Positions 1 through 64,000 of a DNA stretch of 64,000 bases are shown here, in pieces; the stretch's first letter is position 1, and every line of letters starts with the position of its first letter. Below the pieces are notes generated by a model that was not told where the DNA came from, did no database searches, and was given only the letters and a program-made list of their open reading frames with translations. The position numbers and the translations under genes were made by a program. Source of the stretch: Centruroides vittatus (lineage: Eukaryota); contig NW_027122708.1 of assembly GCF_030686945.1 (NCBI RefSeq), positions 5,866,248 to 5,930,247 on the forward strand. Direction: 5' to 3'.

Positions 1-2212
1 AAAGCTTGAAATATTGGATTTATCTTATAATCATATATCTGATATTTACAATGATGATTTTTTTGGAATAAAACAAACTCTTAAAATTTTGAATCTTGCA
101 GGAAATTTACTGACTCATGTCAATTTAGATAGTTTCAAGGATTTTGAGTTCTTGCATACTTTAGATCTTTCTTCAAATATGATTATTACTGTGCATGATA
201 TGGCATTTCAACAAGGATCTAATCAACTAAAGAATATTAATCTCTCAAACAACCAGCTCATGAAAATTCCATTTGCAGCACTTGCAAATTTAAAAAATTT
301 GCAAATTTTAAATTTAATGGATAATAGAATTCATGCTATATTTGATTCACTTTTTCAAACAAAACTCTCTCTCGATGAGTTAAATTTAAAAAATAACATA
401 ATTAAATCATTATTACCTTTATCATTCCAAAATTTTAATTTTATCAATAAAACATTTTTGACTGGGAATCCAATAGAGATAATTAACGAAAATGCATTTA
501 AAGATACAAATATTAAAGAATTATACATAGACAACTGTGAAATTACTACAGTACATCCAAATTCTTTTAATGGGCTTGATAATAGTCTACAAGTATTGGA
601 TTTGCATTTAAATAATATTTCTATTTTCCCTCAGTCAGCATTAAAAATTTTGAATAAATTGAAGAATTTAAATATTGCAGAGAATAGAATTAACTTGTTC
701 CCAAATAATGCATTTCAAAATATTAGAAAAAACTTACAACAACTTGATGTAAGTGGAAAATATATGGTGACTCTACCATTTACAGAATTAAGTTCTATGT
801 ATAATATGAGAAAATTAAGTTTGAATGGAATACATGGAAATATATTAAGTAAAGAAACATTTAATACACTTGAAAATTCCCATCCATTTGAAAAATTGAG
901 TCTTAAAAGGAATGGAATTTCCAGTATTGAAAATAATGCTTTTCGCAATTTACCAGGATTGCGCTTCCTCGATTTATCTTTCAACAGCATTTCCAATATT
1001 CAACCAATGGCATTTAAAGACATTGGTTATTCTTTAGAAACATTATTCTTGCATCAAGCATTTTCATTATCAACACTGGAACCCAAACCATTTAAAGAGT
1101 TATCTGAATTATATGAACTTGATTTAAGTGCTAATAATATTGTATTTATTCCAACTAATACATTTGCATATATGCAAAAATTAAAATTTCTCAATTTAAA
1201 TCATAATCTTCTTACAGAAATTACTCCTGATCATTTTCAATATGTCAATAACCCAAATTTAGAAATTTTAAAAATTTCTTTTAATAAAATCAAAAATTTA
1301 AAACAGCATACATTTTCAAATCTTCGCAATTTAAAATATCTAGAATTAAATGATAATAATATACAATTTATTGAAAGTTTTTCATTTGTTAATCTTCATT
1401 CAATCACCCATATCAATTTGGAAGGAAATAAAATACAAGAATTGGAATCAGAATCATTCCAAAATTTAATAGAAATTAAATCATTGAATTTTGCTTATAA
1501 TGAAATGGAAAATTTAAATATAGATGCATTTAATCAAGTTGGGACTATGTCTACATTAAAAATTGACATGAGTTATAATAAGATTAATAAACTGATAAAA
1601 AATGATTCAAACTGGCAGCCATTTCGTGAAATTAAAGTATTTGATTTTACTGGAAATAACATATCCTATATAGATTCTTTTTATTTAGACTCAATGAAAT
1701 CTTCTCTCTCAGAGTTATCATTAAGTTCTAATAACTTATTTAATATAACTGCAACAACTTTAGCAAATCTTTATCATCTTCAGAACTTGAAACTTGATCA
1801 AAATTCTATTGATATTATTGAAGAGGATGCACTAACAGGAATGGAAAACCTATTATTATTAAACATTTCTCATAACAACATAATAGATTTGCAAGCGGAT
1901 GTTTTCCGAGAAAATACAAATTTACGAATACTCGATGTTTCGTATAATATTCTACGTGGTTTACCAGATGATATATTTAAAAGAACAAAACTAGAAATAT
2001 TATCCATTTCTCACAATAAAATGATCCATTTTCCACATGAAGCACTTCAAGCCATCAACAAAACCTTAAAATACCTTGATCTTTCACATAACAAGATTCG
2101 TTTACTTCATTTCGATCATATGAAATATTTAGAAAATCTAGTTTGGCTGGATCTTTCGGAGAATCATTTTCGACAAATTGAAGAAACCTCTTTAAGCTGG
2201 TTGCCAAAACTT
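1..2212 (+). CDS. Chaoptin-like leucine-rich-repeat protein, internal or 5'-truncated exon (about 730 aa of tandem 24-residue LRRs); ends at a GT donor (gtaagt at 2213)
   Basis: The frame-2 ORF is open from the window start to 2212. It is made of repeated LxxLxLxxNxIxxI units (LDLSYNHISDI, LNLAGNLLTHV, LDLSSNMI and so on). A canonical donor aaa ctt|gtaagt sits at 2213, and frame is continuous with the next exon. The chaoptin assignment is an inference from the LRR-only architecture plus the GPI-type C-terminus. Confidence 0.8.
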
Positions 2213-2633
2213 GTAAGTACAAACATATCCATATATTTCTAAATTGATAAAGATTTACTATTTAGAAACAAAAAGTCTAAATCTGAATTATATATTTAAT
2301 TAAAACTTAATTTTAATTTCTATTTTTATTTCAGACTTACATTTTAGAATAGAAGTATTTTTAATTGTTTTTTAACAAATCTAACATGAAAAAATAATAT
2401 TTTGTAAATTGGATTCCTTAAATAGACTAAATTTGTTGATATAATCTTGGAAAATTTAATTAAAATTATTTTTTATATTTTATCTTTATTACAGAATTAA
2501 AAAATAATACTGTAGTTTTATTTCATGTAATTAATTAATTTCTTTTAATTTAATTTTGCATTTTCTGAAAATTTATCAATTTTTCAAATTTTATTTTATT
2601 ATCTGAGTATTTTCTTTTTTCTTTCCTTTTCAG

Positions 2634-3440
2634 CTTGTGTTAAATCTGTCTCACAATCTTTTCCAACAAAAATTTTACCAGACATTAAAAACACTTCCAA
2701 AATCCCTCCACACACTAGATTTAGCCGGAACGAATTTGTCGTTTATTCCTGATTTGAACCTCCCTAAATTATTAAATCTAAATTTATCTTATAATCAAAT
2801 ATCATTTTTAGATTCTGGAAAGTTTTCTAATTTATCAACATTACATGTATTAGATCTGTCTTATAATAATTTTTCATTACCTTCTCATCCTAATAGTACA
2901 TGGCAAAATCTCCCATTTCTAAAGAATCTTTATCTTTCTGGTAATCCTATTTTAAATTTAACAAATGATAGCTTTTTTGGATTAAATCAATTAGAAGGAT
3001 TATTCATTCAAGATTTGCCACTTCAACACATCCAAATTGGTGTATTTAAATTATTAAGATCTCTCCAAAAATTAGAAATGAATACATATCCAGAAAGTGA
3101 ATTTTATGATTTAGGTACAACAATTTCAAATAATCAAGGATTAAGACATTTAAAATTGCATGTACAAGAAAATGATTTTGAATATAAGAAAAAATATAAT
3201 TTCCCTAAATCTCTTAAAACAATAACATTACAAGGAGAAAAACTTCAATCAATTAATGAATTTTTCTTTGAATCATTGGAGAAACGAGATTTAACAATTC
3301 ATATTCATAATACAAACTTAACTGAATTATCGTCAGGATTTTTTTATAATCTTGGCAAAATAATGAAGCTTAAGATAGACGTAAGAAACAATAAACTGAA
3401 AAAACTTGAAGATGTAAGAAATAATCACCATTTCAAATAT
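2634..3440 (+). CDS. Chaoptin-like LRR protein, exon 2 (269 codons, LRRs)
   Basis: A polypyrimidine tract plus cag acceptor lies at 2631-2633. The exon is phase 0 and in frame with exon 1 (…SWLPKL|LVLNLSHNLF…). A gtaagt donor sits at 3441. The LRR periodicity continues. Confidence 0.75.
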
Positions 3441-3504
3441 GTAAGTCTAAAATACTTCATATTTTATCTAACTTGATCATTTTTTTAAAAATATTTTTTT
3501 TCAG

Positions 3505-3819
3505 ATACATCAAGTAAAATTGCTTTCTCTGCTGTTATCTGGAAATCCTTGGAATTGTGACTGTAATTTAGCTTGGATTAGAGATTGGATTAGAGAAAAA
3601 GATTATAACAATATAGCAACTAATTTCAAAAATTCTGATTACCACATAAAAAGTTTAAGACAAACAGAATGTATTAATAAAAACAATCAATCCATTTTAG
3701 AAGTATTGAAAACTGATATGAATTGTTATTTGTCTTTTCAGTCAAGCTCAGCTGATAATATTTTTCTGTATAATATACTGTTAATAATAATAATGTGTTC
3801 CTTTAGTACTATCGTATAG
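3505..3819 (+). CDS. Chaoptin-like LRR protein, terminal exon: LRRCT (NPWNCDCNLAWIRDWI), a serine-rich omega region and a hydrophobic tail (GPI-anchor-like); stop at 3817-3819
   Basis: A tttttttcag acceptor ends at 3504. The NPWxCDC motif is the hallmark of the LRR C-terminal cap. The protein ends …SSSADNIFLYNILLIIIMCSFSTIV* with no cytoplasmic domain, which is consistent with a GPI signal peptide. Confidence 0.75.
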   Translation: MHQVKLLSLLLSGNPWNCDCNLAWIRDWIREKDYNNIATNFKNSDYHIKSLRQTECINKNNQSILEVLKTDMNCYLSFQSSSADNIFLYNILLIIIMCSFSTIV

Positions 3820-4696
3820 AATAAAATGTTATGGTTAATAAATAATTATAATACTAAATTTAAGATTAACATTACTATATGAAAGCTTTGACAGTTTTTA
3901 ATAAATTGTTGGCACCTTTAATATATCACATTTAAATTTCAACCATAATTTACCATTGCTTATTTATTTATATATGTTAAATCACTAGACCAATAAATTA
4001 AGATGGAGAAAGTTTGAGTATATTTACACAATACTTTCAATATTAAATTAAAAATGTTATCAAAAAATTTTACACAAACAATTTTAAATATTTGAAAAAG
4101 ATACATTAACACCAAAATATACCGTATCAGTAGCCTTAAATAAAAAACGATATTTTCTGTTGTTATAACTTATTTATAGTTTAAATGATCTATCAGTTTT
4201 ATGTATTAATAACTTCAAGTGTTTATATTATATTTTTACAAAATTTTTAATTAATTTAAAATTTGAAAAATTATAAAACTACAAAATTTTGTAAGCATTT
4301 CTTAATCTTAGTTTTTATTTTATGATTTTTTACTTATACATAAATTATTATAAATCAATATATTTTGAAAAAAATAAACATTATACCTCCTTATATGACT
4401 TAATCCGTTCCTGATGTTTAGACTTACACTGAATAGGACGTATACCAAACCAACCTTTCCCATAAGAAGTAATGTAAAAATGATTAATATGTTCTCATGT
4501 AAAAAAAAACCCTCTTGATATGATATATTAATGGGGTTGTAAAATAATTTAAACACTGTTTGAGCACATTAATAAAAAAATAAATTTTATTATAGATTTT
4601 TAAAGTTATTACAGTATATTGTATTATATTATTTAAATCCTTAAATCAAAATCAAATCAAACTCTCCTTAATACTAATAAACTGTTTAGAAATTGA

Positions 4697-4906
4697 TTAA
4701 ACCCCTTTCGCAACGTTAGCAGATTTAATAATGTCTTTATTTTTCACGATTGTCGATATCGTCGTTCTCAGAATACGGTATGCAACAGTTAAATCTCGAA
4801 CACCCATACCACCTTCATATTTCTCAACAATCTCTTTTTTCAGTTCCATTGTGATTCTAGTCATTTTTTTAGTTTTCTGTTGCTTTTTATTTGCCTTTTT
4901 TTGCAA
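4697..4906 (-). pseudogene. Fragment of a pogo/Tigger-like (CENP-B-type HTH) transposase N-terminus
   Basis: The translation …MTRITMELKKEIVEKYEGGMGVRDLTVAYRILRTTISTIVKNKDII matches the psq/CENPB-type HTH pattern at the N-terminus of pogo-family transposases (xLTLxEKxxIIxxxExGxSxxxLAxxFGISxSTISTILKNK). Only about 70 aa are present, with no catalytic domain. Confidence 0.5.
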
Positions 4907-5994
4907 TTCATGATTAATAAAAATAATAAAATTTTACTTACAAATTAAAATCAGAAGAAATTTAACAAAGTTATAAACTGTGGGACCACGAACATCTAGT
5001 CTGGTCTAGTACACAGATAGTGCTACTTGTTCATAGATGGCATGTATAATTGAATTAAGTCGTATACCGAGCAAAATTTGTTTTGTCCAAACAGGACGTA
5101 TTCCAAATTGGATGTATTCTAAAGCAGACATATACCAAGGTTCCACTGTATATGTATTTTACAAATAAATTAAAAAATATATAATCTAAGTATTTAATTA
5201 GGCTATAATTATGAATTAGTCAGGAGGGAATAATTTTTATTATTGTGGTAATAAAAAATTTTAAATTAAGTTATAAAATATTTCTAATATTCTAATACCA
5301 TGATTATTATAAAAATTACTTTAATACTGCAATACTGTATGAACAACAAATAAAAATCACAATATGTATACAGAGTATGAGACAATGCCGAATGAAAGTT
5401 AATACTAGGTAGCAATCATATATACAAAGAAACAGACTAAAGAATGATCCATATGAATAAAAACAAGCATTACTTTATTCTTGTAAAATTTGAAGGAAAT
5501 CCTTTTAGCTGTATGAATAAAAATAGAAGCAAAACCTTATACATATGAGCATGAAGTAAATGCTTTTGAACGAAGATTTTGCTTTAGTAATAAGTATTCC
5601 ATATGAATAAAAGTAAGCATTTACTTCCTATTACAAGCATAGCCTTTGAAAAACATGCATCTAGTCAGATGTAGACTCAACTGCAAGACATGTGGTTTGT
5701 TCTTGCTTTTTATCTGAGTTTATTTTCTGTTAATGTTTAACCATGATTAAAGTAGTTAATCTAAGAAAGGTTAATTATTATAAACTTTGTTCTCTCCACA
5801 AGTCTGTGATTTAAAGATGTTATTTAGGTTTGAGGAAGAAAGTGGTTGGCACATAACCTTTTAGGAGTGATGACAATCACATGGAGGTGCACTAACTTCT
5901 TTACAAAAAATGAAAATATGTTTAAAATAAAGAGCTACTTCCGGATTCACCATATGTTACCCCTTCTTCCATAGATGCCAAGACCATCATTGAT

Positions 5995-7917
5995 TCCAAC
6001 ATGACTAAAACACATGGCTGTACCTACACCTTCTGCAAACTGGACATGATATCCTTATACCCATCTGTTCCTATATTTGAAGCCATAACGCTAGCCAATG
6101 CTATGCTCCTCAGAAAGGAATTTACTGTTCAACAGGTGCTAGATATTCATGAAGCACTAACTTTCATCACTGAAAACAACTACAGGTAGGCCTCCTACAA
6201 TGCGTTTTCACTCCAATGCGTTTGGAAAAACGCGGAAATTTTCTTACAATGTGGTACTTTTACAACACAGTTTAGGGTATTTAGAAACAAATTATCTTTC
6301 ACATAACGGAAAAATCGCAATGTATCACATAAGGGCAGTGGAACTTGATGAAACAAGTTCAGATCTTGAAATAAGGCCAGTCAAATATTCTCGAACATCT
6401 ATAATAAGTGACGATGAGGACTGAATTTGTGAGCATAACATGTTTCTTTTTGATTTTGACTTGAAATCATAATCTTTTTAGTTTTTATATGATGTTGAAT
6501 TTTATTTAAGTTTTTTTATGTACATAAATTTAAAAAATGATGAAAATGTTACACCATAAAAGGCAGTTTTTTCTCTTTTTAGAACTGAATCCCAGTTTTT
6601 GTATTAAGTTGGTGTCTCCTATAATGTGATTTCCCACAATGTGGTATTTTCAAGAAATGTATCTACCATGTTGTAGGAGGTCTACCTGTATTTCGGTTTT
6701 AACAAGAAAGTCTACTTGCAGAAGCAAGGAGTTCCCATGGGCTCTCCTCTCTCCGCAGTTTTGACCAAGCTTGTCACGAGAGACAAAAAACTTTTAACAC
6801 CCCACTATCTGCTATCCGTCACTATATTTACACTATGTCGATGACATCCTAATAATATGGGAAAATACAAAAGAGGAGTTCATCAAATTTAAGCAGCAAC
6901 TTTCAAGCATATACACCACCATCAATTTCACCTGGGAGAAGGAGCAGGATCAATCTACAACGTTCTTAGATTTGCGACTACAAAAGTCACTTGAAAGGCT
7001 TCAGTTTAAAGTGCATCATAAATCCAACGTGATACCTTATATCATCCCAGCCGATGCTTTTCAACCGTCACGGTATGTCAATGCCACCATAGCGGCTCTC
7101 ATCAGAAGGGCCCTACTACTTCCATCATTGCAAGCTCTAACAGAGGTTGAATTGGAAATCATCAGAAGGGCCCTACTACTTCCATCATCGCAAGCTCTAA
7201 CAGAGGTTGAATTGGAAATCATCAGAACGGCAGTATGTCACACTAGTTTCACAGGTGCCAAATTTTCACGTACTATGTAGGGTAAAAGATTCCCTTTTCC
7301 TATTTACCATGCTACACAGCAAGAAAGATATATCTATAGTACAATCAGCATTGCCGTACCTAGGACCACCCTCCATACACATTAGCTGTATTTTCCAGTG
7401 GCATAACTTTGCTCGCCCTCTAACTCCCTTACCAAGTCTACACACGAACATATGCAATCATCGAGATAAAGTATCTACTTTAGAAAAATCAGGAGTGTAT
7501 GCAGTACAACTAGAAAATCCGGTAACAGGAGCAATTGAGATATATATAGCGGCAATGACAAGAATGCTCGCTTGCCGCATTGCAGAGCATCAGGAAGATG
7601 TAGCCAAAGGAAAACAAACCACAGATCTCACCAAAAAAGTTCTACAGCAAGGCTACAACCCATTGTGGTCCAAAACACAATTCCTCAAGCACTGTAGTAG
7701 CAGAAAGATTGTATTTATTTGGGAAGTGCTTTTCACAATGACTACAGATGCATGCAATGTTCCTGCCCTCGACTTGCCGAGATATTTAAATGCTGATATA
7801 AGGCTACCCATAACGAAATGTGCCAAACGTCGTACAATTAGCATGATTGCAATTCAATGCACGTGCCGCCTGCTGTGTGAATTTAAAAGTTTTCGAATAT
7901 TCTCTAAAGCTTGTTGA
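5995..7917 (+). mobile_element. Degenerate Penelope-like element (PLE) copy e: RT (F.KLD…YPSVP, GVPMGSPLS, YVDD) plus GIY-YIG endonuclease (SGVYAVQL…IYIAAMTRMLACRIAEH), with frameshifts and an internal insertion
   Basis: ORF 6001..6189 carries RT motif 1/2. Region 6700-7080 carries RT motifs A-C across frameshifts. ORF 7207..7917 carries GIY-YIG. The order RT then GIY-YIG is diagnostic of PLEs. Confidence 0.7.
7100..7221 (+). repeat. 61-bp perfect tandem duplication inside PLE copy e
   Basis: atcagaagggccctactacttccatcattgcaagctctaacagaggttgaattggaa occurs twice in tandem, and a third partial copy starts at 7222. Confidence 0.85.
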
Positions 7918-8579
7918 ACATTACTAATGGTTTTACCGGATGTTTGATTCAAAAATCTTTAAGAATTTTCTGCTCTCCTTGGAACACTCTGCACGTTCTT
8001 TTTTTTATGTTTTTCTTTTTCGCCTGAGGACGACGAATTTATACTCGTCGAAAGTACTTGCGATATAAGAAATATTGTATTAATGCTGAACTCAGTGCTC
8101 GTTATTAAGACATTATATATGACTTTATCACAAAAAACAAGAATTTCAGAAGAGCCAGGTCCTTCATCACAAAAAATGAACTTTACATTTCTGTGTGCAT
8201 ATGTTTGTGTGTTATATTGTTATGCAAATTAATATAAAATATGTTAAATAAGTTAAAATTATAGTAAAATTTGTTCATTTGTGTTCGCAATCCCCTTTCC
8301 TTATTTACTCTATGTTAAAATGACCTCATGTAATGCTGTTTTGCTTAGCGCTTTGTTGTCTAGGAACAAATCCCCCGCATTAAGCAGGGTCTTACACTGT
8401 ATGTATATAAATAGTTAAATAATATATATACAGTATATATATATATATGAGAAATTTTGTATATTATTATTTAACTATTTGATGCAGTCATCCTATCCTT
8501 GGTGAGAGAATGGAATGGAATAATATAGATTCAAAGGCCTCAAACTAGTTCAATTGACCTAGAATTCATAAAAGAACCA

Positions 8580-8624
8580 TCAAGTGCATGTCTTCCTAGT
8601 GAGGCTGCTATAGACAGGCCAAAT
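8580..8624 (-). CDS. Ro60: Ro60/TROVE2-like gene, terminal coding exon (IWPVYSSLTRKTCT*), stop at 8580-8582
   Basis: A tttatacag acceptor precedes the exon. It is phase 0 and in frame with the preceding exon. Confidence 0.5.
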   Translation of the reverse strand: MWPVYSSLTRKTCT

Positions 8625-8665
8625 CTGTATAAATTAGAAAATATTTGACATATAAACAAACATAC

Positions 8666-8776
8666 CTGAATGCCTTGAGTAGTTAGTGGGCATAAATAAT
8701 GTTCAAGTAATACAGAAAATTTTTCATTATAAAATGTAAAAACTGCATCTTTAGCTTCTTCTTTGGTAAATCTGAT
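8666..8776 (-). CDS. Ro60: Ro60-like exon (IRFTKEEAKDAVFTFYNEKFSVLLEHYLCPLTTQGIQ), C-terminal vWA region
   Basis: A tatatctag acceptor and a gtatgt donor flank the exon. It is 37 codons, phase 0-0. Confidence 0.6.
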
Positions 8777-10869
8777 CTAGATATAATAAAATGTTAAAAA
8801 AATTATATGAAAAATTTGATGAGAAAAAATTATTTTTTAAAAATAAAAATTGGTTAACTTTTTAATTTATTTTTAAATTTTTCTAATTGATAATTATTTA
8901 AATATAAATTTTTTACATTCAATTTAATCATTAAATCAGAAAGTTTCTCAATCTCTCATATATTTTAAAGTTACATCCATTTTATTCTCATTTTATAACT
9001 TTTCAGAAATAAAATTTGAATTAATAACAAATATGTAGAATTATTCTTTTATACTTGTTTTACTTTAATTAAAATAAAAGTTCTGCTATTAGGAACAAAT
9101 CTCAAAATAAATGTAAAAAATATTCAATTATATATGGTAGAACAAATCAATTTATTCTATTGTAATTGCTCAACATTTAATATTCATTTCAGGATTTTTT
9201 TAAATTATTTTTTTAAACTCTTTCTACCTTGTGGACATTAGAGGGCCTTTTATCCATATAAATCATGAGTTTGACCAGGCCCACAAGGAGGATGGGGCCC
9301 AACATATCTGAGTAAGACTATCCATGAAAAATTTCTGGAGTTTTTAGACTTTCCATACTTGATCCATATCCCCTACAGTAGTAGAATAACACCTTACCTC
9401 AGCCATTTGGCTGTCCTATCTCAAGATTTTCAATGCATACTTAATGTCTGAAAATTTCACAAATATAAAAAAATAACCATCCACCAGGAAGACTTAAAAT
9501 AAATGTGTTTAAGTTCATTATCATATCCTCAACATTTAGAAATTTCTAATGTAATAGCATATTCTGATAGAGTGTAAAAAGCACAAAATAAAACAAAATG
9601 ATTTGTTCCCAAAAGCAGATCTTTTAAACTTTCTTTAATAAGAAATTATTATTAATTAAAATTAATTCCTACTTTACGATGCCAATCTAGACTTCCTTTG
9701 TAGTATAAATAAATATTAATATCAATAATTCAAATGTTTAAAAAAGAAAAATAATAAATTTTAATTAATGTTTCAACTATATCTTAGCTAGAATTTAAAA
9801 GAATTCATTTAAAAACCAATTTGAACTCTTGTAATGATCAATAGAATTATATTTGATATTCAAAATTTAATATCATCAAACTGTTCACTATAATCACAGT
9901 GATTACCAATATTATCTAATAATGATTTCTTTAAAAAGATTTCATTTTTAAAAGCATAGAAACAAACAAAAAAGAACAAGCAATTATTTATTGTGACATT
10001 AAAAATTGCAGCTTGGCATAGTGATAATCATATTTTAAATTAAATAAATTAAAAATATATGATCTCCACCTTGAATTAGTAATGGCTTCCCCTGTATATC
10101 ATACTTTTCCTTTAACAATAGTCATGCCAGTCAACTAATTTACACTTTTCAGGGGAAAATTTTTTAATTGAAATAATGTGACTTCTAGTTTGTATCGAAA
10201 ATTCTTATATAGTTAATCAGAGCCTCTTGCCACTAAGCTTTCCACATCTGGTCTTGTCTTTCATCTATCCAACTCTGTTCTCAAGTTTAAGAAAAGACAG
10301 ACAGATAAATGGATGGACAGCCAGACATGCGACAGTGGAAATTTATAGGTCTATATTTGAGTTTTCTTTTTTTGGGCCAAATTGCAACAAAAAAAAATAA
10401 TCTCAAATATATCCAAGAAACCAGATGAATTATTGTTTTATTTACCTGTAAATTAAATAAAACAATAATTTTATAATCTGTGAAACTGAGTTGCAGTATC
10501 CTTAAAGCCAGTTTAATAAGTCCTGTTAATAATCCGTAATCATCCCAATGTACAAGTAATCAACAATAGCAACAACAATGGATTAAAACTTAAACTAAAG
10601 CAAAAAGTCATGAACAGATACATTTTTTAAATATAGACATCCAATTGAAAGGAGATTGTATAACAAATTTAAAAAAAACTTTTATTGAAGAAATTAAATT
10701 GGTGTTCATTTTTAGTATAATAATTGAATTTTAAAATTTGTATTTACATTTTACATTTAAATTAAATAATAAATACAGTGATTAACACATTTCTCAGCTC
10801 ATAATTAAAATTTTAAAAACATATTTAATAAGATATTCTAATATAATTTATCAAAAATAGAATATTTAC

Positions 10870-11025
10870 ATTAAAATTATTCATCAGATTAAACACATTA
10901 TCTAAAATTTTCTCATCTGAAATTTCTGGTGTGCACCACTTTTGGTCATTTATAATCACTTTCAAATCAAACTCTTCACAGGCATATGATATCATCAATG
11001 CTAACATTAAACAACCATAATGCAT
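10870..11025 (-). CDS. Ro60: Ro60-like exon (MHYGCLMLALMISYACEEFDLKVIINDQKWCTPEISDEKILDNVFNLMNNFN), vWA domain
   Basis: A tttttcag acceptor and a gtaaat donor flank the exon. It is collinear with human Ro60 …[45 protein letters not shown] (same spacing, conserved hydrophobic pattern). Confidence 0.65.
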
Positions 11026-12102
11026 CTGAAAAATAAAATTTTTAATATACATAATTAAATTTTATAAGTTTTATTTTAAATGAATAATGTATTTATTACA
11101 TGCTTGAGATATGAATAACTTATAAATTATTTGAGTTACTAAAATAATATTATTTGTTAAATAATAAATTAATAAGTGTCACAGTGTAATGTATCAATCT
11201 TACAAATTTCTTTTTTTATTTTCTTATTTTATTCAGTTCTAAACTCTATAATTAATTCCATTATTATAAATTACAAAATTATAAATTAACCTGCAATAAC
11301 CTGATAACTGGGGAAATATTCCAATAAATTAGAAAAATGTAAACTCCCAGTAAAAAACAAATTCTCATTTAAGAAAGTTTTTGTTTAACAAAATAAATGA
11401 TTGTAACTTTCAATAAAATTCCCTGGTAATGGAATATAATTTTCATTCAGTTTGTATGGATTGTCTTTTCTAAATTTATGCTTGTATGTTATAAGAAATT
11501 TTTATGCTTGAGGAATTTAAAATTTTTTAAATTGAAAAATATGAACATGATGATAAATTTAACTTCCAAATGCAATAAATGTTTCCCTAATTAGTTGAAA
11601 ACTTATGCCACTGCTGTATAAGTCTTATGCTATAACTATAGTTTGTTTATTGTAACTTTGTGCATGCTTCTGCCAGAAATAGTTTGCAAAAGCAGTACTC
11701 TTTTCTAACAATTGTCTCCAAGACTAAATTGATAACAACACAAGTTCACATTTTTATTTGGACATTACCTGTCTAATTATAGAAGCAATGGCAATGTGGA
11801 GAAATATATTTTGTGGTGGACAGTGATGTGGTGGTTGCTTTACTTCTTTGCTTCATACGTAAAGTTATAGCAAACAGACTATAGGTATGTCAAAAAGTGT
11901 TCAAGTGACACAGATGCAAGTCAAATGTGGGGTGTGCATATAAACAAAATAATTTTATGATAATCACAATTTTATACACCAAGCAATTGCCAGATTACAT
12001 TTGGTTATAATAATGCTGCTAATAATTAAGTAATTTGGTCTACAGGTAGGCATTATGCACCATCTCTTGATAAATTCAATAATTAATTTAGAAGGTTCTG
12101 GA

Positions 12103-12175
12103 AAAAAAAAAAAAAAAATCAGCTAAAAGTGAGACTTGAACCCACAACTCCTGTTTGCCATGCAGATAGTTTGTT
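12103..12175 (-). other. tRNA-like T-arm (GTGGGTTCAAGTCTCAC) followed by a T17 run on the - strand; SINE tail or tRNA-derived fragment, not a complete tRNA
   Basis: The minus strand reads …ggagttgtgggttcaagtctcacttttagctga(t)17. No complementary acceptor 5' strand was found upstream. Confidence 0.3.
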
Positions 12176-13060
12176 GTAATCCAGCAATCATTTGGAGTTA
12201 AACTAAAAATTGGGTTATTGGATGTTTATATTTGAACAATTTTATTCAATACTTAAGTACTAAAAATGTATAAAATTGTTCAAATAATTGATGATAAAAA
12301 AATAAAAATATAATGTTTTTCAACAAATTTGAAATTATAACTAATACCTTATGTCTAAGCTTATATTAATATTTTCTCATTGAATCTAAAAACTTATTTT
12401 TGAGAGGATAGATTGGTGGAAGAAGGCAGTGCAAAACTTGAGCAATCTGCTAAGGAAGAAGTGCCTCCCAAGAGTCTTTCTGTGGGAAACTGGCTTCTAT
12501 TTAGGTGTTAGACATGTGAAGAAAACCTAAAAAACTTTATGGCTAGCATATTGGTCAGGTGCAAATGCATGACTAACTACCAGTGTTTGGTGGTTTTATC
12601 CACTCTGACACTGGCTTATTAAAATTAAAAAAAGGTTTCGAGTTAGCAAGGAAATGACAAATTGATCAAGTTTTTAAAGAAAATAAGCATTTTCACAAAC
12701 TTTCTGAGGATTAAAACAATATTTATAGTCAGTGAATACTTATTATACATCATTAGATATAATTATAAAATGAAATTCACATTCATTTCAAAGGATTAAA
12801 CAAAGGATCAATTCTATATTTCCAAAAACATTACCATAAAATGACTCAATTAAACAAAAAAAAATTTTCTACAAAATTATAGTTTGCATACTAATTTTTC
12901 AGAGCAGCTTATTTTGCAGTTATGTACAGGATGATCATAATTAAAGAGCAGGTGTTCAGAGATACCTACATTGCTTTTAAGCACTACATTTAAACTAAAT
13001 TAAAAATACAAACAGATCATTCTAATACTGAAAATAAAATACTTTATTATAATTGAAATG

Positions 13061-13595
13061 TACAGTCAAACCTGTTTTTATGCGCTCTTTTTATGTGCGA
13101 TTTTTATTTGTGCGATTTTTTTAATGCGAATTTTTAATTTGTGCGGTTTTTTTTTGTGCGATTTTTTATTTGTGCGGTATAGTTGGCGACTAGTCTCGTG
13201 CGATTCGTCATGTCTCACGTTGACTTATCATAGCTAAATAAACTTATTATAGCATAAATGCACTTATTATAGTAATATTATTGCATGAATATGCGAAAAA
13301 TGAAATTATTTACTTTTTAAGTCAACAAAACACCACCTGGACAAAAATATGTAAAACAGACAATAGATCAGATGATGCAGTCAAGTGCTGACATCTGTTG
13401 TCAATAAATTCTATTTCGTATGGTTTCGAGTTATTTTCTACGTGAGACTTTTTTTATGCGGTCCCTATTCACCGCATTAAAAAATATTTTTTTAATTGTG
13501 TTGCGAAAACTATTTTTTATAGCCCCTCGTGAAGTTTCGTGCAATTTTTTTTAATGCGGTCCCTATCCCCCGCATAAAAACAGGTTTGACTGTAT
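13061..13595. mobile_element. Non-autonomous Tc1/mariner-type element (MITE) with perfect 24-bp TIRs TACAGTCAAACCTGTTTTTATGCG, a TA flank, and subterminal TGTGCGATTTTT tandem repeats
   Basis: The 5' end is tacagtcaaacctgtttttatgcg. The 3' end is cgcataaaaacaggtttgactgta. The internal content is non-coding and AT-rich, with six or more copies of (t)gtgcg(a/g)ttttt. Confidence 0.8.
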
Positions 13596-14101
13596 TTAAC
13601 AATATTTCAATTTAATTAAGAGCACTTTTAATTATTAATTTAAGATAATTTATTAATTCATTAAAAAATGAAAATAATAATAGGCTACAAAATAAAACAC
13701 AGTGGACTAAAATTACAGAATGACCTCAAATTATACCCAAATCTAGTGAAAAAAAATAAATTAATAATAATAATATATCCAAAAACAAATAGCCTTCAGC
13801 TATCATCAATGTTCAAAGTTACATTCTATTTTCAAACACTACACCAGAACCTGATGATGATAGCTGGCTATTAAAAACATTTGTTTTTGGAAAAATATTA
13901 CCTTTTTTTTTTTTACTGAATTTTAGTTTAATTTGAGGTCATTCATAATTTATCCAGTTTTTGTGGTGGTTGTATTATAAAATCACAAATATTTCATTTC
14001 CCAAGCTACTGTTAGTTTATATTAACTAAGAAAGCACTACAAATTCTTAATTATAAATCTGATAAATGATAAAAATTTAAATTAAACAATGTCTTCTTTA
14101 C

Positions 14102-14279
14102 CTTATTAATAAGTGAACCCTTCAATGCTGCACATTCATGATCAAAGCAAGATAATATATCACATATTATCAATGTTCTTCCTTGAATGGGATTAACATT
14201 TCGACGTGCAGCTATTTCTACAGCAGAATCAATAGCATGTTTATACTTCTTTAATAAACTTTCATCAAAATTTTTTAAC
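14102..14279 (-). CDS. Ro60: Ro60-like exon (…LKNFDESLLKKYKHAIDSAVEIAARRNVNPIQGRTLIICDILSCFDHECAALKGSLINK), start of vWA domain
   Basis: A tttatttatag acceptor and a gtaaag donor flank the exon. It aligns to Ro60 …[48 protein letters not shown]. Phase is compatible with the 10870..11025 exon. Confidence 0.65.
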
Positions 14280-14424
14280 CTATAAATAAACATATAATTA
14301 TAGTATAGATTACAGCTTAGAAATTATTAAATTATTTAATCTGCTCTCATCCTTTCAATATTTTAAATCATTAACATCAATTTTTGAAAAATAAAATTTT
14401 AAAATAATATTAAATAGCTAACAA

Positions 14425-14535
14425 CGTTCACAGAACCAATAACCAGTGTGCACAGAAGCAAAAATTAATGTAAATGTTTTCAAACTCCACCAGGGTTCTT
14501 CTTCAGGAGTTATAACAAACACCAGATGGAATGTC
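14425..14535. repeat. Solo copy of the roughly 150-bp repeat that forms the inverted arms around PLE copy c
   Basis: gaaccaataaccagtgtgcacagaagc…ttttcaaactccaccagggttcttcttcagg matches aaaccgataaccagtgcgaac…ttttcactgcccctcctgggctcttcctcagg at 21885-21960. Confidence 0.55.
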
Positions 14536-17500
14536 ATAAAAGCTTTTTTTTTTGGTTCTGAGTGCATTGTTAACTATATCCCGATGTGTAGTGTAGTTTA
14601 ATATTAAATAGCATTAGAATGTTGATTGCATTCCTTAAACAACAGTACATTTCTTTGTTTACAGTTAATTATAATTAATAGGACAAGCCAAAGTTATATA
14701 AGAAATTTTTCTAAATTAAATAAAATTATAATCATTCATATTAAAAACAATGTACTATAAAGAAATGCAACAATTATGATATATATTTAATTAAAGGAAA
14801 CAATGTTATTTAAATCATTAATTTCATATTTAAACAAATGATTTACCTATTCATTTGTATATCTTATAAATATTAATAAATTAATTTTGCTACACAGCTA
14901 ACAAATTCAATTCAAATATTAATAAATATGAACATAAATAAATGTTGATTGTTGTATTTGAATAATTAAACAAACACAAATATAAATATTTAACCAAATT
15001 ATTTAATTTTAAATATATGAAATATATATTTTATGTAATGAATATAATGATTGTAATTAACAAAAACATTTTAAATATATACAGTATATTTATATCATCA
15101 TTGAATATTCTTTTACTTATTTCACAATCATTTATATTTTGTTGCACTTAATCTAGTTTCAAACTTTCTGACTCTCTTCCACATAATTCAATTGTGAAGG
15201 ACAGGATCTGAACACTCATCAAAATTTACCCCAAAAATTGTTGGAATAAAAAAAAAATCCCCAAAACCCCAAAAAAGACAAAATATTTTCATTTAAAGTT
15301 ACTCTATGACAAAAACTGATAAACAACATAAGTCCTAAGATTAACCATCACGGTTTGGTATCAGATTTTGGCATCAAATTAAATGTTGATGTCAACCTCT
15401 CTTTTAGCCCAAGTTGGTCTCAAATTTTCCCTGGAAACTGGTACAAGACCAATGTGAAAGTGTAGACAGGAATTGGGACCAACAAAATGAAAATGAGCAA
15501 AGGGCTGAACAGATATAAACCCATTTCTCAAGAACACAAGGTTCCTTCTCAAAAAGTTCTTTTTCAACAAAAGTTCTTGTTCCTCTCAATCCATTCCATG
15601 TTTTTTTCTCTTTTAGGTCTCTTACAGACCAGGTGTCTTTCACTCAGGTTCTTAGCATCTTTGTGCAGTTAACAACATACCAGTCTCTCTCTTGACCAGC
15701 AGATAAGACCATCATCCTTTTTCCTCAATCTTTGTAACTCCTAATACTATCTTATATTCTCATCAGGTTTTAAATTCAACAGAACAGCTAACATATAAAT
15801 GCATAAATTCTAGATTGCATAAATGAACTAATAAATATCCAAGAAAAATAGAATAATCACTCAAATTATACTCCTACTGGTTTTTTTTATTTTCTTTTAG
15901 TGAATAAAAACAGTAGAAGATTGTGTTTCTAATAAGAGCATGGACATGTAACATGTAGAACCTCAATGTCACTAAATTCACAGCAAACAAAATGCAACAA
16001 AGCTCAAAACACCTCTTTAACCTGGGACACAAAGAAATCAGAATTCTTCATGTACTAGGACAGTGTTTTAGTGACTTTCATTTTGAGTGACATTAATTGT
16101 CTATCAAAGACTTAAAACCTAAATTCTTTAATTTAGAAGCTTGTAACATGGATGACCATACTGAGGACTCTAAGAACTCTCTCTCTCCAATAATCAGTGT
16201 ATGTTTACAAGAATACCTTGCCTCAGTGTCCATACCACTCTACATACACCATTTCACCCTTCGGTGTCATCCTAAACAGTTGATACTCTCACTCTCTCTC
16301 AAGAAAGTTTCTCTGTAGTTTGATATTGGGACCATGAACAGCTTCATAGCAGTCCTCGCACAATGCTGGTTATATCATCATCACATATACAAAATTAAAA
16401 TAAGTCTTCCTGAAACATGTCTTGTTGTAAACTTAAAAAATTAAATAATTTATCAAACATTTTTCATTCCAAATTATTAGCAGTTACTCAGAGGAATTTT
16501 AAACAAAGTAAAATTTCAAGAATAATGCATTTAAAACATTTTTGTTATCTTCATGTGAATATCATCTTTTAACTTGTAACATGAGAGTAAAAATTATTAA
16601 TAATAATTAGTATTAGTTTTTATACCTTTGCAGAATTTTATTTTCCAATTTTTCTTTCCAGGTAGGAAGTGCTTGTTTTCTTTGAACTAAATAAGTTGTT
16701 GGTCTTTTTGATTTCAGTAAATCAGATTCAAGCAATGACTGCAATTCTTGAATTGCTTGATAAGCAGCAAAAAATCTCAAAGGAAACTGTTTACTTTTTA
16801 TCACTGCTTTCTAAAATAAAAAAAAAAAAGTATTTACTTAGTTCTACTGAAACTGCAATTATTAAAAATGACTTATTAACCACTTTTCCAACTGTATAAC
16901 ATTTATTCTTGTGTACCAAGTTACACTCTAAGCAAATATTCAGCTCTGTTCAGGGCCCACTTCAGACTTACGTCAAAGAAAACTGAAAGCAAACCGAAAA
17001 CTTTATGTTTAAGGTTCCTACTTAAATCTTTGTTTTAAATTCCATGACTTTCCCTGACTTCCCCTGATCAACTTTGTACAAACTCCCTGACCCTCACATC
17101 CCTTACAGTAAGGCACATTGACAAAATAAAACAGCATTTAACTTACTATGCACATATGCTATTGCTTCTCCAACTTTTTAATTAGTTATTTTTTTCTAAT
17201 TAACAGTTATATATTTCTTATAATTGCTGAATTATTAAAACTGAGAAAAAAAACATTTTATTAAATTAGTTTGTCATGTTATTAATCCACAACCATAAAT
17301 CTACATGGCTTTGAAAAAAAAACCATTATTTATTATTCATTAACAAATCCTGTATAATACATGTACAAAAATATATATTTATTAAATGTATCCCTTAATA
17401 AGTTTCCTGAACTTTATAAAATATTAATAAACTGGAAAAAAAATCAGAAATCGTTTTGTTATGCATTCAAAATTCTTAAAATGAAAAATGAAATAAATAA

Positions 17501-18004
17501 TTTTAATTTAAATATTATCATTTTTTCTATCAGTTCATTAACACCTGACCTCAAATTGAGAGTGTAAATGGTAATTGTTAAAGATTTGAAGATTTCAAAA
17601 ATTTTTTTATTAATGTTAGTTTATTAAGTGAATTACAGACTTTTTTCTCAAATTCTTAGTACTGCATAATTAACACAGTTAAACAGTATTTCAAAGTCCA
17701 CACCGATTAGACATAATACTAGATGTATACCCTCTCAGATAGTATTAAAGGCTTTTTTATAATGCAAGTACTTCAACAATATAAAATCACTATCATCAGG
17801 GTAATGAATGTTTCAAATTTAGAACAGAATGTCACCAAGTACAGTATGATATCCTCAGCATTTAAATATTCTAAACATTTCAATTTCACAGCAGAATTTG
17901 AGGCTCATGAGTATGAGAAAAAATGAAATTTGAAATAAAAGGCAAACAAGAACAAAAAGGTGCAACGGAATTTTCAAAAGATTTTTTTATGAAATAAGTT
18001 CATG

Positions 18005-18365
18005 GTGCGTTATAACATGAACAACTAGGGTTATGTGGCATCATGGTTGAAAAATTTAAAAAGTGCAATCTACAAGTTAGGAAGCTCAAGTGTGAATGTA
18101 TTGCACAAGCACAAAACGGAAGTGAGGAGGGTTTCCCAAATAAATAATGTCCTACAATTAGTGCAACCCTGAGGAGAGTGGTTTGAGTGCACAAGAGATT
18201 GAAATTAGACTGCACGACTTTTCTGATCAGTTCTATAGAATATCTACATTTTACAATATCCTTCCTCATTTCCATGTTGTGCCCATGCAAGACATCTCAC
18301 ATTTGAGCTTCCTAACTTGTAGATTGCACTTTTTAAATTTTTCAACCATGTTGTCACACTATCCT
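18005..18365. repeat. Diverged inverted repeat (arms about 18040-18100 and 18295-18350) with a 200-bp spacer; MITE-like
   Basis: ggttgaaaaatttaaaaagtgcaatctacaagttaggaagctcaagtgtga is the reverse complement of tcacatttgagcttcctaacttgtagattgcactttttaaatttttcaacc. Confidence 0.6.
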
Positions 18366-18709
18366 AGTCATGCCATAAAAAAATGTTTTGAGAGTTCCAT
18401 TGTACCTTTTGTTTTTGTTTGCCTCTTATTTCAAACTTTGTTCTTTCTTGTACCCATTAGTCTTGAATTCCACTGTGAAATTTAAATATTTAGAATATTT
18501 AAATGTTGAGGATATTGTACTGCATGTAATGACATTCTGTTCCAAATTCAAAACATTCATTAGCCTGATGATGATAATTTTGTATCGTTGAAAGTACTTG
18601 TGTTATAAAAAAGATTTAAAAGATATTAAAGACTTTTTTATAACACAAGTACTTTCAATGATCTAACAGTGTATGCATCTAGTATTATAATTAATACAAC
18701 TACAGTAGA

Positions 18710-19025
18710 GCATCGATTATCTGACTTAATTGGGGACTGGGTTGGTCGGATAACTGAAAAGTCGGATAACCGAAAAGTATGAAAAAATACATTATTAGTA
18801 TAGTGCATTAGGCCTGGTTTAAATACTAGCCTCTCTTTCATGGTCGAGCCAGTGCTGCCAGCTAAAACATGCAAAAATTTAACAAAAATAATATTAAGTA
18901 GCCAAGACATAACCAAATATTGTAGCTCCACATCACTAGCGGACATTTGAATTTGCCTACTAGAACGCGGTTGGTTAACCGAGAAGTCAGTTAATCGGGG
19001 GTCGGATAATCGATGCTCTACTGTA
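18710..19025. mobile_element. MITE of the TACAGTAGAG-terminus family (diverged copy), with TA flanks
   Basis: It starts tacagtagagcatcgattatc… and ends …gataatcgatgctctactgta. Internal sequence is shared with copies at 39042 and 62684 (ggggactgggttggtcggataac…cggataa). Confidence 0.7.
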
Positions 19026-19189
19026 TTTTAAAATCTAAAAGTGACAATTGATTTTGCTGTATGTTATATTTGGGACTTAGTATGATCCCCATTGTTCTGC
19101 AATGCTCTCCTCCCTGTTGCATTTTATAATTATTCTTCATATAAACAATCAATATTAAATAATATATGCCTACTGGAGCTAAATAAACT

Positions 19190-19656
19190 ATAAATGATAT
19201 AAATAACACCTTTTTAACAATCCAGCAAATGTTTAATTCGTTAAAAAAAAACATTTTCGACCAATTTCAGTGGTCTTCATCACTGATTCTAAAGTTAAAA
19301 GAATAAAGCATTCGAAATTTACAAAAAACAAAAATAAACAAAAATAAACTCAAATGTGGTTGCGCAGATCAACGGAAATGCACTTATGGGTTAATCAAAA
19401 TTATAAAAATAAATATAAAAAAAAATACAACAACTAAATATAAATAAATAATAGTGCCATCCAAGAAGATACATCTATTAACTTGTATTAATATTAAAGG
19501 ACTGCCAGGCAGTGGATAATCCATCAGCATCCTTGTGATTGATGCATTCTGTGGTTACATGTGCCTTGTGTGGTTACATGTGCCATTTTTTCAAGATGCT
19601 TTTTTCAAATTAAACATTTGCTGGATTGTTAAAAAGGTGTTATTTATATCATTTAT
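19190..19656. repeat. Inverted repeat pair (50-bp arms 19190-19240 and 19606-19656); MITE-like
   Basis: The 50-bp segment aattaaacatttgctggattgttaaaaaggtgttatttatatcatttata is present in both orientations. Confidence 0.6.
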
Positions 19657-21854
19657 AACAATCAATATTAGATTTTTGTCATTAACTGAAATTTTTGAGC
19701 CTTATAAACATTTGTTCTGAAGTCATTATCATAAACGTCATAAATAAATAATGCATTTTTGAATGTCAAAGTCTGTTAATTACTGTCTATGCTAAAAATA
19801 AAAACCATTCATGATGCTAACTTCAATTTTATTTCTATTAATCAACATATTGCAACAAGTTTACAATTGTACAGTACATGCTAGTCTACGACGATGATAA
19901 GTTCTAAAATTAAAGTGTTATTTTAATCTAAAATATTTTAATGTTAACTTATCAGTTTAGTGTTACATGGCAAATTGTATGTTAGGCCTATTTAATTATA
20001 TGTACAATTTAATTTGAATTTTCCAAACTATAATAATAATTAATGGGTTTGTAAATTACGGTTTTATTTTGTGCACAATAATTTTTGGGGAAATTTTGTG
20101 TACATTTGGTAGAATTTTGGATTCTGAAAATATTCTGCACCCCTTTTCATAAGTTGCATTGTACCACAGTATTTCTTGCTTCCTGCATATGGGTACACTT
20201 AGTCATTGTATAGTAGTGTATTGTGAGCAAAAATATCAACAAGGCAGACAAGGAGGCAATTCCCCGACTTTTTGACAATTTTTGACAAATTTCCTGACTT
20301 TTCCTGATTTTCCAGGTGCATAGGAATGTATGTTTCTGTATGTTTCAAATTGCAGAATGTTTTAAATATGTTGTTTTATGTCACTGCTCTAACAGACTTT
20401 ATTTTTTGATATTAAAGTTGGTTACAAAAATTCTCATCATCAATCCCTCAGAAGTTATAACAATTCATACAAAATAAATATGGTAAAAAATATTTTATAA
20501 ATATTATATTCTAACAGTCAGTTGTAGCCTCATATAAAATTTGCCATTTTATGTTTTTCCCCTAATTCATGTGATAATGGGTGGATCCCACAGCTTGTGT
20601 TCTTGCAGTTCATGTGATTTTCCTTGATGGTAGTCTTAAAAATTTCCCAAGTTTCTAGTGTTCCGAGTTTTTGCACATTAAAACTTGTTTAATTAATTTT
20701 GCTTCCTCCCAGTTGACTGTTATACCAGGATCATTTGTGTACTGGGCTAGTACTGTCGATAGTTTGTTGTGCTCAGTTCTCAGCTTGCTCTTGGAATTTC
20801 CTTGATGTAAACCTACAGCGTGCCCTACAAAAACATTTGCTTCAAGTATAATTCAGTACACAAGAATAAATGTTATACAGCTGGAAAAGTGTGCAAGATT
20901 GTTTGTAAGTCATTTTTTACAAAGTATTTAAAATTTTAAAAACTTTTTACAAATAAGTTTTAAATCATTACATTTTAAATTTATGAAATTTAACAATTAT
21001 TTGTTCTTTAGTAGAAATTCTTATATACATAAATTAGACTATTGTAGTCATTTATAGTGTATTGTGATCAATTTATATCATATATATGCAAATTATATTG
21101 TCTAAAAATGTATAATTTGCAAATTTATTACAGTAAAGCATGTGAAAGTGTAAGATATGCTGTAAAATTAATAACCACACAGGTCATACTTAGATTGCTG
21201 GAAGTTGTCATTGTACCTAAATATGGCAAAAGCACTGCACTGTATGCATGATACATAGATAACATAATAATATGGAGGAAACCCAACATCCAACACTTCA
21301 TTAAAAATATTAATTCAAACCTGTAGGGCTTAAAAATAGAATTAGAACAAGAAAATGCTGAGGATGCACATTTCCTGGACATCTTAATCATGCTGAAAGA
21401 ATGGGCTATCACCATATATTTACAGGAAACCAACATATAATCTGCTGTTTGTCATGGGAGGCCCATGGTATATAATCAGCTACAAGCTAGTAACATTTAG
21501 GGCTCTAATAAAAAGAGCCCACATGCACTGTAAGAATGTGCAAGACAGAATATGAGAGCTAGAATACATTAGAGCATTTAGAAGGCAATTTAGAGTCAAA
21601 TATACAACCTTAGCAACTATGATCAACAAGTGCAAGTGTTAAAGAGGTACAATACAAAAGATGAAAAAGCAGGCAGGGTACACAATAGTAGAACATATGG
21701 CATCCTTCTGTAACAAACAGGAAAATAGGAAAAACTACAACAAAGAATAGAATTACTTTTAAAAGGAATTCCACTATTCACAGGCTACTGCATAACAACA
21801 AATTTTAATTTATATTAAGTTATATTCTTGTTTTACTATATTTTTATATATAAA

Positions 21855-22665
21855 TTATATACAAAAAAATTAAATACCTTCTAAAACCGATAACCAGTGC
21901 GAACTATTTTTCGAAATGGTGAACATTTTCACTGCCCCTCCTGGGCTCTTCCTCAGGCCAATTCTGGATTTGATAATCGAACAGCATAAATAAATGGAAC
22001 GTGTTGAGAAGCCTATTGAGAAATGGAAAAGACGCACTTAACCCGTATAGGCTTCCGGGAGTGTATAGTATCCCTCTACAGGACGACAGATGGCAGAAAC
22101 AATTACTGTACATAGGGTCCACTAAACGCCCACTATGCACTAGAATAAAGGAGCATAAATCCGACATTACCCGCCATAAATACACAACGGCATTGTCAAC
22201 GTATGCAGCAAACCCGGATATAACACAGAATTTTAATGAGGCAAAGGTGATCCGCACCACCCAACATCAAGAACATCTGAGAACTCTGGAGGAGATTGAA
22301 ATTTATAAAGCCGATCGCACAACAACATGTATTAATTTCAAAGAAGAAAGGAATCTCTCCACTGCTTGGCAGTTTTTATTGGAAGAAAGGTCGTAAATCA
22401 GTTGACGTCACGCGTATTTATCATAGGAGGCGCACATCGTTTTCCCAAACGGAATAAAAGGAAATTTAAATATTTGGAACGGCACGCGGTTGCCCAACGT
22501 ACTCGATCGTTTAAATTACGGAACACATTCCATTTATTTATGCTGTTCGATTATCAAATCCAGAATTGGCCTGAGGAAGAGCCCAGGAGGGGCAGTGAAA
22601 ACGTTCGCCATTTCGAAAAATAGTTCACACCAGTTATCGGTTTTAGAAGGTATTTAATTTTTTTG
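21855..22665 (+). mobile_element. PLE copy c: a GIY-YIG-domain fragment (22001..22396: LPGVYSIPLQDDRWQKQLLYIGSTKRPLCTRIKEH…) bracketed by 150-bp inverted repeats (21855-22005 and 22521-22665)
   Basis: The GIY-YIG motifs GVYxIPL…YIGxT.R.L..R..EH are present. The flanking arms are reverse complements of each other. The two flanking ORFs end in the identical peptide NTFHLFMLFDYQIQNWPEEEPRRGSENV. Confidence 0.7.
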
Positions 22666-22879
22666 TTTATACAACCCGGTGTGGGAGAAGTGTTAATAAA
22701 TTATATATATATATAAAAATATATATAATGTTAAAAGCAGAAGTCCAGCACATACATTTACAAGCTTTTTGTTGTTCTAAAAACATTAATATTCAAATTA
22801 ACAGTGGCATGTGGTGACATTTGATAATAGGGAAGCTATGTTTCCATAAAAATTTTAAACAAATACTGGAAATGACAAA

Positions 22880-22972
22880 AATAAACAATAAAGAAAAAAT
22901 ATATTTCTCTTTGCAGACAATACATACATAATGTGTCTTTACACTGTATGTCCTTTCTCACGCAGTTGAGGG
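22880..22972. repeat. Left arm of a palindrome split by the LINE insertion (reverse complement of 28045..28137)
   Basis: aataaagaaaaaatatatttctctttgcagacaatacatacataatgtgtctttacactgtatgtcctttctcacgcagttgaggg is the exact reverse complement of ccctcaactgcgtgag…ctgcaaagagaaatatattttttctttatt. Confidence 0.85.
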
Positions 22973-23508
22973 ATACTTTTTTTTTTTACTTTGTAAAACT
23001 CTTTATTTAAAAGCCCTAGTACCGCTAGGCATCACTGGGGTGGAAAACAAAGTATTACACTAGTTACATTGATGTCTTATCAACGATGATAAAGAAGTAA
23101 TTATGTACAGATATACACCAGTGGGGAAGCCACAGTTGAGTGCACTGCATAAACAACTTATACATTGATGTCTTATCGATGAGCAAAGTATTATAATGTA
23201 TAGTTTATACAGCAAATAACATTTACAGCAACAATCACAGCACCAACATGTCCTACAGTGCTGTCTTATCACAGAATATAAACAGAATATAAATGTACAA
23301 ATATACAGCACAATGAAACTACATTAACATTGACAACATAATCAAAGCTGATGGTGATGTCTTAACAGGGATGATTACTCACAGCACAATAACACACAGG
23401 GGTAATGACAACAATTCAATGCATACAATTAGTAAACTAGATTAAGAATATCTTCAAGACACAACACCACTGCACTTGGCAATGGAAGCTGTCTTCGCAG
23501 CACCCTAC

Positions 23509-26500
23509 TTAATTAACTGTAGTCCTTCTGAAGTAAGAGGTGACAAGGTCCCTGAAAGCCTGAAAAAGGTTGTTGTCTTGTAACAACACATGTAAGTCCT
23601 GAGGCCAGTTCCCACTGGACGGCAGCAGGGAGAGAATGGCGCTTCGTTTGTCGTCCAACATCGGGCACTGCAGCAGATAGTGCCTGGCACCATCTGGAAT
23701 ATTGCATAGTTCACAATTCTGTTCAGTTGTTTTGTTGAACCTGAAGAGATAACTATTAAATTTACCGTGCCCGGTATAAAACTGTGTTGTTCTATGTTCA
23801 ATATAATGATGATTACTAGCTGAGACTGTGGGGAAAAAATCCCTTGTAATGCTGTTGGTCCGCAGGTTCCATGTACCCTGCCATAACTCAGTCGCATTCT
23901 CCTTTAGGCTGGAAATTATGTAGTTTTGGGGAGTTGCTGTATAGGTAGGTGTGCCGCTGGAGACAGTTGCGGTGCGGGCAAGCTCGTCCGCTCTCTCATT
24001 TCCAAGGACACCAGCGTGCCCTCTGACCCACACCACCGAAAACCTATTGATGTTTTTGGTCATTTCCCGGAGAATTTCGTTGACTATGGGATGGCCCCAG
24101 TTAAAGTTGTGGATAGCCTGAAGTGATGAACTGGAATCTGTGAACAGGTTGATGTTGGTATTACTTAGCTCCTCGTTACTCCATTTGACTGCTTTCAGGA
24201 TTGCCCAAAGTTCCGCCTGAAACGCAGAGCAAGTATTGCCCAGTCTATCAGAGAAATTATACACTTCCAGGTTGCCATGATACACTACAAACGCACATCC
24301 AACCCCATCATTGTTCTTCGATCCATCAGTAAAGACACTGAAGGACTGATCTGGCCAGGGTTGACCTCCAATGTATGGCCATTCATAGGGAGGGACAGAA
24401 GGGGTACAACTATTTGTACTCTCGATATTGTCAAATATTACTCCGTTTAAAAGGATGTTTTGGCCCTTCCTCATTCTCCATCTTTGTACCGCAATTTCCA
24501 AATGTAATGTCACTGGGAGTTTGCTAGCAATAACTTGCAGGGCAGCAGTTGGAGCCGTCGAATAGGCTCTGCAAATACGCAGCAGGGCCCTCCTCTGGGC
24601 ACTCTGTAATTTTCTGTCAATATGGACTTTCCCTAACCCATCTGCCCAAGCAGGTGCAGCATAGCCAATAATGGGCAGGAACACTGAGTCATAAATAATA
24701 CTCATTATTTCAGGACACAATCCCCACTTTGACTTTGCTACCTTTGACAGTGCATTGAATATCTTGTTTGTCCTATTACATATATATTTGATATGGGGGA
24801 TCCAGCAAAGCTTGTGGCTAATGACAATGCCCAAGTACTTTAGTGATGTTACAACTTTTACACTACTATGCCCCATACGTATAGTAGGTACTCTTCGATA
24901 TAAATGTGGGGCTCTTGGCTTTGTAAAAATAATTCCCTTTGTCTTGTTTGAGTTAAATTCTAGTTTGTTCGTTTCGCCCCAGTCCTTTATTTTTGCCAGA
25001 ATGGAATTAGCCTTTACTTCCATTTCTGCCCGAGAGAAAGCAGCCACCAGTACCATTACGTCATCTGCGTACGCCACTGTCCAGTCATTTCCAAATTTTT
25101 CATTTAAGAATCCGTTGAATAGCAGGTTCCACAAAAATGGGCCCAATACTGAGCCCTGTGGGCAGCCACGAGAAATGTGTCTTGTGTATGTCCTTGAGCC
25201 AACGCAGAGAGTAGATGTGCGGTCCTGCAGGTAACTCCGTAATATATTATATATATAAGCTGGGCACTTACTTTGTTGAAGTCTGAGGAGTACCATAGGC
25301 CACCAGGCAGAGTTAAAAGCTCCCGCAATATCCAAACTTAGTCCTAACACATAGGGGTGGGTAGTTAGCAGTTCTTTAACTTTAGTAGTTACTGATAGAA
25401 TAGCGTCTGTAGTATCATAACCATTGCGGAATCCGTATTGTTGCTCATGAAGATATTTATTTTTATCAATAAACCAAACCGTCCTGTTCAAAATCAACCT
25501 CTCCAAAACTTTTCCCATAATGGGCAACAGAGAAATGTTCCTGTAATCATGTGGTGAAGCAACAGGCGTGTCTCTGACTTTAGGAATGAGTACAAGTCTT
25601 GCCCTCTTCCAGGCCGTTGGAAAGATATTGTACTGAAGGCAATAATTATAGATAACCAGAAAAATTTTTGGTCGATGTTCCCATATTTGCTTTACAATAT
25701 CTGCCGAAATTCCATCGAGGCCTGGGGCCTTACGTGGTGCTAGTCTTTTAATTGCCTCGTTAACTTCCAGTGCCGTAAAGGGTGGTGGACAAGGGCCCTG
25801 AAGAAAAGTTGCAGTTTGATTCCTTATGATTTGCTGTGTTGTGCTGTCCTCTGAAACAATGTCCTCAGGGCGCAGGGTATGTAGTAAAAGATCAATGGTA
25901 TCTTCCATGTTTGCCTCTTTGCCATCTATTCCGCAAAGTCCTGTGAGACAAGTAGCAGTCTTCAGTTTGGAAGCACAACTCTTGTAAATGAATCCCCATG
26001 GATCTGTAGACGCCGACGAGCAAAATTCTCTCCATGATAGAATTTTAGCTTTCTTGATAGCCTGTTTGTAGATGGCTTGGTATTCCAAATAGCGTGATTT
26101 TAAGCTGTCTCTTTCCTCACTCCTACAGTTTTGGTAATTTTTTCTATGTTGTCTGTTAATTTTCCTCATTTCAGCCAGTTCTTCGTTCCACCAGGGGACA
26201 CCATTTTTAGAAGGTCTCCTAAGCGTGAAGCACTCATCACAGGCTTCAGCGATTAAATTAATTTGAGTGTCAATATATTTCACTGCCGAGTCCCTGTCCA
26301 TTATCTCGGGCAAAAGGTCAATACCGTCATCCAAATATCGAAAGAAATGGTCCCAGTCTGCATTCTTAGTATTGTAAACCTTGTTGCTATTAAAAGGTAT
26401 TTTCCCAGTTGTACTGTAGATTTGGAATGTAATGGAATTATGATCAGAGAGAGTATCTGCTATGACTTGCCAATCATGGATTCTGTTCAGAATATCGGGC

Positions 26501-27078
26501 GAAGAACAGGTGATATCGATCCATGACTTCCCATTTGGTCCCTCAAAAGTAGGTATAGATTCCGGATCATTGACACTAATAAGGTTGTTACCGGCCAAGA
26601 AATCCTCCACAGCCTCACCCCTTTGATCCAAGTTCTCGCCCCCCCATGTGGGTGAGTGGGCATTAAAGTCCCCAGCGATAACTAGGTAGCTGTCTTTAAA
26701 GTATTCCTTAATATTCTGTAAAATTTTCAATTCATTGTTGATATCTTTCTTTTTTGGTGCATACACGCTAACGACGATCAGACTGTGATCATCCAATTGT
26801 GTTTCTATACATACTATGTTTTCAGTGGTAAACTGCCGATGATGAAACACGGCGACACTGTTATTTGGAATAACGATAGCAGCCCACGGGGAATTCACAG
26901 AGTCCTGAAGGACAAGATGTCTGTGTGGAATGCAGGCAACCTTGTTATTAATACAATAAGGTTCCTGTAGAAGAACAATATCGTAGTTGGTAATATCGAC
27001 GCTGAGTGAAGAAATAGCACTTATAGATCTTTGTAAATTAAGCTGCAGAAATTTAAATCCATTGTAACTACTCCCCAT
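23509..27078 (-). CDS. LINE ORF2 polyprotein (APE endonuclease, reverse transcriptase, RNase H); intact 1189-aa ORF
   Basis: See the LINE entry; there are no internal stops. Confidence 0.85.
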   Translation of the reverse strand: MGSSYNGFKFLQLNLQRSISAISSLSVDITNYDIVLLQEPYCINNKVACIPHRHLVLQDSVNSPWAAIVIPNNSVAVFHHRQFTTENIVCIETQLDDHSLIVVSVYAPKKKDINNELKILQNIKEYFKDSYLVIAGDFNAHSPTWGGENLDQRGEAVEDFLAGNNLISVNDPESIPTFEGPNGKSWIDITCSSPDILNRIHDWQVIADTLSDHNSITFQIYSTTGKIPFNSNKVYNTKNADWDHFFRYLDDGIDLLPEIMDRDSAVKYIDTQINLIAEACDECFTLRRPSKNGVPWWNEELAEMRKINRQHRKNYQNCRSEERDSLKSRYLEYQAIYKQAIKKAKILSWREFCSSASTDPWGFIYKSCASKLKTATCLTGLCGIDGKEANMEDTIDLLLHTLRPEDIVSEDSTTQQIIRNQTATFLQGPCPPPFTALEVNEAIKRLAPRKAPGLDGISADIVKQIWEHRPKIFLVIYNYCLQYNIFPTAWKRARLVLIPKVRDTPVASPHDYRNISLLPIMGKVLERLILNRTVWFIDKNKYLHEQQYGFRNGYDTTDAILSVTTKVKELLTTHPYVLGLSLDIAGAFNSAWWPMVLLRLQQSKCPAYIYNILRSYLQDRTSTLCVGSRTYTRHISRGCPQGSVLGPFLWNLLFNGFLNEKFGNDWTVAYADDVMVLVAAFSRAEMEVKANSILAKIKDWGETNKLEFNSNKTKGIIFTKPRAPHLYRRVPTIRMGHSSVKVVTSLKYLGIVISHKLCWIPHIKYICNRTNKIFNALSKVAKSKWGLCPEIMSIIYDSVFLPIIGYAAPAWADGLGKVHIDRKLQSAQRRALLRICRAYSTAPTAALQVIASKLPVTLHLEIAVQRWRMRKGQNILLNGVIFDNIESTNSCTPSVPPYEWPYIGGQPWPDQSFSVFTDGSKNNDGVGCAFVVYHGNLEVYNFSDRLGNTCSAFQAELWAILKAVKWSNEELSNTNINLFTDSSSSLQAIHNFNWGHPIVNEILREMTKNINRFSVVWVRGHAGVLGNERADELARTATVSSGTPTYTATPQNYIISSLKENATELWQGTWNLRTNSITRDFFPTVSASNHHYIEHRTTQFYTGHGKFNSYLFRFNKTTEQNCELCNIPDGARHYLLQCPMLDDKRSAILSLLPSSGNWPQDLHVLLQDNNLFQAFRDLVTSYFRRTTVN

Positions 27079-28022
27079 AGTCAGTTCTAGACATTATTAG
27101 GTTCCTGATGCGTCGATATGATGGACAACACCTATCTAATGCATTATGTGCGTTGTTTCTCTCCTTTTGTATAATGCAGTTATGACATTTCGGGCTATGG
27201 TTTCTTTCAGAGCAATCTCTATATCTGTGTTTGCCCGCGCAATGGCTGCAGGTTTCCTCTAACTCCTTGCAGGTTTTGCTGGTATGGCCGAACCGGCAGC
27301 ATCTATAACACTGTATGATTGAATAGTGTTCTTCTGTTGGGCATCTTGCCCATTCTATATTAATCTTCTTTAGTGTGGTAAATATTTTTAGTATTTCAGG
27401 TGAGACATCAGCTACCCAGTTGACTGTCATTCTTACCACCACCAAACGCGAAGCACAGCCCAAGCTCCTCGATAAATCTTTCTCTATTGATATTTGACTG
27501 AATCATTTCATTCTGATCAAAAACACAGTTTGCTATTTCAGCTTTGTCCAAGTGTTTCGACACCTGTCTAATCACCACTTTCGGACTCCTTTTGTTTGGT
27601 ATGATTGTTTTGAGGGTGGGGGCCTTTACCTTAAGCGCATTTTCAAGAACTTGTAATTCACTCCCTTTACTGACATCAATGGCTATCCCACCTCTATCAA
27701 TTCTCCTGAAGCCACTGATTCCCACCCTTAACTGTATAGGATCGATTTTTTCTTTTATTATACTTTTTATGTCCTCCGACCCAGTGTTACTGTCCTTTGG
27801 ATAAACTAGTAGTGTGCTACGCAGATTATTTGATTTTGGTTTAGGAATGTTTACCCCCCCCCCTTTGACAATATCACTATACAGTGTCTTCTGTTCTGTC
27901 CCACAAACAATATTACTAAATTCCTTACATGTCTGTTTGATGGCACTATTCCACGGCAGAGTCGACCTTTTATTTGAGGCTTCTCGTCCGCCTTCAAATG
28001 TAAGCCTGAAATAAAAGGTCAA
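27068..28022 (-). CDS. LINE ORF1 (gag-like, 3x CCHC), interrupted by one frameshift
   Basis: The ORFs 27408..28022 and 27068..27463 overlap in different frames. Zinc knuckles are in the 3' part. Confidence 0.65.
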
Positions 28023-28044
28023 CTCCGCCGTGGAATTGTCTTAG

Positions 28045-28137
28045 CCCTCAACTGCGTGAGAAAGGACATACAGTGTAAAGACACATTATGTATGTATTGT
28101 CTGCAAAGAGAAATATATTTTTTCTTTATTGTATCAC
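28045..28137. repeat. Right arm of the palindrome split by the LINE (reverse complement of 22880..22972)
   Basis: See the left arm. Confidence 0.85.
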
Positions 28138-29079
28138 ATCATCCTGGCTTATTTTTAAAAATTAAAAAAATAAATAAATAAATAAATAAATGGTTTATTT
28201 ATTTTAATTCTAAAATAGATAATTGACACGAAATAGATGTAAAAACTTGTTTTTATTATTTTTTCTGAACTAACTCTATTCGGCAATTTTTTCTGCAAAG
28301 TCGTTAATTACTTTATTATAAAAATCGCTTGTCATTGATTCCATCAAAGTATGTAAAAGCCACATAATGCGATTATAATAAAATATTAATTTTAAGTAAT
28401 TCAAAAGTATGTTAAAATATGAAAATAATCGCACAATATGTATTTATAATTTTAGAAAATACAAGGGAAGTGGCACTTCCACAGCTTCCATGAACAACAC
28501 ATCACTGCAAATTAAGTAATTCTACAATACATTATGGCTTTTTTTTGTTTGTTTTAAATTGTAAATTTCTTGAAGAAGGTCAATTAAGAAGACTGAAAAT
28601 GTTAGCAAAATAAACTTACTGCACTGTAAAGGTAGTTGTACTGCAGTATGCAGTAAAACCTCCAACTTAAGTAAGGCTTTTCCATCTTAGACAGTCTTCC
28701 AACTTTTACCCAAAGTTGAAAATAAAAGGAAATGGTTTGAGTTCATGAAAGTCATATATGATGAATGAAAGAAAATTTTACAATTCCTGAAAGAAGCTGA
28801 GTTTTCAAATTATTTCCTGAATTGAAGAAAAATCATTGAAGAAAGGGTACAGAAGCTCAGAATGCTTATTTTGAGATAAAATATAAGTAAATTTATTTAA
28901 AATTACAAGTTTTGATTTGAAAGTTTCAGAAAAGGATTTTATCCTTTGACCGTATCTTGAAGATTTGATCATAATCATCAAAATTATTTTAATCCTTGAT
29001 AATATCTTAGAAAAATTTTGAAAACATACTCCAGAATCTTTATAAAAAAGAATGCTTTCTTCTAAATTGCAATACTTAC

Positions 29080-29189
29080 CTCAGAAGAAATAGTGTTTAT
29101 TACTTGTTGATGATGCTTTTTTGAAATCCCAGTAACTATTAAATTTCTTAAATTTCTAAGCATTGCCATGTATGGTAATTTCTTTTGAT
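29080..29189 (-). CDS. Ro60: Ro60-like exon (D)QKKLPYMAMLRNLRNLIVTGISKKHHQQVINTISSE, TROVE domain
   Basis: A ttttataatag acceptor and a gtaagt donor flank the exon. It matches Ro60 …[27 protein letters not shown]. Confidence 0.7.
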
Positions 29190-29268
29190 CTATTATAAAA
29201 GAAATGAAAGTTAATAATGATAAAAATAATTTATTTAAAATTTTATAATAAATATATGCAATGTACAC

Positions 29269-29426
29269 CTAACAAATTTTGCCATACAGAAGCTTTGTTT
29301 CCTTTGGTAGACAATTTTGTTTCCCAAGTTTCAGGGACTGGTAATTTCATTCTTTTTCCTGCCTTAGTTTCATCCCAAATTCCAGGAAGATTGCTCTTAT
29401 TGAAAGATTCCAAATCAGAAGGGTAC
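29269..29426 (-). CDS. Ro60: Ro60-like exon …[57 protein letters not shown] domain
   Basis: A catttgacag acceptor precedes the exon. The GTGTAC donor is weak, but phase joins …VWQNLL-D-QKKLPYMAMLRNL, mirroring Ro60 [21 protein letters not shown]. Confidence 0.6.
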
Positions 29427-29829
29427 CTGTCAAATGTAATATATAAAAATAAAAATTTGTTATCCAACTATAAATCTTTAAAGTTATAAACTTAAATATA
29501 AATTTGTAATTAATATGACAAAATTTAAATACAATAAGTACTTAATAAGTATTATTCTTTATCTAATTGCTTATTGCACATCTAGTAAAAATATACAAAA
29601 TTTTAATATTTGTTAAGGTTTATTACTTAGAAACAAATACATAAATGTAAATTAACTATACAATTTATCAGAAAATTAAATTTGAGAAAATTATTTAGCA
29701 AAACTTATCAATTTTATATGTAATAAATTATTTTTTGCCTTCTTGATTTAATTTAACACACTTTCTTATGTAATGTAATAATAATAAGTTTAAACAGCTA
29801 ATATTCAATAAGATAGCAATAAGTCATAC

Positions 29830-29938
29830 TTTTTTCCTATGAGACACATAACATATTCCACAGGTTTTGTAATATGAAGCAATCGTATTAATCTTTTTAA
29901 TGTGTATGACTGCTTGTTTATATTAATCTCAGCTTCAT
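29830..29938 (-). CDS. Ro60: Ro60-like exon (D)EAEININKQSYTLKRLIRLLHITKPVEYVMCLIGKK
   Basis: A tgttccag acceptor and a gtatga donor flank the exon. Phase is 1 in and 2 out, linking the 32158..32233 and 29269..29426 exons. It is collinear with Ro60 …[32 protein letters not shown], and the combined 35-aa spacing is identical. Confidence 0.55.
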
Positions 29939-31500
29939 CTGGAACAATTTTGGTTTGAAGTAAAACCTATTATGAAAATTTTAAATTTACTTATACTTTT
30001 ATTATTACTTTATAAAAATTTAAATATATAAAAGCTCAATTTTTTTTTATCTAATATGCAAAATTTTTTTCTAATAAATAAAATAAAAATTTTAACTTAT
30101 GAAAAACTTTCATTTTAGAAAATACAAATCATTTTAAATATTTCTGTTTTAATATTACATTATGAACCATGGTGGCCAAACTGCAGCTTGTCTGTCTAAA
30201 ATTCTGATTTTTATTACTATAGATTACTAATATTTAAAATGTCCAGAATTATATTCAAGATTTTTTTTATTAAATTACATCAAGATTTGCATATTAAAAA
30301 AATAAACTGCAAAAGAATGTCAAATCATAAGAAATATTCAATGTTTTGGTAATTTGCAGCATTTGTTAAATGAAAATTAACTATACATACATTACATTAC
30401 CATATTTACTCACATATAAGATGAGGTTTTTATTCATTTATCACAGCTTCAAATTCCTAGGTTGTCCTATACGCACGAGCAAAGATTCTTAGCATTTTTG
30501 CAAATAATTTTTGTAAACCGTGTATTTGCATTTTTTACCGGATACTTACCCTCTTGTATTTAAAAACATAAGTATTTTATCTGGGTCATTTGAATAGTTC
30601 TTGTATATTGTCAGGAGTAAAGATGAATTGGATTGAATTCCAGATTGAAATTCCAAAATCACATGGGAACCCGATATAAGTTTTAATCTATTCCCACATG
30701 AAAACAGATGATTATTCGGAAATCAGAATTCAGAGAAACTCATAAGTGTAATCGATGGAGAGTGGATTCAACTCTCAAGAATTGGCAAAAAAGGTTCCTT
30801 ATTGCCCAGCTTTATGTGAAGAAATTATGTTGATTTTACAAGAATTTTCCTTATAGTTTAAAATGCCAGTAATTTTTGCGAGACAATGTGTGCATTTACA
30901 TTCATTTGATATTTTATTTGTGATTAAATGAAATTAGAAATGTAGAAAAGTTTTCCATAATGGAACTACAGTACAAAGGATATCAATATTGATATGAAGG
31001 TCACCCCCTAAATGAAATTCCTGCATCCACCCGAGTTATTACACATTCTAAACAAATATTATACAACAGTAGATTATTTGTTTCATTATATTTACATTTA
31101 TCTTATTTCAAAATTCAGTTTTAAATATAAACTTAACTAGCTGTTACCCGTGGCTTCGCTCATGCAGATCTTGCAAGCAAACCCTATTTACATTCAGTAT
31201 TTCAACAACCATAGTAATTGTTATTTAACACCTACCGCTGAGAATGATGAGAATTGCTGAGAATCAAACAAACTGTTTTAATTTGATAAATTTTCTGGAA
31301 CATTTACAATCATTCTATAATCAAACCAATATGTAAAAAGAAATTTGAATTTAAAACGGTTCAAATATTTGGTTAAAAACTTGAAATATATAAAAAATAT
31401 TTATAACAATGTCTGAAATGTTATCAATTTAAAATACCCCTAAGTACTCAATGAAGACTAAACATAATTAAAAACAAAAAATCGCATCTAAAATAGTACT

Positions 31501-31700
31501 GTAGAAGCCATTCTTTAGGTTAAGACTTAATGCTCTCCCTCTCCCCCGCAGGGGAATTGTGAAAAATCCCTTCTTAGTGTGCATTTTCATGACGTACCCT
31601 AACTGTGTACCAAATTTCACCTCTAGGTTTTGGAACTTTCTAGAAAAAAACTGGAACATTCTCATTGAAGCGTCACACATTTTCAAAGTCAACCACTTTC
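31501..31700 (-). repeat. Copy A (single unit) of a roughly 165-bp interspersed/tandem repeat family
   Basis: It shares …gtacactaagaagggatttttc(a/g)(c/a)aattccc…gcag(g/t)gga…taaagaa…ctattttagatgcg(a/g)tttttt with 55241-55480, in inverted orientation. Confidence 0.6.
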
Positions 31701-31853
31701 AACCCCCATATCTCCCACACCCTTACAGCTATCGAGACACAACCACCATAGTGCACGATGGGAGACTTGGGGCTACTACCACACACAAACACCATTCATG
31801 TGTGATGTGTAGTTTTGGCTGCAGAGTGAAATATAGGCACAAACATGTCCATT

Positions 31854-31855
<2 letters not shown>

Positions 31856-31884
<29 letters not shown>
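31856..31884. repeat. (TA)n microsatellite
   Basis: Direct reading. Confidence 0.95.
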
Positions 31885-31887
<3 letters not shown>

Positions 31888-32157
31888 CTAACTATTACAG
31901 CAAGTAAAAAACTATATGCAAAATAATAACAAATATCTAAAACACAGTAAAATTATAATATATTTTGATTATATATACTAAGATAAAATACAAACCTTTT
32001 CATTTTTATTTATTGGTTTCTTTCGTTTTCTTTTACTTTTATCACGATTATATTTTGCTATTAAAATAATAAAATAATTTAGTATCATTATACATAAATT
32101 TAAATTATTTATGAACATATAAAATAATATTAATGAAAAAAATATATATAAAATCAC

Positions 32158-32233
32158 CTAATTGATATTCATCAAATTTTGTAAAAGTATCAATCATAAC
32201 TCTTCTTAAAGAAGCAGGAAGAACTGGTGAATC
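32158..32233 (-). CDS. Ro60: Ro60-like exon DSPVLPASLRRVMIDTFTKFDEYQL
   Basis: A taattag acceptor and a gtgatt donor flank the exon. It matches Ro60 …[21 protein letters not shown]. Confidence 0.55.
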
Positions 32234-32525
32234 CTAATTAATATATTTAATTTTAATAAATTTTAACATGACAATTAATGCATTTTGTTATATTTAGAAA
32301 ATACATTTTGAACAGATTTATTATAATTTTACAAAACAGATTTTATAAAAGAAATAAGTTAATTTTGTTTACTTAACTAAATATATTTCTCCTTAGCATT
32401 ATTTCCCCTTTTATATTCAACTACTCAAAACTGGATGTTAATAAATAAAGTGCACGTTCTTACTTAATTGTACTGTGAGTGAGTACACGAAAATTCGAAT
32501 TTCCTTTCTTTTCTGACTTACAAAA

Positions 32526-32729
32526 TTATATTTCATAAATTGCCCACAAAGCATTTGAAAGGTTTTCCGCATCCCAATGATTGATGCAGTGTGACCTTTC
32601 GTGTGGTTTATATATTCCTAATTTTTTCATAAATCCAATGTTGTGTAAGTTAAAAGTGGGCCTAATAATTTTGGCTTGATCCCATTGAATGTACACATCA
32701 TTGTTCTCTGAATAAGCTGCTAGTACCAT
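32526..32729 (-). mobile_element. PLE copy d: degenerate C-terminal GIY-YIG fragment
   Basis: DVYIQWDQAKIIRPTFNLHNIGFMKKLGIYKPHERSHCINHWDAENLSNALW is collinear with copy a DVDVHWDKASIIRATTNKQMLKHLEKLEIYKAHVNTGCINHRDADGLSTAWK. Confidence 0.6.
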
Positions 32730-33595
32730 GTTACTGAGGTTTTTTCTAGCTGTGTATTAATGTTCTTTGACCCTCTGCTGTAAATTACAAAGAGTAGCCA
32801 CTATGTAAACTAGCTTTGAATTGAAACAATGGTCATTGACCATTGGAGTAAATCCCAGTGGGGAAGTCCTAATCATGTGGTTTTTATCATCATTCCTCAG
32901 CATCTTAAAAATCATTGGATTAAATTGAAATACTATATTCCTGACTTTGTTATTTTGAATTTGTAATTAAGAATTTGAAAAGTTTGTAACTGAAATTGAT
33001 CAATGAAATCTGATTAAGAACGTTATTATTTCAATAAATTTTTAGCTGGATTTACCAAGGTTTAGTTTATTGGTTTATTTGAATCTATCCAGTTTTTCCA
33101 CTTCCTTGATTATTAACAGATCTGTAAACAATCATAAATTCCAACAAATCCTTTAATAACTAACATTTGACTGTATTCAAAAGCCTTACATCAAATTACA
33201 TTATTTTGAATATATTAAAACATCTATGAAGACATTGTGAGCATCTTTGATATTTGAAATTGGTTAATTTTCTAAAATCAAGCTATTAGTAACATTCAAA
33301 AAAATTTTGATAAAACTAACTTTATCACTAACAAAACAGACTACTATTAAAAGTCTGTTGTTTACTTGCTTAAAAAATCTTAAATTTTGAATAAACATTC
33401 TTGTCTTTGTAAATTCTGTAATACAGTATGTTGAAATAAAGATTATAAATGACAAACTATTTTGTGCCCATATATACAACCACTATATGACCACTTGATT
33501 TCCCCCAAGAACAGTCACAAATAAGAAGTTTTATTGTATGTTGTTCTTTTTAACTTATATTAGTCTTGAAAATTTTAAAACTTCTTAATTATTAC

Positions 33596-33772
33596 CTTTT
33601 CTAATAATGTCTTATATATTTCTGCAACCGCCATCCAATCAGTAGGTAAACATATTGATTCTTTAAAATACTTTTTTAAAAATGGTCGGCAATTCTTGTG
33701 AAAGGAAGCATAAGCCAACAGGAAGTTAGCTGTTGTTCTTATATTTAGTTCTTTCCTAGTGTAAAGAGCAAC
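33596..33772 (-). CDS. Ro60: Ro60-like exon VALYTRKELNIRTTANFLLAYASFHKNCRPFLKKYFKESICLPTDWMAVAEIYKTLLEK (59 codons)
   Basis: A tttgtttag acceptor and a gtaata donor flank the exon. SICLPTDWMAVAEIYK matches Ro60 EVCRIPTHLFTFIQFKK. The length from the upstream exon to here matches Ro60 within 1 residue. Confidence 0.6.
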
Positions 33773-33850
33773 CTAAACAAATTAAAATAATAATATATTT
33801 TTAACTTACTCATAAATAAACCAGAAAAATTATTTTTAAGTTAACTATCT

Positions 33851-34040
33851 AGGCCAGTGGTTTCCAAACTTTTTTGATTCTAGGCATCTTTGTTAAATGC
33901 AGATTTTCCCAAGGCACCCTATGTCAAATTCTAACAAGTACATTAAATTCTAATATTATAAAAATTTCATAACATTTCATGGTACCCCTGTGAGGAAGAC
34001 ACGGCACCCTAGGGTGCACACTTTGGAAACCACTGATCTA
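33851..34040. mobile_element. MITE with CAGTGGTTTCCAAA termini (Tc1/mariner-type), about 190 bp
   Basis: The 5' end is ggccagtggtttccaaactttt. The 3' end is cactttggaaaccactgatc. The second-tier IR is agggtgcc/ggcaccct. Confidence 0.7.
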
Positions 34041-34254
34041 GGTCAAATATTTTAGGCTATTTTTACAACTTACAAAAATTTAAAAATTTCTGCACACACA
34101 AACAAGCAAGCAAACACTGATTGTAACTTAGCAATCCAAATGTAACAAAATTTGGTACGGTGATACTTTGGAATACATTAAATAATATATTCCAAACATT
34201 CCATATGAAGATGAGAAAAGCATTTCCATAAATAATTAGTGCAAAATCTTACTA

Positions 34255-34430
34255 CTATGGTACTTTTAGTGCTGCAAATAACAATATTTTGTTTGTACAA
34301 GTTGTACAAACAAAATATTGTCATGTATGTCTTGTACAGTACAAGACATACATATGTCTGTACTGTAAAGGTTGAAGAAATTCTGTAAAGGTTGCTATAC
34401 AAAGACCTTAGAAACCTTTACAGAATTTCT
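34255..34430. repeat. Three consecutive perfect hairpins (aatattttgtttgtacaa|ttgtacaaacaaaatatt; catgtatgtcttgtac|gtacaagacatacatatg; gaaattctgtaaaggtt…aacctttacagaatttc)
   Basis: Direct reading of the palindromes. Confidence 0.8.
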
Positions 34431-34496
34431 TCTAGAATACAACTTGTAGTATGTTATCAATATACACCATTATAATTTTAAGAATCTGAACAAAAT

Positions 34497-34765
34497 TTCA
34501 GTTTTTTGGTTATCAATTAGCAGTTTTTTGAAATCTTTTAGTTTTAAATCCTTTTCATTTTTTTCCATTATCTGATAGTATTTTTGTGTGTACTTTTAAT
34601 AAAACTGCTAATTGATAACCAAAAAACTGAAATTTTCTTCATAATCAATTAGCAGTTTTATTAAAAGTACACACAAAAATACTATCAGATAATGAAAAAA
34701 AAATGAAAAGGATTTAAAACTAAAAGATTTCAAAAAAACTGCTAATTGACACCAAGAAACAGAAA
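34497..34765. mobile_element. Foldback element: roughly 115-bp arms plus a palindromic centre
   Basis: cagttttttggttatcaattagcagttttttgaaatcttttagttttaaatccttttcattttttt… is repeated as its reverse complement from about 34645. Confidence 0.75.
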
Positions 34766-36310
34766 TTTTGTTCATATTCTTTCTTCCAAAATATTCTACA
34801 AATTAATTAATTCAATTTAATTATTAAATTTAGTACAAGACGGCAACTTAATCATCTATCTTTACCCAAATTATATAATATCACTGTATTTAATTAGCCA
34901 GGTTATAATACTAGATTCATTATCAGGCTTTAAGTTAATTTGATTACAGAATTTGGTCTTGGTTTATTGTAATAAACATTGAATGTATATTATTGTGACT
35001 GCCACAATGCCAAGCTGCAGTTTTTAATCATAAATTATAAAAAAATCATGAAAATTCTGGTCTTGATTAAAAGTCATGTGATTATATACTACTCGTATAT
35101 ACTTAACTATAGCAATTAACTATATAGAGATTTCTGGTCCAGGCTGGAAGTTCATATATAGTTAATTGGGAGCTCCAGCCCATATCAGGTGTTAATTTTT
35201 GTCTAGCTCTGTCTTCAAGGTTAATGAATGACAGATGGACAGACAACAGTGAGAATGAATAGGTCTGCAATTTGAATTGCAGCCTAATAATAAAGATTTT
35301 AATTTAAATGAAATTTGGTCCTCAGAAATAATTTGGATATTCTATGGTGAAAAGTGTCGTCCCTATCTTACTGTTTCAGTACATTGCATATAATCTTTGT
35401 ACTGAGTCAGTACTGCTAATCTTCATATAATGTGGTTTCAATATAACGTGGTTCACAAATTGTAGCAATCCTTGTACAATGCAATTTAGATACGAGTCCA
35501 TATGAAATCATCTGTTTACCTTATTCTATTAAATGTTCTTTCAATTACAACATACTTCCAATGTAGATTATACAATTTTTCCCCTACATGGTGAAAGCTT
35601 CTCTCTACAATGATGAAAACTTTTTATTTTGCATGGCAATCTTATTAAAAAAATGTAAATTATTATTCTGTGCTAACAAGTATGTAATTTATATACTAGA
35701 AATTCCCTTTGGCATTTTGTATGTAAGTTGCATGCTGCTTATAATCATCTTTTTCAGCTGTGTTCTTGAAAATAGCATTCAATTAGATAATAAGTGTTGA
35801 CAAGTTAGTTAAAGACATACAGTAAGTCCATATCAATTCTAAGTGATTAAAATTATGTTTTAAATTTTAATAAGTTTGTGTTTGTTTTGCAATTCATGTT
35901 TTGTTAAATGAAATTTTCTGAAATAAATAAAACTATTTTTTCTTACATGATAGATAAAATTTACATTAAAAAAATCATTTTGGAATGTAAACTCATTTTG
36001 TATGTAATGCGAGTCTCAAATAATGCAATTTTTATAACAAGACATTTTTGTGGAACCTAACTACTTGCATTATATGAGGGTTACCTTCATAAAAGAAAGA
36101 AAAACAATAGATGACTTTAAGTAGATTGATATAGATAAGTTAGGTTTAATATCAATTTAGACAACAGTTTTTTATACATAAAATAAAAAATGCTATCATT
36201 CTGATTCATGAAAAATTGAATTTATAAAGCATTATTTGTAAATTTGCAAGTTAAACTTTGATCATAGTTTATATTAACTATAAGTAAATCAGCTACTGGA
36301 AAAATAAACT

Positions 36311-38779
36311 ATTAAAAAACAAAAACCTTAATGTTTCCAGCAATAAAAACTATTTAATAATAACGTTTTCGACTGTTTTAAACAGCCATCATCAGTTAAA
36401 ACGAACTTAAACAAAAAAGAATGCAGAAAAATAGAACCAAGCAATACAAATATTTAAAATTCAAAAATAATTCCAAAGTAAAAATGCCGTCGTATATTAG
36501 AAACTAACAAAACTGTGCATGCGCTAAATATCGTAGTAAGAATAAAAATAAAAACAAATAACAAAAAATACTGCCGCAAAAATATTTCTATTACAAGAAA
36601 GAACGTTATGCATTTCGGTAAAACGACTTCCATGCCGTGGATAAACCATCTGCGTCCCTATGGTTAATGCAACCCGTGTTAACGTGGGCTTTGTAGATTT
36701 CCAGCTTTTCTAGATGTTTCAGCATTTGTTTGTTGGTCGTGGCCCTAATAATAGACGCTTTGTCCCAATGAACGTCGACATCTTGATGCTTAGCGAAAGC
36801 TGCTAGCACAGTAGTATCCAAGCTCTTATTGATGGAGTATCTATGCTCCTTAAGCCTCTGCTTTAAATGTCTCATAGTTGCACCAACGTATACCAGATCT
36901 GTATTAAACCGGCGATCTTTTAAAGGTATAGAATATACCCCCGTCTTAAAACTCTGGTTTTCTTTCTTCTTGTCGTTTCTCAATAATCGATATATTGTAG
37001 GATTACATCGATACAACAATCTTATGTTGTTATTTCTGGCTACTTTCTTAATCATCGTGTGCAAGAATGGAAAATAATTGAGAATTACTTTTCTTCCTTG
37101 ATTCATAGGAGGAAGCTGCCGATTTTTTGCCTTCCGAAATTTGTCGATAAGCCCATCAATCTCCTTACTCCGATATCCGTGTTGTAATACTGTAGTGCGG
37201 ATGTAACTTAATTCCTTGTAGGTGTCAATAACACTGGTGCAATGTGTGTGAGCACGTTTGATCCAGGCATGAAAAGCTGCATATTTAAAATTCATCGGAT
37301 CGAAAGAATTTTTTGGTATAATAATGGGCTGATAGCTGGGTTTTCTATAAACGTCCGTCCATATTTGACCCTCCTTGCATGTGATTGAAAGATCAAGGAA
37401 ATTTACATTAGAAGCACTTTCTTGGTCCAGCGCTAAAGTCAAACCATATGGGTTTTTGTTGATTTCTTGAAGGAAATGCAGAGCGCTACTATCATTTTTC
37501 CAAAGGATGAAAACATCATCAACATATCTTGTATATAAAACGATTTGATGTTGAAAGAAGGGTATGACTTTGTTTTCCAAGCGACGTAATACAAGCTCAC
37601 ATAAAATAGAGGACATAGGGCTCCCCATAGGCACCCCTCTTTCTTGCAAATATGTTTCATCTTCAAATTCGAAAAAGCGATGTGTAACAAATTAAATTTG
37701 CAAGTTCCAAAATGCTGGAATGGTATTTCGCTGCATTATCTATATTAGCAAAAAGAAAGTCCCTCAGTTCACAAAAACACGGCGGCAGTCTTATAGACGG
37801 AAACAAGGACTTAAAATCCATTACCGTCATATATTCCTTATCCTTGAGTGTAATGTTGTTGAGCTTTTCCACTAGTTGCACTGCGTTTTGTATAGCATAG
37901 GAGTATTCTTGAATCTTTGGCCGGATAAACTTGACAAGCTGCTTCTCAATGGCAAATGTAGGAAATCTGCACTTCTCTATTACCGGGCGTATTTGGTAAC
38001 CAGGCTTGTGCGTTTTACCAAAGGCGAAAATTCTAGACATTTTTGGAGCCTGTAAAACTGAATTATGCATACGCAAAATACGAGCCAACGGGGTTAAAGA
38101 GAATTTCTTGACTCTTTGTTGCAGCGATTCCATGTATTTGTTGGGAGCATGTTGACATTCGGTGGTTCTGATGTATTCATGTAATTTATGGTTATACGAG
38201 TCACGTTTAATAAGGACAACACCTTTAGATTTATCCGCTTTAATAAGTACTATATCATTCATTTGTAGCCATTGCCTTGACATTTCAATGCAGTTGTGGA
38301 ATCGTCTTGCTTCTAACTTAAACTTTCTTTCATTTGTGGAGCTAAACCTTGCTTTCCATCTGATGTAATCTTGCCTGGTAGCATTCATATCCTTAATAAT
38401 TAATTCAACATTTGGAATAATATTCTCAGGCCTTGGTACAGTAGTAGGAGCAAAGAGTGGGCCATATTTTAGAGCTTCAAAAAGACACTTTGGAGGAGTG
38501 ATGTTATCCCAAGTTGTTATAAATGTATTATTAATCAAGCGAGGTTTACTATGATATTTAGCGCATGCGCAGTTTTGTTAGCTTCTAATATACGACGGCA
38601 TTTTTACTTTGGAATTATTTTTGAATTTTAAATATTTGTATTGCTTGGGTTCTATTTTTTCTGCATTCTTTTTTGTTTAAGTTCGTTTTAACTGATGATG
38701 GCTGTTTAAAACAGTCGAAAACGTTATTATTAAATAGTTTTTATTGCTGGAAACATTAAGGTTTTTGTTTTTTAATATA
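36311..38779 (-). mobile_element. PLE copy a (most complete): ORF 36606..38538 with RT (FKSLFPSIRLPPCFCELRDFL, PMGSPMSSILCE, YVDDVFILW) plus GIY-YIG (GVYSIPL…YVGATMRHLKQRLKEH), one stop/frameshift near 37650, bracketed by 225-bp perfect inverted repeats (36311-36533 and 38552-38779)
   Basis: The motifs are as listed. The arms are exact reverse complements. The arm carries a CUGAUGA…GAAA hammerhead-like core (see findings). Confidence 0.8.
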
Positions 38780-39041
38780 TTAACTATATTTCAAATGTAA
38801 AAGTATAGGTCCCTATTTTATATGTAGAAATTCATTGGTAATGCACTATGTTTAAAATTCATTAGCAAACATAGAAAAAAAACTTCTGTTTCAAACAAAT
38901 CACTTTTAATGTTTTTTAGTGAGAAATCAATTTTTTTAGTGAGAAATCAAAATTCAATACAATCCAAAACATTTTATTAACCGATATGTTTATAAATAAA
39001 TAAATAATTAATTGAAAAAAGTGTTAATTTATAATTAGAAA

Positions 39042-39439
39042 TACAGTAGAGAGTTGTTAATCTGAATCAATTGAGGACTGGGGTTGTTTGGATTAGTGAT
39101 TTGTTCGGATAACTGATTATGTACGAAAAAATATATTAACCTGTCCAATGTTCAAATTGTTCTCCGTCGCGTCTCGCTTCGTGTTGAATTTTCATTGATT
39201 TTAAGCCTAAGGAAAATTTTTATAATAATAATCGAGGCTATTGTATCGTTAAAAATTATTTCTTTATTTGGTACAAACAAAATAAATATATTGAAGAATA
39301 TAAAAACATGAAAATTATACTTTAGAAGTTAATCTAGTATCAAAAACGTTCGATTCAGCATGACACAGTCCGACTGAAAATTGTTCGGATAACCGGCAAT
39401 TCGGATAACTGGGGTTCGGATTAACGACTCTCTACTGTA
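39042..39439. mobile_element. MITE, TACAGTAGAG-terminus family, about 395 bp, TA flanks
   Basis: It starts tacagtagagagttgttaatctgaatcaattgaggactgggg… and ends …ggggttcggattaacgactctctactgta. It is about 90% identical to 62684..63045. Confidence 0.85.
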
Positions 39440-39626
39440 GTTTCAAAATAAAAATCACAAGTAAGTAGCTTAAATCTATACTTAAAATTTACCATAATTT
39501 AGCTGATTCCAGATGATACATTAATTATTAAAATAAGGTATTTGCAGATACTTCATGAAAATAATACATAAAATGATTATGACTTTGATATGCTAAAATA
39601 AAAATTTTTAACATAAAAAAACATAC

Positions 39627-39761
39627 CTTCAAAATAAATTCAGGATATTGATTTGCAACTTCTTCAGCACTCTTTAAAAGCAACTGACGAAATGTATCGT
39701 CACTATTTTGGAATTTTGGTGAATATAATAAAGAAGTACTAACCAATGATAAAAATGTCAT
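39627..39761 (-). CDS. Ro60: Ro60-like exon MTFLSLVSTSLLYSPKFQNSDDTFRQLLLKSAEEVANQYPEFILK (N-terminal TROVE region)
   Basis: A canonical ctttcag acceptor and a gtatgt donor flank the exon. FLSLVSTSLLYSPKFQ matches Ro60 FLCFGSEGGTYYIKEQ, and SAEEVANQYPEF matches RGCEVIQEIKSF. It is 45 codons, phase 0-0. Confidence 0.6.
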
Positions 39762-42090
39762 CTGAAAGTAAGTAAATATAGAATAAGCATTACTTTTGTA
39801 AGTTTAATTTTACTCTAAATAATAAGTTATTTTTTTATTGATTTATTTGAAAAATTTGATTTGATGCTAGATCTGAATAAAAAATCTCCAGACTAATTTT
39901 ATTCCTGCTATACCTAAATACATTTCTAGATATTGTCATAAATATATAGGAAAATATTAAGACATATACAAGAGCTAGTACTGAATCACTTATTCTTACA
40001 TAACTATGCATACAATTTCCGTTGTATTCAATAAGCACTAAAACACTAAATGTGTTCTTTGAATTTTTCCAAAACCTTAGAAAATTAAATAATGGAAAAT
40101 GTCAAAAGACTTAATTTTTTTGTGAGAAAAAAAATTGTATGAGTTACAAAAAGTTATTTTTGTCTCTTATACTCTATTATTTTTTTGTATATTATTTAAT
40201 AAAACTTTTATTTGAAAATTTTTAATAAAGCTTATGTGTTTTTTGTCATTTTAAAAAAGAGAAAATTTCTACAAAAACAGAACAGTATCCTAAATATCCT
40301 TCAATGAACAGAAACATTAAAATGATAAATAAAATGCACATTTTGATAAAAGTTGAAGAGACACTAAATATCAGTGGCAATAATGATGAAATAACTCTTG
40401 GTTTGCAACAAACAATTCTGATAGAAGATTGGACATGCAATACATCTAAACAAAGTTTTTTCACAGTTTGACTGTAGTGCAGAATTGTTACCAGCAATTT
40501 CAGACTGAAATATGCAGAAGATAAATATTTAAAAAAATGTAATACCTGAGCAATTTGTATGTACAAGAATAGTATAACATTTAATGGAAAATATTTAATT
40601 TTTACAGTCAAGTCAGAGAATTATATATGACCAAATAATAATGGAAATTGATAAAAAATAATTAGTATATTACTAATATTCAGAAAAACTCATAACAGAT
40701 TAATCAGCAACTCTTAAATGACTAATTTGGAAACAATTACTTCTTAGATAACATAAAAAGTAGATTTAGGGAAACATAAAAGTGTAAACGAACAGTGGCC
40801 AAAATGTGGCACATTGGATGATTACAAGTGGTGCTTCAGTCAGTTCTGAGCAACATTGCCAGATTTGGCTTCTTTGCAATTAGAAAAATTAATTTTTTAT
40901 AGTCTGTCTTGGCAAGTTCGTTTGTTACACAATTCGTTGCAATCTACTTTGCAGATAAAACGAGTGTTCTCCACATAGTAAATTACAGTGTATGCATGTA
41001 TTTTGAGTCTTGCGATCTTTATTTCCAATCAGTTTACAGGCTTGTAAATGGCCGAAAACATTTATTGTGATTAAAGTTATTGCCGGAAAATCATGAATGG
41101 TTTTTTTAATTTTATTTAATTTAATTAATTTGAATGGTTTTTTAATTTTATTTAATTTTTTAATTAATTTAATTTATCGACAAATCTTGGGTTATTAAAA
41201 GAATTTTTTAGGGGTTAGCTACTTTTGGGCTACTTTTTAAAAATTTTTGGTTACAAACACTAAAAACATCTGGCAACATAGCTCTGAGTGAGCCCTGGTG
41301 GTGTCCTGGCAGCTACAGCACCATCATGAAGCGATCACCCTCTAGTACAGATCATCATTGTAAATTGGTGCTTCAATAAATTGGCATAAATTAATTAATT
41401 TAACTGTGTGATTAAGTTATTCCTTTTTCTCCCCTAAGCGAAGCAGATTTATTCTTATCTCTATTTATCAACCCCTAACAATGAACGTAAAATGGTATAA
41501 AAAGTGTTCAAGTTATATGATGCATCTGAACTAGTCTGTCAAAAAAATTGGTGCATGGTATGCAAAAAGTTGGCCACCCCTGGTATAAACATTAAAGAAA
41601 TTTAAAATAAATTTGAATTAACATATTTCTTAAATACGTTTGATTTATTGATAAAATCAATGTCAATATGCCAATAATTACAAAGCCATACATTTTAATA
41701 GTCACTAACCAAAAATTGTTGTTGCTAAAAGTGTGTGTTAAAAGTATATCATTTGCTTAAAATTATAATAAAAATTAGAATACATAAAAATTTTGGCTTC
41801 TCTACAACTTAGAGATGATTAGCCACAAAATTGCAACAACATTTAAAAAAATCTACTACAATGTATTTCTTCATTTTTTATTGTTTGCATGGTTTTCAAG
41901 TTCAAACAGGTTTACTCATCTAAGCAACTTCAGTTCCCCCCACAATTCTTTAATTGTTGATAAAAAAAACAAGATAGTGAAAAGTACAATATTTCCATTT
42001 CTGCTTTTGTTAACTAGTCCTATCATCCACTTCATTCAAAATATTTTCCAGTTTTTTCAAATCTAATTTTTTTCTAAAGGCATTAATATA

Positions 42091-42422
42091 CAGGGTGGGC
42101 CAGCGAAAACGAAACGGCAGTGTGTTCGTGTTCGTCCAAGCAAAGCGCTCGGACAGGTCGATTTTACTCTCGAGGGGACATCTTTTGCAATAAAGTTTTT
42201 GCGATTCTGAATATTAACTAAACAAACATTTTTTTCGAAATAAATGCTTGTTTAGTTATTACAAAATAAATGAGTTTTTAAAATTTTTTGTCGTCTGTTG
42301 TATTCAAAATCGCAAAAACTTTATTGCAAAAGATGTCCCCTCGAGAGTAAAATCGACCTGTCCGAGCGCTTTGCTTGGACGAACACGAACACTCTGCCGT
42401 TTCGTTTTCGCTGGCCCACCCT
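42091..42422. mobile_element. Foldback-type MITE with roughly 125-bp near-perfect TIRs beginning CAGGGTGGGCCAGCGAAAACG, TA flanks
   Basis: The 5' end is cagggtgggccagcgaaaacgaaacggcag…. The 3' end is …ctgccgtttcgttttcgctggcccaccctg. There is a central AT-rich loop of about 85 bp. Confidence 0.85.
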
Positions 42423-43381
42423 GTATATATTAATAAATTGTGCAGAATACAAAAATTTTCTTAAGAAAAATCACCCAATCTAGCAACCCTAGCAATAACT
42501 AAAAAATAAATTGATTTCCAATCCCTTTTCTGTGGCTGAAGAGATTCATACTTTAAAACAGGTTGACAATATGAGGCTTTTCTGAACAAGTTTCTTCCCC
42601 TGACATCACTCTCCAATTATACAGAATATCTAGACTGATAAGATAAACAGATAGTGAATTACTATATCTTAGCAAAACATTTAATGAGATTTTTATAGTC
42701 CATAGATATATAGATCATAGTATGTATTATGTTTGTTCTTTAAATCCTCAAGATTACTAATTACAACTATTTTTAATTTATGTGTCTGCTGCTTGACAAT
42801 TTGTTCTACTTAAATCTTGAAAAATTAGCCTTCTCACAAGAAATGTTGCCAAACCTGCATTAAGAGAACAGAGATTGATATTTGTCTTTTATGTACTGAA
42901 AATCCAAAAACAGCTATCTTCAGCCAAAATAGTCTTTTCCCTTATCATATATTGATGTACTTTTAAGCAATACAAATCCCTTGAAATCTCCAACTTGTAT
43001 GCTCAATAATTGAGAAAATTCTAAAAAGTAAGTTTTATTTTGCACTAAGAGAAGGATTTTCCTATGTAAATTAATCATCATTAGTTCTTTTAAAATGAAA
43101 TTTCAAATAGCCAAACAACCACCAAATTACATCAAGTGGTTTTCTACTTTTCTGCAATTATATTTAATTAATTAATTAATTTGTCAATTAATAATAAATA
43201 AATAAATAACAGACAATGAAAAGTAGTATGCTCCTTGGAGACATTAAAAATAAAATATAAACACAAAGTACAGTGCAAGCCAAATGGCGTAAAGAATATA
43301 GGGAAGGAGAGGAGCTGTGCAGAGACAATAACTACGGGTTCTGTCCTTGAGTAAGCTTCCGCTTATCCGCTTTTCTGACGT

Positions 43382-44613
43382 TTACATATCGCCTGAGCGC
43401 CAGGCTGCAGACACTTTACTAGCCTCTCTGAAGTTGATAGATTGTCCTCTCTGGCTTGCTTTGCAGATATGCCAGGCTTCTGTATAACGGAGGTGCTTTA
43501 TGTTGCGAACTGTTTGTATTAATCTTGCTTGGGCCCATTCAGCTTGGACTTCTTGGGGATCTGCCAGGACGTAAGTTGCCAATGCTGTGCAAGGTTGTTC
43601 GCTTCTTATATTTCTCTGATGTTCCGCCAGCCTTTCCTTGAGTGATCTTCTGGTGGCTCCGATGTAAAATAGTTTATTCTGCCTCCGTGTGTCCGTAATA
43701 GGGATTCTGTAAACCCCCGGAAGGGAGTTAGTGTCCATGGCGTCTTTATCTGCTCTTAACAGCTGGTATATAGTGGAATTCCGTTTATATATTATTTCTT
43801 TGTTTGTAGCGGTTCCTATACGTCTATAGATGCTGCCCATTTCCGCCCTGTAGTCCATCAAAGTAAACTCCTCTGTATTTCGGAGATTTCGCCCCTTATT
43901 GCGTGTCGTAATCTTGCTAGTGAAAGCTTTAGGACTGATGATCCCGTTCTTCTTAGCTAGCTTAATGATGTAGTTTATCTCTTCGTTTTTGTCTTGGGTA
44001 CTACTACAGTGTGTGTGTGCTCGTGCAACGAGTGCTCTGAATGCTGCGAGCTTGTACGCCGGCGGGTCGTGCGAGTTCCATGGGATAAAGATCGGGTTGT
44101 AAGTAGGCTTTCTGTATACCTTAGTACGGAAAGCTCCTTGGCTGTCGAGCTGTATAGATAAATCTAGAGAATGTATAAGCTTATCATTTTCTTGCTCGAG
44201 TTCGATCTCTAGGCCGAATTTGTTATCGTTGATGTTCGTTATGAATTGGTGTAAGTTGGGTTTGACTTTCCAGAAAACAACCACATCATCAATGTATCTT
44301 GCATAAGTTAGGATTTGCGTTGCATATTTTGGCAGGAGTGCATTCACCAGCGTTCTTAGGACCATCTCGCATAAAGTACCTGCCAGGGGGCTACACCCGT
44401 CTGTTGCGTGTAAGTGATGCCATTAAAGCTAAAGATGGATGAGAATGTGGTTAGGTGCATCATCTCTAGTATTTGTTTTCTCTTCTTTTCTGGGGACTTG
44501 ATCACGGTTAACAGGAAGTCCCTTAGATGACAGAAGCATGGTTCCAGCTTGACAGAGGGATACAGAGCCTTGAAGTTATTTAATACGCATCGATGTAGAG
44601 ATGGCGCACGCAA
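43382..44613 (-). mobile_element. PLE copy b (second family, 5'-truncated): RT (KALYPSVKLEPCFCHLRDFL, YARYIDDVVVFW) plus GIY-YIG (LPGVYRIPITDTRRQNKLFYIGATRRSLKERLAEH)
   Basis: The motifs are as listed. Two ORFs (43382..44365 and 44356..44613) are separated by one frameshift. Confidence 0.75.
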
Positions 44614-45336
44614 TTCTCTTTAGAATATTTTTAAAAACGTTCCAAATGCTTGTTCGTTATTGCAGATTTTCGTTGTGTTCGATTTTTTTTTTTTTGGATA
44701 TTTCCTGAAGGTCGTTAAATATGACCTAAAATGTTCGTTTGTACCGAATAAACACGGCTGCAAATTTATAAGGTGTTATGAGTGTGGTGTTTTAAATTTA
44801 TTGGGTTTTGTGAGTTTGTTTATGGAATTCATATTAAATGTGTTATGTTTAAAAAATAAAAAATATAATGCAGATGGAATATGACAGAAAATTGGGAAGC
44901 TATAGTAGAAGTAATTTGCATTAAACATGTTCATGTTAATGAAGATTTTATATTCAATATCTTTTCAAAATATTGAATATAAAAATTTTTCTGGAGATAT
45001 CCTGTACTGTGTCCTTTAATAAACAACAAATTCTGAAATATATTAAATAATGATGATAATGATCTTTAAGAAATTGAAAATTGCTAATGATCATTGCTTT
45101 TGCTAAATTTTAAATAAATTCTAAACAAAATCTGAGAGAGATAGTGTTAGAATTTATTCATTCAATAGTGCTAAGTAATTAGTATAGTTAGTAAATAATA
45201 TTGAGTAAATAATCACTAATTTATTTTGATTATAATACTGCTCAGAATATGTGAACTTTAATTATAGACACCTTGTCCGTAAAAGTGTTAAAACATTATT
45301 ATTTACTTATATTTATAATATACAATTGTAAAATTA

Positions 45337-45558
45337 TCATACCTTTAATTTTTCTTCTTCTTCTTTTACTAAATCAAGCATAAATATTTCTTTTACAAAT
45401 TCATCTTTAGATACATTTTCAAAACACAATGACTCAAATTTATATTTTGGCATTTCATAATCATCATCATCTTTTTTGTGAATTTTAGAAGAATGATACT
45501 TCTCAGTGAAAATGTGTGTATCGTCTTCTATGGATGTGAGAGACAAATTTCTTTTCAT
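45337..45558 (-). CDS. Possible 5' coding exon (MKRNLSL…KFESLCFENVSKDEFVKEIFMLDLVKEEEEKLK); could be the Ro60-like first exon or belong to another gene
   Basis: The ATG at 45558 is preceded by an in-frame stop. The exon ends at a canonical aag|gtatga donor. It has only weak resemblance (LCF…KE) to the Ro60 N-terminus. Confidence 0.3.
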   Translation of the reverse strand: MKRNLSLTSIEDDTHIFTEKYHSSKIHKKDDDDYEMPKYKFESLCFENVSKDEFVKEIFMLDLVKEEEEKLKV

Positions 45559-45949
45559 AGATGTAGATTTTAAAGAAAAGCATTTATCTTCATCTCTAGT
45601 TTCTTCTAAAAATTAAAATGCATTTACTTTATATCAAAATGGATATCTAAAGATTAGAATTAAAAATTTATTTAAGAACAAAATAATAAAAACACACAAA
45701 GAACAACAGAAAATATATGAAATCCAAATTAGATATGTTAAATTCTATAAATTGACAAATATATAATATCTACTACAATCTTCACTTAAACAATCAAATA
45801 ACTTTCTAAGAAGCCAAATAATATTTATCTTTTAATTAATATTCAGAAAATAAATTAATAGAAACAAAAGAAATTTATTTTAAAAATATTTTAAAAATGT
45901 CAATGTTTAACTATTGGATGATGATATAATAATATCAAATTATGGATAT

Positions 45950-48300
45950 ATTGCCAGAAATAGCTAAAACCAGAGAAAATGTAATTGTTTTATAACAAGC
46001 TTTAAATATTATATTTTACATCCGAGATAAAACAATTTTAAGGTATATAAAAGTACTGCAGTATTACAGTATATGTTACTAGTGTGTGCTGTTGAAGATT
46101 TTTGGGCTATATACAATAATTTTTATTGTGTGTTGTATGAGGGGTTGGCAATCCATTAGGAGAGAGGAACGGTATTTAAGGCGATGCAGATTGGCAACAG
46201 GGCTTTTGTTTCTTCTTGCTGGCTGGTGAGAGGTTGCCTGAGTCAACAAAACGTGTGTATTTTTTTTTTTGTGTGTGTGTTACGGTGTTTGAAGTGACCG
46301 CATGGGGCAGTAGAAGCAATCTACATGGAATCGATTATCAGACTTGGAGTGAAAAAAAAAATCTGTTTGCATTGGCTAGAATACTCTCTGAATAAGTAAG
46401 ACTTTATGTTAAATTTAAGCAATTACCAGTAGTAGATATTTGTAAAGAGGTAGTTTCAGGAGAGACTCAAGTGTGGGTTAAAACAACAGACTTGTACTCA
46501 ACTCATTGTACAGGTGAACCTGTCTGGTTCCCTAGGTGTCTAGTGTATACATGTGTTCTAGTGGACAACTCTGTAAATTTTGTATATATATTCTTTTGTA
46601 CATAAACTTATTGTTAAGCTGACCTTTTCTTTGTCCTCCTCATGTGGTAATCATTCACCTGCACAGTAGTCATAACACTGATTATTATGTTTTCCACAAG
46701 TGCTAAATTATTTTGTACAAGTTATATATATATGCATACATACCACAAAATATAACTTGTACAAAACAATTTAGCACTATTCACTAGTAACATATTACAC
46801 TATATCATAAAATTGTATTATCTCAAATGTAAAACATAATATTTAAAGCTTGTTACGTTTTACATCTTGTTCTCTGGTTTTATATATGTTACAGTCAAAA
46901 CCTATTTTTAGTTAGAATGCGTTTTAACTAGTTGAAACTAGTTTACACTGGATGTCTTTGTTAAAACCTGTTTTGTCTAGTTCATTTTTGACTAGCAGTA
47001 AATTCTAGTTTTAACTAAACAAAACCCGTTTTGTCTAGTTAATTTACTGCTGTACATGTTTTCATTTTAGATAAAACTAGTTTTAACTTTTAACATTAGT
47101 TAAAACTAATTTTAGCTACATAAATATGTTTGGGGGAAAGATTCGGGGGAAGATGTCTAACATTATGCTTATGAAGGAAATTATAACGATAATTTGGGTT
47201 TTGGAGGCCTCTAACAAAAATATATTCTTAAGCATGTTTTTCAAATAAAAGTTTGGAGTATATGAAAAATAATTGTATATTGTGTTTGCAATGACGACTT
47301 TTTTACTGTCTGGCATTTTAGGCACCTCACCCCAAGTATCCGGGTGAAATGCCAAATGCCATTAGGGTAAGATAACAAATATAATTGCATAAAATTAATT
47401 CTCAAATATCTTAACCAAATTTAATTTATCGCATATGTAGTACAAAGTACTTCATAGTAAGTATAACAGCGCGTATAAGTATTGTTAAGTTTCCGCCCGT
47501 TCTAGCATGCTCTATAGCTAGCCGAAAGCTCTTTTCAGTCCTAAAACCTTTTTGAGAAGTCCTTATATAATTTCTATGCATATGCTGCAATAAAACAAGA
47601 AAACAAAAATTTATTTAAAATAGGCATATTGGAATTCAATTAACAAAAAATAGGTATGTTACCCCAAGAAAAATGTGGCACCTATCCCATTTGTTGGAGT
47701 AAGATGCCTAGCGGAGTCACGTGTTCTAGCGTGTCTGATCGGGATCGGCGATAGCTCACAATGGAAACTTTAGAACTTTAACTACATCACACATTAATTG
47801 TTTTACGCAATTTTTAATAAATTATATTTTAACTTTTAGTTTTAAAATGATTCTAGAAACATTTCACAACAAAAACTTCATTCTTATCTTGCTTTTATTC
47901 TTCTCGGATGTAGAAAATGAGGTAACGGTAGCCAACTACAGCTTTCCACACTCAATATTGGCCCAGCAATTCATCATACAAACACATGACAATATGTGAT
48001 GTCACCATTTGAAAATATCAAAAAGTAGGCATCTTCCCCCACTTACCATCTTACCCCGAATCACTCTAAAGTTGCAGTCAAAACTAGTTTTTAGTTAGAA
48101 CGCGTTTTAACTAGTTGAAACTAGTTTATACTGGATGTCTTTGTTATAACTAGAATTTACTTCTAGTCAAAAATGAATTTGAGTTAAAACTAGTTTTAAC
48201 TAGACAAAATGGGTTTTAACAAAGACATCCAGTATAAACTAGTTTCAACTAGTTAAAACGTGTTCTAACTAAAAATGGGTTTTGACTAACATATATATAT
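45950..48300. repeat. Complex nest of inverted repeats and foldbacks. It includes IR 45950-46090/46790-46885, hairpin 46689-46790, two copies of a CAGTCAAAAC…GATGTCTTTGTTA terminus (46892, 48075), and a near-perfect 225-bp foldback at 48075-48297 followed by (AT)n
   Basis: Direct comparison of the segments; see findings. Confidence 0.6.
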
Positions 48301-48315
48301 ATATATATATATATA
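48291..48315. repeat. (AT)n microsatellite
   Basis: Direct reading. Confidence 0.95.
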
Positions 48316-49049
48316 AATCCAGAGGACAAATATGTGTATGTATGTATGCATGTACACAAATATAAACATCCAATTAACACAAAATATGCACAAAAACATC
48401 TACGAAATATAAACATTATATATATATATAAAATAATTATTACACACACATACATACACACCATGCCAAGGTAGAAACAAATGCCAGCTGACATGCCATA
48501 GTGGGAACTATATATATGCTGAACTGTCTGCAGCTGGTGCCATAAGTAAGCAAGTATGGTTGTATCATTTATCAAACCTTGTATAAGGGATATATTTTAA
48601 CTTATACAAAATTTTGACTTTATTTTCACTAACGCTTAAAATTTTGACAGTAAAGGATATTTTCAATAAATGACAAATTATTTGTAATAAAATGTCTTGT
48701 AAAAAACAAATTATATGATTTCCTGTGGCAAATCTAACCATATATTGGAGTGTCTAAGGAAGAAAACATACATCTGATGGTAAATAGTTTGTGAAAAAGT
48801 TTTTAACATTTCGATTCCAAACTCCATTTTTAATACTAACTTAATTGAAAATTAATTATATGCTAGAAATATTAAGTACAATGCAATTGTAAATGTGATA
48901 TTCATATTTATAGTTTTATCATAGTTGTGAACCAATCAGCTATTGGCTTCCTTAGTAGTTAAGCAATATGGCATGTTCTAATCAGTCAAATAAAATAACA
49001 GATGTCATTACTAATGTTATATATAAGGATTGCCAAATTGAAAACTGGC

Positions 49050-49700
49050 ATGTCATATTTCATCATGCAAAGTAGTGCTTGATGGGCCACCTTACAGGTG
49101 GGTAAGATCAGCATAGGCAAAACATGGGGTGCACTAAGTATTGGTGGGAATAGATTTTATCTCCAGTAATTGGCAGATTAATGTTAAGTTAGTTATGATG
49201 AAAGCATCCAGAATCAAACAACAGGTGATAGTTCGTTTTTAGAGGCTGAAGGGAATAGAAGTGCCAATATCTATAGACAAATTAAACATGGTTATGGTGA
49301 ACATTGTTTAGAATGAACAGAAGTGAATAATTGGTGCAAGAGTTACAGATAAGGCCACAAGTCAATTCAGAATAAACCGAGACTAGATCAGGTACATGCC
49401 ATAATCTCCATTGCATCATTCACCCATGGACTACATAATCAGAAGTTACAAATGAATTACAACTTGCACTTCAACTTTCACATTTTCAGTCTTCTCAAGA
49501 AAGCTTTGCAAGCGCAAAGATTTATGTTGGATGATGAGGTAAAGAATAGGGTCAAAGAATTTGTTTACCAGTAGCCACCAGAATTCTACATGAGGGGCAT
49601 TGATCTACTTATGAAATGATGGGATCTTTGCCTAAAAAAAGGTGGAAATTTTGTTTAGATTCACAATAAATCTCAGTTCTGACATGTGTCCATTTTTCAT
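49050..49700 (+). pseudogene. Mariner-like transposase remnant (C-terminal part)
   Basis: Translated fragments …LKKALQAQRFMLDDEVKNRVKEFVYQ.PPEFYMRGIDLLMK.WDLCLKKGGNFV match the mariner C-terminal consensus (…kRF..deEvk..v..wf.skp.eFYerGI..L..RW.kCi..nGdY). They contain multiple stops and frameshifts. Confidence 0.5.
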
Positions 49701-51789
49701 TTGGGTAAGCCTTACATTTTGTTACATGTTACATTTCACTTAAAAGCATCCCTGACATAAATTATCCAAGAATATTGTCAGATAGATAGATCGTGTTTTG
49801 GTAGCTGCCTGCATGGAGAGTGAAGACAGAGTGATACTTTTATTGATCGTACAACACAGTTTCTGTGATATGGCTATTACTATAGACTTTCCAATACATG
49901 GTTAGGTTTGTCTCAAGTATATTTGAATTATACAGAGACAAACTATAAGGATATTTACATTAATTGATATATGGCTGAGATAAAGAAAAACAATAAATTT
50001 TAAATTTAATAAATTCAGTAATAGATGAATTATGAAACAGTTTGAAGGATAAGATCTATTTTTACTCACCTTTTGAGAGAAAAGGATTACTAACATTTTG
50101 ATTTAATAAAAATCTGTTTTTACATGAACTTGAAAAATATGTATTAAGTTTTCTTTTTCCAGTTTCTGTAAATTCATAAGATTGAGGCCTAGAAAAATTA
50201 TTTAACTGGATTACTCATAATTAATAGTAATTTCAAAAGTTATTAAAAAGATTTAATGCTAATTGCAATAAGTAATTTGATATCACGGTAACAAAGTTTA
50301 TATGATTAAAAACTACATAGAATAAAAAACTCAAATGACAATCTATACATATCAATCAAAAATATATGACCTTAATCTTTCTAAATAGTAAATTTTAGAT
50401 AAAGAATGTAGACCTGCTTTTCAATTCAAATTACTAATAATTTACAGGAATATCTTACTCAGTGTGGCTTATCTTTAGTATGAGATTCATTATTATTTGG
50501 TTGGTATGAGCCAGAAAATTCAATTAATATAGAATGATTCACTATAATGTGGCCACTACTAACTTAAATATATATATATTATGAGAGAGTTTATAACTTT
50601 TAGTTTTAAAAAGAAATACTTACACTTATGTCAGTGTTTGTTAATAAAATACGGATCATCGCCATTTTTAATGGACAATTAATCAACATTTTAAATTTAT
50701 TTTAATAAAAAGCTACATATTCTTTTCAAAAAGTGCAGAGAAATTTGTACTCATGCATAAGTAATCAGTAATGGTTATTTAGCAATTACTTATGTGCAAT
50801 TACTTAGTGATTAAAATATTACTCACTAAATTATGGTATTAGGAATTTAAATCTTTAAAGAAAAAACTAATGTACTATGCATTTCTGGCAGAAATGTTGC
50901 CAATTTAGGTTAAAAAGAATTGGCAAAACAACTAGTGATGAAACTAGACATCAACTAAATGCCGAAACGCTATCGGCATTTGGTTGGTGTCTAGTTTTAT
51001 AATATATTGGGTTTAGCAATGTTGTTTATATACAACTAGTGATGTTCAATTTAGTCTTTCAGTCCTAATTACCTATCCATTAACTTTTTCTCATGCATCT
51101 TTTTTAAAAGATCTGCTTAAGATTAATTTTTAATAATGATCCAAATGAAAAACTCAGCATTTTATGCAAGAGAATGTAAGTTGGTACAACTGAGAACTTC
51201 ATGCAGTGAAGGAGGAGAGATGAGTCCAAACATTTCATTAAAAGAAAAATAAATTATTCACATATTTAAAAATTTAGTTGCAAAGTAAAGTAATAAAACT
51301 TTAGGTTTAAAAAGTAAAAAGATGGTATCTTTTATTTCTCCTCTTGTAGTATTTTAATGATCTTTTCATGGCAGGCAACACAATGTTGACCATCACTCGA
51401 CTTGAGTGACATCAAACTGAGTCAACCTTATTCTTTCTTGTCAATGTGCTGGCACAGCATAGTTGTCCCCACCTCACAACCTAGTATATTTCTTTTGTGT
51501 GTTTGTATGTTTTATGTAATTAGTAGACACAAGTAATAAATATCTGGAATTCATTCAGAAAATACACTATTATTTGATTTGTTTTTCTACTATGGCAATG
51601 ATAGTGCAATACATGCAGATGAGAACAGATTAAAAAGTGTACACAATCTCATCCAAGCATGTACTTGCCACCACAATGCCTCTGTGACCGTCGGCCATAT
51701 TGTATATATATATTTTATTGTATATAGTTGTAATCCTATCTTATTTTTGCCATTTCCTCCTTCCTTTGTCTATTCTTTCTTAAACTTTC

Positions 51790-52330
51790 CATGACCGTTA
51801 TCGCCGTGGGGCTGGATTAGCAGTTCTGAGAATCGGTAGGGACAATAGCAGGTAGTGTGGCCTGGGGAAAAAGTGGCTAAGAGAGGGGTCACTTTTCGAC
51901 TAGATACAAAGAGAGACGGATGGCAAAAGCGAGGCTCGATCGTGATTTCCGAGAGAGGAAAGAAGTGCGATAGTCGAGTGAAGAGCCGAAATATAGAGAC
52001 CGGCATATTGGAGAACCCCGATAATTGAGAGAAGAAAGGATAGTGAAGAAAGCCACTATCGTCGGATCAAAGTATCAATACATATCTGCCGAAAAAGAGA
52101 AAACCCCGGGTGAATCATCCCTTCATTTCTTCTGCCTTTCTGCTGCCCTATCTTTCTTATCTTTCCTTAATATTAAGTTAGATTTAAGCTAGATTTAAGT
52201 TAGGTTAGTCACGCGTTTACGAGGGACCGATTGTTACGCGCTTAAAAATTAACACACCTTGAATTGTAAATCAGTTGGGATTCCTTAACAACAAGAACCT
52301 TATTTGTTCTAAGTGGAATAAAGGAACATT
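51790..52330 (+). repeat. Copy 1 of a diverged roughly 500-bp direct repeat (partner at 56940..57480)
   Basis: It shares ggaaaaaagtggctaagagaggggtcactttt…gagag…aagttagatttaagctagatttaagttaggttag with the partner, at about 65-70% identity. Confidence 0.45.
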
Positions 52331-54142
52331 GTTTATTATTGTAGTCGTTGCAGTGTCCTTTTCTGTACGTTTCATTCGCGGGCCGTACTGCCACACTCTT
52401 ATAGAACACCACACCTCAATCTGTTATCAAATCAGTTCAAATTATCCTTCAAGCAAAAACAAAATAATCTCTGTTCAAACAACTTTTCATTTTTTCCTAT
52501 TAAATGTATTTCCTGATTAGTGTGAATTTAATCAATATAATAATTTTCTGGAATGCATTAACCATACTAACCTGGCTTTTCCTGTAATCATTATTTTGTA
52601 AACAGTATTACATGTTAGCATATCAAATATTGCTTCATGGTATTCTGGTTCCATATTATCTGTTATTCAGGTAGCCAACTATTTAAATTTACTATGAAGA
52701 AATATTTTCATCCTGCTTTAGGACAACTTCAGCTTCCTCACAAATACAAGTCACTGTTCAAACCAAATTTGAAATTTCAAACTGTTTTTGAGAATTGAAC
52801 GATATTTAAAATGACACATTTTCATTCTAATTTGTAAAAATAAACCAAACTCATGCACAGTATTAACCTTGCTTCCCAGATCAATTGAAAGTATTAATTT
52901 TTCACTCTTTTTCTTATATAAAACTACCTCCTTCACTCTTCAGTCCTGTAAGCATTCAATTATATTTTCCTAATTTCTTGATTCCAGTACTCCCATCCAT
53001 CTGGTCCATCCATCCAGTTTTATTGCATATTAATGATGTTAAGATGATTTTAAAAAAGCACCTTAACATCATTCTCAGCAGGACACAATAAAACTGTTTT
53101 TGAAAGTTCAAATTTGGTTTGAACAGTGACTTACTCATGAAAAAGCTAAAGCTGTCCTAAAGTAGAATCACTTCCTGAAGTAGATCACTTATTTATAAAA
53201 TTCATTTTACCAAGTGTTGGGTGTTGCATAGTTCTTGTAATCATTTTTATTATTTTCTTTTTATTCATTTTTCTTGTGATTTTATGGTGAATATGTTTGT
53301 TTTTTTGGGGAGTCCAATAACTATGTTATGGCATTGCCTGCAATTTAGACATTTAAAAAGAAGTGGTCCAAAATTTCATGTTTTACTATTATTTCACAAT
53401 TACAATAAAATACAAGAACGTAATCAGTAAAAAAATATCTTTTTTACTAACCATTTATGACAATTTACGATGTTTCAAAACATTTAAGCTAAATACACAT
53501 TCTATGTTTTGAAATTTAGCATAAATTCAGTTGATTTTGTTGGAATTCAAATCTTGTCATCACCAGGTGGCATTGTAGAATCCCTTTCCTTAATACAGAC
53601 TGTTTCCACATGTTGCTAAATTCAGCAGTGCTGAAGCAGAAGCTGCATGCATCCAAGTAATAATTTTACAACAAATGCTACAGTGATGACAAAACAACAC
53701 GGTGTCTGTCCAGTTAACTTTGTTGTACAGTGAAATTATAACTATTTAATGTTAATAGATGTAAATGTGGTCTTTTTTCCAATGTTCCTTGATGAAAGAT
53801 AATGAATTTAACTAGAATGCAAAAGTATTTTAATGCTCAATTAAGCTCAACAAGAGTAAATACATCAAACAAGTGTTTAAATTCTTATGTATTTATTTTT
53901 TATTTAACAGATTGATAATTCTTGATTATAATGTTACTTTTCAATCTTTGAGTCCATCTATGAGCACAGCCACTTTGATAAAGCAAAAGAAAACCTTCCG
54001 AGGCTGCTGTAAGTTATACTCTCAAACCAGACATTCGCTTTACATTCAGTGTAACAGTGATCTTATTAGCAACAATTTTGCTTTAAGATTCCTGCAGCAT
54101 CTTCAGCACTGATGAATTTAGCAACAATTCAATTGTCTTAAA

Positions 54143-55004
54143 TCAGTGGTGTGCAAACTACTTTCATTTCCGACCCCCATTTTGTGTAAAATTTTGTCGC
54201 AACCTCTGGATAGATAGTAAACGTTTTTTTTAACACATTAACTGCCATCCAACGTGCTGGCGGTCATACTAATTAGGGCCATACAGAGCCATCCGACCAC
54301 CCAATGTCACCATAACCTATGTAGTTTCACTATGACCGCCGGCCGTCGAACCACTTCATGAAACCATACGACAGCTGGCAGTCAGAGCCAACTTTATAGA
54401 TGTGTGCAAAAGGCCACCACTAGGATGTAAAACAATGTCTTACAAAGCCAGGATAATTTAACCTTGAGTGAAACTACATTGGTTATAGTGACGTCGGCAG
54501 TCGGATGGCTCTGTACGGCTCTAATTAGTACGACCACCAACGTGTTGAATGGCAGTTAACATGTTAATCATCAACGTAGTTAAAGTGAAATTCTTTCTGG
54601 GATTTGCACTTATGTTTCTGCCTTATTAAAGGTCTGAATAAAACACATAATTTTACAAAACAATGGTTTTATTTATGCATATAGGTATAAATATTTATTT
54701 AATGAAAAATACTTTTAAAAAACTTTACATCATAACAATTCAATGTGAGGTATGCACTTGCTCATGATTGCTTCTATGTTTGGATCTGTATTGGAAATTG
54801 CAAGCCATAAGTCATTCTCTGTATTAGGTACTAATACAGACAATTGTTTTCATAAAAAAATATAGTTCTATTTTTATAAATAATATAATTCCATTTCACT
54901 ATTTTACTGGTACCTGATACTTGTTGAAGAAAGAGCCCTATGTTTTTTATTGTCAAATAAATTTCTTTGAATTTGGAAACCCTGAAAAATTTTCCGCACA
55001 CCAC
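54143..55004. mobile_element. Possible Tc1/mariner-type non-autonomous element with CAGTGGTGTGCAAA-like termini and an internal 95-bp inverted repeat (54238-54332 and 54468-54560)
   Basis: The 5' end is cagtggtgtgcaaactac. The 3' region is ttttccgcacaccactat, which matches the reverse complement imperfectly. The internal IR is exact over about 90 bp. Confidence 0.4.
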
Positions 55005-55240
55005 TATTTTAGATTACTATTACAGCTTGGTGTGTATCTGTGAATGTTGGGAAAGAAGATCTGTGTACATTCTATGTCTTTGCAGACATTTAATAAATCT
55101 GCATACACAATCTATATAAATAAAAATGAACATGTTCGTTTGTTCTTAATAGCTAATCTCCATAAGTTCTTCACCGATTGCTTTGAAATTTTGACACAAC
55201 ATTGCATCTGAATACGCGTGTGTTTTTATATAATATAGAT

Positions 55241-55480
55241 GTCGAAATTCCCTTTCCCCCCGCAGTGGAGAGAGACAGGATTAAGGCTTACCATAAAGAA
55301 CTGAGCTTCTATTATACTATTTTAGATGCGGTTTTTTGCATTTTTGACCGAGTTTTAATAGGGTATGTCAAGAGAATGTACACTAAGAAGGGATTTTTCG
55401 AAATTCCCTCCATGGGGGAAGTGTTATACATTTATAATAGATACATTTTGAGCCACAGCAATGCATGGCAGGTACTGCTA
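55241..55480 (+). repeat. Copy B (about 1.3 tandem units) of the 165-bp repeat family
   Basis: cgaaattccc… appears twice, 165 bp apart. It matches 31501-31700. Confidence 0.6.
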
Positions 55481-56939
55481 GTAATTAATAAATTGCTTAC
55501 TTAAAGTAGCAATATTCATTTTTAGTTTACAGGACTAGAGAACTAGTTTTTTCTTTCCTTCAAAATGCCACTCAATACCTAACAGAAAATATCTTATAAT
55601 TCTTTCTAATCTATATGTATACTGTAGTTTATTAACAATTGAATATATTTTACCATTATAAATCAATAAGATTATAATCTGATTCTATAAAAAGTCTTTT
55701 GAAATAGAATTAATTCAAAAACGAATCAAAACTGATAAAAAAATATTTTACATTTAATAAATCTATATTAGTAAATAAAAATAATCACAACCTTAACACA
55801 ACTTATATTGAATATTCTAATAAATATTCAATTTAAATTGAATATTTATTAGAAATATTACATTATAGATATTAGATAATATAATATCTATATATAATTT
55901 GCATAATATATAATAATAATAAAATATTATTATACTCCAAAACCAGAATTAAAATTGACATTTCTATTTTAAAGGTCAAAAAATAATTTTAAATTGAATT
56001 TGTAATTTATTTGAAAATTCATATTTGGTTTTAATTTGTTTGTTTAGTTCTGCATTATATGTATTATACCTGAAAATGTTACAAACAGCACTTTTACTAA
56101 CATCTTCATCTGTTTGTAACAGATGAAAAGATAAATGTTAGTATAAGTACTATTTTGGGTTAATTTATGCTGGTTTTAGATGTGTGTCTGTGTTTACAAA
56201 ATATAATAATTTATTAAGCTAAATATAGTACATGTTGGTGAAATGGTTTTATTAATTTTAAAATATCATTTAACTTACTTTAAATTACTTTGAAAGATAT
56301 TACTTGATGTTGTTTTTATACTTAAAGAGCCAAGACTTTTGTTGACTGAATGAAGTTCAGAAAATGATGACGATAGCTTAGGATGAGGAATGCCACTGTA
56401 AGATTCTAATATATGATTCTTTGTGTCTACAAGAAAGGTTTTAGCTTTTTTTTCATCTTTTGAATTCATTTTTAGGAACTTCAGAAAATAATTTATCTGA
56501 AAATATATATTCAATAAAACAATTTATATAAATAATAATGAAAATACAATAATTACAGTTGCTTAAATTATATGAAAATAATTGACAAGAATGGGGGAAA
56601 CGATTAAATATTAATTTTCATAACTAATCACAAATGTCAAGTTGATAGTTTGTGGCTGTGAATGAATTTTGTAATTTAATTGAGAAATAAACATGTAAGG
56701 AGACCGAATTTTTAAAAGTGAAAAACTTTTTTTTACTTTTTTCCATTGAAAAAAGCTATCATTTATTTCATTTGAAAAACATGAATGAAATCCTAGCTAA
56801 TAACTATATTGATTTCATAAGTCCATTTATCGATGTCTCTCTGCATTACATCATTGAACTTGTGGCTTGGTTGAGCCTTGTTTTTCTTTGTTTCTCTTTC
56901 TTCCATCATTTTTCTTTCAAAAACTTCATTTCCGACCTT

Positions 56940-57480
56940 TGTTCTCTTGACCTCACCATGATTGGTCGATTCAATGGTCCAATGGATCTCTGGGAAAAAA
57001 GGAGTCACACCGGATTAGTCAAAGCGGACTGGCACAAGAGGAGAGGGAGAGGAAAGCAGAAAAAATCGTCACCTTTTAGAGAGAAGAGCTGGGAAGGAGA
57101 AGACCTAGATGTCAGTGAGTACGAAAAGAAGACCCCTCTAGAATAACGGACTCAAGGTTTATTTTTGTCAGTCACCCCTTTTGACCCTTCTCTTTTTCTA
57201 TCAAAAATCAAATCTTCTAATTCTTATCAACCCCATCTTGATATAGGGCCTTTATTTTGTAAATTTAGTAAAGTTATAGTTAAGCTAGATATAAGTTAGA
57301 ATAAGTCCTTTGTTTTGTCAGCATGTGGGGATCAATCGGTAATATTGTTACAGGTGGTCCCAAGTATCTTTGTACTTTCCTAGTTCATAAGTGTGTACAA
57401 TTGAAACTATCAGTAATAACTGTAAATAATAAACTTTTAATTTTATCAACGCCGAGCAATTCTTCGGACTCTGTTATTTG
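56940..57480 (+). repeat. Copy 2 of the diverged 500-bp direct repeat
   Basis: See 51790..52330. Confidence 0.45.
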
Positions 57481-60014
57481 CTCTCAGCTACAAACTGAAT
57501 TTGTACAGAATTATTCAATATTTTTAATGCTTCTGGATTCTGAAAATGTAGGAGTGAAAAATTATTTTAAAAAATTTTATTTTTAAAATTAGTATCAAAA
57601 TATCTGACTATTGAAGACAATGGATGGTAGCTATCTCAATCAAAAAATATATTTAAAAAAATCGATACTGGTGTTTAAAGCTTTAAATATTCCAATATGT
57701 TGACTTATAACTTATTATTCAAAAGTTTATTCTAATAAAATATTAGCAGTTTTCAATTCAAAATTATAATAAAAACTATAAGCATTATAAAGTAAGTCAA
57801 ATATTATCAGTATTCAGATTCTTATTTGAGGAAAATATGTCTTTAATACTGTTAGAAAACATTTTCAAATAATGTTGTATTTAATGAAAACAAACAAAAA
57901 TAAAACTGTATATTTTTCTAAGCATAAAGAAATTTTTTTTTATGATGATTATGTACTCAGTGAATTTTTTTCAGTATGAACTACAGAATCCAATTATCTG
58001 AGCCTGATTAACCAAGGTTCAACATTATCTGAAAAAACCTGTTAAGTGAATACATTACTTTTCTTATAATTTATAAAAACTTTGCTATGAATGCACCAAA
58101 CATAAATACTGTAGTACTTTTAACCTTGACAGTATAGAATGAGTGGCTGATTCTGAAGTGACTTTTTTAAACCCTTTCTGCTTTGGGGGCACTAAGGAGG
58201 CCTTTTTTCCATGCTTGTCATGGATTTGGCTAGGCCCACAATGAGGACAGCTGCATGATGAGGTACAGAGCCTGACATATCTGGAACAAACCATCCATAA
58301 AAAATGATGTGGGGCAACTGTAGAACATTGCAAAGGAAATAACTGCTATAAAAACAAAAACTAAAAGAATTTTTTAAAGAAAATTTAAAATGATAACATG
58401 TTTTACAAAATGATTTGTTTCTGTTACCTTTTATCATTTAACTTCAATCCAAGATAAATTATTCATATTAAAACATGTAACTACAATAATTAAATCTACC
58501 CAAACTGGTAATATAAACACAACACCAAAATGTTCAATATACAACACTATAACGATGCACATGTTTATTCTTAAAACTACTGTACATATTAGCTGTGTAA
58601 TGAATGATGCAAAAATTGTTCTTATGTATGATTCAATTCACTAAGGTATAAAAAAGGGCTTAAAAGTAATACCATATAAATCTTCTATATTCATAATTTT
58701 TAATTCAAAATGGCTATGGCTGCACATATTTTCACTTATCTGTCCACATTACCTCAGATAACTGACATTTCACCATACTTAAATTTTTATTATAGACTTC
58801 AATAGTGCTATTCTCATTTAAATCAGAGAGAAATAAAATACACACTTACCAGCAATACTTTTTACAATCCAGGATAAAAATATTTTTAGTCAAGGCAAAT
58901 ATTTTTGGAATTTAGCATTTCAGTCTCAGATCCTGACTAAAAATATGTTCATCCTGGCTTCAAAAAAAGTATAATATTAAGTATTTGTTTTATTGTACTA
59001 TTTGTTTTCAATTTATAGTTTTAAATATTGATTTTTGTTTATACAAAGTATTTTTTCATATAATTTAAAAAATATTAAAAGACAGAAAATTTATTCTCTT
59101 TGATTTACAGTGATTGCTTTTATAAATTGCTAAACTTTATGTCCTCCAATGATGATACTGGAAAATAATCATCATCATTTTTACATTTATACAATAATTT
59201 ACCACATCTTTATTTACTCTTTTTGAAATGAAAAATCACTAATAAAAATTTTTTTCAGAAGTCTTAATGATATCAGAGAATATTCACAGTGCAAGGAAAT
59301 GAAGAAAAATTTATTTCTTTCAAAAGGTGATGAATTTAATTTACAAAGATAAACTGGATGACAAAACTCTGAAAACACTAAGTTTTTGGTAATATATTAT
59401 TATTAAATCAGAAGAAAACAAAACTATAAAATACTATAAAGTTATAAATAAATAAATATCCAAAAGATTATGCAAAGAAAATATGAAATTATCTAATATG
59501 ACAGGGGTGGGCAAGTAAGAGTTCAGTGGGAGCCGAAATGTAGGTTTTGCAAAATGCATGCGAGCCGCAGTTCTGTACTGTCGTGGCGGATAGTATGGTA
59601 AGGCACGTGATTTTATTATATAATATAAATATAATATAAAGCAAATATTGAATTTTTTTAATGAACATATTTTCACAAAATTGTAAAAATAATAATAAAA
59701 CAGAAATTAACACTTTCAGCAAGAGTGGCACGTAACTCAAAAAGAGCTGCATTTGCCCATGCCTGTAATATGACTTCTGCATGTAATTGCACTTGCTATG
59801 CAAAAAAATAGTAATAATGGTACTTTTATATGCAGTAGAAAGGCAATATTAATCTTCAGTTCTTGACAAGTAACTTTACATGCAGTTTCTAGTTTCTTGG
59901 AACATAAACATTCTAAAAAATAAAATAAAACTAGTGTTTTCATCCTAGCTGAGGCAGCCTGAAAAAACTAGGGATTTTGAAAGTTTTTGTGAATCTGTCA
60001 CATGCCAAAATCAC

Positions 60015-60720
60015 ACTCTATAGCAGTGGTTCTTAACCTTCTTATAATTGCAGCCCACCAAATATTTCATAATTTTTTCGTGGCCCCCATTTTTTAAATA
60101 ATAATTTATTTTTGTTAAATTATCTATAATAAATTGATTTTTTTTATTACTGCTTTATTTTTTTATATAATAAATGTAAATCATAACTTTATTATTTCAT
60201 TATCTATTTAAATAACATTCAAACTTCACAATTAAACACGAAAACTCATTAATTTTTAACAAAAAATAAAATAAGAAACATGTCAATAAATTGATCCACA
60301 GTTGATGCTAAAACTAAAAACTCCCATAACTTGTTGTAAAGATTTTGCATATGTTTTGCAAAAATATTTAAATTTTCAAAGCCTACTACTAAGCCTACTA
60401 TTTTTCCTAATTATTTTTAAAATTCCAAGCATTAATAGTTTCTTAGAAATGCTTTGGAATAAAAGAAGTAAATACTGCGGTGTAAGTAGCATATTTGCAT
60501 TACTTCTTCTGTACTAACAAAGTTGTATGTAGGAAGAAATAAAAAAAACTAAATAGGAAAACTTTATCTTTCTTATTTCACTTTTCAATACGATATTCGG
60601 TTATTCATCAATTTTCTTTATTATATTCTGAAGGAAATTTTGCATAATTTGGCGACTCCCCGGCAAACTTCTTATGGACCCTCAGGGGGCCGTGGCCCCA
60701 TTAAGAATCACTGCTCTATA
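60015..60720. mobile_element. Roughly 700-bp non-autonomous element with TAGCAGTGGTTCTTAACC-type TIRs
   Basis: The 5' end is ctatagcagtggttcttaacc. The 3' end is ttaagaatcactgctctatag. A sub-terminal repeat cgtggccccc…ggggccgtggcccc is present. Confidence 0.65.
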
Positions 60721-62683
60721 GGATATAAAGAATTATTAATTCTTGTAATTTTTTTTTTCCTATAGATAAGTATTACAATATATAAAAAGTTAATTATTAT
60801 ATATAGTATAATATACTATTACTCTGCATTCTGATTTTTTCCTACTAGTGAACAGTCTAGTAAGAAAAGCCATTATTATACACTTATTATTGTGATAAAG
60901 AGAATGAAGATCGAATAAATGCTTAAACATGCCACAAGTTTTGTCTACAATCTTTATAAAAATTGTCTTTTAATTTCTGTCTTTGCATTCCAAAATCAGC
61001 CTTTCCTAGGTATTAAGTCAACCTCGTCTATAATCTGAGTTTGACAGGCATGCAAATGTTGACATAAAGCCAAATTAACACTCAAGCTTATTTTATGTAA
61101 GATATTTTTCATCAGTCTCACGACTTCCTTGCAAGACATTTTCTAATTTCAAGTTTACTATCAGCAAAAAGCAATTCATAAAAATCCAGTTATTGTTATC
61201 AAATTAAAATACAGAATTCTATATTTACAGCAGGCAGTTTCGATATGATACAAAATAAATTAAAAAAAAAAAAAAAAAAAACGCAATTCTGCTTAACTAT
61301 AGAATACAAAATTTAGAATTTGATTAATTAAAGATGACAATCATAACATAATAGTTCCTTTTATTTAGCAAAACACTAACCTGTTAACTGAAAACATCAA
61401 TTCTTATTGTCAGCTGAACTACTCTAATGCTTGCTTACATCTATATATAAGTTACACCAGTAATGTGTGCTACTGTGTTGCTATTGGTGATGCAAGTATT
61501 GCATCATCAATAGCAACACAATCTTATCTACTTCCATTATACGTAATATATAAGTTTATTTAAATATATATTAAGTAATTTCGTAAAAACTTAAATATTC
61601 TATGTTTTGTTCTGTTTTCCACATAAATAATAAAAAGCGAGAAACGTTTTAATTGTTTAAAGTTCTACATATTTCGCGCCCACGAATCTCCTTGTACAGT
61701 ACCGTAGTAACACCCCGTCTTCTATGACGTCACACCAGGGGAGTAGTACCGATTGTTCTTTTCCCACTATAGTACTTTTCTGTCCCGTAATTGGTTAATA
61801 AGTTTATGACGTCAGATAGTTAAACTAAGCAGGGTCTCCTCACGGCTCACGTGAAAGCAGTGAAAATGGAAAATAACGAAAGTAAAGAACGCAAGTTCCA
61901 CGAATATTGAATATGATAGTGTGAGAACGAGAGTTTGAAAAAGAACATTTTCTAAATATTTCAGAATATTTTTAAAGCAGAAAAAAACGACAGGAAGTTT
62001 ATCTTTTTTATCATTGCACACTTCCTATGAATCAGAGGAAGAGAGAAGTTAAGCCTGGACTCCACATTATCTGAAAACAGAACTGAAACATACAGCGTTT
62101 TCATTTCAGTTCTGTTTTCGGTTTTTTTTTTTTTTTACCTTGACGCTTACGTGGAAATGCGCCATCTGTTGATCAGTTCTGTAAGTGTCGTAAAGAGTCA
62201 AACATGGACGACGCTACGGATTTTGCCATGCTTTTTCTGCATTTATTAACAATGAAATTGTTAATAATCTTTGAATTATTTACATTTTTTGTCGTACATT
62301 ATTTACATCGCGTTTTATGTAAATTAACTAAGTTTTTTACTATTTTTATTTTTAATATTTCTGTAGCATTACACTGAGGAGGGGCTTGAACGCTACATAG
62401 GCCCAGACGTCTGCATTTTCTAACTTCTTTGATGAATAATTCTAAATTATTTGTTTCCTCGTTCTTTTCGCTACACTTTCTGCCATTACGACAATCAAAC
62501 TACACGTGACTACGCTTCACAAATCCTTGCGTTTTTATTGTCTGCAGCACGCCAAACCGAAAGTTTAGTAGGAAATGAACGAATCGTTCTCAAATCCGAT
62601 TGGTCCTCTGGTTTATAAAAGGTGAAAGTAATTTTTCATACGTGCCTTCAGTCATAGTTCAACATGCTACTAGCCACTAAGAA

Positions 62684-63045
62684 TACAGTAGAGAGTCGTT
62701 AATCCGAATCAATTGGAGACTGGGGTTGTTCGGATAACCGATTATGTACGAAAAAATATATTAACCTGTCCGATGTTCAATTTTTTTCCGTTGCGTGTCG
62801 CTTCGTGTTGAATTTTCGTCGATTTTAAGCCCAACGAAAATTTTTGTAATAATGATCGAGGCTATTGTATCGTTAAAAATTATTTCTTTATTTTGTACAA
62901 ACAAAATAAATATATTGAAGAATATAAAAACGAAAATTATACTTTAGAAGTAAATCTAGTATCAAAAACGTTCGATTCAGCACGACACAGTCCGACTGAA
63001 AATCGTTCGGATTACCGGGGTTCGGATTAACGACTCTCTACTGTA
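62684..63045. mobile_element. MITE, TACAGTAGAG-terminus family, TA flanks
   Basis: It starts tacagtagagagtcgttaatccgaatcaattggagactgggg… and ends …ccggggttcggattaacgactctctactgta. Confidence 0.85.
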
Positions 63046-63128
63046 GTTAGGTTTAGTTGTAAACATTTCGAAGTATCAAACACAAATTCGTGTTAATAAC
63101 AACCACTTGGCTTTTTTCCACCTTTATT

Positions 63129-63178
63129 TAGTTGATACGGTACACGTTTCGGGCCTTATGCCCCTCATCAGTCAACAG
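63129..63178 (-). ncRNA. Mirror-image hammerhead ribozyme motif on the minus strand (left arm of the palindrome)
   Basis: It is the exact reverse complement of the 63248..63297 motif. Confidence 0.75.
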
Positions 63179-63247
63179 TTCTTCCCCAGTATGGCACTTG
63201 TACACGGTAAGTTTGGACATTACAAACTGGGAAGAACTGGGGGAGAA

Positions 63248-63297
63248 CTGTTGACTGATGAGGGGCATAAGGCCCGAAACGTGTACCGTATCAACTA
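63248..63297 (+). ncRNA. Type-I hammerhead ribozyme motif: helix I cuGUUGA/UCAACua, core CUGAUGA, helix II GGGGC-AUAA-GGCCC, GAAA, helix III ACG-uguac-CGU, cleavage site GUA|U between 63290 and 63291
   Basis: All 11 conserved core nucleotides are present at canonical spacing (CUGAUGA…GAAA…UH). Helix I has 5-6 bp, helix II 4-5 bp with a GNRA-like loop, and helix III 3 bp. The helix III loop contains the palindromic GUAC, as in dimer-prone PLE-type HHRs. Confidence 0.75.
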
Positions 63298-63409
63298 AAT
63301 AAAGGTGGAAAAAAGCCAAGTGGTTGTTATTAACACGAATTTGTGTTTGATAATTTGTAAACATTTCCTAAAAATAATTATACGTTATATTTTGACATAA
63401 AATTATCAA

Positions 63410-63620
63410 TAGCGAGGTTGAGGCCGAAGTTTTAAACGCGAAAACGTGTACGTCGGGCGTTCAGCGCCGCTTTTCTGTAAGCCTAGAAGTTCGACAATGG
63501 CGTTTGGAATGTCGAGCATGATTCCACTGACTTTCCAAACACCATTGTCAAACAGAAAAGCGGCGCTGAACGTCCGGCGTACACGTTTTCGCGTTTAAAA
63601 CTTCGGCCTCAACCTCGCTA
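63410..63620. repeat. 210-bp GC-rich near-perfect palindrome (67-bp arms plus a 76-bp centre containing a nested 17-bp palindrome)
   Basis: tagcgaggttgaggccgaagttttaaacgcgaaaacgtgtacgtcgggcgttcagcgccgcttttctg…cagaaaagcggcgctgaacgtccggcgtacacgttttcgcgtttaaaacttcggcctcaacctcgcta. The nested palindrome is gacaatggcgtttggaa/ttccaaacaccattgtc. Confidence 0.9.
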
Positions 63621-64000
63621 ATATGAAAGGCATTCGAGACGCATTCGACACAATTGTACAGTACGTTTTAAATGTAAAAATTCATTTTGTGTAATAAATT
63701 ATCTTATTTACAATGCATAAAATATTTTTGTTTTCATTCTTTTAAGAAGTGTAGGCTACAGCAGATTCCACCATAAAAATACCCGAATAACCATCAAAAA
63801 GAAAAACAGCGCATAAAATCATTTGGGTGTACTGTAGATTACCACCTATGGAATTTCAGGACTTTGATTGCATATTTGAACTCAGGGGACCGAGTCGAGT
63901 TCAACGGTACTCTATTTTTGGACCGGAGACGAAAAATAAAAAAGTTATCATACTTTTTAAGTTACCATACTTTTTTAATGCTCTCATGAAGACGGCATCA

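What the first reader, a model, noticed from the sequence alone, without database searches (positions are those of the whole stretch)
22880..28137. Full-length LINE inserted at the exact symmetry centre of a roughly 185-bp palindrome, with an inverted rather than direct flanking repeat
The LINE (5' end at about 28044, poly(A) at 22977-22987) is flanked by 93-bp sequences that are exact reverse complements of each other. Target-site duplications of LINEs are direct repeats, so these flanks are not one. The two arms meet, with the LINE removed, at …cgcagttgaggg|ccctcaactgcg…, a perfect palindrome centre. Either the target was a hairpin or cruciform-forming foldback element, or the structure is a palindromic MITE that was hit. 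Endonuclease or target-primed reverse transcription preference for hairpin tips would be notable.
Basis: seen in the sequence. Interest (0 to 1): 0.55.

Follow-up and report, generated by a model that had tools for sequence, protein, structure and literature searches.

The report
LINE flanked by inverted target copy
A 5-kb LINE retrotransposon in a scorpion gene intron has the same 88-bp host sequence on both sides in opposite orientation, most likely a rare copying slip made during insertion (already seen for human L1) and not evidence that the element targets DNA hairpins.

Summary
A perfect 88-bp inverted repeat (22885-22972 / 28045-28132), not 93 bp, brackets a 5.07-kb LINE on the minus strand. 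ORF2 is intact (APE endonuclease, RT, RNase H). ORF1 has CCHC knuckles. An AATAAA signal and an A11 tail mark the 3' end. No direct target-site duplication exists at any junction.

The host is a Centruroides-like scorpion. The LINE lies in sense orientation in a ~12-kb intron of a TEP1-like (TROVE) gene. The arm sequence occurs nowhere else in the window or in 25 kb of C. sculpturatus DNA, and no direct repeat flanks the arms as a MITE insertion would leave.

Best explanation (about 0.6): the flank next to the poly(A) is original. After reverse transcription the cDNA 3' end folded back on that flank, 88 nt were copied, and the end was joined to the other side of the break. Human L1 studies report inverted duplications of 52-220 bp at 0.3-1% of new insertions.

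The rival, a pre-existing near-spacerless palindrome hit at its centre (about 0.22), is not excluded. The decisive empty site could not be fetched.

This is a new example of a known by-product, of modest interest.

The parts
22885..22972 (.). Left arm, 88 bp, next to the LINE poly(A). Proposed to be the original target flank.
   Evidence: It is 88/88 reverse-complementary to 28045-28132 (I1). It occurs nowhere else in the window. GC is 33%, close to the left flank at 34%.
22973..22976 (.). ATAC between the left arm and the T11 run. It may be target bases at the priming nick, filler, or a 4-nt loop under the palindrome reading.
   Evidence: Read directly from the sequence. It is not mirrored on the right side, apart from a possible TA.
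22977..28044 (-). LINE (non-LTR retrotransposon), 5,068 bp, with APE, RT and RNase H domains.
   Evidence: ORFs and Pfam domains. The closest proteins are arthropod LINE ORF2s at about 32% identity.
22977..22987 (-). A11 tail of the LINE (T11 on the plus strand).
   Evidence: A relative, L002, also ends in an A17 tail about 590 nt after its ORF2 stop.
23003..23008 (-). AATAAA polyadenylation signal, 15 nt upstream of the A11. It shows that the A-run is the true 3' end, so the arm is flank and not LINE.
   Evidence: Sequence in LINE orientation.
23065..23378 (-). Four 93-96-bp tandem repeats in the 3' UTR, with the core TGTCTTATC.
   Evidence: the repeat finder family D1.
23509..27078 (-). ORF2, 1189 aa, intact.
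   Evidence: Exo_endo_phos_2 3.4e-25, RVT_1 2.6e-31, RNase_H 1.2e-17.
27068..28022 (-). ORF1, gag-like with three CCHC-type knuckles. It is in two frames with one frameshift near 27408-27463 and has no ATG.
   Evidence: It aligns to the ORF1 of relative L002 with E values of 2e-10 and 4e-13.
27945..28039 (-). Hairpin at the LINE 5' terminus: 38-nt arms, 89% complementary, 19-nt loop.
   Evidence: the repeat finder I2. The sub-threshold Rfam mir-617 hit (37.6 bits against a gathering score of 80) only reflects the hairpin shape.
28045..28132 (.). Right arm, 88 bp, abutting the LINE 5' end. Proposed to be the inverted copy made during insertion.
   Evidence: The flank beyond it (28133 onward) has 23% GC and no similarity to the left flank.
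29071..29467 (-). Host exons upstream of the intron (context). They cover TROVE-domain profile positions 244-297 and 296-337 of a TEP1-like gene.
   Evidence: Pfam TROVE 1.6e-22 and 2.6e-10.
16616..16810 (-). Host exon downstream of the intron (context). It covers TROVE profile positions 335-378.
   Evidence: Pfam TROVE 4.4e-05.

Best explanation
I read this as a single LINE insertion whose 5' junction was resolved aberrantly. The result is an inverted duplication of 88 bp of the target flank, not a direct target-site duplication.

Proposed course of events:
1. The LINE endonuclease nicked the window's plus strand just right of ...GTTGAGGGATAC (22976).
2. That 3' end primed reverse transcription on the poly(A) of the LINE RNA. 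This is shown by the orientation, the AATAAA signal and the A11 tail.
3. The break became double-stranded, and the 5'-ended strand of the primer-side end was resected. This left 22885-22976 single-stranded (inferred).
4. When the cDNA reached the RNA 5' end (...GTCTTAG), its 3' end folded back onto that single-stranded flank beside the priming site.
5. The LINE RT or a host polymerase extended it for 88 nt, producing CCCTCAAC...TTATTGT (28045-28132) (inferred).
6. The extended end then came off and was joined, without homology, to the other side of the break (ATCACATC..., 28133) (inferred).

On this reading the pre-insertion sequence was ...ACAAT...GTTGAGGG ATAC|ATCACATC..., with one copy of the arm. 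The palindrome symmetry follows from how the copy was made and says nothing about the target.
For: 1. The arms are flank, not element. They lie outside an A11 tail that is preceded by AATAAA at 15 nt, and a related LINE also ends in poly(A).
2. The arms are 88/88 identical. A duplication made at insertion of a young element (ORF2 intact) should look like this. The MITE-like inverted repeats in the same window are 81-98% identical.
3. No direct TSD of 5 bp or more occurs at the LINE junctions, so the insertion was not resolved canonically.
4. The arm sequence is unique in the 64-kb window and in 25 kb of C. sculpturatus, and no direct repeat flanks the two arms. The arms therefore do not look like a transposed palindromic element.
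5. There is precedent of the right kind and size.
   - Nam et al. 2023 (PMC10191854) found a 'short foldback inversion (inverted duplication)' at the 5' head of 0.3% of about 1,200 somatic L1 insertions. They attributed it to about 52-220 bp of extra DNA synthesis.
   - Mendez-Dorantes et al. 2024 (PMC11702581) report three insertions with inverted genomic DNA at the reciprocal end, and inverted duplications at target sites. Their model is resection followed by self-annealing of the cDNA 3' end.
6. Arm GC (33%) matches the left flank (34%) and not the right flank (23%). This agrees weakly with the left arm being the original.
Against: - The ancestral empty site was not seen, so single-copy status of the arm before insertion is inferred, not shown.
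- The published human cases are described only briefly in the text available to me, and the figures are not held. They may place the inverted copy next to its source on the same side of the L1, not across it.
- Microhomology at the proposed fold-back point is at most 2 nt (TA), with a mismatched terminal G.
- The priming site ...GGGATAC is not T-rich.
- An 88-92-nt resection or stagger is longer than ordinary LINE target-site duplications.
- MITE-like inverted repeats are very common in this window. A palindromic target is therefore not far-fetched.
Confidence: 0.6

Rival explanations
1. Pre-existing palindrome. The intron already held a perfect, nearly spacerless inverted repeat (2 x 88 bp, with a loop of at most 4 nt, ATAC), such as a foldback element or hairpin MITE. 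The LINE then entered exactly at its centre. This could have happened in three ways: the endonuclease or TPRT machinery prefers extruded hairpin tips; the palindrome broke at its centre (centre-break of cruciforms, from my own knowledge) and LINE cDNA patched the break; or chance.
For: With the LINE removed, the arms plus ATAC fold as a perfect 88-bp hairpin of -103.7 kcal/mol with DNA parameters. The window has more than a dozen MITE-like inverted repeats, two of them with loops of 5-7 nt. A blunt break at a hairpin tip would explain the absence of a TSD at the LINE junctions.
Against: - No direct repeat flanks the palindrome, unlike the TA duplication around the MITE at 42086-42428.
- No second copy of the arm exists in 64 kb plus 25 kb.
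- The short-loop palindromes in the window are only 78-81% complementary, and none is perfect.
- Long perfect spacerless palindromes are unstable (my own knowledge).
- My rough estimate is that random landing within +/-2 bp of the centre of such an element happens in about 1 in 10,000 insertions. Documented fold-back outcomes occur at 0.3-1%.
- APE-type LINE endonucleases nick duplex DNA. No hairpin-tip preference for them came up in the two literature searches run on palindromic or hairpin targets.
Confidence: 0.22
2. Rearrangement after insertion. The LINE inserted normally and a later local event created the inverted 88-bp copy and removed the original TSD. Candidates are an inversion with a staggered break, or replication template switching (FoSTeS/MMBIR).
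For: Small inverted duplications of a few hundred bp, independent of mobile elements, are the most common inversion class in human long-read data (277 events, median 284 bp; PMC12350158). Other inverted duplications of TE-related DNA lie nearby, at 21856-22005 / 22522-22671.
Against: Both breakpoints would have to fall exactly at the two ends of the LINE, within 0-4 bp. That is expected if the LINE's own insertion made them and is a coincidence otherwise.
Confidence: 0.1
3. Assembly artefact. The inverted arm at the LINE 5' junction is a mis-join or consensus error.
For: This could not be tested, because no reads are available. Complex inverted TE structures are known to disturb assemblies (PMC8557442).
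Against: A junction of the LINE 5' end to an inverted 88-bp flank and then to unrelated unique DNA is not produced by repeat collapse. Missed-adapter palindromic reads give kb-scale arms meeting at one point, which is a different pattern. Both arms are embedded in unique, non-repetitive flanks.
Confidence: 0.05

Closest known systems
Short foldback inversion (inverted duplication) at the 5' head of human somatic L1 insertions (Nam et al. 2023, Nature, PMC10191854, 'process C')
   Same: It is a retrotransposon inserted by TPRT, with poly(A) at one junction and an extra inverted copy of nearby target DNA at the 5' junction. The extra synthesis is about 52-220 bp, and 88 bp here falls in that range. 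It is rare (0.3%).
   Different: - Those events are somatic, in human cells, and involve L1. This one is germline-fixed in a scorpion assembly and involves a distantly related LINE with RNase H.
[quoted passage not shown] Here the source is the flank beside the poly(A), so the two copies bracket the element.
- The exact topology of the human cases could not be checked, because the figures are not held.
Inversion of the reciprocal-end 3' flap, inverted duplications and cDNA self-annealing hairpins in induced L1 retrotransposition (Mendez-Dorantes et al. 2024, bioRxiv, PMC11702581)
   Same: The model is resection of the ORF2p-made break, fold-back of the cDNA 3' end or inversion of the flap that would have become the TSD, and then end joining. 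It gives insertions with inverted target DNA in 3 of about 334 insertions.
   Different: - Normal L1 flaps are 12-18 nt. Here 88 nt is inverted.
- In their hairpin model, ligation and replication produce large foldback chromosomes. Here the end was rejoined locally, giving a simple insertion.
Penelope-like element insertions with an inverted 5'-truncated copy (Craig et al. 2021, PMC8557442)
   Same: It is a retroelement bracketed by inverted repeats. An example sits in this same window, at 36305-36539 / 38546-38782 around a PLE.
   Different: In PLEs the arms are the element's own 3' end and the enzyme is a GIY-YIG endonuclease. Here the arms lie outside the poly(A), are not element sequence, and the enzyme is an APE-type endonuclease.
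Twin priming (Ostertag and Kazazian 2001)
   Same: It is an aberration at the 5' part of a TPRT insertion that involves the second DNA end.
   Different: Twin priming inverts part of the LINE itself and keeps a direct TSD. Here the LINE is collinear and the flank is inverted.
LINE nested in a palindromic MITE or foldback element
   Same: After insertion, inverted repeats would flank the LINE.
   Different: It would need an exact centre hit, a TSD around the MITE and other family copies. None of these was found.

Membership tests
APE-type non-LTR retrotransposon (LINE; I/R1/LOA-like group with RNase H) | ORF2 with an N-terminal apurinic/apyrimidinic-like endonuclease and a reverse transcriptase | tested here: met
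   Exo_endo_phos_2 3.4e-25 (residues 101-216) and RVT_1 2.6e-31 (residues 509-752).
APE-type non-LTR retrotransposon (LINE; I/R1/LOA-like group with RNase H) | C-terminal RNase H domain (present in the I, LOA, R1 and Tad groups) | tested here: met
   RNase_H 1.2e-17, residues 911-1037. The exact clade was not assigned, because no reference LINE library was available.
APE-type non-LTR retrotransposon (LINE; I/R1/LOA-like group with RNase H) | ORF1 with CCHC zinc knuckles | tested here: met
   CYRCCRFGHTSKTC and two further Cys/His motifs were read in the translation. ORF1 is homologous to the ORF1 of relative L002. Pfam gave no hit.
APE-type non-LTR retrotransposon (LINE; I/R1/LOA-like group with RNase H) | 3' poly(A) tail and no terminal repeats belonging to the element | tested here: met
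   AATAAA, then 15 nt, then A11. The inverted arms lie outside this tail.
APE-type non-LTR retrotransposon (LINE; I/R1/LOA-like group with RNase H) | Direct target-site duplication flanking the insertion (the canonical TPRT outcome) | tested here: not met
   No direct repeat of 5 bp or more at any junction pair. This is the anomaly. It bears on how this copy was resolved, not on what the element is.
TPRT-associated inverted duplication or foldback of target DNA | Inverted copy of adjacent target DNA joined to the 5' end of the retrotransposed sequence | tested here: met
   28045-28132 is the reverse complement of 22885-22972 and abuts the LINE 5' end.
TPRT-associated inverted duplication or foldback of target DNA | Length of extra synthesis in the tens to low hundreds of bp (52-220 bp in Nam et al.) | tested here: met
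   88 bp, compared with the range quoted.
TPRT-associated inverted duplication or foldback of target DNA | The duplicated segment is single-copy at the empty (pre-insertion) site | not testable with these tools
   - The orthologous C. sculpturatus locus L001 is collinear only up to window position 5339.
- The representative search gave no protein above 70% identity.
- Scans of metagenome and genome contigs gave 0 hits.
Palindromic MITE or foldback element hit by a LINE | Target-site duplication flanking the palindrome's outer ends | tested here: not met
   The left flank ends in ...AAAAATAA and the right flank begins with ATCACATC. No shared 2-8-mer lies at the boundary.
Palindromic MITE or foldback element hit by a LINE | Other copies of the element in the genome | tested here: inconclusive
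   None were found in the 64-kb window or the 25 kb of L001. The rest of the genome was not available.
Penelope-like element with inverted pseudo-LTR | Arms are the element's own 3' end, and the element has a GIY-YIG endonuclease | tested here: not met
   The arms lie outside the poly(A). ORF2 has an APE endonuclease, not GIY-YIG. No hammerhead ribozyme was found.
Twin-primed LINE insertion | 5' part of the element inverted relative to the 3' part, with a direct TSD | tested here: not met
   ORF1 and ORF2 are collinear on the minus strand. There is no direct TSD.

The most novel reading that the evidence does not exclude
This LINE family's integration machinery may recognise extruded DNA hairpins or cruciforms and insert at their tips. 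Alternatively, scorpion palindromes may break at their centres and be routinely patched by LINE cDNA. In either case a perfect 176-180-bp palindrome was the true target.
Probability: 0.07. Interest if true: 0.7.

Novelty: new member of a known kind. Interest (0 to 1): 0.3.

Why it matters
If the fold-back reading is right, this is a germline-fixed arachnid example of a TPRT by-product so far described mainly in human somatic or cultured cells. That would show that resection followed by fold-back synthesis at the cDNA end is a general hazard of LINE integration, and that it can create long perfect inverted repeats, which are potential fragile sites, inside genes.

It also matters for annotation. 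A LINE bracketed by inverted repeats can be mistaken for a DNA transposon, a DIRS or PLE-like element, or a 'palindrome target'.

The insertion lies in sense orientation, with its own AATAAA, inside an intron of a TEP1-like gene, so it could affect that transcript. This was not tested.

Tried and rejected
1. Other copies of the LINE or arm in the window. There are none.
2. Exact look-up of ORF2 in public assemblies. It is not on record.
3. Homologues of ORF2. The best is 32% identical, so the family is absent from the protein collection and no second copy could be examined.
4. Orthologous empty site.
   - The host was identified as close to Centruroides sculpturatus through the chaoptin-like gene (97% amino-acid identity), and KZ494450.1:607322-632427 was fetched as L001.
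   - L001 is collinear with the window only up to position 5339 and has gaps.
   - An attempt to reach the enclosing TEP1-like gene with a TROVE exon found no candidate and used the last protein search.
   - The representative search gave at most 70% identity.
5. Exact scans for the arm in metagenome and prokaryote genome contigs. Both gave 0 hits.
6. Arms as part of the LINE (twin-priming or PLE-like double 3' ends). Rejected, because AATAAA plus A11 lies inside the arms.
7. Arms as a host exon. Rejected, because the TROVE exons map to 29071-29467 and 16616-16810 and the translated arm region has no Pfam hit.
8. Arms as PLE sequence or a hammerhead-bearing pseudo-LTR. There is no Rfam hit and no similarity to the PLE copies in the window.
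9. A similar inverted flank around the related LINE L002. None was found.
10. The Rfam mir-617 hit on the LINE 5' hairpin. It is below the gathering score and was treated as a shape match only.
Full report
OBSERVATION

The inverted repeat is real. Positions 22885-22972 and 28045-28132 are 88/88 reverse-complementary. The repeat finder extends them to 91 nt at 99%. Probes from the arm hit only these two places in 64 kb, where none are expected by chance.

Between the arms lies a LINE on the minus strand.
- ORF2 (23509-27078, 1189 aa) has Exo_endo_phos_2, RVT_1 and RNase_H domains.
- ORF1 is gag-like with CCHC knuckles.
- The 3' UTR holds four ~94-bp tandem repeats.
- An AATAAA lies 15 nt before an A11 tail, which is T11 at 22977-22987 on the plus strand.

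Four bases, ATAC (22973-22976), separate the tail from the left arm. The right arm abuts the LINE 5' end directly.

'Full-length' is only approximately true. ORF1 has no ATG and one frameshift, and it aligns from its residue 74 to residue 123 of a relative's 369-aa ORF1. No direct repeat of 5 bp or more exists at any pair of junctions.

CONTEXT

The window comes from a scorpion very close to Centruroides sculpturatus. A chaoptin-like gene at 14-3476 is 97% identical in protein. The C. sculpturatus locus L001 aligns to window 1-5339 at 94-97% nucleotide identity.

TROVE-domain exons on the minus strand lie at 33578-33772, 29246-29467, 29071-29196 and 16616-16810. They show that the LINE sits, in sense orientation, in a ~12-kb intron of a TEP1-like gene. 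The arms are not exons.

The window is AT-rich and crowded with repeats. There are more than a dozen MITE-like inverted repeats with loops of 5-450 nt and 74-98% arm identity, and several Penelope-like element (PLE) fragments. One PLE (36540-38545) is itself bracketed by ~235-bp inverted repeats. That is the known PLE arrangement, an inverted 5'-truncated copy adjacent to the main copy (PMC8557442), and it is a different thing from the LINE case. In the LINE case the arms lie outside the poly(A) and are not element sequence.

WHAT THE ARMS ARE

Because AATAAA plus A11 lies inside the arms, and a related LINE (L002) also ends in poly(A), the arms are host flank.

The arm sequence is unique in the window and in L001. 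It has no Rfam or Pfam signal. No duplication flanks the pair of arms, whereas the MITE at 42086-42428 shows the expected TA duplication.

The arms therefore do not look like a transposed palindromic element. Their perfect identity is also higher than that of any other long inverted repeat in the window.

MECHANISM

Two readings compete.

(A) The inverted copy was made during insertion. The plus-strand 3' end at ...GAGGGATAC primed reverse transcription. The primer-side end of the break was resected, which exposed 22885-22976 as single-stranded DNA. The finished cDNA 3' end folded back next to the priming site and was extended for 88 nt. The end was then joined to ATCACATC... on the other side. 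The symmetry is then automatic.

This class of outcome is documented for human L1.
- Nam et al. found a short foldback inversion (inverted duplication) at the 5' head of 0.3% of somatic insertions, with 52-220 bp of extra synthesis (PMC10191854).
- Mendez-Dorantes et al. report three insertions with inverted genomic DNA at the reciprocal end, and inverted duplications at target sites. They give a model of resection, cDNA self-annealing and flap inversion (PMC11702581).

(B) A perfect palindrome with a loop of at most 4 nt pre-existed and was hit at its centre. With the LINE removed, the arms plus ATAC fold as a perfect hairpin of -103.7 kcal/mol, and palindromic elements are common in this window.

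Reading B requires an exact centre hit. My rough estimate is about 1 in 10,000 for a random insertion, given that short-loop palindromes occupy about 0.5% of the window and the centre is about 2-3% of such an element. It also requires an unusually perfect and unstable structure with no transposition footprint.

I put A at about 0.6 and B at about 0.22. A later rearrangement whose breakpoints coincide with the LINE ends gets about 0.1, and an assembly artefact about 0.05.

Shown: the structure, the element's identity, the absence of a direct TSD, and the uniqueness of the arm in the available DNA. Inferred: the order of events, the resection, the fold-back synthesis, and which arm is the original.

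WHAT COULD NOT BE DONE

The decisive comparison is the empty site in another Centruroides genome or haplotype, and it was out of reach.
- L001 stops being collinear at window 5339.
- The LINE family is absent from the protein collection, with a best hit of 32%, and the exact ORF2 is not on record.
- The last protein search found no candidate.
- The representative search gave at most 70% identity.
- DNA scans of metagenome and prokaryote collections found nothing.

VERDICT

The 'insertion into a hairpin' reading is the less likely one.

The most economical explanation is a rare, already described by-product of target-primed reverse transcription, seen here as a fixed insertion of an I/R1/LOA-like LINE in a scorpion intron. 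It is a new example of a known kind, with interest of about 0.3. The interest would rise sharply only if other copies of this family also sat at palindrome centres.

Noticed in passing
window 36305-38782: A 5'-truncated Penelope-like element (ORFs 36606-38538, minus strand, with RT and GIY-YIG) is bracketed by ~235-bp inverted repeats (36305-36539 / 38546-38782, 97-98% identical). This fits the known PLE habit of an adjacent inverted 5'-truncated copy. No hammerhead ribozyme was detected.
   Followed up: partly
window 21171-22671: A degraded PLE lies on the plus strand (RT 21171-21651, GIY-YIG 22013-22372). A 150-bp internal segment (21856-22005) is repeated in inverted orientation just past the ORF end (22522-22671, 95%). 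A (TA)n tract follows at 22691-22736. The left arm of the LINE-flanking repeat begins only ~150 bp further on.
   Followed up: partly
window 27945-28039: The first ~100 nt of the LINE form a hairpin with 38-nt arms, 89% complementary, and a 19-nt loop. This might be a family 5'-UTR feature or the relic of an older snap-back at the 5' end. It gave a sub-threshold Rfam hit to mir-617 (37.6 bits against 80).
   Followed up: partly
window 27068-28022 and 27854-27863: LINE ORF1 has no ATG and is split by one frameshift near 27408-27463, while ORF2 is intact. A C10 (G10 in LINE sense) homopolymer sits in the ORF1 N-terminal region and could hide an assembly indel.
   Followed up: no
window 23065-23378; L002 5333-5592: The LINE 3' UTR carries four 93-96-bp tandem repeats with a conserved TGTCTTATC core. 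A relative at about 31% ORF2 identity, from Logan run SRR24919436, also has tandem repeats (143-bp period) in its 3' UTR.
   Followed up: no
window 16616-33772 (minus strand): TROVE-domain exons of a TEP1-like gene lie at 33578-33772, 29246-29467, 29071-29196 and 16616-16810. The LINE, with its own AATAAA, lies in sense orientation in the 12-kb intron between the last two. The exon at 16616-16810 shared no words with any database protein, so it may be missing from the C. sculpturatus gene model.
   Followed up: partly
window 14-3476; L001 1-25106: The chaoptin-like LRR gene (plus strand) lies inside the span of the TEP1-like gene annotated on the opposite strand in C. sculpturatus. This makes it a nested gene pair.
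   Followed up: no
window 42086-42428, 63066-63360, 63410-63620, 34524-34736, 17772-18592: There are many MITE-like hairpin elements, with arms of 69-186 nt, 81-98% identity and loops of 7-449 nt. The element at 42086-42428 has CAGGGTG... termini and TA duplications, as in Tc1/mariner-type MITEs.
   Followed up: partly
L001 15001-15808 and 23400-24422: The C. sculpturatus scaffold contains the same ~0.8-1 kb segment twice, both matching window 3496-5226, and has several N gaps. This is probably an assembly duplication in GCA_000671375.2.
   Followed up: no
window 4700-4933 (minus strand): A short ORF (MTRITMELKKEIVEKYEGGMGVRDLTVAYRI...) looks like the N-terminal helix-turn-helix of a pogo/Tigger-type transposase. 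This was not checked against Pfam.
   Followed up: no

Follow-up and report, generated by a model that had tools for sequence, protein, structure and literature searches.

The genome of the scorpion Centruroides vittatus contains a reverse transcriptase-encoding element that is bracketed by long inverted repeats, each of which carries a sequence resembling the catalytic core of a hammerhead ribozyme. This arrangement raises two questions – whether the motif is a ribozyme of the kind associated with Penelope-like elements (PLEs), and how such an element comes to lie between inverted arms. We addressed both by analyzing a 64-kb stretch of DNA that includes the element (hereafter 'the window', meaning this whole stretch) together with related PLE loci from Centruroides sculpturatus, of which L001-L007 are cited below.

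A truncated Penelope-like element and its inverted arms

The locus is a PLE insertion that consists of two opposed copies of one element – a long copy on the minus strand and a short copy on the plus strand (Table 1). The two arms align over 232 columns with 97.8% identity (BLAST) and differ at five positions: three are transitions and the other two are single-nucleotide indels in homopolymers. Within the motif-bearing stretch (36310-36434 and 38653-38777) there are no differences between them. With so few differences between the arms (5 in 232 positions), the insertion is young.

The 3′ termini of the element face outward, with position 36310 being the outer 3′ terminus of the long copy, and the truncated 5′ ends of both copies join at ~38545/38546. 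What look like inverted repeats are thus the 3′ UTR (pseudo-LTR) of the element, present twice, and alignment shows that they are homologous to the sequence 3′ of the PLE ORFs at C. sculpturatus loci L001 and L003-L007. We found no convincing target-site duplication in the flanks (...AAATAAAC / element / TATTAACT...), and a BLASTN search with the element recovered no further DNA-level copies of exactly the same family within the window. A short GCUGGA box near the end of the element is conserved in all relatives compared and may be part of a reverse-transcription initiation or 'tail' region.

Table 1. Coordinates of the element, its arms and the parts of the two hammerhead motifs, given as positions in the window.
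Feature	Position	Strand	Description
Long PLE copy	36310-38545	-	
Arm 1	36310-36539	-	Pseudo-LTR / 3′ UTR of the long copy; inverted-repeat arm; aligns to relatives' 3′ UTRs
GCUGGA box	36336-36341	-	~20 nt 3′ of the predicted cleavage site, ~30 nt before the element end
Hammerhead motif, sense	36348-36407	-	Type I, PLE min-HHR with small palindromic helix III; from sequence, motif scan and covariance models
CUGAUGA	36395-36389	-	Sense motif
Extra U	36388	-	Sense motif
Helix II	36387-36371	-	Sense motif
GAAA	36370-36367	-	Sense motif
Loop ACGU	36366-36363	-	Sense motif
U16.1	36362	-	Sense motif
A17	36361	-	Sense motif
Predicted cleavage	36361/36360	-	Sense motif
PLE ORF	36606-38545	-	'ADKSKG' N-terminal region, reverse transcriptase, C-terminal GIY-YIG endonuclease; 5′-truncated
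Arm 2	38546-38777	+	Inverted, severely 5′-truncated copy; retains just the final 232 nt of the 3′ UTR
Hammerhead motif of the inverted copy	38680-38739	+	Antisense to the ORF
CTGATGA	38692-38698	+	Inverted-copy motif
Extra T	38699	+	Inverted-copy motif
Helix II	38700-38716	+	Inverted-copy motif
GAAA	38717-38720	+	Inverted-copy motif
ACGT	38721-38724	+	Inverted-copy motif
T	38725	+	Inverted-copy motif
A (H17)	38726	+	Inverted-copy motif
Predicted cleavage	38726/38727	+	Inverted-copy motif

The long copy contains an ORF with one frameshift, near 37672-37676. Both halves of the ORF match the RVT_1 profile, and an endonuclease motif reads GVYSIP...YVGAT..R..EH. The GIY-YIG Pfam score of the ORF (20.8 bits) is under the 22.6 cut-off, and that of a relative with 62% identity (P0005) is above it, at 25.5 bits. 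Judged from these sequence features, the element is an endonuclease-bearing (EN+) PLE encoding a reverse transcriptase and a GIY-YIG domain. The ORF is 5′-truncated, as it has no start codon (no ATG) and its alignment to full-length relatives begins only at residue ~89-128. It has 95% identity to a C. vittatus protein (P0001), and it has dozens of Centruroides paralogues and, overall, thousands of PLE-like relatives; the four PDB sequence matches are weak (E ~1e-3), with three of the four being telomerase reverse transcriptases. No cysteine lies between GIY and YIG in the window copy or in nearly all of those Centruroides relatives whose motif was identifiable, and most of the distant relatives carry CxxC at this location. 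The nearest non-scorpion relatives without the GIY-YIG cysteines are Logan contigs.

The same architecture recurs, both in the window and in C. sculpturatus. A second inverted pair in the window (21856-22005 and 22522-22671) has 150-nt arms with 95% identity, and another lies at 19189-19246 and 19600-19657. At L001, inverted arms (2667-2942 and 5219-5510) surround the ORF; L002, L004 and L007 have opposite-strand copies of the motif on both sides of their ORFs; and L005 has one inverted, one direct and one downstream copy around a single ORF. PLEs with complex tandem or inverted pseudo-LTRs were reportedly recognized by Evgen'ev and Arkhipova in 2005.

An initial sequence-only reading of the window had identified the bracketed element as a PLE, as the RVT_1 matches to both halves and the C-terminal GIY...YIG now confirm. 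It had also noted the second PLE ('copy c') with its inverted 150-bp arms and had called the head-to-head pseudo-LTR architecture recurrent, and the pairs listed above agree with it on both counts. Its description of the arms as perfect 225-bp inverted repeats holds for their orientation and fails for their perfection and length.

A predicted hammerhead ribozyme in each arm

The motif lies ~200-210 nt 3′ of the stop codon and ~50 nt before the end of the element. In both arms, all conserved positions of the hammerhead core (C3 U4 G5 A6 N7 G8 A9 ... G12 A13 A14) are intact. One unpaired nucleotide – a U in the window – separates A9 from G10.1, and helix II is 7 bp long (G-C, G.U, C-G, U-A, G-C, U-A, U-A) with a UAA loop. 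Helix I is weak, consisting of 3 bp, a UU bulge and then at most four AU/GU pairs. Helix III is the A15.1-U16.1 pair alone (in the inverted copy, A 38720 with U 38725), which closes the palindromic ACGU loop, and H17 is an A rather than a G. Since helix III is only 1 bp long and AACGUU is a perfect palindrome, a stable helix III would have to form between two molecules. Metazoan PLE min-hammerheads whose helix III is small and palindromic in this way were reportedly described by Lunse, Weinberg and Breaker in 2016. We conclude that the motif is a predicted PLE-type hammerhead ribozyme.

Related C. sculpturatus PLEs carry the same motif ~200 nt past the ORF stop codon. Among 11 distinct relatives, only N7 varies within the core (U/A/G). 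H17 is A or U and never G, A15.1-U16.1 is A-U in 28/28 sequences, and the extra nucleotide after A9 is U, A or G. The palindrome varies in a few cases, with one relative having AGCGUU (self-complementary via G.U) and two having AACAUU, in which the central pair is broken. No block of the 3′ UTR is better conserved than the ribozyme, which has a column identity of 0.80-0.84 compared to 0.5-0.7 upstream. Mutated cores are nevertheless found in many further copies, both in the window and in the related loci; for example, G12 is missing at 13839 and in L002, and C3 at 19236.

Both helices show compensatory change. The closing pair of helix II (G10.1-C11.1) is G-C or G.U across relatives. In alignment A2, helix I is paired without exception at its first three positions, and at two of these both sides have changed; among relatives, covariation (AU to CG, UA to GC) extends over the first three to four pairs. 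Most training sequences were preselected by a scan demanding the core and helix II pairing, which inflates the following percentages: helix II has 92% of cells paired with double changes at 5/7 pairs in alignment A2, and 91% of cells paired with double changes at 6/7 pairs in alignment A3; the true structure pairs in 85% of cells vs 29-48% in partner-slide controls; and 29 distinct sequences pair in 90.9% of cells vs 68.8% when shuffled. The fixed position of the motif after homologous ORFs, and matches found by the model alone, ease this preselection bias.

Model R1 scored the window motif at 65.2 bits. With a leave-one-out covariance model built from the other species only (R2), both window copies scored 52.7 bits (E ~8e-11). 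No Rfam hammerhead model (clan CL00010) matched the target at its gathering score or at E <= 10, whether the search covered 64 kb, 2.7 kb or 101 nt. The Rfam models apparently miss variants with a 1-bp helix III and a 9/10.1 insertion. Elsewhere in the window, a more canonical hammerhead matched HH9 at 63243-63309 (14 bits), and long AT-rich hairpins gave many weak matches to miRNA families, all below gathering scores.

These results bear on most of what the sequence-only reading had said of the ribozyme. Sequence and motif scan place CUGAUGA...GAAA in both arms where it had put them, and the palindrome, the core and the PLE context uphold its proposal of a dimeric PLE-type hammerhead with an intermolecular helix III formed through AACGUU. 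The CUGANGA...GAAA spacing, on whose presence in other copies it had made the proposal depend, is retained exactly in the C. sculpturatus copies, and helix II covaries, as it had suggested checking. Its second condition, that some structure model score the motif above noise, is borne out by the other-species covariance model and not by Rfam. It had given helix II 5 bp rather than seven, and had treated the U inserted after A9 and the weakness of helix I as non-canonical features of a possible relic; both are published hallmarks of the family (PMC4209133) and no sign of decay.

Origin of the paired copies and competing explanations

We consider it very likely that the locus records one insertion of two opposed, 5′-truncated PLE copies, each having a PLE-type hammerhead in its 3′ UTR. 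Inverted 5′-truncated PLE copies that create flanking inverted repeats, and hammerheads within pseudo-LTRs, have been described (Craig et al. 2021, PMC8557442), as have opposite-strand hammerhead pairs in metazoan PLEs (Cervera & de la Pena 2014, PMC4209133). A PLE protein has been shown to cut and extend both DNA strands, and PLE reverse transcription starts internally, near the RNA 3′ end (PMC11167929). In the mechanism that we propose, the PLE protein would cleave both target strands and prime reverse transcription from each; with each priming starting near the RNA 3′ end, the product would be head-to-head with its 3′ ends outward. Where active elements lie head to tail, the presumed role of the ribozyme is to trim multimeric or read-through transcripts to unit length, and the ribozyme dimer would form through an AACGUU/AACGUU helix III between two copies.

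The window copy itself is poorly placed for such activity. Head-to-head copies put the ribozymes on opposite strands, and there are therefore no two same-strand copies to form a dimer. In a read-through transcript, the sense ribozyme is predicted to be fully buried in a 228-bp panhandle with the inverted arm. As the copy lacks a start codon, has a frameshift and carries a single sense ribozyme that could be locked in the 228-bp duplex, it is probably inert. The AACGUU duplex is weak (~-3.5 to -5.5 kcal/mol). In the lowest-energy fold of an isolated 60-mer, helix II is kept and the CUGAUGAU core is paired with the 3′ AUUAUUA (-9.6 kcal/mol vs -2.9 for the hammerhead fold), which is weak evidence given that the ribozyme would act as a dimer, whose non-nested pairing is beyond the program.

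Whether the motif is kept for self-cleavage can be questioned, as a conserved 3′ UTR structure could instead serve template binding or initiation by the reverse transcriptase/endonuclease. The motif falls within the last ~100 nt, where the 3′ UTR is best conserved, and lies next to the conserved GCUGGA and AAGGU boxes; PLE reverse transcription starts internally, as noted above, and published PLE min-hammerheads cleave poorly in vitro (PMC4209133). We nevertheless regard this explanation as improbable, because the invariant positions are the catalytic ones (C3-A6, G8, A9, G12-A14, A15.1-U16.1 and an H17 that is never G) and N7 is free, a pattern specific to catalysis. Experiments with the Anolis PLE bear on both sides. 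Its hammerhead does cleave, in a C3/G8-dependent manner and with activity restored in a C3G/G8C double mutant, and hammerhead mutants left in vitro insertion unimpaired (PMC11167929). The latter result would suit a motif that is not kept for cleavage, yet it cuts both ways, since mutating the motif did no harm to insertion. Less probable still is that the window motif is a decayed, catalytically dead relic. Its host copy is dead (truncated and frameshifted), mutated cores are common among other copies, and energy minimization favours a fold other than the hammerhead. Against this, the window copy has no core mutation and a perfect helix II, it sits in a young insertion, and the extra nucleotide and short helix I are shared by every relative as well as by the published consensus (PMC4209133). 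The ribozyme sequence is thus intact, and any silencing would come from its context, as it is the only sense copy and lies in a panhandle.

We rejected three further candidates – a chance motif, DNA-transposon terminal repeats and an assembly artefact – on the basis of shuffle expectation, the L001 and L005 layouts and 3′ UTR homology, and a combination in which a DNA transposon or foldback element supplies the arms as its terminal inverted repeats, or misassembly creates them, and the motif is fortuitous appears extremely unlikely. Long inverted repeats around an ORF do look superficially similar to such termini, and PLE structures are known to confuse short-read assemblies (Craig et al. 2021, PMC8557442). 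However, the ORF encodes a reverse transcriptase and GIY-YIG domain and no transposase, and the arms show homology to PLE 3′ UTRs also found in direct orientation (L005). The same layout appears in an independent assembly of another species, and the arms differ from one another at five positions. Markov shuffles predict 0.27 motifs per 64 kb on both strands, or 0.08 with a helix II of at least 5 bp, whereas 117 kb of related loci contain 18 matches, 15 of which are in the PLE family under study.

Relation to known elements and ribozymes

Ribozymes of the dimer type are already known as typical of PLEs, and the Centruroides case is real but ordinary; this copy leaves current understanding of PLE hammerheads unchanged. 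In the literature searched, we found no link between hammerheads and Centruroides, and the locus extends the host range of PLE hammerheads to a scorpion lineage. The compensatory changes in helices I and II among 29 distinct sequences support the published min-hammerhead architecture, and the failure of the Rfam hammerhead models to detect this PLE class is relevant to genome annotation. The two-strand priming by a PLE protein seen in vitro (PMC11167929) is consistent with the head-to-head geometry, in which the 3′ ends point outward. It is conceivable, if rather doubtful, that Centruroides PLEs constitute an undescribed C-terminal EN+ lineage – Hydra-like or a new clade, in a terrestrial arthropod, having lost the CCHH zinc-finger cysteines, kept a covarying dimer-type 3′ UTR hammerhead and formed many paralogous families – or, as a second possibility, that head-to-head transcripts would form 150-230-bp perfect hairpins that feed small-RNA silencing and thereby self-limit the family.

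Like the PLEs of Craig et al. 2021 (PMC8557442), the Centruroides element is 5′-truncated, has an inverted truncated copy abutting its 5′ end and carries hammerheads in its pseudo-LTR. It has the RWK motif (IRWKARF), and its N-terminal motif is DKS(KG) rather than DKG. In that study, the Hydra clade is described as having RWK, DKT in place of DKG, a CxCX5C linker and (TA)n targets, and as lacking CCHH. By this description, the Centruroides element resembles the clade in being short (<3 kb), in its single ORF, in its endonuclease without CCHH, and in having RWK, an altered DKG and hammerheads; it differs in that no CxCX5C linker is visible and the flanks of the insertion are not (TA)n. The Hydra clade was described from aquatic invertebrates, whereas Centruroides is a terrestrial host.

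The motif shares the catalytic core, type I topology and short, often palindromic helix III of Rfam Hammerhead_1 and HH9, the class found in animal retrozymes and Schistosoma SINEs, but has the extra 9/10.1 nucleotide, a longer helix II and no recognizable loop-loop tertiary contact. In the Anolis Poseidon element the hammerhead overlaps the start codon; the Centruroides motif instead lies ~210 nt past the stop codon. The closest match is to the metazoan PLE min-hammerheads (PMC4209133). The predicted ribozyme of the window stands apart from those described in its scorpion host, and shares with them the type I topology, the full CUGANGA / GAAA core with its G10.1-C11.1 pair, the unpaired nucleotide between A9 and G10.1, the long (7-bp) helix II and short helix I, the 1-bp helix III with a 4-nt palindromic loop that makes a dimer necessary, and a location in the pseudo-LTR with occasional opposite-strand pairs.

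Composition and geometry of the insertion

Between the two inverted arms, the minus strand carries an ORF in two pieces, split by one frameshift near 37672-37676. The ORF shares 95% identity with a C. vittatus protein, every strong match comes from C. vittatus or C. sculpturatus, and the coding remnants of the window indicate a Centruroides genome. Solved structures give four weak matches (E ~1e-3), three of them to telomerase reverse transcriptases, as fits a Penelope-like element (PLE). The C-terminus reads GVYSIP...YVGAT.R...EH and scores 20.8 bits against the Pfam GIY-YIG model (cut-off 22.6), with 25.5 bits for P0005, a full-length relative at 62% identity. The ORF lacks a start codon and is alignable only from residue ~89-128 of full-length relatives, implying that this copy is 5'-truncated. 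Six PLE protein remnants are present in the window. A C. sculpturatus 'terminal uridylyltransferase 4-like' protein (P0046, 1079 aa), whose first ~200 residues are 69% identical to PLE reverse transcriptase, is probably a chimeric gene model that incorporates an inserted PLE fragment.

The ORF is encoded on the minus strand, which makes the left arm the 3' UTR of the element itself. The sequence-only reading had described the arms as a perfect 225-bp inverted repeat. BLAST bears out the inverted repeat but aligns the arms over 232 columns and finds them 97.8% identical: they differ by three transitions and by two homopolymer indels of one base each, none of which falls in the outer 125 nt, where the motif lies. 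In the left arm the ribozyme core starts 211 nt beyond the stop codon (at 36606), and the element ends ~50 nt beyond the predicted cleavage site. The element's 3' terminus forms the outer end on both sides, and the truncated 5' ends meet at ~38545/38546. The arms are PLE 3' UTRs, and what the insertion consists of and how its parts are oriented are both established.

Features of the window and of one C. sculpturatus locus (L001); matches are to a covariance model built from 11 hammerhead sequences
Feature	Position	Strand	Remarks
ORF piece	38538-37663	-	RVT_1 match
ORF piece	37649-36606	-	RVT_1 match
C-terminal endonuclease	36606-36950
Left arm	36310-36539	- (ORF sense)
Right arm	38546-38777	+	second element copy, inverted, reduced to last 232 nt
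Hammerhead motif	38689-38729	+	uaa CUGAUGA U GGCUGUU-UAA-AACAGUC GAAA ACGU U A / uua, predicted cleavage at slash
Hammerhead motif, mirror image	36398-36358	-
GCUGGA box	36336-36341	-
GCUGGA box	38746-38751	+
Match	19236-19298	-	mutated core; adjoins PLE protein remnant 19484-19570
Match	32978-33038	+	mutated core; adjoins PLE protein remnant 32529-32966
Match	13839-13895	+	mutated core
Match	28559-28617	+	mutated core
Match	14456-14521	-	mutated core
Match	22559-22619	+	copy c hammerhead
Copy c inverted pair	21856-22005 / 22522-22671		150 nt, 95%
Third, small inverted pair	19189-19246 / 19600-19657
Head-to-head inverted pair	63066-63190 / 63236-63360		125 nt, 97%; motifs at -63171, +63255
Different PLE hammerhead family	8010-8075	+	downstream of PLE remnant 6542-7731(+)
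Degenerate pair related to 8010-8075 motif	18567-18679
Long near-perfect hairpins	46700-46777, 34576-34682, 27948-28036, 50928-51006, 63477-63566
L001 arms around ORF	2667-2942 / 5219-5510		inverted, 99%
L001 tight head-to-head pair	1754-1845 / 1849-1940		92 nt, inverted

Reading the sequence on both strands confirmed a PLE-type hammerhead motif with a complete core and palindromic AACGUU in each arm. In hammerhead numbering, C3-A9 is followed by one unpaired U, helix II, G12 A13 A14, and A at H17. Helix II, previously taken as 5 bp, has 7 bp on re-reading and is closed by G10.1-C11.1; A15.1 and U16.1 close the four-base loop ACGU, and helix I comprises 3 bp, a UU bulge, and at most four further AU/GU pairs. 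AACGUU (A15.1 to U16.1) is a perfect palindrome, so a 6-bp intermolecular helix III is possible between two copies.

Scanning the AT-rich window (30% G+C) for core plus helix II returned seven motifs, against 0.27 per window in Markov shuffles (0.08 with helix II of at least 5 bp required). In the isolated 60-mer, the predicted lowest-energy fold (-9.6 kcal/mol) retains helix II, but its core nucleotides pair with 3' flanking sequence; the hammerhead fold is predicted at -2.9 kcal/mol and the AACGUU duplex at only ~-3.5 to -5.5 kcal/mol. These predicted energies agree with published weak, dimer-dependent ribozymes and offer no argument for vigorous activity.

Conservation and covariation in C. 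sculpturatus relatives

Relatives were sampled through nine C. sculpturatus proteins at 43-68% identity, giving loci L001-L010; the three closest C. vittatus proteins were left out. We found the same motif in L001, L003, L004, L005, L006, L007, and L010, and most motif-bearing loci carry a copy downstream of the ORF and on its strand, ~210-225 nt past the stop of complete ORFs. Hammerhead cores are free to vary at one position, N7, and this is the sole variable core position among the relatives; at H17 only A or U occurs, and no G. The CUGAUGA/GAAA spacing that the sequence-only reading had proposed to check in other copies is kept.

Hammerhead motifs of the window and of relatives, from C3 to H17
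Source	Motif
Window	CUGAUGA u GGCUGUU UAA AACAGUC GAAA ACGU U A
L001	CUGAUGA u GAUCGCU UAA AGCGUUC GAAA GCGU U U
L003	CUGAAGA u GAACGCU UAA UGCGUUU GAAA ACGU U U
L004	CUGAGGA u GAUCGAU UAA AACGAUC GAAA ACGU U A
L005	CUGAAGA a GAUCGUU AAGA AACGAUC GAAA ACGU U A
L010	CUGAAGA u GGCUUAU UAA CUAGGCU GAAA ACGU U U

Across 11 distinct aligned sequences, 85% of cells pair under the hammerhead structure versus 72% after shuffling (0 of 500 shuffles as high) and 29-48% with partners slid by 1-3 columns – percentages inflated in that most training sequences were first picked by a scan requiring core and helix II pairing. Helix II, where covariation had likewise been put forward as a check, is 92% paired, with both-side changes in five of seven pairs. 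In helix I, covariation is seen at two of the three leading pairs (A-U to C-G; U-A to G-C or G.U), whereas the remaining one stays A-U throughout.

When this alignment was turned into a covariance model, the model found extra copies beyond the pattern-scan selection in L002, L008, L009, L010, and the window. Many have mutated cores and are relics; the five core-mutated window matches, with C3 or G12 lost (CUGAAAU and similar), are decayed solo pseudo-LTR fragments. In a wider set of 29 distinct sequences 90.9% of cells pair (68.8% shuffled, 33-42% slid), with double changes in six of seven helix II pairs and all four helix I pairs. The selection bias is limited by the fixed position of most sequences after homologous ORFs, and model-only matches covary too.

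To judge the window copy fairly, we restricted a second model to C. sculpturatus sequences; under it, each of the two window copies reaches 52.7 bits (E ~8e-11), far above the rest of the window. The possibility raised earlier that no structure model would rise above noise thus holds for curated models – the Rfam 15 hammerhead models gave no match to the target at gathering score or E <= 10 with 64 kb, 2.7 kb, or 101 nt – but not for the family-specific one. In a whole-3' UTR alignment the ribozyme is the best-conserved block (column identity 0.80-0.84 versus 0.5-0.7 upstream); next come a conserved GCUGGA box and a terminal segment rich in AAGGU. The hammerhead is intact and evolutionarily constrained.

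The GCUGGA box lies ~20 nt past the predicted cleavage site, in the same place in L001 and L003-L007, and a ~30-nt segment containing AAGGU(G/U)UU then closes the element. By position, these could match the reverse-transcription initiation or 'tail' region of the Anolis PLE.

Inverted pairs and other hammerheads

The head-to-head architecture recurs, as the sequence-only reading had held. Copy c, a second and different PLE, has the inverted 150-bp arms ascribed to it, the window holds a further small pair, and L001 has inverted arms around its ORF. ORFs in L002, L004, and L007 are flanked by opposite-strand motif copies, and L005 shows the full layout of inverted copy, direct pseudo-LTR, ORF, and pseudo-LTR (motifs at -1766, +1872, +5228). 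In the copy c hammerhead, helix I is strong, AACGUU is present, and H17 is C, but the base of helix II is imperfect.

Other hammerheads were also observed. Each arm of the 63066-63360 pair carries a more canonical type I hammerhead (GUUGA CUGAUGA ... GAAACG-UGUAC-CGUA UCAAC) in which helix III has 3 bp and helix I has 5 bp; it scores only 14 bits against Rfam Hammerhead_HH9. No RT remnant lies near this pair, which may represent either the junction of a solo inverted pseudo-LTR or a unit of retrozyme type. In the 8010-8075 motif (CUGAGGA-c-GACGA...UCGUC-GAAA-GUAC-U-U/GCGA, slash at predicted cleavage), A9 is followed by an extra C, the GUAC loop is palindromic, and helix I is closed by GC. Another family occupies the tight L001 pair (CUGAAGA-a-GAACC...GGUUC-GAAA-ACGU-U-U), where one arm has lost G12 (GAAA to AAAA), showing that the two arms decay independently. 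The long hairpins match assorted Rfam miRNA families below threshold (e.g., mir-283, 35 bits versus a gathering score of 50), and most are probably foldback or MITE-like repeats.

Proposed origin and comparison with known systems

One PLE protein, studied in purified form, cleaves and extends both target strands and begins reverse transcription internally, near the RNA 3' end (Frangieh et al. 2024, PMC11167929). We propose that, at integration, each of the two cut target strands served as primer for cDNA copied from the 3' part of PLE RNA, which would yield a head-to-head product from one cDNA of 2.24 kb and another of 232 nt. In active head-to-tail elements, the palindrome would let ribozymes dimerise in pairs and cut transcripts down to unit length. 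Here the ribozymes lie on opposite strands, so each transcript holds a single sense copy; when the 2,478-nt sense transcript is folded in silico, 60 of 60 ribozyme nt and 228 of 230 arm nt pair with the inverted arm. This burial, the missing start codon, and the frameshift point to a young but dead insertion, whose ribozyme sequence is intact because it has had too little time to decay (five arm differences) rather than through selection at the locus. The earlier interpretation is supported and its observation partly confirmed, with details corrected.

Metazoan PLE pseudo-LTRs carry 'min-HHRs' with a short helix I, a conserved G10.1-C11.1 pair, a palindromic 15.2-16.2/loop 3, and helix II above the usual size (7-8 bp in Schistosoma mansoni, 6 bp in Drosophila virilis); motif pairs close together on opposite strands were noted, and in vitro activity is low and requires dimers (Cervera & de la Pena 2014, PMC4209133). 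The extra U after A9 and weak helix I, previously called non-canonical, are both hallmarks of this family (PMC4209133). According to Craig et al. 2021 (PMC8557442), pseudo-LTRs can take either the direct or the inverted orientation. The hammerhead of the PLE studied by Frangieh et al. cleaves in dependence on C3/G8, and its ribozyme mutants still insert in vitro (PMC11167929). This kind of element is already well described – the scorpion host adds to it – and the finding is of low interest overall.

Among Centruroides PLE relatives with a findable GIY...YIG motif (the window copy and proteins P0001-P0037 and P0051-P0101 were compared), nearly all read GVYSIPL.D.RF...Y[VI]G[AS]T and have no cysteine between GIY and YIG. 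They thus lack the CC of CCHH, a motif described as universal for canonical C-terminal EN+ PLEs. The Centruroides PLE proteins show no CxCX5C linker. The nearest non-scorpion relatives without GIY-YIG-core cysteines are Logan contigs. Centruroides PLEs resemble the Hydra clade in RWK and in DKS replacing DKG. What appears most novel, judged from these motifs, is the element lineage itself – missing the CCHH cysteines and reminiscent of the Hydra clade.

Follow-up and report, generated by a model that had tools for sequence, protein, structure and literature searches.

A palindromic sequence with a hammerhead ribozyme (HHR) motif in each arm lies near the right end of the 64,000-nucleotide stretch of Centruroides vittatus DNA analysed here (hereafter the window), and it raises the question of what kind of element it represents and by which machinery it was inserted. 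A preliminary description had treated the locus as a 315-bp inverted repeat directly abutting a MITE. We found instead a self-contained insertion of 285 bp (63070-63354), bracketed by an exact 13-bp target site duplication (TSD), within which the inverted repeat proper spans 279 bp and consists of 117-nt arms that are identical at 116 of 117 positions (Table 1). The palindrome thus stood but its size did not, and the MITE, which ends at 63045, lies 11 nt before the TSD rather than against the element. Read from left to right, positions 63046-63409 comprise this 11-nt flank, the TSD, GAAG, an arm, the spacer, the reverse-complement arm, AT and the second TSD. The 13-mer TTGTAAACATTTC occurs twice in the whole window, in both cases as the TSD, and the chance of a 13-mer common to the 25-nt flanks of random 285-bp spans of the real window is 2.8e-4. 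Given the match of the arms (116/117) and of the TSD (13/13), the insertion would be a recent one.

Table 1. Coordinates of the insertion, its hammerhead motifs and the Penelope-like element (PLE) remnants of the window.
Feature	Positions	Strand	Basis or remark
Left TSD, TTGTAAACATTTC	63057-63069		Exact direct repeat of 63355-63367
Four extra nt between 3′ end of left copy and TSD	63070-63073	-	CTTC on - (GAAG on +); absent from the other arm
Left arm, 5′-truncated PLE-type 3′ end	63074-63190	-	116/117 positions identical to right arm
HHR motif, predicted cut between 63136 and 63135	63131-63176	-	Descriptor match; model R1, 24.9 bits, E about 3e-4 (rough)
Spacer at head-to-head junction, 45 nt, unique	63191-63235		Arm comparison
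Right arm, 5′-truncated copy of the same 3′ end as left arm	63236-63352	+	Arm comparison
HHR motif, predicted cut between 63290 and 63291	63250-63295	+	Descriptor match; fold; model R1; Rfam HH9 local, 14 bits
Two extra nt (AT) between 3′ end of right copy and TSD	63353-63354	+	Arm comparison
Right TSD, TTGTAAACATTTC	63355-63367		Exact direct repeat of 63057-63069
PLE remnant	6689-7731	+	blastx
PLE remnant	19487-19570	-	blastx
PLE remnant	21159-22372	+	blastx
PLE remnant	32535-32957	-	blastx
PLE remnant	36609-38388	-	blastx
PLE remnant	43394-44577	-	blastx

The two arms meet head to head across a non-palindromic spacer, the right edge of which (ACTGGGAAGA) is a partial repeat of the arm start; the spacer could stem from one copy having extended further in the 5′ direction than the other. 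Neither end of the insertion carries a tail of 20-40 nt, the only additions being the 2 and 4 extra nucleotides. The spacer includes a GTAAGT, which we considered as the start of a retained intron and took to be a chance occurrence, as the implied intron would be shorter than 40 nt.

Both arms contain the same 46-nt HHR motif in identical copies, GTTGA-CTGATGA-G-GGGC-ATAAG-GCCC-GAAA-CG-TGTAC-CG-T-A/TCAAC, where the slash marks the predicted cut; on the + strand, 62 nt separate this cut from the arm's 3′ terminus. The core is complete (C3-A9, G12-A14, the A15.1-U16.1 pair and the GUA triplet), with CUGAUGA, GAAA and U-A in order at 63255-63290, and helices I, II and III have 5, 4 and 3 bp, with helix I open and loops capping the other two, as in type I. 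An HHR in each arm with a GUA triplet and a predicted cut between 63290 and 63291 had been proposed from the letters of the sequence, and the intact core on both strands bears this out. The orientation had been given as convergent; since the left-hand copy is on the - strand and the right-hand one on the +, with their 5′ ends facing the centre, it is divergent, each strand carrying one sense HHR. Nor is the motif a textbook or canonical hammerhead: it is of the minimal Penelope type, has no loop-loop contacts and is missed by Rfam. The assignment to that type stood up: one additional nucleotide separates A9 from G10.1, G10.1 pairs with C11.1 (CUGAUGA-G-GGGC...GCCC-GAAA), and helix III is short and ends in a palindromic loop, GUAC. 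The same layout was seen in all eight PLE-associated Centruroides HHRs that we aligned. The extra nucleotide has been described for PLE HHRs generally (PMC4209133).

Motifs of this kind are not expected by chance in a sequence of this composition. In first-order Markov simulations that kept the dinucleotide frequencies of the window (30% GC), the strict HHR descriptor had an expectation of 0.003 per 64 kb. The PLE-type descriptor found 5 motifs in the window against 0.017 expected. A descriptor in which helix II closes directly on the core misses all other PLE HHRs, so that a bulged nucleotide must be allowed; the descriptor permitting it found HHRs at 8024 (+), 36395 (-) and 38692 (+) in addition to the pair at the locus. 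The minimum-energy fold of the isolated 46-mer is the three-way junction (-9.3 kcal/mol), with a stability no better than that of shuffled sequence (z = -0.16), and this fold is lost within the context of the 117-nt arm. According to the computed energies, helix III with its palindromic GUAC loop is unstable as a monomer and stable as a dimer: the 11-mer ACGUGUACCGU gives 0.0 kcal/mol as a monomer hairpin and -8.8 kcal/mol as a homodimer, pairing as 3+4+3 bp with a bulged U, while the 46-mer homodimer reaches -28.6 kcal/mol against twice -9.3 kcal/mol for the monomers.

No HHR family of Rfam matched the window at the gathering score; the best match was HH9 in local alignment, at 14 bits against a threshold of 52 (E = 0.31 even when a sequence of just 77 nt is searched). 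We also used a lineage-specific covariance model (R1) trained on eight Centruroides PLE HHRs, with the locus motif left out; seven of the eight adjoin a PLE ORF or sit inside an ORF-bearing unit, and for the eighth (L002 -616) the closest annotated ORF is some 9 kb off. In the training alignment 86% of the cells are paired, compared with 26-41% in controls with shifted partners; both members vary in 9 of the 13 pairs, and pairing in helix II reaches 97.7%. Run on the window with filters off, R1 aligned the locus motif from end to end (1-47) on each strand, with 24.9 bits and an E-value of about 3e-4; the E-value is rough, and the score is modest and close to those of degenerate motifs. The hammerhead fold that a structure search had been expected to recover was thus recovered by R1 and not by Rfam. 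The training families score 55-62 bits with R1, whereas the locus motif ranks among degenerate remnants at 18559 (+), 19243-19292 (-), 22565 (+) and 13845 (+), a lower score that is due to its shorter helix II and to a helix III segment of 9 rather than 4 nt. The family of the locus HHR consists of two identical copies only, which offer no variation from which covariation within the family could be drawn. For the annotation of chelicerate genomes it matters that the Rfam HHR models miss the Centruroides PLE motifs entirely and that a small model built for the lineage yields dozens.

The window is rich in PLE sequence. A degraded ORF with reverse transcriptase (RT) and GIY-YIG domains at 36606-38538 (-) is 96% identical to a C. 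vittatus protein, nearly all of the 90 relatives of its product are from Centruroides, and blastx with the proteins of these relatives identified six PLE RT/GIY-YIG remnants (Table 1). The nearest is about 18.7 kb from the locus, and the unit bounded by the TSDs contains no PLE coding sequence. The earlier statement that no PLE ORF lies within 18 kb is therefore correct as to distance, but in the window as a whole there are six remnants of PLE ORFs and, besides the pair at the locus, no fewer than eight PLE-type HHRs. The other HHRs are found 107-226 nt downstream of PLE ORF stops; downstream of the remnants PLE-B (43382) and PLE-E no HHR was recognisable. On the 3′ side of the locus there is an unrelated TA-flanked palindromic element followed by AT-rich sequence. 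MITEs lie on both sides of the locus, and the neighbouring MITEs have a TA TSD. We considered whether MITE adjacency reflects a target preference and rejected it, since at a second PLE unit, described below, some 250 nt lie between the unit and the MITE copy, and the abundance of this MITE family is explanation enough.

That second unit, PLE-A, is an ORF-bearing analogue of the locus within the same window. Its ORF (36606-38538, -) lies between inverted arms at 36305-36539 and 38546-38782 that are 97-98% complementary, and it can be read as a long copy with an inverted 237-nt 5′-truncated copy at its 5′ side. Its two HHRs are identical and divergent (36355-36401, -, and 38686-38732, +), with 56 nt between the cut and the 3′ terminus of the arm (62 nt at the locus). 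A 13-nt direct repeat, TATATTAACTATA, is present at 36270 and 38776 as the TSD, although 2 nt of it could belong to the element end, and a tail of 22 nt (36283-36304) is present at the left end only. Because PLE-A shares divergent HHRs and a 13-bp TSD with the locus and has a similar distance from cut to end, we count it as evidence that the locus is of PLE origin.

We compared these units with ten Centruroides sculpturatus loci (231 kb) around annotated PLE genes, giving 295 kb of Centruroides DNA together with the window. Small solo inverted repeats with divergent HHRs occur there as well. The repeat at 5278-5527 of locus L008 combines arms some 100 nt long with a 29-nt spacer, a 14-bp TSD (ATTGTCAGGCAAAC), a 20-nt tail at one end and an HHR cut 58 nt from the arm end, and its family is also found beside a PLE ORF in L003. 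The repeat at 18019-18344 of L005 has 153-nt arms and a 20-nt spacer; a TSD was looked for at these positions and none was found. Longer head-to-head pairs are present in L003 (two), L005 (with 1.9-kb arms), L007, L008 and L010. Positions 7632-11226 of L005 form a perfect palindrome with a 1-nt spacer. In the 295 kb, all ten neighbouring pairs of same-family HHRs on opposite strands are divergent and none is convergent, with gaps of 38, 71, 72, about 425, 1010, 2285, 2531, 3659, 4930 and 4931 nt. The locus is the short end of this continuum of 5′ truncation. The distance from HHR cut to arm 3′ end is nearly constant across the three families represented by the locus, PLE-A and the L008 repeat, in agreement with the internal RT start sites that an Anolis element uses in vitro.

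PLE insertions are known to be heavily 5′-truncated and often to include an inverted 5′-truncated copy, TSDs and, optionally, a tail of 30-40 bp at one end (PMC8557442, PMC3846280), and purified PLE protein has been shown to cut both strands of the DNA, to extend both, and to begin reverse transcription at either of two internal sites, which are one tail length apart (PMC11167929). At the locus, the arms, TSD, HHRs, their orientation and the distances between them form an anatomy that recurs at ORF-bearing PLEs. We conclude that 63070-63354 is very probably the product of one target-primed reverse transcription event carried out by a PLE reverse transcriptase/GIY-YIG endonuclease. The endonuclease would have made staggered nicks in the two strands, separated by about 13 bp, giving rise to the 13-bp TSD, and each nick would then have primed a cDNA with the 3′ end of a PLE-family RNA as template, synthesis beginning some 60 nt past the HHR. 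Both primings would have used the proximal RT start site, as suggested by the lack of a tail, and both cDNAs would have stopped or been joined after about 117-162 nt to leave two severely 5′-truncated copies head to head. The proposed association with retroelements is thus upheld by both the PLE-type motif signature and the architecture of the insertion.

Several other origins can be weighed against this reading. The template could have been a short non-autonomous HHR retroelement (a retrozyme monomer or SINE-like PLE derivative) that used PLE proteins in trans, an alternative that we regard as somewhat unlikely and under which the mechanism of integration would be unchanged and the parent alone would differ; the integration machinery is that of a PLE whether the template was autonomous or not. 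BLAST found no relatives of the arm elsewhere in the window or in the ten C. sculpturatus loci (231 kb), exact-pattern scans found none in metagenome contigs or in bacterial and archaeal (GTDB) genomes, and no longer copy of the locus family joined to a PLE ORF was present in the 295 kb of Centruroides DNA, so that the link to PLEs is drawn from architecture and motif signature rather than from sequence homology. This absence of an ORF-linked relative would suit a non-autonomous template, as would a helix III (3 bp and a 5-nt loop) exceeding in length that of the other Centruroides PLE HHRs (1 bp and a 4-nt palindromic loop) and a GC-rich helix II, both unlike those of the ORF-linked HHRs. The longer helix III, the modest R1 score and the missing tail also count against the main reading. 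It would also fit that pLTR sequences alone suffice for mobilisation in trans in rotifers (PMC3846280) and that animal retrozymes have been proposed to derive from PLE pLTRs (bioRxiv 10.64898/2026.07.22.740005). The layout of a retrozyme is nevertheless absent: the unit is not repeated in tandem and each strand has a single sense HHR, hence no circular RNA could be excised, and the label retrozyme-like does not fit. Moreover, equally small solo inverted repeats occur in ORF-linked families, as in the L008 family with its member in L003, so that a short unit need not point to a non-autonomous family. Self-priming of one cDNA by snap-back, in place of priming from both nicked strands, would lead to the same architecture; self-priming has been put forward for PLE inverted repeats that have a palindrome at the junction (PMC3846280), of which the perfect palindrome in L005 could be an instance. 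We think it unlikely at the locus, where the junction is not palindromic; self-priming on a sense template gives tail-to-tail rather than head-to-head repeats (PMC3846280), and PLE protein extends both strands in vitro (PMC11167929).

As HHRs normally reside in PLE pLTRs (PMC4209133), the locus had also been suggested to be the pLTR of a PLE lying beyond the window end. This is hardly credible: identical 13-bp TSDs at 63057 and 63355 close both sides of a complete 285-bp insertion, and the sequence to the right is the unrelated TA-flanked palindrome and AT-rich DNA, with no PLE protein match between the locus and 64000. Equally far-fetched, in our judgement, is a foldback or MITE-type DNA transposon with HHRs in its terminal inverted repeats, or a chance HHR-like motif in a hairpin RNA gene, in spite of the near-perfect inverted arms and the MITEs on both sides. 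The TSD is 13 bp long as opposed to the TA of the neighbouring MITEs, cut-and-paste DNA transposons have fixed short TSDs (2-10 bp) and are not known to reach this length, and 2-4 unmatched nucleotides separate the arms from the TSDs. A chance motif is opposed by the low expectation of the strict descriptor and by PLE-specific features that go beyond what the descriptor asks for. At permissive E-values, Rfam aligns the inverted repeat only to generic plant and animal microRNA hairpin models, at 66-70 bits against thresholds of 117-150, and we rejected a microRNA gene as an artefact of the long stem alone.

Set beside characterised systems, the locus most resembles insertions of endonuclease-bearing (EN+) PLEs of the Penelope/Poseidon type, such as Pen2a_Av of Adineta vaga (PMC3846280; PMC8557442), with which it shares a head-to-head inverted 5′-truncated copy, a short TSD that encloses the compound insertion, an HHR in the repeated 3′/pLTR region and strong, variable 5′ truncation. 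It differs from full EN+ insertions in that both copies are reduced to about 117-162 nt and no ORF is left, and from many PLE insertions in having no 20-40-nt tail at either end. Its TSD measures 13 bp compared with 8-10 bp in the rotifer examples, while the other Centruroides cases have 13 and 14 bp. The HHR agrees with the minimal PLE HHRs of Cervera and de la Pena (2014; PMC4209133) in being of type I, in the extra nucleotide between A9 and G10.1 and the G10.1-C11.1 pair, in the lack of loop-loop tertiary contacts and in a palindromic helix III/loop 3 that is stable only as a dimer. In contrast to these, helix III has 3 bp and a 5-nt loop (UGUAC) rather than a stem of 1-2 bp and a loop of 2-4 nt, helix II has 4 rather than the frequent 6 bp, and a dimeric helix III would carry one bulged U per strand.

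The Poseidon element of Anolis carolinensis (PAc; PMC11167929) likewise has its HHR at a fixed short distance upstream of the 3′ terminus. PAc cleaves and extends both DNA strands, which would give exactly the head-to-head product seen at the locus, and its two RT start sites account for ends with and without a tail, the Centruroides ends lying at +56-62 nt without a tail and at +78 nt with one. PAc is known biochemically, whereas the scorpion PLEs are known here from their sequence. The ORF of PAc starts inside the HHR, whereas direct reading from the ATG within CUGAUGA at the locus meets a stop after 14 codons. Animal non-LTR retrozymes (Cervera and de la Pena 2020, in PMC8557442; bioRxiv 10.64898/2026.07.22.740005) resemble the locus in being small non-coding units with a type I HHR related to that of PLE pLTRs; they are tandem direct repeats that give rise to circular RNAs, whereas the two copies at the locus are inverted and leave each strand with a single sense HHR.

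A further, speculative reading concerns the role of the ribozyme in integration. Palindromic helix III loops might pair two PLE RNAs in antiparallel within a dimeric RT/EN particle, with both nicks primed symmetrically, which would explain the divergence of all ten pairs, the fixed distance of 56-62 nt in three unrelated families and the common RT start of both arms. We consider this quite improbable; if it were true, the PLE HHR would serve mainly for template pairing rather than for cleavage.

The structure at the locus is an already known kind of PLE insertion product, one that is common in the C. vittatus genome. Taken alone it adds little, being one more PLE-derived inverted pLTR pair in 64 kb that hold some nine HHR motifs and six PLE remnants. 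Its use is as a clean minimal example of a double-primed PLE insertion product, with 285 bp, an exact TSD and near-identical arms.

The HHRs of the locus are passengers, the ribozyme of a PLE pseudo-LTR carried along with the 3′ end. As the short helix III with its GUAC loop depends on a second copy for stability, a single sense copy should cleave poorly or not at all, and with one sense copy per transcript, self-cleavage at the locus appears unlikely. In the Anolis element, insertion in vitro did not require the HHR to cleave (PMC11167929). In the computed fold of the whole unit as RNA, a 117-bp hairpin (-224.5 kcal/mol) sequesters both HHR motifs; a read-through transcript would be predicted to fold in this way and could at most give rise to small RNAs. 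In all likelihood the locus is what an insertion of recent date has left behind, without activity of its own. A spurious 78-aa ORF spans the inverted repeat.

PLE density in the scorpion genome is very high: the 64 kb window holds six RT/GIY-YIG remnants of several families, 22–96% identical to Centruroides proteins. A compound PLE insertion at 36270-38788 is bounded by a 13 nt TSD, TATATTAACTATA, and has a 22 nt tail at its left end only (36283-36304); its two HHRs are identical to each other and divergently oriented. A head-to-head PLE pair was also noted in a C. sculpturatus locus (L005 7495-11362), with inner arms of 1797 nt that are 100% complementary and separated by 1 nt; the pair either arose very recently, as a snap-back-type product, or is an assembly artefact.

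Additional PLE-type hammerhead motifs in the window, intact and degenerate alike, were detected with R1, a covariance model built from eight other Centruroides PLE HHRs with the motif of the HHR unit left out. PLE ORF remnants lie 107-195 nt upstream of three of these five motifs, and none of the five was recovered in the window by Rfam at gathering score. The C. sculpturatus locus L003 carries an identical pair of HHR-like motifs at 4561 and 15098 (+), in direct orientation with 10.5 kb between them, which read CTGAGGA-T-...-GAAA-TTCGTACCGAA and both lack the A15.1-U16.1 pair.

PLE remnants, hammerhead motifs and hexamers in the window and in two C. sculpturatus loci (L001, L002)
Feature	Location	Strand	Remark
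PLE-type hammerhead motif	window 8018-8065	+	model R1
PLE-type hammerhead motif	window 13845-13888	+	model R1; G12 -> A
PLE-type hammerhead motif	window 18559-18605	+	model R1
PLE-type hammerhead motif	window 19243-19292	-	model R1
PLE-type hammerhead motif	window 22565-22612	+	model R1
HHR of compound insertion	window 36355-36401	-	
HHR of compound insertion	window 38686-38732	+	
RT/GIY-YIG ORF of compound insertion	within window 36270-38788	-	degraded
5'-truncated copy in compound insertion	part of window 36270-38788		inverted, 237 nt
PLE RT/GIY-YIG remnant	window 6689-7731		
PLE RT/GIY-YIG remnant	window 19487-19570		
PLE RT/GIY-YIG remnant	window 21159-22372		
PLE RT/GIY-YIG remnant	window 32535-32957		
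PLE RT/GIY-YIG remnant	window 36609-38388		
PLE RT/GIY-YIG remnant	window 43394-44577		
AATAAA/ATTAAA hexamer	window 63299-63304		
AATAAA/ATTAAA hexamer	window 36353-36358	-	
AATAAA/ATTAAA hexamer	L001 ~12055		
AATAAA/ATTAAA hexamer	L002 ~568	-	

Inspection of seven HHR families by eye revealed, in four of them, an AATAAA or ATTAAA hexamer 3-14 nt 3′ of the predicted HHR cut. This hexamer could be a polyadenylation signal that fixes the template RNA's 3′ end, or could merely reflect AT-richness.

The MITE beside the HHR unit (62684-63045) has perfect 25-nt terminal inverted repeats beginning TA-CAGT, with TA flanks, and belongs to an abundant family, with a second window copy at 39042-39439 (86% identical) and relatives in four C. 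sculpturatus loci (L001, L002, L004 and L008). It ends 11 nt from the TSD of the HHR unit, a nearness that looks coincidental. The 50% GC hairpin at 63410-63620 is a 211 bp element, palindromic nearly throughout and flanked by TA (TA-GCGAGGTTGAGG...CCTCAACCTCGC-TA), with a 79% identical C. sculpturatus copy at L002 18005-18227. It probably represents a palindromic Tc1/mariner-type MITE family and is probably unrelated to the HHR unit.

Elsewhere in the window, an intact LINE ORF of 1189 aa (23509-27078, -), in which Pfam recognises AP-endonuclease, RT and RNase H domains, may belong to a young, active non-LTR element, and large leucine-rich-repeat coding exons at 14-3476 (+), with 14 LRR_8 stretches, are part of a host gene that continues past the left end of the window.
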